From positions 25,929 to 89,928 of the forward strand of contig CAZGAO010000009.1 in the NCBI GenBank assembly GCA_964523795.1: 64,000 nt of DNA, given 5' to 3'. The position numbers and the translations under genes were made by a program. This stretch comes from an uncultured Lentimicrobiaceae bacterium. GTDB taxonomy: Bacteria > Bacteroidota > Bacteroidia > Bacteroidales > 4484-276. Shown here piece by piece: positions 1 to 64,000 of this stretch. A model generated the notes under the pieces. The model did no database searches and was not told where the DNA came from. It saw nothing but the letters and a program-made list of their open reading frames with translations. The first letter of the stretch is position 1. Every line of letters begins with the position of its first letter.

Positions 1-3000
1 CGCTCGCCCAGGAGCATAATGCCTCCTTTCGCGCCGGAATGAAAACGTTGGATGGCTTTTTCGAACTGTGCTTCCTCTACGTCCCTGTCAATCCAAAAAT
101 CATCCACAATACTCGATCGTCCGCTAAAAAGGTTTTTGTAATAATAGGGCAGGGCTTTTAAAACTTCTTTGCCCGGGACCACCTTTTCAAGCAAATCAAG
201 AATCTTTTCATTATTGGAAGATTGACTGCTGAACGAAATCAACTGCCTCGCCATCAGCATGCCCTCTGTACGTGAATATAACAGCCTGGCCGATTTGCGT
301 TTAAAAAAGTTGCGAAGGTAATTATAGGATAGGTTAAAAGTGGTTTTTACAATTTCACTCTGGCTGTCGATACTAAAACCCGAGTATTCTTCCACGCTGT
401 CTTTGATGCGGTACGACGACAAAGTGTCGAAGGTTTCTTCGAGAATTCTATTCAGGTCGGGTATTAATTTGCGCTTTAGCTCTACAATAATTGCTTCCTG
501 CCTTGATAGTTTTATTAGCGTTTCTTTTTTTATTAATTCAATAGCTTTTTGTTTGTCCTCTGTCTCAGTACTCGTATTTTCGAGATTGAAGCGCGTGAGG
601 CTAAGCAGGTCGTTTAAAATATAAATATTGCCTTTCAGCGATTCCACAGCTTTGCCCAGCGAATCACTTATCGAACTCACCATACGGGTTTCAAGCACGT
701 ATCCGGTTATTTTTCGAATCGGTAGCGTAAATACTTCTGCCTTATTTTCCTTGCCTGTCTTACTCACTATTTCGGTTTTCTCTTCAAGGGTAAGGGTTTC
801 GGGCAGCTCATGTTCCAGTTTACGAAATTCGGTGGTTGCAGTTTCAAATTGATCAATAAAATGAAAATACTCACCGGTAGCTGCTATCGAAAGTTTTAAT
901 TCATTTACGCCGGTAAGGCTTTCATCAATTGTGTTAAGCTTATTCTTGACGGCAGATAGTTTCTTTAACAATCCGGTTTCTATATCCTGAATAATTACGG
1001 TTTCTACCTCGTTGAGTTTATCGTTGATTCGGTTTTTATAGGCTTGCATCAACACATCCAGATATATTTTATTAAAGTAATTGGAGGTATCGTTAAACCA
1101 CGACTCCGCAAAAGTATTAATTTTTGCATGGATAGATTTATCATACTTTCTACTATTGCGTCTTTTGGAGACGATATTGTTAACATCAATTTGATTAAGG
1201 TCGTTGAGCATGGCCTGCAGATTCTGTCTGTACTCCAAAAATAACCTGTTGCGGTATTGCTTTTCGAGTGTTAATAATTCCGTTTCAATTCCGTAAACCT
1301 CGTCAAGAATCGCATGCTCGAAAGCCTCTATACTTTTTAAGTCAAGCTCCTTAATCTTTGCTTTTTTCCCAAGTAATTCCATGTGTTCCTCGATGCGAAG
1401 AATCAAGGGGCGCAATTGTGAATAAATAGCTTCCAGCTCACTTGAAAATTTTTCGAATAGCTCATTGAGGAAATATAATCTTGTACTTTTCAGGTAATAG
1501 GCTGCCACATTTTTGTACCTAATCTTAACAGGTATTGTAGTTTTTGAAAAGGGGTGAGCTATTTTTTTCCAGGATTTATAAAACCTTTCTATTGGCTTGT
1601 CAGATTTTTGAATTTTAAAATAATCTTTGTCAATGTGTACCGTAAGATAATTCGGAAAAACTAATACTTGCCGGTCAATTTTATTTAAGTACCAGCCAAT
1701 CCCTTCTTCAAGTGCCGTTTTTTGAACAATAAGCCTTTCGTGAATCAATTTTTCGAGGGACCGTTTTGCATGAAAGTAAAAATCATTTTTGGTTTTTACC
1801 AATGCCCTTTTAATGCGGTATGAATCGTTGTACCTGATAACCCTGTTTAGGTTTTCGGAAATATTACCTACCAGGGGTTTGAATTCATCAAAGAAACTCA
1901 CACTTTCATCGTAAGAGGGTAAAAATGTTTTTGTGAAAAACGAATCAAGTACCATTTGGTCGTTGGCTTCAGTCTTCAATATGTCATCGTTTATCGATTG
2001 ATGGCGTGTAAGCTTCAATGGTGGCAACTCCACTGGGGATTCGAGGTCGACAAAGGATTCCTTTTTTACAGATTCAAAGCCCAGGTTATTTTCCTCGAAT
2101 TGTGAACCGGCCTGAACGAGCATTATTGAACCCAGGCTTTGCTTGAGCGTAGTTATTTCATTATAAAAATCCTCAAACTGCTTGTGCTGCATATTCGAAA
2201 AGCCCAAAATGGTCAAGTCGGTTTCAGCAGATTCATTTTTGATGATGTCAGTCCAGGCATAAGCATCGGTACTGTTGTTGATTACCTTTACCTCCATATT
2301 TGCCCTGTAGCCTTCCACTATTTCGCTAAGGGTTTTATGCGCTTTCTCTATTAAAGATTTATGATCTATCGAGATAAGTAACCTTACTTTTGCGTCCTTC
2401 CATTCGCCCGAGGAGGTAAAGTGGCGTATTATGGTGATGGCAAAGGCCAGGTTTCGGCCACTACCTTTCCACCAGATATCGATGGTTTTAAAGTTTCCGT
2501 AAGCACGTTTTGTATCATAATTTAAGAATACAGAGCTCAGGTCGTTTTTTTCAAGTATCCTAACTAACTTTTCAAATTGTCCCCTTCGTTCTTTCTTCTT
2601 GCTCCAACCCATCAACACCATGTTGGGCTCTATACCGGTGAAACCATAAACCCTCACAATTTCATCCATCCCTGAATAAATATCCAGACAAGCATGTTTA
2701 TTAAATGTCAATTCCCGATGATTGACTACACGCTTTATCCTTCGATGTTCCTTTATGGCATCCTCATTACTTATCACCTCCAGTTCAAATCCGGTGATCA
2801 TTCCAAGTGTTCCGGCCAGCGAATTTCCAAGGCTTATGATTTGCGGGCGTTCGTCTTCACTACCCGAAAACATCATGATATTAGGCCTCCAGTTACGGTT
2901 TTGAAGCTGGCTCTTACTCAATCTTTTAATACCACTTTTTACCAACGATGCCCATACACTGCTCCAGGCATCGCCACCCTCAAGCGAAAGCTGCCGTTGT

Positions 3001-4232
3001 TTCAGGAACAAAAACAACAATCCCAAAATAACGATGGCACCTAAAAGTGCAATCAAATCAAGCTGAATCATCACCAGGATACAAGCGGCAGCACCAATAA
3101 GGCTTACCCACACCGGTGTTTTAAACGAAGGTCTGAAATCGGCACTTGTGGCTGCCTCAAAGGCTGCACTCAAATTTAAAAACCCGTAAGTGGTAATAAA
3201 AAATATGGAAACGATACGTGCGATAACATCCAAATCGCCAATTAAAATACCGGCCTCGGCAATCAAAAAGGTGAGTAGGAGGGCGTTGCGGGGTTCGTTG
3301 TTAGCACCGGCACCTTTTGCAAAAAATTTGGGAGATATTTTGTCGGTGGCTGTGGCCTGAAGAATACGTGGTGCCGCCAGAATACTTCCCAGAGCCGATG
3401 ATAAGGTAGCTCCCCAGATGCCGGCAATAACCAGTTGAGGAACACGTGAAATTTTAAGCAAAACAGCCGAATCGTTAGCCAATACATTGGCATCGACAGT
3501 ATTGTTTAAGAAAAAAATTACAATAATGTAAACCACCAAACCAAGAGCAATGGCCGCGATGGTGCCTCTGGGAATCGACTTCTTTGGATCCTTTAAATCC
3601 CCCGACATGGACACACCCGCCTCAAAACCGGTAACCGCCGGAAAAAATATCCCAAACAAAACCATTATGGGAACAGCCGTGCCATTGCTTATTATTTCGG
3701 GTACTTTAGGTGCAAACTCGTGATTGCCAAAAAATATGGAGAGCAGCGACAGAAAGATGGCAGCCATAATCAGGTATTGGGTCTTGATGGCCAAGGATGT
3801 ACTGATTAAGGTTATAATGGTAACCGTAAGCAATATGATGGATCCGGCAATCCTGATATTATCAATACTGTTGTCAAGACCCCAGTAATCCAGAAAACTT
3901 TCGGAAAAACCAATAAGGTAAAGACTTACGCTGAACGAAAGCCCCACAAAAAGTGCCAGGCCGAGAGTGCCACCAATGGGCAGCCCCAGGCTTCGTGAAA
4001 TGATGTAATAGGTGCCGCCGGCTTTAACTTTTTTGTCGGTGGCGATGGATGAAACACTCAGTCCGGTGGAAATGGATATTATGTGCGCTATCAAAACAAT
4101 GCCGAGGGTAGCCCACAAGCCCGCCGTACCGAGAATCATCGGCAGGCGCATGTACATTATTACCCCAAGAATGGTGAGGATTGAAGGTGTAAACACCCCG
4201 CCAAAAGCTCCAAACTTATTTGATTTGGCCAT
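1..4232 (-). CDS. Partial (3' end beyond window start) very large membrane protein, at least 1410 aa. N-terminal APC/SLC12 cation-chloride-cotransporter-like permease with SLC12-type cytosolic domain, fused to a long coiled-coil C-terminal extension
   Basis: No ORF of 117 aa or more exists on either strand across 1-4240, consistent with one edge-truncated ORF; a by-eye minus-strand read from ATG (rc of cat at 4230-4232) meets no stop. The by-eye translation MAKSNKFGAFGGVFTPSILTILGVIMYMRLPMILGTAGLW... shows about 12 TM helices typical of AA_permease/SLC12, then long K/E-rich heptad-like sequence. The ORF track omits it because it runs off the window edge. Confidence 0.55.
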   Translation of the reverse strand, partial: MAKSNKFGAFGGVFTPSILTILGVIMYMRLPMILGTAGLWATLGIVLIAHIISISTGLSVSSIATDKKVKAGGTYYIISRSLGLPIGGTLGLALFVGLSFSVSLYLIGFSESFLDYWGLDNSIDNIRIAGSIILLTVTIITLISTSLAIKTQYLIMAAIFLSLLSIFFGNHEFAPKVPEIISNGTAVPIMVLFGIFFPAVTGFEAGVSMSGDLKDPKKSIPRGTIAAIALGLVVYIIVIFFLNNTVDANVLANDSAVLLKISRVPQLVIAGIWGATLSSALGSILAAPRILQATATDKISPKFFAKGAGANNEPRNALLLTFLIAEAGILIGDLDVIARIVSIFFITTYGFLNLSAAFEAATSADFRPSFKTPVWVSLIGAAACILVMIQLDLIALLGAIVILGLLFLFLKQRQLSLEGGDAWSSVWASLVKSGIKRLSKSQLQNRNWRPNIMMFSGSEDERPQIISLGNSLAGTLGMITGFELEVISNEDAIKEHRRIKRVVNHRELTFNKHACLDIYSGMDEIVRVYGFTGIEPNMVLMGWSKKKERRGQFEKLVRILEKNDLSSVFLNYDTKRAYGNFKTIDIWWKGSGRNLAFAITIIRHFTSSGEWKDAKVRLLISIDHKSLIEKAHKTLSEIVEGYRANMEVKVINNSTDAYAWTDIIKNESAETDLTILGFSNMQHKQFEDFYNEITTLKQSLGSIMLVQAGSQFEENNLGFESVKKESFVDLESPVELPPLKLTRHQSINDDILKTEANDQMVLDSFFTKTFLPSYDESVSFFDEFKPLVGNISENLNRVIRYNDSYRIKRALVKTKNDFYFHAKRSLEKLIHERLIVQKTALEEGIGWYLNKIDRQVLVFPNYLTVHIDKDYFKIQKSDKPIERFYKSWKKIAHPFSKTTIPVKIRYKNVAAYYLKSTRLYFLNELFEKFSSELEAIYSQLRPLILRIEEHMELLGKKAKIKELDLKSIEAFEHAILDEVYGIETELLTLEKQYRNRLFLEYRQNLQAMLNDLNQIDVNNIVSKRRNSRKYDKSIHAKINTFAESWFNDTSNYFNKIYLDVLMQAYKNRINDKLNEVETVIIQDIETGLLKKLSAVKNKLNTIDESLTGVNELKLSIAATGEYFHFIDQFETATTEFRKLEHELPETLTLEEKTEIVSKTGKENKAEVFTLPIRKITGYVLETRMVSSISDSLGKAVESLKGNIYILNDLLSLTRFNLENTSTETEDKQKAIELIKKETLIKLSRQEAIIVELKRKLIPDLNRILEETFDTLSSYRIKDSVEEYSGFSIDSQSEIVKTTFNLSYNYLRNFFKRKSARLLYSRTEGMLMARQLISFSSQSSNNEKILDLLEKVVPGKEVLKALPYYYKNLFSGRSSIVDDFWIDRDVEEAQFEKAIQRFHSGAKGGIMLLGE

Positions 4233-4548
4233 GAATTAGTAAATTAAAGATTGTAATCTCCACATTATTCTGCGATAATTATAATTTCAATATTTTTCAC
4301 AAATGTAAGTTGTTTATGATACGATGAAACAATCGGGCAAGTAAAAAATATAAAATCTACAGGTACTAAAATTAAAACTAAATTCCGCCATTTATTATAA
4401 GTCTGTTCAAATAGGGAAAACCCACTTTCACCAGCTCAAAAGCCTGTTTCGTCATCAAATATGGCCATTTGGTCATGCTTGGGTCGTAAAATTGAGGAAA
4501 GTGGTTTATCTTTGGAAACAGTTTTTTTAAAAAAAAAATACAAACATT

Positions 4549-7119
4549 ATGAAAACTAAAACACTGATCACCATTTTAATTATTCTGTTTGTTTATCTCA
4601 GCACAATGGCTCAAGTCCCTACTCAGGGTTTGGTGGCCTATTATCCATTCAGCGGAAATGGAAATGATGCGAGCGGGAATGGCTATGATGCTTCAGTGGT
4701 AGGAGCAACTTTATGTACCGATAGGTTTGGCAATCAAAATAGGGCCTATCTCCTGGATGGCAACAACGATTACATCCATCTGCCAAGCCCAAATGTTGGG
4801 CAACTGGATGGAAAAGCTACCTGGGCATGTTGGTTTAAAACGCCGCCCTTGCCTGATAATGATGGAGAATACGAGCAAATTTTTGATATTTTCCATGCCG
4901 GAGGTACGCACATCGATTCGGGTTATGTGGTGGGCGGCATGGAAATAGGTGTTGGCGACAGAAGGTTTGTTTACGACAACACACAAAGTTACAATAATGA
5001 CCAATGGCATCTTATTGTTTTATCGTATGATGACCAATACCTTAGACTCTATATGGATGGGCAATTAAAAGATTCGGAATTTGATGGCAATGGACAAATC
5101 GATTACAATGGAACACTCGGCATATATTTAGGAAAAGGTGGATTTAACGTGCATTATTACGATGGGATGTTTGATGATTTCCGCATTTACGATCGCGCCC
5201 TGACCAATGATGAAGTTTTGGCTTTATACAATGAAAGTAATCCGGGACAAACAAATTTCACTGTTACCTTTAATGTTGATATGACCGAAGCTTATGATTT
5301 TAACCCGGAAACGGATGATGTGTATATTGCTGGGAATTTTGCCGATTGGCAGGAGCCTGGCACCAATCCCGATTTGGTATTTTCACCTTCGGCAACCGGC
5401 TCGCTTATTTATACCCTTACCTTCGACAGCATTCCTACGGGGGCAATTGAATACAAGTATTTTATCGTTCATGATAATATTCCAAGCTGGGAATATGGAG
5501 AGTGGGGTGGCGACCCAAACCGCTTTGTATATATTTCCGATAACATTACTTTTGATGACATCTGGGCTGTGATTGTTCCGCCGGAGATAGAAATGATTGC
5601 TGATTTTGAAAACGGCAGCTCGCTTGACATCGATGAGGTTATAGGCTGTGGAAACTGGAACAATCTTCCCATATCAGAAACCTTTTTCACGGTTATAAAT
5701 CCCAAGCCTACCGGAATTAACACCAGCAATACCGTATTGAAATTTTTGAGACGCGGGACTGATGAAGGCGGCACTACCGCAGCAGGATTTATAGCATGGC
5801 ACAACCTTAATGTTGATGATTATGATTTTCTACACATCATGGTTATGAAACCTAAAATAAGTCCATTGAAAATTATATCACATTTCTGGTCAGGACTATT
5901 TTATGAAGCTTATAATCTAAACCAACAAAATGAAATAGATTCGTGGGTGGATATTGTATTTGACCTGCGCAGCTTCGAAGAAGAACTCCTACAATTTGAT
6001 TTTATGCCCGACTATGAAGACCCGCTAAATTCCACTGGACTGGTCGAAATTTATATCGACAACATCAGGCTCAGCAACGACTCTGTGCCCATGTTTGGTA
6101 TAGCAAGCAACTTTTTCGCCGATGCCACCGATATTTGCGAAGCTTCCAACATTACTTTTGTACCCGACACCACCAACGCTTATGTTGATAGTGTGCTGTG
6201 GTTGTTTCCGGGGGGCAGCCCTTCTTCATCCACCGAAACAATAGCTGTGGTGCAATACAACACCCCGGGAATTTATGATGTTACCATGACCGCCTACTGG
6301 AATAGCCAAACAAATACTATCCAAAAGTCAGCCTATGTTAATGTAGCTCCAAACCCTGAAATACCTGAAAAACCCTTCGGAGAGGAAATGGTATGTTTCG
6401 ATATTTCACCTTCGGCATACACCACCAACTCCGAAAATGTAATTTGGGAATTAGAGCCTGCCTCCGCCGGAACAATGAATTATTACGACAGTACTTGTGC
6501 AATTATCTGGAATGATAACTTTGCCGGTGAAGCCATGCTCAAAGCAAAGTCATTCAATATTTGTGGGGAAAGTGAATTTTCGGAAGCACTTGTCATAGAA
6601 AAACTGGAAGCCATCCTTCCTGATTTTTCGGCTACTCCCGTCCTGCTCGTTGCTCAACCTTACGATGTTGCCTTTGCCAATCTCACGCCCAATCCCGAAC
6701 TTTACGATTTCGTGTGGTACTTCGGCAACGGGGATTCATCCCAAATAATTAATCCTGATTATACCTATCCCGAAAGCGGCACTTACACGATAAGTCTTAA
6801 AGCCACCGAAAAAACCACGGGATGCAAAGGAACCATCATTTTGGAAAATTACATTTTTTGTTCAGGAACAGGAATTGGTGATATTGAGGATACCGGATTT
6901 AAATATTTTGTGGACAGGAATAAAAATTCTCTTGAGCTGATTTTTGATAATACGCCCGATAATTTACATTTCAGTTTATTCGACATGCTTGGCTTTGAGC
7001 ATAGGACAAAAAGCTTGGTTCAAAAAAGTACCTCAATCTCATTGGATGGATTTGCCAGTGGAATGTATGTTTTTGTGATCAATGGGAAAATAACCGGTAA
7101 GGTGATACTTTTGAGATAA
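4549..7119 (+). CDS. T9SS-secreted multidomain protein: signal peptide, LamG/ConA-like lectin domain, CBM-like beta-sandwiches, PKD domain, Por_Secre_tail C-terminal sorting domain
   Basis: N-terminal signal peptide MKTKTLITILIILFVYLSTMAQ; LamG-like stretch DGNNDYIHL...WHLIVLSYDDQYLRLYMDGQL; PKD-like PGIYDVTMTAYW; C-terminal about 80 aa (LELIFDNTPDNLHF...MYVFVINGKITGKVILLR) has the T9SS CTD pattern. Confidence 0.7.
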   Translation: MKTKTLITILIILFVYLSTMAQVPTQGLVAYYPFSGNGNDASGNGYDASVVGATLCTDRFGNQNRAYLLDGNNDYIHLPSPNVGQLDGKATWACWFKTPPLPDNDGEYEQIFDIFHAGGTHIDSGYVVGGMEIGVGDRRFVYDNTQSYNNDQWHLIVLSYDDQYLRLYMDGQLKDSEFDGNGQIDYNGTLGIYLGKGGFNVHYYDGMFDDFRIYDRALTNDEVLALYNESNPGQTNFTVTFNVDMTEAYDFNPETDDVYIAGNFADWQEPGTNPDLVFSPSATGSLIYTLTFDSIPTGAIEYKYFIVHDNIPSWEYGEWGGDPNRFVYISDNITFDDIWAVIVPPEIEMIADFENGSSLDIDEVIGCGNWNNLPISETFFTVINPKPTGINTSNTVLKFLRRGTDEGGTTAAGFIAWHNLNVDDYDFLHIMVMKPKISPLKIISHFWSGLFYEAYNLNQQNEIDSWVDIVFDLRSFEEELLQFDFMPDYEDPLNSTGLVEIYIDNIRLSNDSVPMFGIASNFFADATDICEASNITFVPDTTNAYVDSVLWLFPGGSPSSSTETIAVVQYNTPGIYDVTMTAYWNSQTNTIQKSAYVNVAPNPEIPEKPFGEEMVCFDISPSAYTTNSENVIWELEPASAGTMNYYDSTCAIIWNDNFAGEAMLKAKSFNICGESEFSEALVIEKLEAILPDFSATPVLLVAQPYDVAFANLTPNPELYDFVWYFGNGDSSQIINPDYTYPESGTYTISLKATEKTTGCKGTIILENYIFCSGTGIGDIEDTGFKYFVDRNKNSLELIFDNTPDNLHFSLFDMLGFEHRTKSLVQKSTSISLDGFASGMYVFVINGKITGKVILLR

Positions 7120-7183
7120 ATACCTATTTTTGCTAATCGTCATTTGAAATTTTTAAAAACTAACAAATTAAAAATAAAAAATT

Positions 7184-10100
7184 ATGAAAAACCCAATCCT
7201 TTTATTGAGCTTATTTTTCACTGTGCTAATTATGAATGCACAAACCATCGAAAACTTTGAAAGCATTAAAATGAACATTTTTAGTGCTGGAACCAATGGT
7301 ACGATAAGCGTGGTTGCCAACCCTGATACTGCCGGAAACCCAAGTATGTATGTCGGTAGAATGGTTCGCGGCTTCGATGGCGACCCCTGGGCAGGCTGGT
7401 ATGCAACTTTGCCAACAGCTATTGACCTTACAGCAAACCCTTACGTCCATATAAAAGTATGGAAACCCCGCATTAGTCCGGTCGTCTTTAAAGTTGAAGA
7501 AGCCGCAGGAAATTCTGGTGATGTGTTTCCAATGAATCCACAAGCATTGACGGGACAATGGGAAGAATTAGTGTTCGACATGAGTACTTCACCCGCTACC
7601 GGTGAGTATGTAAAAATCGTTCTGATTCCCGATTTCGAAGACCCTTTGACACTTACCGAAGACATTACACTTTATTTTGATGATTTTTATGTAAATGATG
7701 ATCCCACGCTTGGAAGTGCCCCTGTTCAGCAAATGGAAAATTTTGAAACCATCCCGCTCAATTACATGCTTGGCGGCGAAGACGATGATAGCTACATGGA
7801 GCTGATACCAAACCCCGATAAAACAGGAGTTAACCTCAGCCCTTATGTTTGCCATTTCTTCCGTGATATGGATGGTGTTCCATGGGGTGGTTTCTGGTCG
7901 AATTTACCTGCGGAAATTGATGTTACTGAAAATAAGTATGTACACGTAAAAGTTTGGAAGCCCCGCATCAGCCCGATTAAATTCAAAATTGAAGGGGGTG
8001 CAGCAGGCAATATCGAAATCGAAAGTATGTATCCCCAAACCTTAATTAATGAGTGGGAAGATATGGTTTTCGACTTCAGCGAAAAAACCGGCACTTATCC
8101 AATCATTGCGTTCCTGCCCGACTTTGCCGACCCGGTTGGCTTAACCGAAGATATTGATATTTATTTTGATGATATCATCCTGAACAACGACCCGAATCCC
8201 ATCAATCCTCCTTCACAAAAAATTAGTGTTGACATGACCGAATCGGGAATTCTGCCGGGTGAGCCTGTTTGGATTTCCGGCAGTTTGGGCGGGATTCATG
8301 GTATCTGGGAAGAACCGGGAACAAACCCGAATAATGAAATGACAGATATAGATGGCGATGGCATTTATTCCATTACTATGACATTGCCCGAAGGCACGGT
8401 CGTTTTCAAGTTTTTTTTGGACATAGGCTGGTATAATGGCGACCCTAGTCCCGGTGGCGACCGCACACTCACCATCACAAACACAATGGACGTTCTTTAT
8501 AAATGGGGACTTGAAGGAATTATTGAACCCCCGGGATCATCAACTATTGAATGGACAGTAAATATGGCCTACCAGATTGCCGAAGGCAATTTTATCGCAG
8601 GCACGGATTATTTAGATCTAGCCGGTACATTCAACGGCTGGGATGGAACAAACCATCATTTGGAAGCCCTCGGCAATGGTTTGTACAGGATTACGGTTAA
8701 CGACTTTACGCTTGGCGAAACCATCGAATATAAATTCCGTATTAATGGCGACTGGGCTACTGCGGAATTTCCTGATGGTGGGCCAAACCGAACCTATACC
8801 CTTGCCGAAGGGCTTAATACTGTTTATGTTTGGTACAACGATGAACAACTGCCGGGGACACCAACCGATTTGTTCTTCTCTGAATATTGCGAAGGCACCG
8901 GCAACAACAAAGGGGTTGAGATTTATAATCCAACATACCAAACCATCGACCTGAACGAATATTGGGTGCTAAGGTATAGCAATGGAGATCAACTTTTTAC
9001 AACTGGTGGCGCAACGCATCTGCAAGGTGTAATAGAGCCTTTCGATACTTTTGTTTTGGTAAACGGGCAAACAGAAAGCACTGGTACTTCTCCGGCTTGT
9101 GATCCGGAAATGCAAGCATTGGCCGACCAGTTGGACGGCGAATATCCCGCGCCCATGTATATGAACGGCAACGATGCCATTGCCCTGGTTAAAACACCAA
9201 ACGGCGAAACGCCCACCCAATATAATATAATACCCGTTGACCTTATTGGAGAAATTGGCTTGGGTAGCCAAATTTCCGCTGAAACCGGCTGGTCATACAT
9301 TCAGGATTCAACGCTGTACTATAACAATCCATCCGGAGTGCCGATTTCAGGAAAAGTTATAAATTACATCGTTCAAAAGTATGCCACCAATGGATCAGAT
9401 TTTGGCCCCTTTTGGATGGCCTGGACTGCCGGACACTCATTAATCAGGAAACCTGAAGTAGTCCAGGGAATTGTATCCAACCCCGACCCATTTGTGGTAA
9501 AGCAGCAATGGGATACCCTTCCGGCGCAGTTGGACAGCACGGGGCAATGGACTTATGCAAACATCTGGGATAATTTGGGTACCCATGAATGTGTGGCAGC
9601 TTTAAGGCCTGATTTTTCGGCAAGCGACACTTCGCTATGTGAGAATGAAACAATAAGTTTTGCACTGAACGAAATAGCGCTGTCAGCCGACAGTGTTAGA
9701 TGGGAAATGCCGGGTGGGAATCCTGCTACATCCACAGCTATTAATCCTGAAATAGAGTATCCAATTTTTGGGAGCTATGATGTGAACTTAACCACTTATG
9801 TTGGCAATATCCCGACGCTGGTTAGTAAACAAAATTATATTATGGTATTGCCCGGGCCCGTGGCACCTGATAAACCTGTGGGTGAAAATCTGCTTTGTTT
9901 CGATGAATATTCCTCAAGCTATACTACCAATACCGAAAACGTAATCTGGGAGCTGGAGCCTGCTTTGGCCGGAACAATGAATTTTTACGATAGCACTTGT
10001 GCAATTATCTGGAATAATAGCTTTGCTGGTGAAGCCCTACTCAAAGCAAAGTCATTCAATATTTGTGGGGAAAGCGAATTTTCGGAAGCACTTACCATTG

Positions 10101-10630
10101 AAAAAATGGAGGAAATAATGCCTGATTTTTCGGCTACACCCACGCAGTTTGCTACCCCACCTTACGATGTTGTATTTAGCAATCTCACGCCCAATCCCGA
10201 ACTCTACGATTTTGTATGGTATTTTGGAAACGGGGATTCATCCCAAATAATTAATCCTGATTATACCTACCCCGAAGGAGGAACCTACACGGTAAGTCTT
10301 AAAGCCAGCGAAAAATTTTCCGGATGCACAGGAAGCATCATTTTGGAAAATTACATTTTTTGTTCAGGAACCGGAATCGGCGATATTGAGGATACCGGAT
10401 TTAAATATTTTGTGGACAGGGATAAAAATACGCTGGAGTTAATTTTTGATCAACAGCCCGAGGGTTCTCATTTTCAACTCTGCGACCTTTACGGAAAGAA
10501 ACTTCATACTGCAGCGATTAGTCAAAAGAATTTTACCATGCCTTTAAATGGGCTTTCACAGGGCATGTATCTTTTCGTTGTCGAAAAAAGGGAAGGTGTT
10601 TTTACTGGCAAGATAGTACTTGTCAAATAA
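7184..10630 (+). CDS. T9SS-secreted multidomain protein: two tandem about 150-aa beta-sandwich repeats, CBM-like domains, lamin-tail domain (LTD), PKD, and the same conserved C-terminal module plus T9SS CTD as the upstream gene
   Basis: Signal peptide MKNPILLLSLFFTVLIMNAQ; internal repeat (..YVHIKVWKPRISPVVFKVEE.. / ..YVHVKVWKPRISPIKFKIEG..); LTD motif LFFSEYCEGTGNNKGVEIYNPT...YWVLRYSNGD; the C-terminal 270 aa are nearly identical to the C-terminus of the 4549-7119 protein. Confidence 0.7.
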   Translation: MKNPILLLSLFFTVLIMNAQTIENFESIKMNIFSAGTNGTISVVANPDTAGNPSMYVGRMVRGFDGDPWAGWYATLPTAIDLTANPYVHIKVWKPRISPVVFKVEEAAGNSGDVFPMNPQALTGQWEELVFDMSTSPATGEYVKIVLIPDFEDPLTLTEDITLYFDDFYVNDDPTLGSAPVQQMENFETIPLNYMLGGEDDDSYMELIPNPDKTGVNLSPYVCHFFRDMDGVPWGGFWSNLPAEIDVTENKYVHVKVWKPRISPIKFKIEGGAAGNIEIESMYPQTLINEWEDMVFDFSEKTGTYPIIAFLPDFADPVGLTEDIDIYFDDIILNNDPNPINPPSQKISVDMTESGILPGEPVWISGSLGGIHGIWEEPGTNPNNEMTDIDGDGIYSITMTLPEGTVVFKFFLDIGWYNGDPSPGGDRTLTITNTMDVLYKWGLEGIIEPPGSSTIEWTVNMAYQIAEGNFIAGTDYLDLAGTFNGWDGTNHHLEALGNGLYRITVNDFTLGETIEYKFRINGDWATAEFPDGGPNRTYTLAEGLNTVYVWYNDEQLPGTPTDLFFSEYCEGTGNNKGVEIYNPTYQTIDLNEYWVLRYSNGDQLFTTGGATHLQGVIEPFDTFVLVNGQTESTGTSPACDPEMQALADQLDGEYPAPMYMNGNDAIALVKTPNGETPTQYNIIPVDLIGEIGLGSQISAETGWSYIQDSTLYYNNPSGVPISGKVINYIVQKYATNGSDFGPFWMAWTAGHSLIRKPEVVQGIVSNPDPFVVKQQWDTLPAQLDSTGQWTYANIWDNLGTHECVAALRPDFSASDTSLCENETISFALNEIALSADSVRWEMPGGNPATSTAINPEIEYPIFGSYDVNLTTYVGNIPTLVSKQNYIMVLPGPVAPDKPVGENLLCFDEYSSSYTTNTENVIWELEPALAGTMNFYDSTCAIIWNNSFAGEALLKAKSFNICGESEFSEALTIEKMEEIMPDFSATPTQFATPPYDVVFSNLTPNPELYDFVWYFGNGDSSQIINPDYTYPEGGTYTVSLKASEKFSGCTGSIILENYIFCSGTGIGDIEDTGFKYFVDRDKNTLELIFDQQPEGSHFQLCDLYGKKLHTAAISQKNFTMPLNGLSQGMYLFVVEKREGVFTGKIVLVK

Positions 10631-10720
10631 TAAAAAGAATAATACTTTTGCTCGAATTGATATTTTGTTCAATAAATATTTTTAAAAACCAACATTTTAA
10701 ACTCATTAAATATTAAAGTT

Positions 10721-11368
10721 ATGAAAAAACAATTCTCCATCATTTTGCTAATGTTAATAGCAGGAATCACAACATTTGTTTCGTGTAAAAAAGAAACAAC
10801 GGAAATTTACAATCCGGCCGAAATCACCTTTAAAACATTGGAGCAGAGGCTCACCTCGCAGGGATGGCTGGCGTTTACTGCCGGAAATTATCAGCAGGCC
10901 GTGGATTCGTTCAATTTGGCCACACAGGCCAACAGCCTTTTTATGGATGCATACAACGGTTTGGGCTGGGCCTACGCCAGGCTTGACTTACTGGAACTGG
11001 CGCACAACAGTTTTACTACCTGCATGGTATCGCAAGAAAATATGCAGATTTATAAAGATGCCTGTGCAGGTCGCTCTTTTGTCAATCTGGCCATGGATAA
11101 TTATGCTAAAGCAATCCAGGATGTTGATAAGACCATTTTGGATGAAATTGAGCCGGGTTACTATTATACTTACCTGGATTATATTTTTAGGCACGAATCA
11201 GGCATTAATCAAAATAATCTATTGCTGGTAAAAGCCGAATCCTATTTTATGCTGGGTGCCTACGAAGCTTGTTTCAGTACGCTGGTTTTTATCGATGACA
11301 GCCTGGAAGAAACCACAAATCCCGAAGAGTTAGCCTTGATGATAGAACAATTAAAAGCAAGCATTTAA
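10721..11368 (+). CDS. TPR-like repeat lipoprotein
   Basis: Signal peptide with lipobox-like TTFVSC; helical-repeat sequence AYNGLGWAYARLDLLELAHNSF, YAKAIQDVDK. Confidence 0.45.
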   Translation: MKKQFSIILLMLIAGITTFVSCKKETTEIYNPAEITFKTLEQRLTSQGWLAFTAGNYQQAVDSFNLATQANSLFMDAYNGLGWAYARLDLLELAHNSFTTCMVSQENMQIYKDACAGRSFVNLAMDNYAKAIQDVDKTILDEIEPGYYYTYLDYIFRHESGINQNNLLLVKAESYFMLGAYEACFSTLVFIDDSLEETTNPEELALMIEQLKASI

Positions 11369-11401
11369 GAAATCAATTATTAACAATAAAATACAATAGC
11401 G

Positions 11402-14400
11402 ATGAAAAATATACAATACAAGATCAGGATTTTTACATTTATTGCAGCATGTACGCTGGGGCTTTTATTAACCCAAAGCCACCAAGCTACGGCACAGGTT
11501 CACCCCGATTTGGAAAATGTTTTGGAGAACCTGAACGATAATTACACAACGGTGAACAGTATCATCCCCAACCGCTACGATTTTACGAATGGAGAAACCG
11601 GATATTATATCTCCGATGGGGGTGATGATATGTACGATTATGGAAATTACCTATTCACCGACTATGGTGGCTCCATCAACTATTCAAATTATACAATTTC
11701 AACAAGCAGCTATTTTGGTGGTGAAGGAAAATATTTTACATGCAAATACCCAGGCTTGTTTGTCTTAGCAGCTAATCTTAATAGTATCAACACCTTTAGC
11801 ATAGAAGGTGATCTTGGTGGTTGGTCTGGATTAGTGGAGGGTGCCGTGCTTACGAGTGGGAACTATAAAGGGTTTGTAAAACGGGTTTATAGCAATAGTT
11901 CACCCTCGGTTAACCACCTTATTATCGTGGAAAACGATCCGGCAGTTAGCCAAACATATTCCAGTGCCTATTATTCTGATAACCATGTTGTCAATTCGCT
12001 GAACAATGTTACACGATTATACTACCTGCTGTATGCCGGCAGCAACGGTGCATACATCGACAATGCCGCCACCCAGGATATTATGGATGCCTTTGTGGCC
12101 TTGCTGCGCACCGACAGTATCCCTCCCAATCCGGTGAGCAATTTGGTGATGAGTGAAATTTTAAATTCCAGTGCTACCGTGAGTTTCACCGCACCCTCGG
12201 ATGATGAAATCACCGAGCCGGTTAATGCTTATGATGTGCGGCTCAGCACTTCGCCAATTACTTCTTTAAATTATTTTAATGCTCCTGAATATGAGCAAAG
12301 CATGGTTCCCGGCACTCCAGGCTCAAGCGAAACCCTTGCACTTACCGACTTACTTGGCGCAACTCAATACTGGTTAGGCATAAAGTCGATGGACGAAGGC
12401 GAAAACTATTCTTCGGCGGTAATTACTTCATTCACCACCGGGCTTGATCCTACCATAGAAGTTTCGGTGGAAAGCTTGGATTTTGACCTGGCCATTGGCG
12501 AAACAGGAAGTGGAAGTTTTAATATTTCAAATACCTCAAGCGGGACAGCCCCTCTGAGCTACTCCATAAATGTAGAAGCCCCGCCAATAAACGATTTTCT
12601 GTGCTACGTGCCGGTCGATTACCAAAAACTGGTTGAGGTTAATCTGCAAACAAATCAGCAGGAAGCTATCGATATCCACTTTCAGGCATCGCAGGTTGAT
12701 TATGTTAGTAATAGCGATGATGTGTGGGCTAGCAGTACCAGCTCTGACAGGGTTGCAGTTATTTCTGCCATTGATCATAGCATTAAAAAAGAGCTGACTC
12801 TGAATAATCTATTCAGGGTTTGCATGCCGAAAAACCAGGATTTGGCTTATCTGGTTTTTCACTCAAACCAAACCAGTGTGCAGATATATAACACCAATTC
12901 TATTACGCTTGCAAACTCGTATGTACTTCCCATATCAGGACAGCCCGATGATGTAAAAATTACGCCCGATGGCTCTAAAATATGTGTGCTGGATAATTAT
13001 TATTTTAAAACTTTTGATGCCACAAATGGACAAGAATTGAATAGTTTTTATTTGGATTATTCCCCTGCTAATAATTTCATCATTTCCAATGATGGTAATT
13101 TTGCCTATGGTTACAATTCGGGTTATGGTGCCATTAATAAGATTAACCTAAACAACGGCGACCAGAGCTATGTAGCTACTTCTTATTATACTGCAGCTCT
13201 TACGCTTTCGCCAGATGACCAGACTCTTTTTGTAGGCTATAGTTCTTATCCCTACATTACAGTGATCAACGCCCAAACAATGCAGACACTGTACAATCTG
13301 AACACAGCAGAAAGCAGCACCACAACTGATCTGCATGTGTCGGAAGATGGTAAATTTTTGTATTGCCTGAGTAGATACGATAACAATATCACCACTTTCG
13401 ATCTTATAACTTCACAAATTGTTGGAAGTATTGCTGTGGGTTATAATGCCTACTCATTTGCTTTTCCGGGTGGCTACTTCGATTACCTCACCGTTAATCC
13501 CACCGAAGGAATTTTGCCTGCTAACCAGCAACAGGAAATAGAAATTACCATTGATAGCAAAGGCTTGCTGCCCGGAATTTACCAGGCCAGCCTGCTAATC
13601 AACAGCAACGACCCTGCCTCCCCAAGCATAAGCATTCCTATTAACATAACAGCAAATGATATTATTGGCCCTGATTTTAATATTGCCTTCTTCCAAAATC
13701 AATATCTGACAAGCAATCTTAAGGTGCTGATTTTTGCCCGTGAACCATTGCCTCAATATCCGAGCCTGAGTGCCGGAACCGATAATGTGGAAGTGGAAAT
13801 GCTCGATTCGCTAAACCATATTTACATGGCCGGCTATAAACTTGGTGCCACGCAAAACATCACTTTTACAGTTAGTGGGAAGGACAGCGTTGGGAATACC
13901 TCAACTTTCGATCGGGTTTTGAGCAGCACACTTGCCCTGAAAAATGCACGTATTGCAGCCATTTACCCCAACGAGGAGGTGAATGTAGATTTTGATTCCG
14001 AAACTTTTATCAACGATACTTATCTTACCATCTGGAAAGAAGAAGTGGATGATGAAACCATTTATCACATCGGGCCTGAAGCAATGCAAACAGATAAGTC
14101 TGCTACGCTGTCGATATCATGGCCTGATGCCATGAAGCAGACAGTAAAACCCGAAAACATGGCCATATACCGGCAGGATGCGGAGGCTGAAACCTGGATT
14201 GAGATACCAAGCTACATCAACAGGTTGAATGAGCAGGTTGTTGCCGAAATAGATAAGTTGGGAATTTATAAAATTGGCATCAATCAAAACACCCATTCCT
14301 TGGATGTGCCTCCCAAAACAAGTTTAGCAGAAATGGTGCAAGCCTCACCCAATCCATTTTCAGGAATTACCACATTGAGCTATCAAAATCCTGAAGAAGG

Positions 14401-14584
14401 ACAAGTTCAGATTTCTTTGTACGATCTTGCCGGAAATAAAATTTCAACCCTCTTTAATGAATATCAGCCGGAAGGCATCAACAACTTTTCGCTGGATGGA
14501 CGGGTTCTGAAAAATGGCATGTATTTATGCAAAATAAACACCGGCAGCGGTGAGCTGATACAGCGACTTGTAAAGATTAACTAA
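11402..14584 (+). CDS. T9SS-secreted protein with Fn3-like and YVTN/lactonase-type beta-propeller repeats and C-terminal Por sorting domain
   Basis: Signal peptide; repeated motifs DVKITPDGSKICVLDNYY, LSPDDQTLFVGYSSYPYITVINAQT, LHVSEDGKFLYCLSRYDNNITTFDL; C-terminal ASPNPFSGITTLSYQ...MYLCKINTGSGELIQRLVKIN is a T9SS CTD. Confidence 0.6.
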   Translation: MKNIQYKIRIFTFIAACTLGLLLTQSHQATAQVHPDLENVLENLNDNYTTVNSIIPNRYDFTNGETGYYISDGGDDMYDYGNYLFTDYGGSINYSNYTISTSSYFGGEGKYFTCKYPGLFVLAANLNSINTFSIEGDLGGWSGLVEGAVLTSGNYKGFVKRVYSNSSPSVNHLIIVENDPAVSQTYSSAYYSDNHVVNSLNNVTRLYYLLYAGSNGAYIDNAATQDIMDAFVALLRTDSIPPNPVSNLVMSEILNSSATVSFTAPSDDEITEPVNAYDVRLSTSPITSLNYFNAPEYEQSMVPGTPGSSETLALTDLLGATQYWLGIKSMDEGENYSSAVITSFTTGLDPTIEVSVESLDFDLAIGETGSGSFNISNTSSGTAPLSYSINVEAPPINDFLCYVPVDYQKLVEVNLQTNQQEAIDIHFQASQVDYVSNSDDVWASSTSSDRVAVISAIDHSIKKELTLNNLFRVCMPKNQDLAYLVFHSNQTSVQIYNTNSITLANSYVLPISGQPDDVKITPDGSKICVLDNYYFKTFDATNGQELNSFYLDYSPANNFIISNDGNFAYGYNSGYGAINKINLNNGDQSYVATSYYTAALTLSPDDQTLFVGYSSYPYITVINAQTMQTLYNLNTAESSTTTDLHVSEDGKFLYCLSRYDNNITTFDLITSQIVGSIAVGYNAYSFAFPGGYFDYLTVNPTEGILPANQQQEIEITIDSKGLLPGIYQASLLINSNDPASPSISIPINITANDIIGPDFNIAFFQNQYLTSNLKVLIFAREPLPQYPSLSAGTDNVEVEMLDSLNHIYMAGYKLGATQNITFTVSGKDSVGNTSTFDRVLSSTLALKNARIAAIYPNEEVNVDFDSETFINDTYLTIWKEEVDDETIYHIGPEAMQTDKSATLSISWPDAMKQTVKPENMAIYRQDAEAETWIEIPSYINRLNEQVVAEIDKLGIYKIGINQNTHSLDVPPKTSLAEMVQASPNPFSGITTLSYQNPEEGQVQISLYDLAGNKISTLFNEYQPEGINNFSLDGRVLKNGMYLCKINTGSGELIQRLVKIN

Positions 14585-14632
14585 GTAAGGGGGTGAAACA
14601 ACTTCGCCTGTAACAACAAATTTTTTGTGTAG

Positions 14633-14676
14633 CCACACTTGCCCGCTCGAAGTCGGGCAAGTGTGGATTCTATTTT
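14633..14676 (+). terminator. Hairpin (13-bp stem CCACACTTGCCCG / CGGGCAAGTGTGG, 8-nt loop) followed by a U-rich tract; likely terminator of the 11402-14584 gene
   Basis: Perfect inverted repeat at 14633-14645 / 14654-14666, then ATTCTATTTT. Confidence 0.4.
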
Positions 14677-14783
14677 CGCGTGAATACGGATGCAAATTCC
14701 GGTTAATCTGTTTGTGTAAAGTCAAAAAGTTTCTTTTAAAACCCAAATTTTTATTAAAAATATCAAAGTTGTGATATTAAGTA

Positions 14784-14791
14784 TATCTTTG
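14784..14791 (+). promoter_or_regulatory. Bacteroidota -7 element TAtcTTTG upstream of the csp gene
   Basis: Matches the TAnnTTTG consensus of Bacteroides sigma-A promoters about 40 nt upstream of the csp ATG; the downstream leader CTTTGCAGCG(A/T)C..AATTTAAT is shared with the sRNA candidate at 48909. Confidence 0.35.
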
Positions 14792-14830
14792 CAGCGACAA
14801 TTTTAATTAAATAACAGTATTATTATTAGT

Positions 14831-15022
14831 ATGAAAGAAGGTAAAGTAAAATTCTTCAACGAAGCCAAAGGTTTTGGTTTTATTAAAGATGCAGAAACAG
14901 ACGAAGAATACTTCGTACACGTAACCGGTCTTATCGATCGCATTAACGAAGATGACGATGTATCGTTTGAACTCAAGCAAGGCAAAAAAGGATTGAACGC
15001 TGTAAATGTGAAACTTATCTAG
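14831..15022 (+). CDS. csp: Cold-shock protein (CspA family, S1-like cold-shock domain)
   Basis: 63 aa; MKEGKVKFFNEAKGFGFIKDAETDEEYFVHVTGL... contains the RNP1-like KGFGFI and RNP2-like VFVHF-type motifs typical of CspA. Confidence 0.9.
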   Translation: MKEGKVKFFNEAKGFGFIKDAETDEEYFVHVTGLIDRINEDDDVSFELKQGKKGLNAVNVKLI

Positions 15023-15046
15023 TTTATAATAAGTAAAGAAATCCTA

Positions 15047-15077
15047 AAAGCCCCAAATTTATTTGGGGCTTTTTTTG
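15047..15077 (+). terminator. Rho-independent terminator after csp
   Basis: AAAAGCCCCAAATTTATTTGGGGCTTTTTTTGTG: GC stem (GCCCCA/TGGGGC) followed by a T7 run. Confidence 0.7.
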
Positions 15078-15165
15078 TGCCCATTTCCCACCTTCCGATA
15101 AAATCAACTATTTTAGTTGCCTGAATAATATTTTATCATTCACCACTCACTAAACGATTTTTGCT

Positions 15166-18150
15166 ATGCGCGTATTTACGATCAAAACGGCTTTCCTCAT
15201 CCTTGTTCTTGCTTGCTCTATCCCGCTATCAGCGCAGGTTGTAATCAACGAATACTCCGCATCCAACCTGAGTAGTTTTATGGATAACTACGAAAAATAC
15301 GAAGACTGGGTCGAACTTTACAACCCGGGTTTCTCAGCGGTGGATTTGGACGGCTACGGCCTGAGCGATAAAATAAATAATCCTTTCAAGTGGGTCTTTC
15401 CCGAAGGTACCCTCATACCTGCCAATGGATTTTTGCGGATATGGGCTTCGGGGCGCAACGAAAGCACTTCCCCCAATCATCTGCATAGCAATTTCAAATT
15501 ATCTCAAACCAAAGATGAAGCCGAGCACGTGGTGCTGACCGATCCATCGGGTACAAGCCTGGATGAGGTGCAACTTGCCCTGACCCAAACAGAACACTCG
15601 CGTGGTCGTATCAGCAATGGCTCGGAACAATGGGCGGTTTTTACAAATCCCACTCCGGCCGGGTCGAACAACGGTGCCGCCGCCTATGAACGCTATGCCC
15701 TGAAACCGGAGATGAACATGCCCGCAGGTTTTTACGATAACGGACTCTTGATTTCACTCAGCACCGATGAAACCGATGCTTCGATCCATTTTACCCTGGA
15801 TGGAAGTAAGCCCACCAGTGCATCGCAGCTTTTTACCACGCCCATTTCCATTAGCGAAACTACCATCGTCAAAGCGATTACGGTAAGCGATGATGCCAAT
15901 GTTTTGAACAGTTTTATTTGTTTCAATACCTATTTTATCAACGAAAGTCATAGCCTCGCCGTAATGTCCTTGTCGGCCGCTGACCTCGACAATCTGCTTA
16001 ATGGCAATCAGTCGCTCAGACCCTTTGGCACTTTCGAGTATTTTAACGGCGAGGGCGAAAGAACCACCTTTGGCTATGGCGAGTTTAACGAACATGGCCA
16101 GGATTCGTGGGTTCACGACCAGCGCAGCATCGACTATATCAGTCGCGATGAGTGTGGCTATAATTACGCCATCCGCGAAAAGCTAATCCCCTTTAGCGAC
16201 CGCGATGAGTTTCAGCGCGTCATCCTGCGTGCCGCCGGCGACGACAATTATCCTGGCATCGACACCAGTGCTCACCTGCGCGATTATTTTATCCAAAATA
16301 CTGCCGACAAGGGCGGTTTGCACCTGGACGTGCGCAAAGGACAAAAAGGAGTGATTTATGTTAACGGCGAATATTGGGGCGTGTATGGCTTTCGCGAAAA
16401 GGTGAGCGACCACGATTTTACCGAGTATTATTACGATCAGGATAAATACAATATTTATTTCCTCAAACTGTGGGGCGGCACTTGGGCCGAATATGGCGGC
16501 CAGGCGGCCTTTGATGATTGGAACGAGCTGCACGACTTTATTAAAAACCAAAATATGAATAACCTTGAAAACTGGGATTATGTAAAATCAAGGTATGATT
16601 ACAAAAGTCTGGTCGATTATATCCATATCAATTCTTTTGTGGTTTGCTCGGATTGGATAAACTGGAACGTGGGCTGGTGGCGCGGCTTAAACCCGGAGGG
16701 TGGCCACCAGAAGTGGGGCTATATTTTGTGGGACGAAGATGCTACCTTTGCCCATTACATCAACTACACCGGCGTTCCGGGCATTAGTCCTTACACCAGT
16801 CCCTGTTTTCCTGAAGGCTTATCGAGCGATCCCGAAGAGCATATCCTGGTGCTGAATAAGCTGCGTGCCAATCCTGAATTTAACAACTACTATATTTCGA
16901 GATATGTTGATTTGTACAACACGGTTTTTCGTCCCGAGCGCATGATTGCCTACCTGGATTCGATCGAGGTGGAGATGGAAGACGAGATGGCGCAGCATGT
17001 GCTTCGCTGGGGTGGTTCGGTGGAGCAGTGGAGAAACAATGTGCAGAAAATCCGCAATTTCATTGCAAATCGTCATAATTATCTTCCCCAGGGTTTTGAT
17101 AACTGTTGGGATCTGGATGGCCCTTACCCGCTCAGCATAACCGTGGAACCCGAGGGAGCCGGAGCAGTACAGCTAAATTCGCTTACCCTGAACCAATTTC
17201 CTTTTCAGGGCGATTATTTTGGCGGTATCGATGTAAATCTGGAAGCCCTGCAAGTGAATCCCGAATATGAATTCGATTTCTGGGAATTAGAAAATCATAG
17301 CCTCGTGCCCAACGATAGTGCCCTGCAGGTAAGTCTGAATTTAAACCAGAGCGAAAATATTGTGGCGCATTTTAAGGAAAGGGTTTTTATGGATTCGCTG
17401 GTCATCAACGAAATTAACTATAACTCGGCCAACGATTTTGATACCGATGATTGGGTGGAATTGTATAATCCCCATTTGTACGACCTGGATATCGAAGGCT
17501 GGAAACTGATGGACAGCAACGATGATAATGTGTTTGTCTTTCCGTCGAATACCATCGTAGAATCAGACCAATACCTCGTGCTTTGTCGCGATTTGGAATT
17601 ATTCAACAGTTTCAATCCTAATGTTGAAAATGCAATAGGAAATATGGATTTTGGCTTTAGCAGCAACGGCGAGCTTATCCGGCTTTTCAACGAAGAAGGG
17701 GTTTTGATCGACACGGTACATTATCTCGATACGGAGCCTTGGCCGCTCGAACCTGACGGTAATGGCCCCAGCCTGGAGCTTATCCTTCCGCACTATAACA
17801 ATGCCCTCGCCGAAAGCTGGATGGCTTCGCCCATGCACGGCACGCCGGGCGAAATCAACAGCTACTGGCTAAACCTGCCCGAAGAGGCTCAGCAAAGCTC
17901 TGCACAATTAAGGGTTGTCCCCAATCCCGTTTCCGGGAATGCAATCGTGAAAATTGAAACTGCCGATGAGATTATAAACGCCAGCATTTTGCTTTACAAT
18001 GTTTTTGGTGCCTTGGTAAAAGAGGAGCACCACATCCACAGCAAACAATTATTCCTTGAAGTTGGGCAACTCGAAAAGGGTTTGTATCTGCTTCGCTTTA
18101 TTGATGAAAGTCAGGCTATTGATGTATCAATAAAAATTGTGGTGGAATAG
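15166..18150 (+). CDS. T9SS-secreted CotH kinase-family protein with two lamin-tail domains and C-terminal Por sorting domain
   Basis: Signal peptide; LTD motifs VVINEYSASN...DWVELYNPGFSAVDLDGYGL and LVINEINYNSANDFDTDDWVELYNP; CotH-like core (VIYVNGEYWGVYGFREK, YILWDEDATFAHY); C-terminal LRVVPNPVSGNAIVKIE...LYLLRFIDE... is a T9SS CTD. Confidence 0.7.
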   Translation: MRVFTIKTAFLILVLACSIPLSAQVVINEYSASNLSSFMDNYEKYEDWVELYNPGFSAVDLDGYGLSDKINNPFKWVFPEGTLIPANGFLRIWASGRNESTSPNHLHSNFKLSQTKDEAEHVVLTDPSGTSLDEVQLALTQTEHSRGRISNGSEQWAVFTNPTPAGSNNGAAAYERYALKPEMNMPAGFYDNGLLISLSTDETDASIHFTLDGSKPTSASQLFTTPISISETTIVKAITVSDDANVLNSFICFNTYFINESHSLAVMSLSAADLDNLLNGNQSLRPFGTFEYFNGEGERTTFGYGEFNEHGQDSWVHDQRSIDYISRDECGYNYAIREKLIPFSDRDEFQRVILRAAGDDNYPGIDTSAHLRDYFIQNTADKGGLHLDVRKGQKGVIYVNGEYWGVYGFREKVSDHDFTEYYYDQDKYNIYFLKLWGGTWAEYGGQAAFDDWNELHDFIKNQNMNNLENWDYVKSRYDYKSLVDYIHINSFVVCSDWINWNVGWWRGLNPEGGHQKWGYILWDEDATFAHYINYTGVPGISPYTSPCFPEGLSSDPEEHILVLNKLRANPEFNNYYISRYVDLYNTVFRPERMIAYLDSIEVEMEDEMAQHVLRWGGSVEQWRNNVQKIRNFIANRHNYLPQGFDNCWDLDGPYPLSITVEPEGAGAVQLNSLTLNQFPFQGDYFGGIDVNLEALQVNPEYEFDFWELENHSLVPNDSALQVSLNLNQSENIVAHFKERVFMDSLVINEINYNSANDFDTDDWVELYNPHLYDLDIEGWKLMDSNDDNVFVFPSNTIVESDQYLVLCRDLELFNSFNPNVENAIGNMDFGFSSNGELIRLFNEEGVLIDTVHYLDTEPWPLEPDGNGPSLELILPHYNNALAESWMASPMHGTPGEINSYWLNLPEEAQQSSAQLRVVPNPVSGNAIVKIETADEIINASILLYNVFGALVKEEHHIHSKQLFLEVGQLEKGLYLLRFIDESQAIDVSIKIVVE

Positions 18151-18158
18151 ATAAGTTT

Positions 18159-18249
18159 CAGAGACGCGCAAATTACGCGTCTGTACTGTTGCAAGCAATT
18201 TTTTATTTTCTTTTTGGAATTCCAGAGACGCGCAAATTGCGCGTCTGTG
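18159..18249. repeat. Two copies of a REP-like palindromic element CAGAGACGCGCAAATT(A/G)CGCGTCTGT
   Basis: 18159-18185 and 18223-18249; 8-bp GC-rich stem AGACGCGC/GCGCGTCT with a 6-7-nt loop. The same family recurs at 52964, 53048 and 54310. Confidence 0.55.
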
Positions 18250-18284
18250 CAAGCTCAGCATCTTTTATAAATCCAGGCATAAAA

Positions 18285-18396
18285 TCATTCGTGCATTTCT
18301 GCCAAAAATGGCGGGCAGGCGTGGCATCAGAAATAAAAATTCATTCGTGCATTTCCGCCAAAAAGGGCGGACAGGCGTGGCCTCAAAAATAAAAAA
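18285..18396. repeat. 56-bp tandem direct repeat (2 copies) in the upstream region of the 18472 gene
   Basis: TCATTCGTGCATTTCTGCCAAAAATGGCGGGCAGGCGTGGCATCAGAAATAAAAAT versus TCATTCGTGCATTTCCGCCAAAAAGGGCGGACAGGCGTGGCCTCAAAAATAAAAAA. Confidence 0.55.
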
Positions 18397-18471
18397 TTGT
18401 ATTTTTATCAAAAATTTGAGTAATTCGCAAATCAAAATTTGAGTCATTCGATAATCTAAAACGATATCATC

Positions 18472-21384
18472 ATGAAAAAGTCAGCCTTTTTATTCCTGTT
18501 TGCAATCTTCTTTTCTCCCTTCGCCATTGGGCAAAGCTTGCCCACCGGTGGAGAATGGACAATTATGGAAACCTTTGATATTCCTGGTAAGGCCTCGGGC
18601 TTGGCCTGGGATGGCACCTACCTTTATTTTGGTATTTACGGCCAGTACGGCGACCAGTTTTATCAGTTCGATCCCGCAAGCGGCGAAGCCACGCTTTTGT
18701 TCACGCATCCCGAAATCGAGGACAGCTTTGGGATGAGCTGCGATGGCGAAAATCTTTGGGTCATTCACCAGCCCTCGGGCAGTTCCAATCCCTCGTTGGC
18801 CACTCAGTTGGATTTGGGAGGAAACATCCTTTCCACCATCACCCTGCCCGATCACTACATGTCGGGCATTGCCTGGGATGAGGGTAAACTTTGGGTTTCC
18901 ACTTATTATCCCGATCCGGGCACCGTTTATCAAATTGATGACCAGGGCACGGTTCTCCAACAATTTGCACCACCCATCGCTGATCAGGTGTGGGACTTGT
19001 GTCGGCAGGATGACTTCTTGTGGTTTGCCGATTATAATGCCGACCTGATTTACAAAACCGATCTAAGTGGTGCCATCCTCGAGCAGCATGATGCCGAAAA
19101 TATTAAACCCTCAGGAATTGTTTACGATGGCACTTTCCTGTGGTATGTCGATGGGCAGTTGTCGAGTCCGAGCACGCTTTACAAGATCGACCTGGGCGGC
19201 GCAGGCACACCAGAGATTAATGTCCCTGTAACTTATCACGATTTTGGGATGGTTACCGTTGGCGATTCTGCGGTGTGGAATCTTAGCGTCTTCAATCAGG
19301 GCAATGCCCCGCTTAGCCTCGATAATTTTATCATTCCCAATTTGACACCGGTATTCACCTACGAAGTTTTCCCTCAAATAGTCGAGCCTGGTGAAAGCAC
19401 CGAGTTGGTATTGATTTTTAAACCCATCGAAGCAAGCCTCCTGGCTGTTCTTATTAACCTCCAATCCAACGACCCGGTAACGCCCGAAGTCGAAATACAG
19501 TTGGAGGGAGAATCGGTGCTGGAAGGTCCGGTTATTCAAGTGGTTGACGATAATTATGACTACGGGCAGGTGCGTGCCAGGGCTTTTACCCGTTGGTTTG
19601 TAGAGCTGGCAAATATTGGCGATGAAGCCCTCATCATCGAAAGCATCGAAAGCAGCGATCCTGCCTTTGTGGTGGACGAAACCATTGTTTTCCCCTTTTC
19701 GATTTCACCACTCCAAATCGCTGATTTTGGTATTTGGTTTAATCCCGGCGAGGGCCTTGTTTATGAGGGTATGCTAGCGATCTTCAGCAATGATCCACAA
19801 AATCCTGAAGTGGAGGTTTTAATCTCGGGCCAGGGCGTGGAACAGGATTATCCGATGGGCGAGCAGCTCTGGCAATATACCATCTCCGGAGGTTTCGACA
19901 ATAGCCCAAAAGCTATTGGTTCTCTCAAAGATATTACCGGCGATGCCGTTAACGAAGTCATCGTTGCTTCCGAGGATAATCTTGTCCGTTGCTTTAATGG
20001 CAATTCCGATGGCTCGGCCGATGTGCTGTGGGCGCACGAAATTTATTCGGGCAATGTTTATCAAAGCGAGGCCTTGGGCTTTTTGCCCGATATCGATGGC
20101 GATGGCTACGATGAAGTAGTGGTGGGCACTACCGGCGGCGATCGTGCGGTAAAAGTCTTGTCGGGAAAAACAGGCGAGCAGGTCTGGGTTTTTCACACCA
20201 ATACCTGGGGCGATGGCGGCTGGGTTTACGAGGTGGATGCCAGTCGCGATTATACCGGCGATGATGTGGCCGATGTGCTGGCCTGCGCCGGCGGTAGTTC
20301 CACGGGAACTGGGGCCAGCCGGGTGTTTTGCTTAGATGGAAGCAATGGCGATCTGGTGTGGGATTACTATCTAAATGGCCCTGGATTTTCGGTTATTGCC
20401 ATCGATGATGTAAATGGCGACGGTATTTCGGATGTGCTTGCGGGGGCTGCCAATGCCGACGAAAGTCAGGGCAAAACCGTGTGTGTGGATGGCAGCACAG
20501 GCTTTGAGATTTGGACTGATCTGGCCGAAGGAAGCTCGGTGTGGGCTCTTGCCCAACTGGACGACATTAATAGCGATGGCGTAAACGACGTGGCTTCGGG
20601 TGAGTTCGGTAGTGGTGATTTTAAAATATTTGATGCCACCAATGGTGATGTTTTGCAGAGTGGAAGCATGGGCGGCGGCTACGTGATTATCACCGACATT
20701 GTTCCCCTGAATGATGTAAATGATGATGGCTACGCCGATTTCACCATCCAGGCAAGCACCAGCAATCTGGTAGTTGTGGATGGCTTGACCGGCGAAACCC
20801 TCTGGCTGACATCTTTGGCCGACCAGGTGCAAAAGGTAAATCGCATTCCCGATGTGAGCGGCGATGGCATTAACGATATTGCGGTGGGTACTTTGTATCA
20901 GAATAATTATGTTTATTTTATTGATGGTGTAAACGGCGACATCCTCGATGAAATAGAATATGGACAGCCGGTGGACGCGCTTTTGGTTATTCCGGATATT
21001 AATGGCGATGACTCGTGGGAGGTGGTAGCCGGTGGCCGCGAGGGTAAGGTGGTTTGTTTTTCGGGTGGTTTGGATGCCAATACTTTTACCTCCGAATACG
21101 CAAGCCCTGTGGTGAAACTTACTATTTTAGTATCTCCTAATCCGATAGCCAACCATGGTTTGATAAGCCTGGAAGCCACGGATGCGGTTGAGGGAAATCT
21201 TAGCCTTATCACAGCAGGAGGTCGGATGATTAAGGATTTTGGCTTTCAAAAACTTGAAAACGAAACAAAATTATTTCCATTAAATATCCAAACTAAAAAT
21301 GGCGAAAGGCTATTGCCGGGCTTGTATTTTGTGGTATTTTCACACGGGCAATATACCACGTCCACCAAAGTAATAGTAAGGTAA
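18472..21384 (+). CDS. T9SS-secreted protein with beta-propeller region and multiple FG-GAP/VCBS-type (integrin-alpha-like) repeats and C-terminal Por sorting domain
   Basis: Signal peptide MKKSAFLFLFAIFFSPFAIGQ; repeated DxDGDGxxD(V/I) motifs (DIDGDGYDEVVVG, DDVNGDGISDVLAG, INSDGVNDVASG, VSGDGINDIAVG); C-terminal KLTILVSPNPIANHGLISLE...LYFVVFSHGQYTTSTKVIVR. Confidence 0.65.
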   Translation: MKKSAFLFLFAIFFSPFAIGQSLPTGGEWTIMETFDIPGKASGLAWDGTYLYFGIYGQYGDQFYQFDPASGEATLLFTHPEIEDSFGMSCDGENLWVIHQPSGSSNPSLATQLDLGGNILSTITLPDHYMSGIAWDEGKLWVSTYYPDPGTVYQIDDQGTVLQQFAPPIADQVWDLCRQDDFLWFADYNADLIYKTDLSGAILEQHDAENIKPSGIVYDGTFLWYVDGQLSSPSTLYKIDLGGAGTPEINVPVTYHDFGMVTVGDSAVWNLSVFNQGNAPLSLDNFIIPNLTPVFTYEVFPQIVEPGESTELVLIFKPIEASLLAVLINLQSNDPVTPEVEIQLEGESVLEGPVIQVVDDNYDYGQVRARAFTRWFVELANIGDEALIIESIESSDPAFVVDETIVFPFSISPLQIADFGIWFNPGEGLVYEGMLAIFSNDPQNPEVEVLISGQGVEQDYPMGEQLWQYTISGGFDNSPKAIGSLKDITGDAVNEVIVASEDNLVRCFNGNSDGSADVLWAHEIYSGNVYQSEALGFLPDIDGDGYDEVVVGTTGGDRAVKVLSGKTGEQVWVFHTNTWGDGGWVYEVDASRDYTGDDVADVLACAGGSSTGTGASRVFCLDGSNGDLVWDYYLNGPGFSVIAIDDVNGDGISDVLAGAANADESQGKTVCVDGSTGFEIWTDLAEGSSVWALAQLDDINSDGVNDVASGEFGSGDFKIFDATNGDVLQSGSMGGGYVIITDIVPLNDVNDDGYADFTIQASTSNLVVVDGLTGETLWLTSLADQVQKVNRIPDVSGDGINDIAVGTLYQNNYVYFIDGVNGDILDEIEYGQPVDALLVIPDINGDDSWEVVAGGREGKVVCFSGGLDANTFTSEYASPVVKLTILVSPNPIANHGLISLEATDAVEGNLSLITAGGRMIKDFGFQKLENETKLFPLNIQTKNGERLLPGLYFVVFSHGQYTTSTKVIVR

Positions 21385-21396
21385 GACCGCTTTAAC

Positions 21397-22116
21397 ATGA
21401 TAATAGAAGCAGCAGGGTTTTCGCACACGGGCACTCGAAGAGCCAAAAATGAGGATGCGGTTTTGATGCACGATCAAATTTATAATTCAGGATTTTTTGA
21501 ATTTGAAGGCGAAAACCATGCGCGCATTTTTGTTGCCGATGGGGTAGGGGGTGCTCCTGCCGGCGATATAGCTGCTCATTATGTCTTAAGCCAGCTCAAC
21601 CAGCGTATCCCGCCGGCATCTTATCCGCAAAAAACCGACCTTGAACAAACACTTATTTCCATCAACAACGATTTGTGCGAGTATGGCAAAAGCAACTTGC
21701 ATACCCACAGCATGGCTACTACTTTAAGTGGAATTTTGGTCAATGACCATCAATATCGCATTGTTAATGCCGGCGATTCGCGGGTGATGATATTACGTGG
21801 AAAGAATTTGGAACAGCTCACCACCGATGATATTATGGATGTTCACGCCATGTACCGACCGCTCACAAATTATTTTGGTGGTCCTGTGCCACTGGTTAAA
21901 CCTGCCATTATCGATTCGGATGAAGATTTAAAAACCGATACCCTATTTTTTATTAGCTCCGATGGCATCTTTCATTGCTTTTCTACCAACCAGCTTGGGA
22001 AAATCCTGGCTAATTCGAGCAGCCTCGCTACAAAGGCGAAAAGTATTCGCGATGAAGCACTCGCCACAGGCTCGCCCGACAATATCTCATGTGTTTTGCT
22101 AAAAATAAGTTTTTAA
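21397..22116 (+). CDS. PP2C-family Ser/Thr protein phosphatase
   Basis: HTGTRRAKNEDAV, FVADGVGGAPAGDIAA, NAGDSRVMIL and SSDGIF are PP2C metal-binding motifs; the start lies only 12 bp after the upstream gene's stop. Confidence 0.8.
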   Translation: MIIEAAGFSHTGTRRAKNEDAVLMHDQIYNSGFFEFEGENHARIFVADGVGGAPAGDIAAHYVLSQLNQRIPPASYPQKTDLEQTLISINNDLCEYGKSNLHTHSMATTLSGILVNDHQYRIVNAGDSRVMILRGKNLEQLTTDDIMDVHAMYRPLTNYFGGPVPLVKPAIIDSDEDLKTDTLFFISSDGIFHCFSTNQLGKILANSSSLATKAKSIRDEALATGSPDNISCVLLKISF

Positions 22117-22136
22117 TGAAAAATTATTTTTAGGAT

Positions 22137-25100
22137 ATGAACGAATTTTTTACTGACATATACCAAACAAAGGCCTATACAGCCGATGACTTCGGCAAGG
22201 ATACCAAAATCCTGCAAACGGTGGGAAGAACTATACCCTATTTGTCGGATTTTGCACTGGATGAAAACAGAACTCAGGCCTACCACCCTGAACCATTGCC
22301 CGAAAAAAAAACGGCTAATTACCAGTTGGCACCCGGCGATAAGGTAGAACTCAACAGCATAAGCTACACCGTAAGCGGGATCATTGCCGAGGAAGGCAAA
22401 AATGCTGAAGCTGCCATTTATAAGGTAAAAAACCCGAAAGATGAGGTTTTTGTCTTGAAGCTCTATTATGAGTTTAGCAATCCTCGTCTTGAACCCAATT
22501 CGGATACCCTGCAACGCATTCGCGAAATTAACAGCCACGACATTTTGCGCCTGTTCGACTTTGGCACCGGCCCCAATAAACATCTCGAAAAGTATTGCTT
22601 CGAAATTGTGGACTTTGCCGCCGGTGGCGACTTGCTTAATGTTGCCGACATCCCAAAGAAATATACTCCCGATTTTATTAGCGAAAAAGTAGTACAATCG
22701 GTGGCAGATGGCTTGCGTACCCTTCACGCCGAAAAAATTTACCACTGCGACCTGAAACCGCAGAATGTTTTCTTTTTGGATGCGGAGCAAAGCAAAATTG
22801 TGATCGGTGATTATGGTTCCGCAAAATCCTTCGAGAAATCATCGCACAAGGAGCTGAGTTATACTACCATCACTAAGGGCACCGAGTTTTATCTCGCTCC
22901 CGAGCAGGCTTTTGGTATTGTTTCCGAGAAAAATGATTATTACAGCCTGGGCATGATCGTCCTCCACCTGCTTTACCCCGACCAGGTTAACCGCGAGAAT
23001 TTGCGGCGTATTTTTGAACGACGTACCAAGGGCTTGCCCATCATCGATTTTGATGATCGTTTCAAGCGACTAAACATGCTTATTCAGGGGCTTACCCTAC
23101 AGGATTATAACAGCCGATGGGGCGAAAAGGAGCTGAGCCGATGGTTGGCAGGCGAGGAGGTGGAAGTAAACTACAACTTGGCAGGTCATCGTCAGGTGCT
23201 GAAAATTGGGGAAATCGAAATCAAGACCGGCGACCAACTGGCGGCATACATTCGCAGCGATCCCTTCTTTTTTGATGAGCTTATCGAGGACAGGGAAGGC
23301 TATAGTATGCTGCTGGCCTGGCTTAAAAATATGCAGGGCGAACAGAACGCTGTGCAGTTTGACGGCATGGTATCTTACTACAAAAAGTATTTCGGTTTCG
23401 ATTATGTAAAAGAGGCCTTGCTGTTTTATTTTGACCCGGCGCATCAGGTTAGCGTGGGCCTGGAAACATTCCGCTTTGCTGTGGATCAGGATATCGAAAC
23501 TGCTGCATCCAATTTCTTTAAAACCCTGGATGCGCTGTGGAAAACTACCGATTTCGAAGTTATGCGTTTTTACTTTTTCCGCTTCGAGTTTGCCATGCGC
23601 AGGCTAAGGGTGAAATCAGGAAATGAGTCTCAAAAAATTATCGACTTTATCCTGAACAAAATTGCGGCTATTGTTGAAACGGCTAACAGCGTTGACTTTT
23701 CGGAGTTAAAAGCCGATATTTATATCCACTTAAAAGATCAGCATTTTTGTGATTTTTTCTATTTGTTTGATGCCCGGCGTAACTTTAAAGACCTGTGTGG
23801 CCATGAATATACCAGTTTGTTTGAGCTTGACGAATTGCTGCGATCCAATCCGCCTGGAGGCAAAACCGAAACCCTGCACTGCGAAAAGCATTCGTTTTTG
23901 CGCCAACGGGTAAGCAGGGAGGATCTTTTGGAGTTTTTCGAATTCAGCGATACGGCTCCCGGGTTTTTTAGGGATAAAGAAGTGGATTATCGCTTGCTTC
24001 TGGAACTGATCCACAAATTTACAAAGCCCCGATATAGCCTTCCTTTCTTGCAACAAGTGGTGGCGCATTACAAAAATTCCCCGCCCCGTATATTTACTGC
24101 CTTGGTTTTACGCCTGCTCGATCCCGAAAGAGCGATAAAGGTAAGTGGTAAAGAGATATTGCTTCACCAGCATGGTGATTTCAAAAATAAGCTGGAAGAT
24201 TTTTTTGAGGCCCTCAATCGATTCCGCCTCACCGCATCTATCGAGCAGGTGAGAACCCTGTTCTTTGACTTTGAATTGTGCATGATGCAAATCGCTGCCG
24301 ATGATGCCGTCTTTGGCCAAAAACAGGCAGCACTTGCTTTTGGGAAAATACAGGAAATCCTCCAGGTTCAAGCTCCCGACATGCAGCTTCTAAAGGCTTC
24401 TTTTTACCCGGATATGAGGGAGGAGCAGCTCCTGGAAATCATTTATGCCTTTTTGCCTGCTGCCTCTTTTTGTAACCACCTGGGCGATTACCTTAGCTCC
24501 GGCAACGAAATTGCACTTTACTACTTGCAATATCCCGGAAAATACAACGAAAAGTCCTCGACCATCGAACGTGAAATATATCTTAAAAAGGCCGGGCAAC
24601 GCGGACTTCTCGATTTGTCCTTCAAGGATTTTATCATGCGGGTCTTCCATCGAAATGCCTTTACTGACGTGAGCATCGAAAATATGGTTTTTGATGAGCA
24701 GGCAGCCAACGAGCTTTCCGTTTATTATGTTTATTCCGGCTCTATCCAAAATTATCTGGAATCTTTGGGCTACCATCTGGACTTCGACTGCCAGCCCTCA
24801 TCGCAACAAAAGGTAACGCTCCCCATTAAAATGCTTACCAGCGATACCGGCTTGTATCAAAAATTTGCTACCCACCTGCACCACCACCATGCCATTGGAA
24901 ACCTTGATCCCAATTTGGAATCCCAATTTCTGTCCAAATTTGAGGTACTCAAACAGCGCGATTTCAGAGCTTCCTTTAGTTTGGTGCCACGATATATGCT
25001 GCATTTGTTGCCGCCCTTTGCCTTGCTCTTTCTGGCCTCTGCCTACTTGTTCGATTTTTCCTTTTTCAAGCAGCTTTCATTTTCGATTTCTCCCGCGCTC

Positions 25101-25565
25101 AACATGGTGTCGGCACGCCTGGCCACCGCCAATTTTAGCAGCCTGCTTTTCTCGGCATATTTTGTAAACCTTTGGCTGGGTATTGCATTTTTGCTCCCTG
25201 TTTTTAGTCTCAAATACAAAAGAAAACAGTTCGAAAATTTCACCCTCCTTTACAGCTCTTTAATCAGCAAACTGACTACGCTCCTGGTGTTTGCGCCGGT
25301 TTTGTTTATCGCCGGTTATTATTTTTCCAACTTGATATTTGGTGATTCAATTTTTATTCTAAAATGGCTCAATCTTACTTTGGGTACTTCCGATTTTATA
25401 ATTTTACTCTATATTCTTTTCATGCTTTACCAGTCTTTGCAAGTGGTGCATGCTATTTTCAGAGCATTCGGAAAAATCCGTATTGTGCCCTTGCTTATTG
25501 CTGTGTGCGCCTATTTGCTGTTGTATTACTTCACTATCATCAACCAAAACTTGTACGTACTATGA
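22137..25565 (+). CDS. Ser/Thr protein kinase (Hanks-type) with about 550-aa uncharacterised central region and C-terminal multi-pass transmembrane domain
   Basis: Kinase motifs VFVLKLY (beta3 Lys), HCDLKPQNVFF (catalytic loop), VIGDYGSAK (DFG-like), YLAPEQ (APE); C-terminal 200 aa form about 5 hydrophobic helices. Confidence 0.75.
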   Translation: MNEFFTDIYQTKAYTADDFGKDTKILQTVGRTIPYLSDFALDENRTQAYHPEPLPEKKTANYQLAPGDKVELNSISYTVSGIIAEEGKNAEAAIYKVKNPKDEVFVLKLYYEFSNPRLEPNSDTLQRIREINSHDILRLFDFGTGPNKHLEKYCFEIVDFAAGGDLLNVADIPKKYTPDFISEKVVQSVADGLRTLHAEKIYHCDLKPQNVFFLDAEQSKIVIGDYGSAKSFEKSSHKELSYTTITKGTEFYLAPEQAFGIVSEKNDYYSLGMIVLHLLYPDQVNRENLRRIFERRTKGLPIIDFDDRFKRLNMLIQGLTLQDYNSRWGEKELSRWLAGEEVEVNYNLAGHRQVLKIGEIEIKTGDQLAAYIRSDPFFFDELIEDREGYSMLLAWLKNMQGEQNAVQFDGMVSYYKKYFGFDYVKEALLFYFDPAHQVSVGLETFRFAVDQDIETAASNFFKTLDALWKTTDFEVMRFYFFRFEFAMRRLRVKSGNESQKIIDFILNKIAAIVETANSVDFSELKADIYIHLKDQHFCDFFYLFDARRNFKDLCGHEYTSLFELDELLRSNPPGGKTETLHCEKHSFLRQRVSREDLLEFFEFSDTAPGFFRDKEVDYRLLLELIHKFTKPRYSLPFLQQVVAHYKNSPPRIFTALVLRLLDPERAIKVSGKEILLHQHGDFKNKLEDFFEALNRFRLTASIEQVRTLFFDFELCMMQIAADDAVFGQKQAALAFGKIQEILQVQAPDMQLLKASFYPDMREEQLLEIIYAFLPAASFCNHLGDYLSSGNEIALYYLQYPGKYNEKSSTIEREIYLKKAGQRGLLDLSFKDFIMRVFHRNAFTDVSIENMVFDEQAANELSVYYVYSGSIQNYLESLGYHLDFDCQPSSQQKVTLPIKMLTSDTGLYQKFATHLHHHHAIGNLDPNLESQFLSKFEVLKQRDFRASFSLVPRYMLHLLPPFALLFLASAYLFDFSFFKQLSFSISPALNMVSARLATANFSSLLFSAYFVNLWLGIAFLLPVFSLKYKRKQFENFTLLYSSLISKLTTLLVFAPVLFIAGYYFSNLIFGDSIFILKWLNLTLGTSDFIILLYILFMLYQSLQVVHAIFRAFGKIRIVPLLIAVCAYLLLYYFTIINQNLYVL

Positions 25566-27079
25566 GCGGGCCAAAAAGTTATTCGTGCAGGGTTTTTAAT
25601 AAGCAATTGCTCGGCTTGTTTATGCAGCAGGCAGCCATCGACAATTTATGGGAATTGCTGCATTCGCGGCGCATTGTGGATAAACAAAGAGGAATCGAAA
25701 TTACCAACGATGACTTTATCCGTGCCAATGCTGCAAGTTATCAGGAACTTTGGATGAACCCCGGGGTAACCAAAGGCAAAGTGCTCGATCAGCAGCAGTT
25801 CGACAATAGTTACAATTGGATGCAGGCTGCCCTAAATCATCATCAAAAGTTAAAAACTAAACTGGAAGCGCAGCATCAGGATTTTGACCGCATCGAAGAA
25901 GCCTGGCACGCCTATCTTGACCTGGAACTTTTTAAAAAGGATTTGGATGAGGAGTTTATGAGCCTGAAAAATCAGATGTTCGATTATTTGAAATCTTTAA
26001 AAATTGATAAAAGAAAAAAAGAGCAAGGCATCAGCCGACTTGCTGCGATGGAAATCTCTTACGTCCTCCCGGAGTTTCCGGTCGAGCGGATTGAGGCAAT
26101 GGAGAGCATCCGTCAAAATATGATAGCTCATTACAACGAAAGTAAAAGGCAAATTGGGATGGAGGCTGGTATTGAGGAAAGTAGAAAACGAGCAGTGTTT
26201 CACAAAACAAAGGTAAAAATGCTGATCGATGAAAGCCTGTCCATTCATAATTCTGATTTTGATTTGGATGTGATGCTTTCGTCCATCAGGCAGGCTATTG
26301 CCAAAATTGAATCCGCCAGCCAGGCGGTCATTTATAAAAATCGCCTCCAGAAAATTTTGAAAAATAATAGCGGACAGGAATCCTATTTTTTTGCTGAACT
26401 GTTCGAGGATTTGAAAAAGTATAGCGATAAACAGGAAAAGCGAATCAGCCTTGAAATGCTAATCCAAAAACTGCCCGAAGGTTTGCTGTCAAAGGATTTG
26501 CTTGTCGAAATTAATAAAGTAAGAACGGATATTGATTTGTTAATGCAGCAAGTGCAAATTAAAAATGACGATCTGGCAAGGATTGAGCACAGTATTTACA
26601 AAATTAAAGAAAAGCAAGCTGCCGCCTTTCGGGAACAGCAATATATAAAATCGAATATTGTGGCCTGCCTCAACGATTTAAACTATACCGTGGCTGATGA
26701 TACCGAGCTGATCGATTTAGAAAGCAGCGATGATTTTCTGCTTTCTATTCCCGGCCAGTCCAACTACCTCAATCTGCGCTTTGATACCACAGGAAATGTG
26801 TTGTACAATTTTTTGATACCTGATGAACCGGATAGTTTATCTTACGATGAAAAATCGCTTAAGTATGCCGAAATGCAGGATACCTGTACTGCTTTTAAAA
26901 AAGTGCTTGCGGATTTGAAAAGCCAGGGACTAAACATCGATTTGCAGCACGAAATCCTGATAAGCGAGAAAGCCCTGGTAGCCTTACCCCGAATATATCG
27001 CAGCAAGCTGAATCCAATAAAGACAGCAAAACCCGCAAAACAAAAACCGGGCAGTATTCACAGAGATATAAAAAAATAA
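25562..27079 (+). CDS. Coiled-coil protein of unknown function (506 aa), translationally coupled to the kinase
   Basis: The ORF track gives 25364, but the in-frame ATG at 25562 overlaps the kinase TGA as ATGA (25562-25565); the sequence is rich in heptad-like K/E/Q segments; no recognisable catalytic motif. Confidence 0.5.
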   Translation: MSGPKSYSCRVFNKQLLGLFMQQAAIDNLWELLHSRRIVDKQRGIEITNDDFIRANAASYQELWMNPGVTKGKVLDQQQFDNSYNWMQAALNHHQKLKTKLEAQHQDFDRIEEAWHAYLDLELFKKDLDEEFMSLKNQMFDYLKSLKIDKRKKEQGISRLAAMEISYVLPEFPVERIEAMESIRQNMIAHYNESKRQIGMEAGIEESRKRAVFHKTKVKMLIDESLSIHNSDFDLDVMLSSIRQAIAKIESASQAVIYKNRLQKILKNNSGQESYFFAELFEDLKKYSDKQEKRISLEMLIQKLPEGLLSKDLLVEINKVRTDIDLLMQQVQIKNDDLARIEHSIYKIKEKQAAAFREQQYIKSNIVACLNDLNYTVADDTELIDLESSDDFLLSIPGQSNYLNLRFDTTGNVLYNFLIPDEPDSLSYDEKSLKYAEMQDTCTAFKKVLADLKSQGLNIDLQHEILISEKALVALPRIYRSKLNPIKTAKPAKQKPGSIHRDIKK

Positions 27080-27157
27080 AACAATCTTATTACCGCTTCT
27101 TTGCTTCAAGTCTTATTTTCTTAATTTTGAAAATATTTTTAAATCAAACCAAAGCCG

Positions 27158-29056
27158 ATGTCAGATTTTTATAAGACCATTTTTCCGGGATGGATGCAGG
27201 AATTCAAACGTTTTCAAACCCTAAAATCGCAGTTTTATCTCTTTGGCAATGTTTACGATTGCTACTATTTCCCGGTAAATTATGATAAGGTAAAGGATAA
27301 GAGTAAGTTGCAGTGGGCGCGTTTTAACGACCTGAAATTGCTGCTCAAGCTCTATCTTAAAAACGAGGGGTACGAAATTATTTCGTACTACGATGTGATT
27401 GATGGCATCGACATCGAATCGCCGGTGGATGAAGAGCTGGGTAGGAATACTATTGTAAAATATCTGATCGATAATGTGCCCTCAGCCAAAGGGATTCTCG
27501 ATTCGAAGAAAATCGGAAATATCGAAAAAAAGATTACCGATGCCCTCACTTTTTATCGGGTGCTGATGTCGAACAATAAACGGCTGTCGGCGGGCATCAT
27601 CAATTACAGCTCGCGCTTTTCGGGCGACCCCAACAGCCTGAGCGAGGATGAACGTATAATTTTCTTAAAGCTGCTCAAGTCGGCTCAGGATGCCCGCCTC
27701 TTTCCCGAAAAGAAGGGTATGCGCAATATCCTGATTTTTATTTGCGATAAGCTGAACGATATTCCCAGCTGGCTCCTCCTCGAAAACCCGCTTACCCGCG
27801 GTATCCACATCACCAAGCCCAACAAGGTAGAGCGCAATCGTTTTTTGGAAGTGCAAATCCAACGCTTTTACCAGCAGGGTGCGCCGGTACAAACTGCTGA
27901 ACTCAAAGCCGTTTTTGCTGACCTCACCGAGGGCTTTGCCAATCAGGAACTCGAAAATTTGATTACCATCTCTCACCAGGAAAAAATACACGTCAATAAT
28001 ATCCAGCAGATCATCGACCTTTTTAAATACGGTACCCGCGAAAACTTTTGGGAAGACCTGGAAAAGGAAAAGATAGAAAACGCCGGTAGCGAATTGTGCA
28101 AGCGCGTGATGGGGCAGGATGCCGCCATTGCCAAGAGTGTGGAGATTATCCGCCGTGCCAAGCTGGGGCTTAACTCGATTGATATGAAGCGCAATAAGTC
28201 GAAGCCCAAGGGCGTGATGTTTTTTGCAGGGCCAACGGGCGTGGGGAAAACCGAGCTGGCCAAGTCGCTCGCTGCCCTTATTTTTAATGACGAGGATGCT
28301 ATTCTGCGCTTCGACATGAGCGAGTACAACGATTCAAACTCCGACACCAAACTCATCGGTTCGCCCCCGGGATATGTGGGTTACGAGGAAGGGGGGCAAC
28401 TGACTTCGCAACTCAGCGCACGCCCATTTTCTATTGTCCTCTTTGATGAGATCGAAAAAGCACACCCGGTCATCTTCGACAAATTTTTGCAGATTCTCGA
28501 TGATGGTCGCCTAACCGATGGCAAGGGCGAAACGGTGTATTTTAGCGAATCGCTCATTATTTTTACCAGCAACCTCGGCGTTTATACCGAAGACGAAAAC
28601 GGACAGCGGGTGCTCAATGTAAACTACGAAGACTCCAACGATGTTACTGCCAAAAATATCCTCGGCGAAATCCGTAACTTTTTTAATACTAAACTCAATC
28701 GTCCCGAAATATTGAATCGCTTTGGTGACAATTTCGTGGTTTTCGATTTTATTCGCCCTGATGTGGATCGCGCCATCCTGATTAAAAGTTTGAATATGAT
28801 CCGCGAAAATTTGAAAAAGCAAAAAAACTGCGACTTCCAATTTGATGATGCCTTTGTGGCAGATTTCCGGGAGTTTTATATCAGCGATAATCTGATAAAT
28901 GGCGGACGGGGAATTAATAATCGCGTGGAAACCTACATAAAAAATGGGATTGCCAATTTTATGTACGGGCAGGAAAAAATCCAGGAGCTGAGTTTTCGGA
29001 TTTTTGTCGATCGTACGGACAAGCATAAAGTAAAGTTTGAATGTACTGGCAGCTAA
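27158..29056 (+). CDS. AAA+ ATPase with a single ClpA/ClpB D2-type (AAA_2) module and about 330-aa N-terminal domain of unknown function
   Basis: Walker A GVMFFAGPTGVGKTELAKSLA; Walker B IVLFDEIEKAH; sensor-1 region FLQILDDGRLTDGKGETVYFSESLIIFTSN matches the ClpA/B D2 signature; no second AAA module and no ClpB middle domain. Confidence 0.7.
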   Translation: MSDFYKTIFPGWMQEFKRFQTLKSQFYLFGNVYDCYYFPVNYDKVKDKSKLQWARFNDLKLLLKLYLKNEGYEIISYYDVIDGIDIESPVDEELGRNTIVKYLIDNVPSAKGILDSKKIGNIEKKITDALTFYRVLMSNNKRLSAGIINYSSRFSGDPNSLSEDERIIFLKLLKSAQDARLFPEKKGMRNILIFICDKLNDIPSWLLLENPLTRGIHITKPNKVERNRFLEVQIQRFYQQGAPVQTAELKAVFADLTEGFANQELENLITISHQEKIHVNNIQQIIDLFKYGTRENFWEDLEKEKIENAGSELCKRVMGQDAAIAKSVEIIRRAKLGLNSIDMKRNKSKPKGVMFFAGPTGVGKTELAKSLAALIFNDEDAILRFDMSEYNDSNSDTKLIGSPPGYVGYEEGGQLTSQLSARPFSIVLFDEIEKAHPVIFDKFLQILDDGRLTDGKGETVYFSESLIIFTSNLGVYTEDENGQRVLNVNYEDSNDVTAKNILGEIRNFFNTKLNRPEILNRFGDNFVVFDFIRPDVDRAILIKSLNMIRENLKKQKNCDFQFDDAFVADFREFYISDNLINGGRGINNRVETYIKNGIANFMYGQEKIQELSFRIFVDRTDKHKVKFECTGS

Positions 29057-29700
29057 ATAGAATTATCTACCCCGTTTACAATCTGGGGTCTGGAAGGCGG
29101 CTGGCCATCTGGGTGCAGGGCTGTAGCCTGGGCTGCCCGGGCTGCATCAACCCCGAGCTGTGGGATGCCACCAGGGGAAGAAAAGTGGAGGTTTTTGGAT
29201 TGGCACAGATGATACAGGAGATCGCGCATAATTTTGACGGGATTACGATTACCGGCGGCGAACCCTTCGACCAATACGAGGCACTCATGGTTTTTACCAG
29301 TTTTATCAAACAGGAAACCAGGCTTGATACCTTGGTTTTTTCGGGTTATACCCTGGCCGAATTACAATCCAAATTTCCGGATAACTTGTTTACTCGTGCC
29401 ATCAACTATTTGATCGATGGCCGCTACCAGCGCGATTTGCACGCGGATGATCAACTGCGTGGTTCTTCCAATCAGCAACTGTATCGTTTTTCAAAATCTT
29501 CCGCTAATGGTGCTGCTGATTATGCAAGGGACAGCAAAATAGAGCAGCTCGATTTTTGGAAAGCCACCGGACATTGGGCTTTAAAAATTGACGAGAACAA
29601 ACAAGCTTTTATGAGCGGTATTCCACGCCGCGACGACATGGAGTATTTGGCCAGACGCTTGGCCGATTCAGGAATTAAATTCGAAATCAAAAATGTATAA
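29041..29700 (+). CDS. Radical-SAM activating enzyme of the NrdG/PflA-like (4Fe-4S single-cluster) family
   Basis: GSGRRLAIWVQGCSLGCPGCINPELWD contains the CxxxCxxC cluster motif in the NrdG/PflA context; GITITGGEPF is the SAM-binding glycine-rich motif; 16-bp overlap with the AAA+ gene. Confidence 0.65.
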   Translation: MYWQLNRIIYPVYNLGSGRRLAIWVQGCSLGCPGCINPELWDATRGRKVEVFGLAQMIQEIAHNFDGITITGGEPFDQYEALMVFTSFIKQETRLDTLVFSGYTLAELQSKFPDNLFTRAINYLIDGRYQRDLHADDQLRGSSNQQLYRFSKSSANGAADYARDSKIEQLDFWKATGHWALKIDENKQAFMSGIPRRDDMEYLARRLADSGIKFEIKNV

Positions 29701-30316
29701 GATTAATTGCGATTATTGCTTTGAAAGCTATTTCTTTGAGAAGCTGGATGAAAAGCCAGCAGACTGCAAAAATTGTAACTCACCGCTCGATCACATCGAG
29801 CCGGAGCTGGTGGATGCGGAAAGCCCGGAGGTAGTTTTGGATGATCAGGATATAGTTCTCCGTTTTACCTATCAAAAAACCGGCGAGCGTATTAGCATTC
29901 CATTTAGCGATACCATAGTTCTGGGTCGCCAAAGTGCCGGCAAAAGTGTGTTTGAAAAAATTCCCCAGATCAGTCGCGAGCATTGCAAGATCGAGTTTAT
30001 CCACGGGCAATACCGGGTAACCGATTTAAATTCGCTCAATGGCACTTTCGTGGGCTCTTCACGCCGCGATTGCCTGAAACATCAAAAAGAAGTTTTGACG
30101 GATAACTCAGTGCTTTATCTGGGGCGTGAGCCTTTTTTGGTAAGTATTAACCTGGATGCGGCGAATACTAAAATCACGAAAAACCTTAGCGCGGCTGCTG
30201 ACGATTTCGATGCCCTTAGATTTAAGTGCAAAGCCTGCGGCAAAGTCCACGCGATGAACCTGATGATTTGCGATGAGTGCGGATCTTATGGTCAAATTGA
30301 ACCGCTCACCGATTAA
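29693..30316 (+). CDS. FHA-domain protein flanked by N- and C-terminal zinc-ribbon (CxxC...CxxC) motifs
   Basis: FHA core IVLGRQSAG...ISREHCKIEFIHGQYRVTDLNSLNGTFVG...NSVLYLG; CDYC..CKNC and CKACGKV..CDECG cysteine pairs; start overlaps the previous stop by 8 nt. Confidence 0.7.
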   Translation: MYKINCDYCFESYFFEKLDEKPADCKNCNSPLDHIEPELVDAESPEVVLDDQDIVLRFTYQKTGERISIPFSDTIVLGRQSAGKSVFEKIPQISREHCKIEFIHGQYRVTDLNSLNGTFVGSSRRDCLKHQKEVLTDNSVLYLGREPFLVSINLDAANTKITKNLSAAADDFDALRFKCKACGKVHAMNLMICDECGSYGQIEPLTD

Positions 30317-30371
30317 GTTTGTTGTGCCTCTGTAATTTTTAATTTTATAACCAGGAACCTTATTTAATTTC

Positions 30372-31043
30372 ATGTCAAATCATAAATCAGAAACTTTATC
30401 CAAAGCCATCACCGTGCAGAGCGTTCGCATGCTCACCGATTTTGCTTATGTATTAAAATTCGATCGCAAGCAAAGACCCTTCACCGCAGGGCAGCACGTT
30501 ATTTTGGGTATTAAAAACGAAAACAATGCCCGCGAATATTCGGTTTACAGCGGTGAGCACGACGATTATTTTGAAGTCCTGATAAAAGAGGTACTCGAAG
30601 GCGATGTTTCTAAGCGATTAAAAAAACTAAAGACCGGAAGCCAGTTGCAGATGGACGGGCCGCTGGGTTTTTTTAGCATAAAAGCATCCGATATCGAAAC
30701 TCAAAAATTTGTCTTCCTGGCCACAGGCTCGGGCATAGCGCCCTTCCGCAGCTTTGTGCGTTCCTATCCCAAGCTGGATTATACGCTTTTGCATGGCGTG
30801 CGATATGCCGGCGAAGCCTACGATCGTGAGGAGTATGACCCCGAGCGATATTTGCTTTGCACCACGGCGGACGAATCGGGCGACTTTCATGGCCGCATCA
30901 CCGATTATCTGCGCCAGCATGACATCGATACGCAGGCTCATTATTATCTTTGTGGCAACGTAAAAATGATTCACGAAGCCTTCGATATCCTTAAAGAAAA
31001 AAATGTGGCTCAGGAAAATATGCACGCCGAAGTTTATTTTTAG
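30372..31043 (+). CDS. Ferredoxin/flavodoxin-NADP(+) reductase-like FAD/NAD(P)-binding oxidoreductase (FNR family)
   Basis: REYSVYS (RxYS FAD motif), LATGSGIAPFRSF (NAD(P)-binding GxGxxP), about 220 aa, the size of Fpr-type reductases. Confidence 0.7.
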   Translation: MSNHKSETLSKAITVQSVRMLTDFAYVLKFDRKQRPFTAGQHVILGIKNENNAREYSVYSGEHDDYFEVLIKEVLEGDVSKRLKKLKTGSQLQMDGPLGFFSIKASDIETQKFVFLATGSGIAPFRSFVRSYPKLDYTLLHGVRYAGEAYDREEYDPERYLLCTTADESGDFHGRITDYLRQHDIDTQAHYYLCGNVKMIHEAFDILKEKNVAQENMHAEVYF

Positions 31044-31168
31044 CCTGACGTATTCATAAGTATTAGCTTTTGCAATATTTATGAATAGTACAGGCTAAGC
31101 CCAGATTAATAATTTCCCCTGTTTGCCGTTAGCTGTTTACAAATTTTACAAGAATTTAAAATCATAAC

Positions 31169-32518
31169 ATGAAATATCATCTTATTACCTTAGGATGCCA
31201 AATGAATATGTCGGACAGCGAGCGTGTGCGCACCATCATCGAAACGCAAACAGGCTACCAGTGGACCGACCATGAAGACGAAGCCAACCTGGTAGGTATT
31301 CTGGCCTGCTCGGTACGGCAAAAGGCCATCGACAAAGTGTATTCGCGTATCCAGAAATGGAACAAATGGAAAAACCATAAAAGCCTTATTACCTTTATCT
31401 CGGGCTGCATCCTGCCCAACGACATGGAAAAATTCCTCAAATTGTTTGATATTGTTTTTAGGATGAGCGAGCTGGAAAAACTGCCCGAGATGATCAGACA
31501 TTATGGGGTGGTAACGCCGGCAGCGCTTTTTACTGACCTTGATGGCATGCCCGGCAACGATAGCATTGATAGTTTTTGGAAGGTTAATCCGCATTACAGC
31601 TCCGATTACGAAGCCTTTGTGCCCATTCAAAATGGCTGTGATAAGTTTTGCACTTTTTGTGCTGTGCCCTACACTCGTGGCCGGGAGGTTTCCAGGCCAT
31701 CCGGCGAAATTATTTCGGAAGTGCAAAGGCTTGTCGAAGAGGGTTATAAATCCTTAACCCTGCTTGGGCAAAACGTTAATTCGTATGGTCTGGATAAAAA
31801 GGGCGAAGAAATTAGTTTTCCACAATTGCTGGGTGCGATTGGCGAAATGGGCATAAAATCCGGAAAGAAGTTCTGGCTTTATTTTACCTCGCCTCATCCG
31901 CGCGATATGACCGATGAGGTAATCGAAATGGTGGCAAATTACGATTGCCTGGCCAAGCAAATCCATCTACCTATTCAATCGGGCGACGACAAGGTGCTGA
32001 TAAAAATGAACCGCAAACATACCGTGGACAGATACCGCCAAATTATGGATACCATCCGGCGATTGATTCCCCAGGCCACGGTGTTTACTGATATTATCGT
32101 GGGCTTTACTGGCGAAACAGACGAGGCTTTTGAGAATACACGCAAGATTATTCACGAGTTTAAATACAACATGGCCTACATCGCCCAATACTCCGTTAGG
32201 CCGGGAGCTACCAGTTCGCGGTGGGCCGACGATGTGCCCAAAGAAGTAAAAAGCACCCGCTTTCATCAGTTGAGCCAGGATTTGCGCATGCATACCGCTG
32301 TTCATAATCAGCAAATGATTGGGCAGCAATACACCGTTTTAGTTACCGGCTCCGATCGCAAGGAAGGTTATCTTTCGGCACTCACCGAAGGGAAGATCGT
32401 TTGCCGTTTTGCCAGCGATGACCTGAGTTTAATAGGTAAGTTTGTGGATATTACCATCATCTCGTCCACCGATTTCTCCGTCGAAGGGCAAATGGTAAAG
32501 CAGCCTGCAGGGGTTTAG
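31169..32518 (+). CDS. miaB: tRNA-2-methylthio-N6-dimethylallyladenosine synthase (radical-SAM methylthiotransferase MiaB)
   Basis: N-terminal LITLGCQMN (MTTase cluster), CDKFCTFCAVPYTRG radical-SAM motif, C-terminal TRAM-like domain. Confidence 0.8.
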   Translation: MKYHLITLGCQMNMSDSERVRTIIETQTGYQWTDHEDEANLVGILACSVRQKAIDKVYSRIQKWNKWKNHKSLITFISGCILPNDMEKFLKLFDIVFRMSELEKLPEMIRHYGVVTPAALFTDLDGMPGNDSIDSFWKVNPHYSSDYEAFVPIQNGCDKFCTFCAVPYTRGREVSRPSGEIISEVQRLVEEGYKSLTLLGQNVNSYGLDKKGEEISFPQLLGAIGEMGIKSGKKFWLYFTSPHPRDMTDEVIEMVANYDCLAKQIHLPIQSGDDKVLIKMNRKHTVDRYRQIMDTIRRLIPQATVFTDIIVGFTGETDEAFENTRKIIHEFKYNMAYIAQYSVRPGATSSRWADDVPKEVKSTRFHQLSQDLRMHTAVHNQQMIGQQYTVLVTGSDRKEGYLSALTEGKIVCRFASDDLSLIGKFVDITIISSTDFSVEGQMVKQPAGV

Positions 32519-32618
32519 GAAATTATCATTTGCTTTATAGATTTCTACCAACATTCCCTTTCTATTGCATACTTCCGTTTTTTGTTTCTTTGTTTTTATT
32601 TATAAATGAATTTACAAA

Positions 32619-34259
32619 ATGAACAAAATATTTACGCTAACCTTCCTCGTAATAATTTCTGTCAATGCCTTTGGGCAGGATATGTACTTCCCTCCTGAGT
32701 TTGAAAAACAGGAAGGCCTGCTGCTTACCTGGGATTACAACGATAGTCGCAACCCAATTACCGCAGCCATTGCCAAAGCCGTTCAGCCCTCCGCAAGGGT
32801 TTGGGTAATTTACTATCCCGGCACAGCTCCCATGGATACCACCGAAATTCGCGACTATTTGCGTAATCATAGTGTGCCCGATGCAAACGTTTTCCTCATC
32901 CCAGCCTGGACCGAAACCCTTTGGATACGCGATTACGGCCCTTTCGCCGGTTACAATTTGGAGGTTTCTTCGCCCGAAAGGCTATTCTTCGATGCCGGTT
33001 ACTCCAACTACGGCCGACCTAACGATGATGCCATCCCCACGCAGTTGGGCGACTTAATGAATATCGCTGTCCAGGATTTCCCCTTGCAGTTTGAAGGTGG
33101 CAATGTGCTGACCGATGGCCTGGGCCGTGCCTGGGGCAGCACCCGGATATTTTCGCAAAACCCCCAGATGACCCCAAAAGAAGTGGAAGTAATGATGGAA
33201 TCCTATTTTGGTATTGATGATATGATGTTTTTGGAGGCAGTGGTGAACAGCGGCGGTGGAATTTGGTGCCACGTGGATATGTTTATGAAAATCCTGGACA
33301 GCGAAACTATCATGATTTCAGAATATCCCGATTTTGTTCCCGATTACGCGCTCATCGAATCCTTTGTGGATACGCTCTCCAAAATGACAAATGCCAACGG
33401 GCGAGCCTATCAGATTGTGCGAATTCCCGCACCTCCCAAAGCCAATGGCCAATGGGCTACAAGTCAAAACGATGAGATGCGCACCTACACCAATTCCATT
33501 ATTATCAACGATGTGGTGGTAGTGCCGTCGTACGATTTACCGATTTACGACAGCCTGGCCTTTCAAATTTACAGTGAGCAGATGCCCGGTTATCGCATCG
33601 AAATGGTAGAAGCGGTCGAGCTAACGCCACTTTATGGATCCTTGCATTGCATCTCGAAAGAGGTAACGAAAGCTGATTTTTTAAAAATCAATCATGCAAA
33701 GCTGTGCGGAATGAAGGATTATACCGATCCTTTTTTTATAGAAACTGAAATATGGACGGATGGCCAGCCCGATTCTGCCTTTGTGTTTTACAAAACTTTG
33801 GGAGAGCCAAATTTTAATAAAACCGCCCTCACAGCTTCCGGTGATGTTTTTAAGGCCGCCCTCGCCAACATCGAGTACCGCGATACCATCACTTATTTTC
33901 TTTCTGTTTTTAAAGCTGGAGATCAAACGAACTTCCCCACCCAGGGTGCTGGCGGAGCTTACACTTTTTGGTTTGACCCATCGGTGGATATCCGCGAAAG
34001 CGTGTTGTCGAATAACGAAACTTTTGATGTTTTCCCCAATCCTGCTTCTCAGGCATTTTCGATAGGCCTTAGTTTGGATGACTTTCCATATCACTTAGAT
34101 ATTTTCAATGCGATGGGTAAATCGGTTTTCCAAGCAGCAATTCTGCAAAATTATCAATTCATACCAGTAGCAACTAATTTGCCAAATGGCCTTTATTATT
34201 TGCAATTGCAAAAAGATGCCAGGATTTTAGGTCGTCAAAAATTATTGATAATAAAATAA
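32619..34259 (+). CDS. Agmatine deiminase / Porphyromonas-type peptidylarginine deiminase (PAD_porph) family enzyme with C-terminal T9SS sorting domain
   Basis: WIRDYGPF, FEGGNVLTDGLGRAWGS, catalytic GSLHCISKEV; signal peptide; C-terminal DVFPNPASQAFSIGL...LYYLQLQKDARILGRQKLLIIK is a T9SS CTD. Confidence 0.7.
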   Translation: MNKIFTLTFLVIISVNAFGQDMYFPPEFEKQEGLLLTWDYNDSRNPITAAIAKAVQPSARVWVIYYPGTAPMDTTEIRDYLRNHSVPDANVFLIPAWTETLWIRDYGPFAGYNLEVSSPERLFFDAGYSNYGRPNDDAIPTQLGDLMNIAVQDFPLQFEGGNVLTDGLGRAWGSTRIFSQNPQMTPKEVEVMMESYFGIDDMMFLEAVVNSGGGIWCHVDMFMKILDSETIMISEYPDFVPDYALIESFVDTLSKMTNANGRAYQIVRIPAPPKANGQWATSQNDEMRTYTNSIIINDVVVVPSYDLPIYDSLAFQIYSEQMPGYRIEMVEAVELTPLYGSLHCISKEVTKADFLKINHAKLCGMKDYTDPFFIETEIWTDGQPDSAFVFYKTLGEPNFNKTALTASGDVFKAALANIEYRDTITYFLSVFKAGDQTNFPTQGAGGAYTFWFDPSVDIRESVLSNNETFDVFPNPASQAFSIGLSLDDFPYHLDIFNAMGKSVFQAAILQNYQFIPVATNLPNGLYYLQLQKDARILGRQKLLIIK

Positions 34260-34261
34260 GA

Positions 34262-34942
34262 ATGCCCGTTTATCAACTCACCGATGATCTGATTTTTCCC
34301 TCGCCTATGTTGTCCGAGCCGGACGGCCTGCTTGCTATTGATGGCGATCTTTCTACGGACAGGCTTTTGCTGGCTTATGCCAATGGGATTTTTCCCTGGT
34401 ACGACCAAGACTCGCCCATTATGTGGTGGTCGCCCGGGCCGCGCATGGTGCTCTATCCTGATAAGTTGAAAGTTTCTAAATCTTTAGCCCAAACTATACG
34501 CAACAAAGGTTATTCGGTGGCTTTTGATACTAATTTTGCCGGAGTGATTGCACAATGCGCCACAGCAAATCGCCCCGATCAGGATGGAACCTGGATTACT
34601 ACTGAAATGCAAGAGGCCTACATTGGCCTGCACAACGAAGGATTTGCGCATTCGGTAGAAATTTATCACGAAAAAACACTGGTCGGTGGGCTTTACGGTG
34701 TATCTTTGGGGCGTATTTTTTTTGGCGAATCCATGTTTCACAATAAGCGTGATGCTTCAAAGGCAGCCTTGTATTATTTAGTTAAGAAACTGAAGGCATG
34801 GGATTTTGATTTGATTGATGCCCAGCAAAACACCGGGCATATTAGAAGTATGGGAGGAGAATTGATGGATAAGTCCGTTTTTCTGAATATTTTAAAAAAA
34901 TCTTTAAAAGCCCCAACAATACGCGGAAAGTGGAGTTTGTAG
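34262..34942 (+). CDS. aat: Leucyl/phenylalanyl-tRNA--protein transferase
   Basis: Full-length colinearity with Aat (GIFPWY..PIMWWSPGPRMVL..EGFAHSVEIYHEKTLVGGLYGVSLGRIFFGESMF). Confidence 0.85.
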   Translation: MPVYQLTDDLIFPSPMLSEPDGLLAIDGDLSTDRLLLAYANGIFPWYDQDSPIMWWSPGPRMVLYPDKLKVSKSLAQTIRNKGYSVAFDTNFAGVIAQCATANRPDQDGTWITTEMQEAYIGLHNEGFAHSVEIYHEKTLVGGLYGVSLGRIFFGESMFHNKRDASKAALYYLVKKLKAWDFDLIDAQQNTGHIRSMGGELMDKSVFLNILKKSLKAPTIRGKWSL

Positions 34943-35018
34943 TACGAAATTGAAATTGCCTTGAAAAATCGAGAAATATTAATACACAAATATTACTTAC
35001 AATAATAAGATCAAGAAT

Positions 35019-35396
35019 ATGAGTTTTGAAATTACAGGAAAGTTAATCGAGAAATTTGAAGCACAACAGGTAACCGACCGTTTCAGGAAACGGGAATTTG
35101 TGCTCGAAACCCGTGAAAATGTGGGCACATCAGAGTTTGTTGAAACCATCAAATTCCAGCTTACACAGGATCGCTGCGATTTGATAGATGCCATTAATTT
35201 AGGTGAGGATGTAAAAGTATCCTTCAATGTTCGAGGACGGCGCTGGGAGAAAAATGGTCAGGTGAGTTATTTTAACAACCTTGAGGCCTGGAAAGCTGAG
35301 AAAAAACAAGCGAACGACCAGCCTCACGACATGCCGCCACCACCTTCGGAAGCGGATATCCCAGCCGAAGAACCCACCGATGATCTGCCTTTTTAA
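35019..35396 (+). CDS. DUF3127-family small protein
   Basis: MSFEITGKLIEKFEAQQVTDRFRKREFVLE... resembles the Bacteroidota DUF3127 family; acidic C-terminal tail. Confidence 0.4.
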   Translation: MSFEITGKLIEKFEAQQVTDRFRKREFVLETRENVGTSEFVETIKFQLTQDRCDLIDAINLGEDVKVSFNVRGRRWEKNGQVSYFNNLEAWKAEKKQANDQPHDMPPPPSEADIPAEEPTDDLPF

Positions 35397-35414
35397 TACA
35401 CTAATGCCTATCGG

Positions 35415-36905
35415 ATGAATACACCAGAAAAAGATAAACGCGAGGATGAAGCCGGGAAAAAACAGCCGGAAAGAAATCAAAACAACGATAATCGCTCGAA
35501 TGAGGCCGGAGAGCGAAGGCCTGAGAAAAGTCGGAGCCGGAGCAAACCTGACGACGAAGGAAAGCTGGCACAGGTAAAACCCCAAAATACCGGGAATAGT
35601 AATGCCGATACCGGGAATCCTAAGCCCCAAAACACCGGGAATGTCGAGCCAGATCCAGGCAAGCCAAAACCTCAGAATAGACGGAGAAACCGACGACCCG
35701 CTAATAAGTCCCAAAAGCCTCAACCAAAACAGGAGCAGGGGAATAGCGGTAGCACTGATGAGCCTGGAACTCCTGCCCCTGCAAAAAAGCAAAATCAGGA
35801 AGCTCGCAGGAATGAAGCCGGAAAGGTTTCCCCCGAGCTAAAACAAAATAGCGACAAAGCCGAAAAAGACGGCCAAAAGCCTCTGCCTGCTAAAAATCAG
35901 AGCAGAGGGCGTGGGAGACGCAGGCCTGCTAAGCCCACATCCGAAACGGATATCAATAAAACCCGGAAAAATAGTAATCCTGATAAGTCTTCACCTGAGG
36001 CCAAGCCAAACCAGGACAGGCGAAACAGTAATACGCCAAAGCCTTCTTCCGAAAAAAATCAAAATCGGAACCAGCGAAATGTTGAGACCAAGCCCTCAAC
36101 GGATAAAAGACAATCGAACGATCGGCGGAATCAGCGACCTGGAAAACCACCGTCCCAACAAATGAAAGGCAGAAGCAGGCGCGATAATGAGCCAAGACAA
36201 GTGGGGCTGCCCGAGAAAAAAACGGCCAATATTAATCGTAACAAAAGAGCAGTGGTATTTGGAGCAAGCGGACTAACGGGCACAAGCCTGGTAAAACAAC
36301 TCCTCGACCATCCATTCTACCGCGAGGTGATAGCCGTTAATCGCAAGCCTTTAAAATTTGATAATCCGCACTACAAAGAGTTTATTTCCGACTTATCCGA
36401 TTTGGATAAACTGGATGTGTGGACAAAAACCGATGAGGTGTATTGCTGCCTGGGTACCACCATCAAAAAAGCAGGAAGTAAAGTCAACTTTACAAAGGTG
36501 GATTTGGATTTGCCCGTAAAAATAGGAGAGGCCTGCCAGAAAGCGAAGATTCCACACTTACTCATAGTATCCTCGATTGGAGCAAAGGCACAGACCGGGA
36601 ATTTCTATCTGCGCACCAAAGGCGAAATGGAAAGGGCGATAATAGCGATGGACATCGCTCAAAAAACCATGGTACGACCTTCGATGCTTTTGGGCGATCG
36701 CCAGGAATCACGACCCTCAGAATCTGTCGGCAAAATGGTGATGAAAATCCTTAAACCCTTGATGCTTGGCCCATTGAAAAAATATCGTGGAATTCAAGCG
36801 GGTACAGTGGCTCAGGCCATGATAATCATTGCCAACAGCACACCCACAGCAAGGGTGGTTTTCGAATCGGATGAGCTACAGGAAATTGTGGATGGCGAAT
36901 CCTAA
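35415..36905 (+). CDS. NAD(P)H-binding (atypical SDR/HTATIP2-like) domain protein with about 270-aa highly basic low-complexity N-terminal extension
   Basis: C-terminal AVVFGASGLTGTSLVKQLL (Rossmann GxxGxxG) matches NAD(P)-bd domain proteins; the N-terminal 270 aa are K/R/P/Q/N-rich with KPQNTGN-type repeats. Confidence 0.6.
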   Translation: MNTPEKDKREDEAGKKQPERNQNNDNRSNEAGERRPEKSRSRSKPDDEGKLAQVKPQNTGNSNADTGNPKPQNTGNVEPDPGKPKPQNRRRNRRPANKSQKPQPKQEQGNSGSTDEPGTPAPAKKQNQEARRNEAGKVSPELKQNSDKAEKDGQKPLPAKNQSRGRGRRRPAKPTSETDINKTRKNSNPDKSSPEAKPNQDRRNSNTPKPSSEKNQNRNQRNVETKPSTDKRQSNDRRNQRPGKPPSQQMKGRSRRDNEPRQVGLPEKKTANINRNKRAVVFGASGLTGTSLVKQLLDHPFYREVIAVNRKPLKFDNPHYKEFISDLSDLDKLDVWTKTDEVYCCLGTTIKKAGSKVNFTKVDLDLPVKIGEACQKAKIPHLLIVSSIGAKAQTGNFYLRTKGEMERAIIAMDIAQKTMVRPSMLLGDRQESRPSESVGKMVMKILKPLMLGPLKKYRGIQAGTVAQAMIIIANSTPTARVVFESDELQEIVDGES

Positions 36906-36971
36906 AAAACCCTTTTTATCCAATCAAGAGATTTTTAATTATTAATAGAAATATCCAAAAAATACATCAAC

Positions 36972-37565
36972 ATGCCATATTTAGTTTTGGATTTGGAGAT
37001 GACCGGCCCCGAGCCTGATTACAACGAAATTATCCAGATTGGAGCCGAGATATTTAACGATGAGTGGGAAAAGAAGGGCGACTATCTTACGAATGTTTAT
37101 CCCGAAAACGAAGATGCTTATTCCGGCCACTCCGAGGCCATTCATGGTATAGCCCTCGACGAATTGGATGAGGCACCGATGATGCACGAGGTCTTGCCAG
37201 AGTTCGAGGCCTGGATACGCAAAAGCCTGTACTGGCCGCGCGATGAAAAATTGTGGAAGGTCATTATCTGCGGGCAAAGCGTAATTAACGACATCAATTT
37301 TTTGAGCTATGCCTACAAAAAGGAAAAACTGAAATGGCCTTTTTCCTTTCAACTACTGGATTTGCATACCATTTCCTATTATGGTTTTAAAATATTGCAA
37401 AACAACGGCCAGCCAGTTCCCAAGTCTTTAAGCCTCGACAGCGTGGCCAAATATTTTGGCTTTGCCCGCGAAGGCGACACGCACAATGCGCTGGAAGATG
37501 CCAGGCTTACGGCAAAGTGCATGAAAGCGTTTTTCGACCTTGGTCAAAATCTGCAAATTAAATAG
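36972..37565 (+). CDS. DEDDh 3'-5' exonuclease (DnaQ-like) domain protein
   Basis: LVLDLEMTGPEP (Exo I DxE), HSEAIHGI, H..ALEDARLTAK (Exo III) motifs. Confidence 0.6.
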   Translation: MPYLVLDLEMTGPEPDYNEIIQIGAEIFNDEWEKKGDYLTNVYPENEDAYSGHSEAIHGIALDELDEAPMMHEVLPEFEAWIRKSLYWPRDEKLWKVIICGQSVINDINFLSYAYKKEKLKWPFSFQLLDLHTISYYGFKILQNNGQPVPKSLSLDSVAKYFGFAREGDTHNALEDARLTAKCMKAFFDLGQNLQIK

Positions 37566-37573
37566 TGCCTGCC

Positions 37574-37957
37574 ATGACTGCTGGAGTTCGCGTTGATAAA
37601 TGGTTATGGGCCGTCAGAGCTTTTAAAACCCGAAGCATGGCCACCGATGCCTGCCGTTCGGGCAGGGTTACCATCGACGGACAAGCAGTGAAGCCCTCCC
37701 GCGAGGCAAAGATTGATGATGAGATAAAGTTTGTGGTAGGCTCGCACTTTACCCGCACTTTAAAAGTGATTCAGCTATTGAGCAATAGGGTAGGAGCCAG
37801 GCTGGTTGCCGATTATGCCGATGATATTACGCCACAGTCAGAGCACGACCGACTGAAAAGCTATAACGAAATGAATTGGGAGCGGCGCGACCGGGGTGTC
37901 GGCAGGCCAACTAAAAAAGAACGCCGCGATATCGAAAGATTGAAAGAATCGGATTAG
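37574..37957 (+). CDS. hslR: Ribosome-associated heat-shock protein Hsp15 (S4 RNA-binding domain)
   Basis: VRVDKWLWAVRAFKTRSMA... and C-terminal KKERRDIERLK match HslR; ATG at 37574 preferred over the GTG at 37565 given by the ORF track. Confidence 0.7.
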   Translation: MTAGVRVDKWLWAVRAFKTRSMATDACRSGRVTIDGQAVKPSREAKIDDEIKFVVGSHFTRTLKVIQLLSNRVGARLVADYADDITPQSEHDRLKSYNEMNWERRDRGVGRPTKKERRDIERLKESD

Positions 37958-38019
37958 CATGGCTTTGGTCAACTGATGAATGCTTCTTGTACTTTTTGTA
38001 TCATTAATACTTTTGAAAA

Positions 38020-38835
38020 ATGAATTTTAAACCCGCCCAACGTATGAGTAAGGCCTTCCGCAGTTTGATATTCCTCTTGCTAATTTCCGTTTTATTCACC
38101 GCTTGCGTTGAGGAGAAAAAGCCCTTCACCCTTGCTGTTTCTTACCTTTCGGGCAATCCCGAAGAAAGCAATTACATCCAATGGCTTAAACAGGTGGAAC
38201 CGGATTTGAATTATGTGGTGATGAACAGCTTACCCCTGGATTCAGTGGCTCATATTTTCGATGATTGTTCGGGCTTGCTGCTTACCGGCGGAGAGGATGT
38301 ATTTCCCGGAAGGTATGGCCAGGCCGAAGATACGGTGAAATGCGGTACGATTAATTATTACCGGGATTCGCTCGAGTTTTTGCTCATCGATCGGGCTATG
38401 CATCGGCAAACCCCTATTTTGGGTGTGTGTCGCGGGCAGCAGATATTAAATGTGGCTTTGGGTGGCTCGCTCATCGTGGACATTCCCTCCGAGGTACATT
38501 CGCTGGTGCCGCATCGCTGCGATGACTGGCAAAACTGCTTTCATCAGGTAAAAGTTTTAGATAATAATTTGTTATCTCAGATTTCGGGAGTGGGAGCAGG
38601 GCTGGTAACCACCAATCATCATCAGGCCGTTAAGCGGCTGGGCGAGCCATTCAGAGTGCTGGCCGTAGCCAACGATGGCATTATCGAATCCATCGGCTGG
38701 AAAGAACCGCAGGATAAACCCTGGCTCCTGGCCGTGCAGTGGCATCCCGAGCGCATGGATTCCACCAACCAACTTTCTCGTCCCCTGGCCGAACGCCTGC
38801 TTGAGGAGGCGCATCTTTATCATCAAAATAATTAA
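38020..38835 (+). CDS. Peptidase C26 / class-I glutamine amidotransferase-like (gamma-glutamyl-GABA hydrolase family) lipoprotein
   Basis: LLLTGGEDV..., catalytic GVCRGQQILNVALGGSL, HH pair; N-terminal signal peptide with Cys (LFTAC). Confidence 0.6.
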   Translation: MNFKPAQRMSKAFRSLIFLLLISVLFTACVEEKKPFTLAVSYLSGNPEESNYIQWLKQVEPDLNYVVMNSLPLDSVAHIFDDCSGLLLTGGEDVFPGRYGQAEDTVKCGTINYYRDSLEFLLIDRAMHRQTPILGVCRGQQILNVALGGSLIVDIPSEVHSLVPHRCDDWQNCFHQVKVLDNNLLSQISGVGAGLVTTNHHQAVKRLGEPFRVLAVANDGIIESIGWKEPQDKPWLLAVQWHPERMDSTNQLSRPLAERLLEEAHLYHQNN

Positions 38836-38858
38836 TAAACCGATAAACTGAAATAATT

Positions 38859-39824
38859 ATGATAGTAGTAACTGGTGCTGCAGGATTTATAGGAAGTGTC
38901 CTTGTTGGGAAGCTCAACAAAGAGGGACAGAATGATTTAGTGCTTGTGGATGATTTCTCGAATGAGGCAAAAAACCGTAACCTCGAAAATAAAATCTATA
39001 AGGCAAAAGTTGACCGCGAGCATTTTTTCGAGTGGCTGGATGAAAATCACAGTCGTGTGGATTTTATCTTTCACATTGGCGCACGCACTGATACTGCCGA
39101 ATTTGATAAAGCGATTTTTGATAAACTCAATCTTAACTATACCAAAACGATGTGGGAGCGATGTACTCGCTATTCCATTCCGCTGATATACGCCAGCTCG
39201 GCGGCTACTTACGGCCTGGGCGAATTGGGCTACGACGACCGCCACGATATTGTACCCAACCTCAAGCCCTTAAATGCTTACGGCGAATCGAAAAATGACC
39301 TGGATAAATGGGTTTTGAAACAAGCTTCTGAACCGCCTTTCTGGGCTGGCTTCAAATTTTTTAATGTGTATGGACCCAACGAGTTTCATAAGTCGCGGAT
39401 GGCTTCGGTTATTTTTCATGCCTTCCATCAGATAGGAGAAACCGGGAAAATGAAACTCTTCCGCTCTCATCGTCCTGACTTTGAAGACGGGCAGCAACTG
39501 CGCGATTTTATATATGTAATAGATGTGGTGGAGGTATTGATGTATTTTATTAAAAATCCCTGGCAATCCGGCCTTTATAACCTGGGCACCGGAAAGGCAC
39601 GCAGCTTTTTGGACTTAACCCTGGCCACCTTTGCCGCGATGGGAAAAGAGCCGGTGATCGAGTTTATTGATACCCCGCTCGATATTCGCGACAAGTACCA
39701 GTATTTTACCGAAGCCAATATGCAAAAAGTGCTCAATGCTGGTTATCGAAAAGTTTTCACTCCGCTCGAAATGGGCGTTCGCGATTATGTAAAAAACTAT
39801 CTTATCCCCGGGAAGTATTATTAA
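38859..39824 (+). CDS. hldD: ADP-L-glycero-D-manno-heptose-6-epimerase
   Basis: MIVVTGAAGFIGS..LVLVDDFS.., YASSAATYG, YGESKNDLDKWV; colinear with E. coli HldD/RfaD. Confidence 0.75.
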   Translation: MIVVTGAAGFIGSVLVGKLNKEGQNDLVLVDDFSNEAKNRNLENKIYKAKVDREHFFEWLDENHSRVDFIFHIGARTDTAEFDKAIFDKLNLNYTKTMWERCTRYSIPLIYASSAATYGLGELGYDDRHDIVPNLKPLNAYGESKNDLDKWVLKQASEPPFWAGFKFFNVYGPNEFHKSRMASVIFHAFHQIGETGKMKLFRSHRPDFEDGQQLRDFIYVIDVVEVLMYFIKNPWQSGLYNLGTGKARSFLDLTLATFAAMGKEPVIEFIDTPLDIRDKYQYFTEANMQKVLNAGYRKVFTPLEMGVRDYVKNYLIPGKYY

Positions 39825-40000
39825 ACAATGGTAGTAATAATATTTTGGGGCTTTACACCATTTGCGACTACGGATGATATTTGGTTTCTACAAATGCCGA
39901 TTGTATATCGAGCGTGCTCGCTCTTTGGGCAGTAAATTACGGTGTTCTGCAATTGCAATTCTGACCGATGGTTGGCTTATCTTTTGCCTGGTTTTTCAAG

Positions 40001-40036
40001 TGAGGACATTAAAGTCGTAAACGACTTTAACTTCCT
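40001..40036. repeat. Imperfect palindromic hairpin GAGGACATTAAAGTCGT-AA-ACGACTTTAACTTCCTC, related to the hairpin at 46781
   Basis: Shares the core TTAAAGTCGT(T/A)AACGACTTTAA with 46791-46815. Confidence 0.45.
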
Positions 40037-40085
40037 CATCATTAAAAAAATGCACTGCCTCTATTGTGATAATTACGGAGAAGTG

Positions 40086-40535
40086 CTACAGCTTCGGTTT
40101 TCGTGTATATGAAAATCGTTGGTTCATATTCCAGCTTTCGCCGCCATCCTGCAAATGATACATTTCTTTTATAAAATGATCATCATTGGGCGTTATCATT
40201 TTAATTTGGACATTTGATTTTCCTGCTTTGCTCAAATCCAAATTCTCCATCAGCAAGGTGTCGTTGTTAAAAATGCCCGTAAAAATATCCATTTTCGAAT
40301 CAAAAGAATTAAAGCTTGTCATCTGATATTTTTCGATATCCGAATTATAAACCCAGTTTTGTATAAGCCCGATGGGAAAATAATTGTTGTAAGTTATGTT
40401 TTCTTCGAGCAGGTTTTTAACCTCCGCCCGGACAATTGTCGAAAAGCTGGAGTCGCTTAATTGCATTTGCCCCGATCGGTCAGGGTTTTCTATTGCCACC
40501 AGCCATTTCCCTGTCATAAAACTAAGTTTTTCCAT
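40086..40535 (-). CDS. Hypothetical protein (149 aa)
   Basis: ORF only; no recognisable motif. Confidence 0.35.
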   Translation of the reverse strand: MEKLSFMTGKWLVAIENPDRSGQMQLSDSSFSTIVRAEVKNLLEENITYNNYFPIGLIQNWVYNSDIEKYQMTSFNSFDSKMDIFTGIFNNDTLLMENLDLSKAGKSNVQIKMITPNDDHFIKEMYHLQDGGESWNMNQRFSYTRKPKL

Positions 40536-40544
40536 CTGCGGGCT

Positions 40545-41264
40545 TTATGGGAAATTAAAAATCGCAGCACCAAATTCCGGGTTTATCTCCACCTCCTTTA
40601 TCTCGACTACCCGATTGCGGATACTAAAGACGCGCTCGGTATAAAAAGGCAAAACGATATTTTCTACTTCTCTAAAATCGCTATAAAAAACCTGCTGAGT
40701 TGTTGGTTCTGCAAAATCGGCCCAGCGCGAAGTGGACATCACCTCGAGGTAAGTCGCGGTGTCGAGATACCAGGTTTCGCGGTAGCTACTCTCGCGGGTC
40801 AGTTCTAATTTATAGGTATCTACTCCTTCGGTCTTTTCGATGCCCTCGTAACTGAGGGTGTAGCCTTTTTGTTGATAATCGAAAAAGGGGGTACAAAATT
40901 CAGCCTTTTGTTGTATCACGTACTTTTCAGCCTCATTTGCTACATGCGGGAAACCGAGTTCAAACCATGGGTCGTCCACCCAGTAGGTCGCACCGTTGCA
41001 GCCTTCGATAACGCGATACTGTCCCTTGTGATGGTTGCTATAAAACTTTCCATCGCGCGCCTTATATTCGGTGTAGGGTTTTACTTCGCTAAATGCGGTG
41101 AAATCCCCTGATATTTTTAGCGATTGTATCCTGCCCCAGTTTTCTGTTCCACCATGAGCTTCGATGTGTTTTTTAACTATCGCATCAGCCGTTTGCCCAA
41201 AACAAAATCCACCAAACAAAATCAATATTGCTATTATCAAAACCCCTTGCTTCATTTTTTTCAT
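40545..41264 (-). CDS. Secreted hypothetical protein, possibly LolA-like/outer-membrane lipoprotein-sorting fold family
   Basis: Signal peptide MKKMKQGVLIIAILILFGGFCFGQ; N-terminal IVKKHIEAHGGTENWGRIQSL resembles DUF4292/LolA-like Bacteroidota proteins (weak). Confidence 0.35.
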   Translation of the reverse strand: MKKMKQGVLIIAILILFGGFCFGQTADAIVKKHIEAHGGTENWGRIQSLKISGDFTAFSEVKPYTEYKARDGKFYSNHHKGQYRVIEGCNGATYWVDDPWFELGFPHVANEAEKYVIQQKAEFCTPFFDYQQKGYTLSYEGIEKTEGVDTYKLELTRESSYRETWYLDTATYLEVMSTSRWADFAEPTTQQVFYSDFREVENIVLPFYTERVFSIRNRVVEIKEVEINPEFGAAIFNFP

Positions 41265-41275
41265 AAGTCGATTAT

Positions 41276-42529
41276 TTAAAATTTATAACAAGCCACTTTG
41301 GATAAATTGCGTACAAAGAGTTTTCCATCCGAGTATGAGGGTGCAGTCCAGGCTTTTCCGGTGAGTGTTTGAAATGAAGCCACTTCCTGATAGGATTCAG
41401 GCGTGGCTTCTGTAACTATAATTTTGCCCTGGTCGGATAGAGCCACCAGTTTGTCGCCGACAATTATCAAGCTGCCCTTGCCAAAGCCTCGTTTTCCCCA
41501 GGTCATTTCGCCGCTCTCCACGGATACACATTGTAGCTTCGCCTTCGAAAATCCATACAGATAGCCCTGGTAGTAGCACGAAGAGCTCCAGTTATTTTGC
41601 ATGGTTGGACTCTTCAAAACTTCGGTGGCAATAGTATCGTTTACCTCAAGCACAAAGCTGCCGGTATTGCTAACCGAGGATACAAAAATACGGTTTGGCG
41701 CGATAAACACAGGCATAGCCATGGGTCCGCGCAAGGGCATCCGGTATTGCCAAAGCAAAGCACCTGTGGGATTGAGGGCGTACAACATCGTGTCGTTGGC
41801 AAAAATAATTTGCTTCTGATTATTAATATCTGCCACCATTGGCGAATTGTAGGAGGCCATGCCTGTGCCAGTACTCCAAACTATCTTTCCGGTTTTTTTG
41901 TCGAAGGCCGTAAAAGCCTGCTTCTCTCCACCGCCGGTTTCCAGTATCACCACATCGGCTATTAAAAGCGGCGAAGTGCTGAAACCCCACCGCAGGATGG
42001 CCGTTCCAAATTCCTCAGGCAGATTAACCTTCCAAAGTTCGGAGCCATCATCTTTGTCGATAGCCACAAATTGGCCATAGCCACTCAGGCAATATACCGC
42101 CTCATCATCGATGGCGGGCGTTGAGCGCGGGCCATGACCCCAGCCATCCACTTCTACCCACATCGAATCCACGCGGGTCTTCCACAACTCTTCACCATTA
42201 CCAATTTCAAGCGCAGCGAGATATGTATAATTGGCGTGGAGGGTGTCAGCATAAAAAACATAAGCCTTGTTATCTGAAAGCACTACTTCCGAAAAACCAC
42301 TTCCAATATCCTTGCTCCAGACAGGCTCAGCAACCGAAGTGGGAATTATTTCCGGGAAATTTGCCTGGTTTACTACGCCGTTTCGGGAGGATCCTCGAAA
42401 CTGATTCCACTCGTTCTGAGCCTGGATTTGAGTTAAGACCATGATGCTAATCATCATTATCGATAAAGCCTTAAAAGTAGCCAGGCCATTTTTTCTAAAT
42501 TGAAATTGATAAAGTAACATTTGTGACAA
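41276..42529 (-). CDS. PQQ-repeat beta-propeller protein (BamB-like fold)
   Basis: Repeated ...GSELWK..., AIDKDDGSELWKVNL, VYALNPTGALLWQYRM motifs typical of PQQ enzyme repeats; signal peptide. Confidence 0.6.
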   Translation of the reverse strand: MSQMLLYQFQFRKNGLATFKALSIMMISIMVLTQIQAQNEWNQFRGSSRNGVVNQANFPEIIPTSVAEPVWSKDIGSGFSEVVLSDNKAYVFYADTLHANYTYLAALEIGNGEELWKTRVDSMWVEVDGWGHGPRSTPAIDDEAVYCLSGYGQFVAIDKDDGSELWKVNLPEEFGTAILRWGFSTSPLLIADVVILETGGGEKQAFTAFDKKTGKIVWSTGTGMASYNSPMVADINNQKQIIFANDTMLYALNPTGALLWQYRMPLRGPMAMPVFIAPNRIFVSSVSNTGSFVLEVNDTIATEVLKSPTMQNNWSSSCYYQGYLYGFSKAKLQCVSVESGEMTWGKRGFGKGSLIIVGDKLVALSDQGKIIVTEATPESYQEVASFQTLTGKAWTAPSYSDGKLFVRNLSKVACYKF

Positions 42530-42610
42530 TTGATTTTTAAAATATTGAATACCGAATACTGAACATCGAATTTTGAAGTGTAAGAACTAATCATCGGATG
42601 ACTTCTCCAT

Positions 42611-44035
42611 TTACTCCACATATCCCAACTTGAGCATATTCGACTTACCGGGTTCGTTGATGGGCATATTGGAGATGTGTACCAGCAAGTCGCCGGGCTG
42701 CACCAGGCCTTTCTGTTTTAGCTCCTGCTTCAGGTCGCTAATGGTTTGGTCGGTATTAATATAGCGGTCGAAAAATACCGGTTTTACGCCCCACACAATA
42801 TTTAACCTGCGCAAAATATCCTGGGTATTGGCAAAGCCAAAAATAACGGCATTGGGGCGGTGCGAGGCTATCTTGGCTGTGGAATAACCCGAGGAGGCCA
42901 CCGACACAATAGCTTTTGCTCCTGCCTCGCGGGCCACGTTGCAGCCGCTGTAAATGATAGAATCAGAAATAAAACGGGGATTGTTTTTTACGGTCGGGAT
43001 GTGGTGTCGGTGATAGATACCCTCGTAAAGTTCCACCTCGGAGATAATTTTTTGCATGGTCTCCACGGTTTCGGTTGGAAATTTCCCCACCGAGGTTTCG
43101 CCGCTCAGCATCAGGGCATCGGCACCGTCCATCACCGAGTTTGCCACATCGTTTACCTCGGCGCGGGTGGGGCGGGTGCTGTTGATCATGCCTTCCATCA
43201 TTTGGGTGGCGATTATGACCGGGCGAGCCTGGCTGAGGCATTTTTTAACAATCATTTTTTGTATCATCGGCACATTCTGCAGGGGTACTTCTACGCCCAA
43301 ATCGCCGCGTGCCACCATGATGCCATCGGCAGCCATAACAATCGAATCGATGTTTTTTACGCCTTCGGGTTTCTCAATTTTTGCAATCACAGGCAGAATG
43401 CGATTGGGACTTAGGGTTTTCATCAGCGATTTCAAACCTTCGATGTCGGCAGCCAGCCGCACAAACGAAAGCGCAATCCAATCTACTTTGTGGTCGAGGA
43501 TAAACTTCACATCCTGCTTATCTTTTTCGGTAAGCGAGGGCAGCGACACTTTGGTGTCGGGCAGGTTTACGCCCTTGCGCGACATTAGCAGGCCGCCATC
43601 CAGCACGCGGGCTTCCACCTCGCTTTTGCCATCGGTCTTGCTTATGCGCAGACTGATCTTGCCATCATCGAGCAAAATATTTTCGCCAACGTGCACATCG
43701 CGGGCAAAATCCTTGTAGTTGACAAAAATCTTTTCACCACCGCTTTCGTGTTCATCGTTAGTGAAATAAATGGTTTGGCCTTCGCTCAGGGGGATGCCTT
43801 CGGGAGCCACTTCGCCAACCCGGATTTTTGGCCCCTGCAAATCAGCCAGAATCGCCACATGCGTTTCCAGCTTTGCGTTCAGGTCGTGAATGTCGTGAAT
43901 GATCCGGGAAAAAACCTTGTAATCGACATGCGAAAAATTTAATCGAAAAACGTCCACGCCGGCATAAATCAGTTTTTTGAGCATGGCAGGCGAGGAGCTG
44001 GCAGGCCCTAAGGTGGCTATAATTTTTGTTTTCAT
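42611..44035 (-). CDS. pyk: Pyruvate kinase
   Basis: MKTKIIATLGPASSSPAMLKKLIYAGVDVFRLNFSH..., MVARGDLGVE, full-length colinearity. Confidence 0.9.
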   Translation of the reverse strand: MKTKIIATLGPASSSPAMLKKLIYAGVDVFRLNFSHVDYKVFSRIIHDIHDLNAKLETHVAILADLQGPKIRVGEVAPEGIPLSEGQTIYFTNDEHESGGEKIFVNYKDFARDVHVGENILLDDGKISLRISKTDGKSEVEARVLDGGLLMSRKGVNLPDTKVSLPSLTEKDKQDVKFILDHKVDWIALSFVRLAADIEGLKSLMKTLSPNRILPVIAKIEKPEGVKNIDSIVMAADGIMVARGDLGVEVPLQNVPMIQKMIVKKCLSQARPVIIATQMMEGMINSTRPTRAEVNDVANSVMDGADALMLSGETSVGKFPTETVETMQKIISEVELYEGIYHRHHIPTVKNNPRFISDSIIYSGCNVAREAGAKAIVSVASSGYSTAKIASHRPNAVIFGFANTQDILRRLNIVWGVKPVFFDRYINTDQTISDLKQELKQKGLVQPGDLLVHISNMPINEPGKSNMLKLGYVE

Positions 44036-44107
44036 AATTCTTACTTTAATTCATCAAATATTTTTGTCAGGATTATTTTTTTAATTTTTGAAAATGTAAA
44101 TATGATT

Positions 44108-44650
44108 TTACTGACTATAAAGTTTCCGCACGGCTTTTTGCTGCGTGGGTTTTAGTTTTATTCTACTTTCCTCATAAGCCTTGTTCATGTCCAGCTTGTG
44201 ATATTCCAAATCGGTAATCAAATTGTTGATAAACTTTAGGGTCTTTGCCTCTTTGCCTTTAGGGTTTTCCTGAAGCACAATTTGGTTTACATCAAAAATA
44301 TCTGCAATCTGGCTAATTGACTTTTGAATTTCGGTCAGTCTGATGGCGGATAACTGCCCCCGGATGAGCAACAAAAACAGATTCATCATTTGTTTTTGAC
44401 CGCTGATGTCTTGTATTAAATGATATTCGGTTTGTTCTTCATCCAAAGAAAAAAACAAAGAAAAAGGACTTGCTCCCGTTTCATTAAGATAAACCGGAAT
44501 ATCTTTCTGGCGGGTAAGGTTCAGATTAAGTTGCGCGTTGAGATGAAAAGCAAGGGTATAGTCAACCAGGGTTGTTGAAATACCAAAAATAGTAAAATCG
44601 TGGTGCTGGCAATGCTGCGAGCTTAACTTCTGCTTTTTCATCAGGGGCAA
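44108..44650 (-). CDS. Hypothetical protein (180 aa), possibly IPExxxVDY-family
   Basis: TLVDYTLAFHLN near the N-terminus; otherwise uncharacterised. Confidence 0.35.
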   Translation of the reverse strand: MPLMKKQKLSSQHCQHHDFTIFGISTTLVDYTLAFHLNAQLNLNLTRQKDIPVYLNETGASPFSLFFSLDEEQTEYHLIQDISGQKQMMNLFLLLIRGQLSAIRLTEIQKSISQIADIFDVNQIVLQENPKGKEAKTLKFINNLITDLEYHKLDMNKAYEESRIKLKPTQQKAVRKLYSQ

Positions 44651-44666
44651 AATTAAGGCTTTATAA

Positions 44667-46643
44667 TTACACTATTCGCCCATCGAGATAAACTTTTGGA
44701 TGTTTTTTTCCAAAGAAATGAACAATCAAAAATAAAATCAAAATATTGAGCGGGATAAGCACCATTGATGAAACGCCATAAGCAGCCGGGATAGTTCCAA
44801 ACAAAATACCCGTTCCCCCCACAGTAAGGGCGTAGGGCATTTGGGTGCGTACGTGGCTGATGTGATTACACGAACTGGCCAAGGAGCTAAGAATGGTAGT
44901 ATCGGAAATGGGCGAGCAATGATCGCCCAGCACCGAACCGGCAAGCACCGCCGAAACCACATTATGAAAAATGGCGATAGAGGTATCGTAATCCAGTCCT
45001 GCTTCCTGGCATATTAGCCATGAGGCCGGCAGAATAAGCGGATACAAAATGGCCATGGTGCCCCACGATGAGCCCGTGGAAAACGACACCAGCGCGGCCA
45101 GCAAAAAGGTTAAAGCCGGCACCAAAAAAGGCGAAAGCTGAAATTGAATCATGCTGGACGAAATAAATTCGGCAGTATGCAAATGCTGGGTTATCATGGC
45201 TATCGACCAGGCCAAAACAAGAATGATGACTGCCGTGAGCATGGTTTTAAATCCATGCAGCATGGCATCGATGCTTTTGGTAAGAGACAGCAGTCGCTGC
45301 GAAACCGAAAGGATGATAGCCACCACCACTCCGGCCAACGACGACCACAGCAGAGCACTAAAGGAATCGGCATGACCGATAACGCGGGTAAGATTGGTGC
45401 CTAAGGCCAGGCTTTCATCCCAACCTGTGGCCTTAATGCCGGTGATAACAAGCCCTACGATTGTACCTGTCACAATGACCATTACCGGAACAAAGGCATT
45501 GTACCAACGCGCCTGTACGCCTGCTTCAGGCTCGGCATCCTTGTGAAAATCGGCTGTGGAATTATCGTTGGGGTCTTCGTTATTTTGTCCCAAACGGGCG
45601 CGTTTTTCGACCGGATACATGGGTCCAAAATCCCGGCGTTTCCAGATGATGAAGAGCATAAAGAAAATAGAGAGGATGGGATAAAACGAATATTGCAGGG
45701 AGTTTAAAAAAACATCATAGGGCGTTTCGGGGAGTCCCAGATTTTTTATCCCGTCCTGAATGTAACTCAGCTCGGCACCTATCCAGGTGGTAACAAAGGC
45801 TATCGAAGCAATGGGTGCCGCCGTAGAATCGACAATGTAAGCCAGCTTTTCGCGCGATACTTTCAGGCGGTCGGTAACCGGGCGCATGGTGTTGCCCACC
45901 ACGAGGGAGTTGGCATAATCGTCGAAAAATATCATAATACCCAAAACCCAAGTTACCATCTGCCCCGAGCGGGCGTTGGTAGCGTATTTCGACAGCTTGT
46001 TAACGATGCCCGTCATGCCCCCGTTTTTGGTGATGATCCCCACCATCCCACCGATCATCATCGAAAAAATAATGATCGACAAATGGCTCTTGTCATTCAT
46101 CGCATCGAGGATGTAAGTATCGATAACCGCAAAAAAGCCATTGAAGAGTGCTTCGAAAAAATGCTGACCACGATAAAAAAAGATGATGAAGGTTCCTACC
46201 AAAATTCCTACGAACAAGGCCGAATAAACCTCGCGGACAAACAGAGCCATAAGTATCGCGATAAGTGGCGGAAAAATCGACAGCCACAGCGGAATGGGCG
46301 TGAAATCATCATCAAAACTAAAATCCTGAATCTGGATTTGTAAATGGGAATTATCGGTAAAAATATGTTGATATTCGGCCTCGCCATTAGTGAAAACCAG
46401 TTCTTCGGGCGTACCGTTAATGGTTGCGATACGCACGCCATCAATAGACGCTTTTATCTCGACATCACTAACCGTAAATACAAAACTGGTGGGGATATCC
46501 CGCATAATAATATCGGGATGGCTTACCTGTAGATTGCTGTTGGTGAGTGTAGGATTTTGCTCCTCGCCATGCGGCAATGCAAGGCCATGAAGCTGGCATA
46601 GCAAGAGAAAGACAATACCGATTTGAGCTAAAGAAATTCTCAC
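44667..46643 (-). CDS. Na+/H+ antiporter NhaC-family membrane transporter with about 120-aa N-terminal extracytoplasmic extension
   Basis: Multi-TM core matching NhaC (..GIVNKLSKYA.., ..AELSYIQDGIKNLGLP..); the ORF-track start is GTG, and an internal ATG (MRDIP) is also possible. Confidence 0.7.
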   Translation of the reverse strand: MRISLAQIGIVFLLLCQLHGLALPHGEEQNPTLTNSNLQVSHPDIIMRDIPTSFVFTVSDVEIKASIDGVRIATINGTPEELVFTNGEAEYQHIFTDNSHLQIQIQDFSFDDDFTPIPLWLSIFPPLIAILMALFVREVYSALFVGILVGTFIIFFYRGQHFFEALFNGFFAVIDTYILDAMNDKSHLSIIIFSMMIGGMVGIITKNGGMTGIVNKLSKYATNARSGQMVTWVLGIMIFFDDYANSLVVGNTMRPVTDRLKVSREKLAYIVDSTAAPIASIAFVTTWIGAELSYIQDGIKNLGLPETPYDVFLNSLQYSFYPILSIFFMLFIIWKRRDFGPMYPVEKRARLGQNNEDPNDNSTADFHKDAEPEAGVQARWYNAFVPVMVIVTGTIVGLVITGIKATGWDESLALGTNLTRVIGHADSFSALLWSSLAGVVVAIILSVSQRLLSLTKSIDAMLHGFKTMLTAVIILVLAWSIAMITQHLHTAEFISSSMIQFQLSPFLVPALTFLLAALVSFSTGSSWGTMAILYPLILPASWLICQEAGLDYDTSIAIFHNVVSAVLAGSVLGDHCSPISDTTILSSLASSCNHISHVRTQMPYALTVGGTGILFGTIPAAYGVSSMVLIPLNILILFLIVHFFGKKHPKVYLDGRIV

Positions 46644-46780
46644 AATTTTAGTTTGCGGCTAAAGTAGTTAAGAATTTTAAAATGTGAAGAATTCTAATTG
46701 ATTTTCGTGTTGGAGGGGAAAAATGATTTTTCAGAAAGGCGGGGGATTTCTTTCTAAAGGTTGGAGTTGGCTTTTTTTAG

Positions 46781-46822
46781 GTGAGCACTTTAAAGTCGTT
46801 AACGACTTTAAAGTGCTCACCT
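46781..46822. repeat. Perfect 42-bp palindrome AGGTGAGCACTTTAAAGTCGTT|AACGACTTTAAAGTGCTCACCT flanked 5' by T7 and 3' by A7
   Basis: Seen directly; the T-run precedes the stem in both orientations, so it is not a canonical intrinsic terminator; related to the hairpin at 40001. Confidence 0.5.
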
Positions 46823-47107
46823 AAAAAAAGCCCTGGGAAGGCCAGACAAAAATAACGCAGCCATTGGTGGAAATCGCAGGTGCGGAGCACCGCAATATTT
46901 GGTGTGCCGGGCATGTAGTAAACCTAACGGGTGTCTGGGAAATTTCAAAAGTCCTGCGAGAGTCGTTATGACCGGAATCTCATAGTCGAAGGCAAGGGTG
47001 TCCCGAGTGATTGATCCCGATCGTGCGGGATGAAGGAAGCCACAGACAAACAATTGATTTGACGAATAGAAACCGGATACAAGGTATGTCTTTCCGGGTA
47101 ACTGAGC

Positions 47108-47545
47108 CATAAGTCACGAATGGCCTCGATTATTTTTCAGGCCTTCCCCCAGATAGGAAAAACCGGGAAAATGAAACTCTTCCGCTCCCACCGTCCCGAC
47201 TTTGAAGACGGGCAGCAACTGCGCGATTTTATTTATGTAATAGATGTGGTGGAGGTATTGATGCATTTTATTAATAATCCCTGGCAATCCGGCCTTTACA
47301 ACCTGGGTACCGGAAAGGCACGCAGCTTTTTGGACTTGACCCTGGCCACCTTTGCCGCGATGGGAAAAGAGCCGGTGATCGAGTTTATTGATACCCCGCT
47401 CGACATTCGCGACAAGTACCAATATTTTACCGAGGCCAATATGCAAAAAGTGCTCAATGCCGGTTATCGAAAAGTTTTTACTCCGCTCGAAATGGGCGTT
47501 CGCGATTATGTAAAAAACTATCTCATCCCCGGCAGGTATTATTAA
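47108..47545 (+). pseudogene. Orphan duplicate of the 3' end of hldD (C-terminal 141 codons, about 95% nt identity to 39387-39824)
   Basis: The ORF 47120-47545 protein is near-identical to the HldD C-terminus (MAS(I/V)IF(Q/H)AF..IGKTGKMKLFRSHRPDFEDGQQLRDFIYVIDVVEVLM...); no N-terminal portion upstream. Confidence 0.7.
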
Positions 47546-47564
47546 ACAAAAGCTTCAACAGCAC

Positions 47565-64000: not shown

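Follow-up and report, generated by a model that had tools for sequence, protein, structure and literature searches.

Positions 21,397 to 30,316 of the window (the whole stretch of 64,000 nucleotides that was analysed) are judged from sequence to be one autonomous, horizontally mobile module of six genes. These encode a PP2C-type phosphatase, a membrane Ser/Thr kinase, a helical protein (UNK), an AAA+ ATPase, an NrdG-like radical-SAM enzyme and a Zn-ribbon-FHA protein. The invariant core is the AAA+ protein, with two tiers (a pseudo-ATPase D1 and a ClpB-type D2), together with the radical-SAM enzyme. This bacterial cassette is rare, horizontally spread and apparently undescribed; searches of Pfam, NCBIfam, PADLOC and the literature returned no previous description of it. 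With only a little more confidence than doubt, we regard it as a phospho-Thr-gated unfoldase combined with a protein-directed radical-SAM enzyme, most likely having a conflict or stress role (of the anti-phage or abortive-infection type) and not one in core metabolism.

Gene content and layout

An earlier note on this DNA described seven co-directional ORFs on the plus strand, and their coordinates, junctions and motifs were all confirmed using the ORF list, translations, Pfam and NCBIfam. Six of these are assigned to the module:

21397..22116, + strand: PP2C-type Ser/Thr phosphatase, 239 aa (Pfam PP2C/PP2C_2, 3e-8)
22137..25565, + strand: membrane receptor-type Hanks Ser/Thr kinase, 1142 aa (Pkinase, 2.9e-21)
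25562..27079, + strand: UNK, helical protein, 505 aa (no family assignment)
27158..28057, + strand: AAA+ N-terminal tier, residues 1-~300 (degenerate AAA+ domain)
28058..29056, + strand: AAA+ C-terminal tier, residues ~300-632 (AAA_2, 7.4e-48)
29041..29700, + strand: NrdG/PflA-like radical-SAM enzyme, 219 aa (Fer4_12 / Radical_SAM, 1e-28)
29693..30316, + strand: Zn-ribbon / FHA / Zn-ribbon protein, 207 aa (FHA, 6.7e-11)

The phosphatase and kinase genes are separated by 20 bp (22116 to 22137), while the kinase and UNK genes share an ATGA overlap at 25562-25565, read directly in the sequence. The radical-SAM gene overlaps that of the AAA+ protein by 16 bp (29041-29056) and that of the FHA protein by 8 bp (29693-29700). 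Such start/stop overlaps are kept in related cassettes.

The cassette was found in more than 12 phyla, its gene order shuffled (at least five orders, and one PP2C-kinase fusion, in L027) and its content constant. The six families recur in Acidobacteriota, Desulfobacterota, Bacteroidota, Cloacimonadota, KSB1, Ignavibacteria, Spirochaetota, Myxococcota and others. Among the 31 related loci with enough flank around the AAA+ N-domain gene (the well-flanked loci), this gene is accompanied by those of the radical-SAM enzyme in 26, the FHA protein in 23, the kinase in 23, UNK in 21 and the phosphatase in 20. All six genes, in several orders, are present in nearly every type-A locus of sufficient length, and the flanks of the related loci contain no further recurrent gene family. 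Incomplete loci also occur, one without the radical-SAM gene (L031) and three with the AAA+ gene only (L043, L048 and L055). Catalytic and binding motifs are kept in all cassette families. The proposed tie between Hanks kinase/PP2C/FHA signalling and two enzymes, one a ClpB-D2-type ATPase and the other an NrdG/PflA-like radical-SAM protein, is supported, with the six-gene neighbourhood conserved in Bacteroidota as well as other phyla.

The seventh gene, co-directional with the rest and separated from the end of the FHA gene by 55 bp, encodes a protein with FAD_binding_6 and NAD_binding_1 domains (motifs REYS and GSGIAP). The earlier note had placed this FNR-type flavin reductase in a seven-gene operon as the system's own reductase. 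Synteny among the 31 well-flanked loci upholds six of these genes as a conserved, apparently unnamed operon-like module, but not the reductase, no homologue of which was identified in 66 related loci (0/66). Among these loci are L061 and L008, the nearest relatives by synteny, in which the FG-GAP gene upstream is also present. By this comparison the FNR gene is a local neighbour and not a module member. It is very improbable that it encodes an integral, dedicated electron donor of the radical-SAM enzyme, acting with an AAA+ protein that bears a glycyl-radical-like loop (SSRFSGD). Radical-SAM enzymes need a reductant, and the gene is both co-directional and close; however, synteny contradicts its membership, and the AT-rich 55-bp spacer could hold a putative separate FNR promoter. 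The loop (AAA+ residues 152-158), previously noted as a partial glycyl match, is not conserved because G156 varies among homologues.

The AAA+ ATPase and the radical-SAM enzyme

The AAA+ protein had been taken for a single module with a novel 330-aa N-domain, a description that needs correction, as the N-domain has a degenerate AAA+ fold. It is without a Walker A motif, having FYLFGNVYD in place of GxxGxGK[ST]. The C-terminal tier is of the ClpB/ClpC-D2 type and is predicted to be active. Its Walker A (GPTGVGKT), Walker B (LFDEIEKA), pore loop (GYVG), sensor-1 (TSN) and sensor-2 (GGRG) motifs are invariant in 53 sequences, among them plasmid variants. PDB matches of this tier were ClpC, ClpE and ClpB D2 (~1e-61). 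The best NCBIfam scores of the protein (ClpB, 1e-72; ClpA, 2e-62; TssH, 1.5e-55) all lie far under the equivalog cut-offs; these scores and the fold of the N-terminal tier rule out an ordinary ClpX/ClpA fragment. An IGF/VGF ClpP-docking tripeptide was not seen in the protein by eye. Full-length homologues are 55-85% identical between phyla.

The radical-SAM enzyme possesses the motifs LGxGxR, CxxxCxGC (CSLGCPGC), GGEP and GSxNQ, kept in 48 sequences, followed by a family-specific C-terminal extension of ~60 aa. Its best NCBIfam match is NrdG (TIGR02491; 98.1 bits vs a cut-off of 126.1) and its sole PDB sequence match is PflA (4e-5), in which DGPGIR occupies the site of the conserved LGPGxR. 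QueE models reach 1e-3 only, and the relatives form a coherent NrdG-like clade of ~205-aa proteins (930 matches) that does not cluster with QueE. The enzyme looks protein-directed, its nearest families being the NrdG and PflA activases and not QueE or viperin. Its gene adjoins the AAA+ gene in 26/31 well-flanked loci. The search for an RVSGY-like loop that had been suggested found no glycyl-radical motif in any cassette protein, so the chemistry and target of the enzyme are guesses.

That missing motif would also suit an enzyme which, in the style of viperin or QueE, produces or alters a small molecule (a chain terminator or a signal derived from a nucleotide), with the AAA+ protein, FHA protein and kinase only regulating or responding. 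Minimal radical-SAM folds of ~200 aa include QueE, weak matches to QueE (~1e-3) and to the pVip profile (~1e-5) occur within the family, and immune effectors of the viperin type are known (PADLOC pVip models). We nevertheless consider this unlikely, since the protein-activating NrdG and PflA match the enzyme far better than other families do, the GxGxR and GSxNQ motifs of activases are conserved, and the strict partners of the enzyme are a protein-threading ATPase and an FHA protein, not nucleotide kinases or synthases.

Automatic annotation names the radical-SAM enzyme 'anaerobic ribonucleoside-triphosphate reductase activating protein' and the AAA+ protein 'ClpA'. Such labels would favour a chance juxtaposition, in which a genuine NrdG (the activase of an anaerobic RNR) and a fragment of a Clp ATPase lie beside an unrelated STK/PP2C/FHA set. 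This is scarcely credible and is already refuted by sequence comparison: both proteins score far under the equivalog cut-offs, nrdD and a glycyl-radical motif are absent from the window, the gene set is conserved between phyla despite rearrangement, and the AAA+ N-domain family is essentially confined to this architecture. As had been stated before, searches of the window with Pfam, NCBIfam and PADLOC identified no T6SS gene, glycyl-radical enzyme or known defence system.

Signalling proteins and the helical protein

The metal-binding motifs of the phosphatase (DGVGG, NAGDSR, SSDG, DNIS) are intact, and the protein matches the NCBIfam Stp1/IreP-like model at 1.7e-32, under the equivalog cut-off. 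Homologues were identified in 20/31 well-flanked loci, once fused to the kinase (L027). The kinase shows HCDLKPQN, DYG and APE motifs in translation and consists of a kinase domain (~75-345), a middle region (~350-880) and a C-terminal tail (954-1124) with five hydrophobic segments, giving a 5-TM layout. The middle region is conserved in the family, lies outside Pfam and had no PDB sequence match. Relatives keep both the kinase and middle regions and differ in their C-termini (multi-TM, TM with FGE-sulfatase, or TM with SH3_3).

The core of the FHA protein is flanked on each side by two CxxC pairs, read in translation. The protein also has a rubredoxin-type Zn_ribbon_LapB match (4.5e-3) and the canonical phospho-Thr-binding residues (GR...SxxH...NGT). 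Cys pairs and core are kept in 33 homologues. The FHA gene nearly always adjoins the radical-SAM gene, and does so in all type-A orders; in L019 the two are still together, at a distance from the AAA+ gene.

In UNK a long bundle of helices is accompanied by a small alpha/beta domain (N-terminal strand plus residues ~391-466), and the protein is similar to EzrA/spectrin-like scaffolds and to membrane-binding domains of the KA1 kind. At 22-34% identity, vs 55-85% for the AAA+ protein, it is the fastest-evolving cassette member; its MSGPK N-terminus is near-invariant and, in an AF2 model, forms a strand within the domain, not a free tail. The start of UNK is at 25562, its homologues all beginning with MSGPK, and the extended reading frame that opens at 25364 is artefactual. 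Its gene almost always lies directly upstream of the AAA+ gene.

Distribution, variants and probable role

A pattern scan identified the cassette in 51/185,579 species genomes, a count that is a lower bound, and 585 clusters were found among 1.84 billion proteins, a rare and patchy spread. The AAA+ protein of the window shares 72% identity with a Desulfobacteraceae copy but only 55-60% with many Bacteroidota copies. The sparse, phylum-scattered distribution bears clear signs of horizontal transfer. Cassette homologues were not found on phage or viral contigs.

The AAA+ and radical-SAM pair survives in distant variants. The full phospho-Thr set accompanies it in L057, L064 and L068, a Clostridia plasmid has the full set, and the FHA, AAA+ and radical-SAM proteins were recognised in L066. 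On proteobacterial plasmids (L056/L058/L060) the partners of the pair are a Mokosh-like helicase and a PIN protein, and in L059 (Rhizobium) its partner is a kinase-helicase fusion. Near the plasmid variants lie transposases, an integrase, HigB, and MkoA-like (E 7.6e-102), PIN and PDC-S37/Hhe-like proteins. Mokosh is an experimentally shown defence system (bioRxiv 10.1101/2022.05.11.491447), as are TerY-P-like kinase/phosphatase modules according to a statement in PMC11090510, citing Gao 2020. Type-A cassettes, the window's included, have ordinary chromosomal neighbours (T9SS cargo proteins, MiaB, glycosyltransferases, two-component systems), and no recognisable defence island, adjacent tRNA or integrase was seen at those examined. 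The upstream neighbour is the same in four genomes of one lineage (the window, L008, L051 and L061), which suggests stable vertical inheritance there.

For the conflict or stress role that we favour, the kinase, with its lineage-variable extracytoplasmic or membrane part, would sense an envelope or infection-related cue and then phosphorylate Thr, either its own or that of a cassette protein. The FHA protein would read this mark and bring the radical-SAM enzyme and the AAA+ hexamer together, and the phosphatase would reset the switch. The AAA+ ring may unfold or thread a protein substrate, from whose exposed polypeptide the radical-SAM enzyme could abstract an H atom; UNK, given its near-invariant N-terminus, is the best candidate substrate, although the AF2 model, with this N-terminus as an internal strand, speaks against the proposal.

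Counting against a conflict role, besides the ordinary neighbours of type-A cassettes and the lack of homologues on phage or viral contigs, the cassette contains no obvious toxin or nuclease, and conservation of the AAA+ protein is unusually high for an immune protein, equalling that of housekeeping ClpB. The last two observations would fit a module of cell physiology, an envelope-stress or developmental signalling pathway in which a dedicated disaggregase/unfoldase answers to a receptor kinase and the helical scaffold protein is the target of a radical-SAM maturase (e.g. in membrane or cell-wall quality control). The ligand- or cell-wall-binding types of kinase ectodomain (SH3_3, FGE-sulfatase, multi-TM), the resemblances of UNK, the ordinary flanking genes of type-A cassettes and the constant upstream neighbour are further points in its favour. 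We hold such a module to be a serious but rather unlikely alternative, as the spread over phyla is extremely sparse with clear signs of horizontal transfer, and distant variants lie on plasmids, in operons with Mokosh-like helicases, PIN and vWA proteins and kinase-helicase fusions. Divergence is also rapid in UNK and in the sensor region of the kinase, while the AAA+ protein is frozen.

Gene content and setting of the cassette

The seven co-directional ORFs described in the earlier note are present in the window at exactly the positions it gave, and every one of its domain calls was borne out by Pfam and NCBIfam (PP2C; Pkinase; AAA_2/ClpB-D2; Fer4_12/Radical_SAM, with NrdG as best match; FHA; FAD_binding_6 and NAD_binding_1). 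The motifs it quoted were all found in the ORF translations. The gene junctions are likewise as described: a 20-bp gap between the PP2C and kinase genes, an ATGA stop/start overlap at 25562-25565 (confirmed by direct reading), and overlaps of 16 bp between the AAA+ and radical-SAM (rSAM) genes and of 8 bp between the rSAM and FHA genes. As a whole, what had been observed was confirmed, while its interpretation as a system was supported only in part. The features of this region are as follows.

4549-21384, +, five very large co-directional surface-protein genes (Laminin_G, PKD, lamin-tail, CotH-kinase, FG-GAP and beta-propeller domains)
21397-22116, +, PP2C phosphatase
22137-25565, +, Ser/Thr kinase (STK)
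25562-27079, +, UNK, a helical protein of approximately 505 aa without family assignment
27158-29056, +, AAA+ ATPase
29041-29700, +, rSAM enzyme
29693-30316, +, FHA protein
30372-31043, +, FNR-type flavin reductase, 223 aa (FAD_binding_6 and NAD_binding_1)
32619-34259, +, PPAD-type secreted deiminase (PAD_porph, 8e-44), fused to a T9SS sorting tail

The start of the UNK gene was placed at 25562, rather than at the upstream ATG of a longer ORF, because its homologues all begin with MSGPK.

The setting is that of an ordinary-looking Bacteroidota chromosome. Among the five upstream surface proteins, a Por_Secre_tail (T9SS sorting) domain is clear in three and weakly matched in another, and the last gene of the run stops 12 bp before the PP2C start codon. 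Downstream housekeeping genes in the window are those of MiaB, the secreted peptidyl-arginine deiminase, Aat and pyruvate kinase. Base composition displays no obvious step at the cassette, and no defence island, tRNA or integrase was recognisable adjoining it. A promoter and terminator scan of the region, using a tool whose models exclude Bacteroidota promoters, returned counts equal to the shuffled expectation. Long antisense ORFs also occur within 21397-31043, such as that at 22113-22790 (-) encoding 225 aa opposite the kinase gene; these were rejected as genes, with those opposite the AAA+ gene recurring in relatives merely as shadows of that gene. WYL regulators are frequently linked to defence loci; a regulator with WYL and WCX domains is encoded at 47565-48602 (-) in the window, some kb from the cassette, and in the syntenic relative L008 a regulator with weak HTH and WYL matches only is found at 17855-18754 (+), again some kb away.

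The flavin reductase, which the earlier note had counted as a member of the operon, has no homologue in any of the related loci (0/66). Between it and the FHA gene lies an AT-rich spacer of 55 bp. The closest syntenic relatives, L008 and L061, share the window's upstream FG-GAP gene and have AAA+ proteins with 79% and 82% identity to that of the window; after the FHA gene they carry an SDR/RseC pair or Hexapep/methyltransferase/Mfd genes, and no FNR gene. Membership of the reductase was rejected on these grounds and, as it is missing from all 66 related loci, it is regarded as a lineage-specific neighbour. The FG-GAP gene also precedes the cassette in a third relative, L051; five more distant FG-GAP homologues in metagenomes, of uncertain orthology, have no cassette after them.

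Conservation, rearrangement and distant variants of the module

Contexts of the AAA+ gene were gathered by exact-protein look-ups, a profile scan and our own ORF and HMM analysis of loci; an AAA+ N-domain profile, run over 185,579 species-representative genomes, yielded 51 loci. Full-length AAA+ homologues share 58-84% identity and those with a named organism span several phyla. The neighbourhood, which had been proposed for comparison across Bacteroidota, proved to be conserved beyond this phylum, with the PP2C, kinase, UNK, AAA+, rSAM and FHA genes travelling together in Bacteroidota, Acidobacteriota, Desulfobacterota, Cloacimonadota, KSB1, Moduliflexus, Ignavibacteria, Chlorobiota, Spirochaetota, Myxococcota, Bdellovibrionota and others. 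The following arrangements were seen.

Order 1 (that of the window): PP2C-STK-UNK-AAA-rSAM-FHA
Order 2: STK-UNK-AAA-rSAM-FHA-PP2C
Order 3: UNK-AAA-STK-STK-rSAM-FHA-PP2C
Order 4: UNK-AAA-rSAM-FHA-STK
Arrangement 5: PP2C-kinase fusion

Across these permuted orders the UNK gene immediately precedes that of the AAA+ protein, and FHA adjoins the rSAM gene. Where the AAA+ gene has at least 6 kb of sequence on its upstream side and at least 2.5 kb downstream (31 loci), rSAM was found with it in 26, FHA and the kinase in 23 each, UNK in 21 and PP2C in 20. Clustering of all flanking ORFs of the related loci returned these six families only and no seventh recurrent one. That the content is kept while the order changes argues strongly for functional linkage, and the six genes, excluding that of the FNR, almost certainly constitute one functional module, which is conserved and horizontally mobile.

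This is a real module, and apparently an undescribed one. Full-text literature searches turned up no account of the cassette, although Anantharaman et al. 2012 (on TerY-P) may mention it in passing. Models of UNK and of the AAA+ N-domain are missing from Pfam (2025), NCBIfam (June 2026) and PADLOC-DB (2023), none of which names the system. No fusion of the AAA+ protein with rSAM, FHA or UNK occurs among 149 family representatives (0/149). Searches with the AAA+ N-domain of phage and viral contigs gave no matches, and tRNA or integrase borders were not found around the cassettes, a single tRNA-Glu lying approximately 7 kb downstream of the cassette in L028.

Several reduced loci were also encountered. 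In L031 (9956-12476) FHA comes immediately after the AAA+ gene, and none of the other members (rSAM, kinase, PP2C and UNK) lies within 10 kb; the AAA+ gene occurs alone in L043 (Thiomargarita), L048 and L055; these may be decaying copies or reflect a stand-alone mode. Three cassette contigs (L013, L046 and L044) were binned as Heimdallarchaeota, Bathyarchaeia and 'Borreliella garinii' MAGs, respectively, which may indicate horizontal transfer into archaea, or errors of binning or labelling.

A tblastn search of plasmids with the AAA+ N-domain identified 13 distant homologues (22-30% identity), and the contexts of six of these were inspected, together with metagenomic variants.

L057, Aristaeella lactis plasmid (NZ_CP069422.1, 21.5-28.6 kb): STK, UNK-like, FHA, rSAM, AAA and PP2C genes, behind a DUF4011 helicase gene (L057, 1-2640)
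L056, 1-9438; L058, 554-10465; L060, 344-10051 (Acinetobacter, Polaromonas and Photobacterium plasmids): MkoA-like Upf1-type helicase, PIN, helical protein of approximately 370 aa, AAA+, rSAM
L059, 7992-16733, Rhizobium leguminosarum plasmid pRLgr12_2: AAA+, rSAM, then a kinase-helicase fusion of 2086 aa
L055, Geminocystis plasmid: AAA+ gene alone, with a HigB toxin gene beside it
Metagenomic orders: rSAM-X-AAA-FHA-PP2C-STK; FHA-AAA-rSAM; X-FHA-rSAM-AAA-PP2C; AAA-STK(TPR)-vWA-FHA-PP2C

The helicase of the five-gene plasmid string matches the PADLOC model of Mokosh MkoA with an E-value of 7.6e-102, and this string looks like an undescribed Mokosh-related system in which PIN replaces PLD. In the Acinetobacter string, a second radical-SAM gene and a small AAA gene come next. 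The 2086-aa Rhizobium protein consists of a Ser/Thr kinase domain and a helicase region resembling PDC-S37, Hhe and MkoA. Several of the plasmid loci adjoin transposases or an integrase. No homology to UNK was detected for the approximately 370-aa proteins of these strings or for the upstream proteins of approximately 434 aa in the distant clade, which are positional analogues only. These permuted plasmid and metagenomic variants identify the AAA+/rSAM pair as the invariant core, which the phospho-Thr triad of kinase, PP2C and FHA usually accompanies; certain lineages have the pair in operons that also encode parts of known or candidate defence systems.

One metagenomic locus, L067 (353-7676), encodes a distant AAA+, a TPR-kinase, vWA, FHA and PP2C in a TerY-P-like set, the contig ending 350 bp upstream of the AAA+ gene. 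It has been described that the defence hotspot cDHS1 of Pseudomonas aeruginosa is flanked by a core DUF4011 helicase gene and a radical-SAM gene (PMC10250203). The helicase gene directly upstream of the Aristaeella plasmid cassette is also of the DUF4011 type, and a helicase/radical-SAM theme may be a recurring one.

The AAA+ protein, the radical-SAM enzyme and their partners

The C-terminal region of the AAA+ protein (D2, residues ~300-632) is of the ClpB/ClpC type, with Walker A and B motifs, a GYVG pore loop and sensor motifs that are invariant in 53 sequences. It resembles class-I Hsp100/Clp proteins (ClpB, ClpC, Hsp104) and the single-ring Skd3/CLPB with E-values of 1e-61 to 1e-72, sharing their pore loop and sensor motifs, and the layout of two stacked AAA+ tiers is also held in common with Hsp100/Clp proteins. 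The earlier note had regarded the protein as a single AAA+ module with a novel N-domain. Residues 1-300 have no significant sequence match to D2 and only a weak one to Sec18; they comprise one AAA+ module (D1), without a Walker A motif, which by structure is similar to classic-clade AAA+ proteins (FtsHi, Rix7, Pex6) and unlike the D1 of Clp proteins. As the N-domain has no Walker A motif, the protein is better described as a two-tier unfoldase with a pseudo-ATPase D1, and a threading-competent D2 ring is predicted to be stacked on a dead D1 ring.

Assignment to a described Clp family was not supported. Scores against the equivalogs of ClpB (245.6 vs a cut-off of 1232), ClpA (211.6 vs 993) and TssH (TIGR03345, 188.9 bits vs 884.95, with the D2 region alone aligning) all fall far below threshold. 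ClpB, ClpA and ClpC possess two active nucleotide-binding domains with Walker A and B motifs, whereas the cassette protein does not. No Clp N-domain was identified in it by Pfam (ClpN/Clp_N) or NCBIfam, no middle coiled-coil domain was noted and inspection by eye revealed no ClpP-docking loop. The N-domain defines a tiny family of 585 clusters (at 50% identity) in 1.84 billion representatives, nearly all of 600-700 aa.

The rSAM enzyme is closest to NrdG, with 98.1 bits against TIGR02491 (below the equivalog cut-off of 126.1); against TIGR02493 (PflA) it scores 49.3 vs a cut-off of 231.75, and PflA is its sole sequence match in the PDB. The window's motifs CSLGCPGC, GGEP and LGSGRR align to those of PflA, as expected of an activase, and LGxGxR, CxxxCxGC, GGEP and GSxNQ are conserved in 48 family members. 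What it shares with NrdG and PflA is thus a minimal radical-SAM fold, the CxxxCxGC and GGEP motifs, an N-terminal GxGxR and a C-terminal GSxNQ. It differs from them in scoring below cut-off, in a C-terminal extension of approximately 60 aa, in having no cognate glycyl-radical enzyme nearby and in always being paired with an AAA+ ATPase. Members of the family, which are approximately 205 aa long and have their own C-terminal extension, make up a coherent clade. Identity with QueE, raised earlier as a possible objection along with other stand-alone enzymes, was rejected; NCBIfam and PDB matches do not place the enzyme close to QueE, and its clade is a separate one with NrdG as nearest relative. 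Judged by these motifs, it is an activase-type enzyme in which the cluster and SAM motifs are intact.

None of the seven proteins contains the loop of a glycyl-radical enzyme (RVxG[FYW]), nor does any ORF of 150 aa or longer across the 64 kb of the window, and neither NrdD nor PFL was found among neighbours of the related loci. The SSRFSGD sequence of the AAA+ protein, suggested in the earlier note as a partial match to this loop, can be set aside, since its G156 is not conserved in homologues. With no such loop in cassette or window, the chemistry need not be classical glycyl-radical formation. Whether the enzyme acts on a protein is, in our estimate, an evenly balanced question.

The kinase possesses its catalytic motifs followed by a middle region (residues 350-880) conserved within the family, for which there was no PDB sequence match, and then by transmembrane segment(s), the window protein ending in five hydrophobic segments. 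Its C-termini vary by lineage, being a multi-pass tail, a transmembrane segment with FGE-sulfatase domain(s), a transmembrane segment with SH3_3, or a bare tail anchor, as would be expected for a receptor kinase whose sensor is diversifying. The metal-binding motifs of PP2C are intact, and FHA has the canonical phospho-Thr-binding residues, flanked by two conserved four-cysteine ribbons. The receptor kinase, PP2C and FHA set looks active from these residues.

No match to UNK was obtained by sequence in Pfam, NCBIfam, PADLOC or the PDB. Its AF2 model (pLDDT 78) consists of a long helical bundle and a small alpha/beta domain, with only generic structural neighbours (EzrA, helical bundles and KA1-like domains). 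UNK evolves far faster than the AAA+ protein, with 22-34% identity vs 55-85% in the same locus pairs. Its start (window 25562-25582; columns 1-20 of the homologue alignment A2) is near-invariant, with MSGPK[S/D/G]Y in 37/38 homologues, often preceding xPPPxYS and also present in a homologue on a Clostridia plasmid. This invariant N-terminus suggests a putative recognition or modification site.

Relation to known systems and proposed function

The cassette resembles the PpkA/PppA/Fha1-TagH and ClpV/TssH components of type VI secretion in that a membrane Hanks kinase, a PP2C, an FHA reader and a ClpB-family AAA+ protein are encoded together, and in the logic of an envelope cue feeding a phospho-Thr switch. 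The FHA protein matches TagH weakly and D2 matches TssH at 1.5e-55. In contrast to ClpV, the AAA+ protein has a dead D1 and no ClpV N-domain, and the cassette adds a radical-SAM enzyme and UNK. T6SS core genes (TssB/C sheath, Hcp, VgrG, baseplate) were found neither in the scanned window genes nor among neighbours of related loci, so that the earlier statement that no T6SS gene is present holds by Pfam scan and by clustering of related flanks. With no structural genes and a TssH score far under cut-off, affiliation to T6SS was rejected.

Screening of the cassette against PADLOC-DB v2.0 gave only generic kinase and AAA_2-type matches (PDC-M37B, DolB) that belong to no single system, with nothing for PP2C, UNK, rSAM, FHA or FNR. 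No system in this database was matched by several cassette proteins, in agreement with the earlier view that the locus fits no nameable system. A works-like analogy may be drawn with McsB/ClpC, in which a kinase marks proteins with pArg and the mark is read for delivery to a Clp-family unfoldase. There the reader is the ClpC N-domain, ClpP is the protease partner and no radical-SAM enzyme takes part; the cassette would differ in using pThr and a separate FHA protein as reader.

The TerY-P triad (TerY-like vWA, PP2C and kinase) is a phosphorylation switch attached to defence systems, and the cassette shares with it a portable kinase/PP2C switch in mobile multi-gene cassettes (PMC11090510). The window, however, has an FHA reader and no vWA domain in its cassette (vWA being found in the distant L067 only), and its kinase is a membrane receptor with neither a Zn-ribbon nor an OB-fold fusion. 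Mokosh type I consists of MkoA, an STK with an Upf1-like helicase, and MkoB, a PLD nuclease; as described, it has no AAA+ unfoldase, radical-SAM, FHA or PP2C (bioRxiv 10.1101/2022.05.11.491447). The window kinase matches the kinase part of the MkoA profile at 2e-17, and on proteobacterial plasmids the AAA+/rSAM pair lies in tight co-directional strings with an MkoA-like helicase and a nuclease-type protein. The window cassette itself lacks a COG1112 helicase and a PLD nuclease, helicase and PIN being confined to the distant plasmid variants. TerY-P and Mokosh are thematic relatives only. The core pairing, an activase-type rSAM with a pseudo-D1/ClpB-D2 unfoldase under phospho-Thr control, is without described counterpart.

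The combined explanation that we favour by a small degree is a conflict or stress module in which a kinase gates an unfoldase and a protein-directed rSAM. The kinase would turn an envelope or extracellular cue into phospho-Thr, and FHA, which is always encoded with rSAM, would read this mark and assemble rSAM with the AAA+ ring. The ring would unfold a protein, rSAM would abstract a hydrogen atom from its backbone, and PP2C would reset the switch. Given its fixed place beside the AAA+ gene and its invariant N-terminus, UNK is the most economical candidate for substrate or adaptor.

The conflict element of this explanation, taken separately, is close to even and if anything slightly under. A sparse, phylum-hopping distribution argues for it, as do the fast evolution of the kinase sensor and UNK, the plasmid and distant variants with Mokosh-like, PIN and vWA partners, and the precedent of kinase/phosphatase switches in defence (Mokosh and TerY-P). 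The role is disfavoured by the ordinary chromosomal genes that flank the six-gene cassettes, the absence of a toxin or nuclease from the cassette, the unusually frozen AAA+ sequence and the lack of homologues in phage and viral collections.

A more specific possibility, which we consider rather unlikely, is that AAA+ and rSAM form a new immune or stress effector, in which a kinase-licensed motor unfolds a protein and the activase-type rSAM attacks or modifies its backbone by hydrogen-atom abstraction. The substrate would be the co-encoded MSGPK protein (UNK) or an invader protein, with the pseudo-ATPase D1 ring and the Zn-ribbon-FHA protein serving as a phospho-Thr-controlled assembly platform. 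To our knowledge, NrdG/PflA activases have so far been known solely as partners of glycyl-radical enzymes. If true, this would be the first activase-family radical-SAM enzyme working without a glycyl-radical enzyme, and prokaryotic defence would have its first arm that targets proteins by radical chemistry.

Under the favoured explanation, the activase family would gain a new substrate class and a first example of mechanical coupling to an unfoldase. The module would also provide a compact, self-contained phospho-Thr circuit (receptor kinase, PP2C, FHA and output machine) that could be reconstituted.

The distant variants, with their Mokosh-like helicase, PIN and TerY-like vWA partners, would then point to an unrecognised effector or accessory module across several conflict systems. 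The cassette lends itself to direct testing, as at least one cultured isolate whose genome is complete carries it (Polaribacter sp. R77954, NZ_CP138992.1, approximately 1.4566-1.4648 Mb), and it is present on sequenced plasmids from cultured Acinetobacter, Polaromonas, Photobacterium, Rhizobium and Aristaeella.
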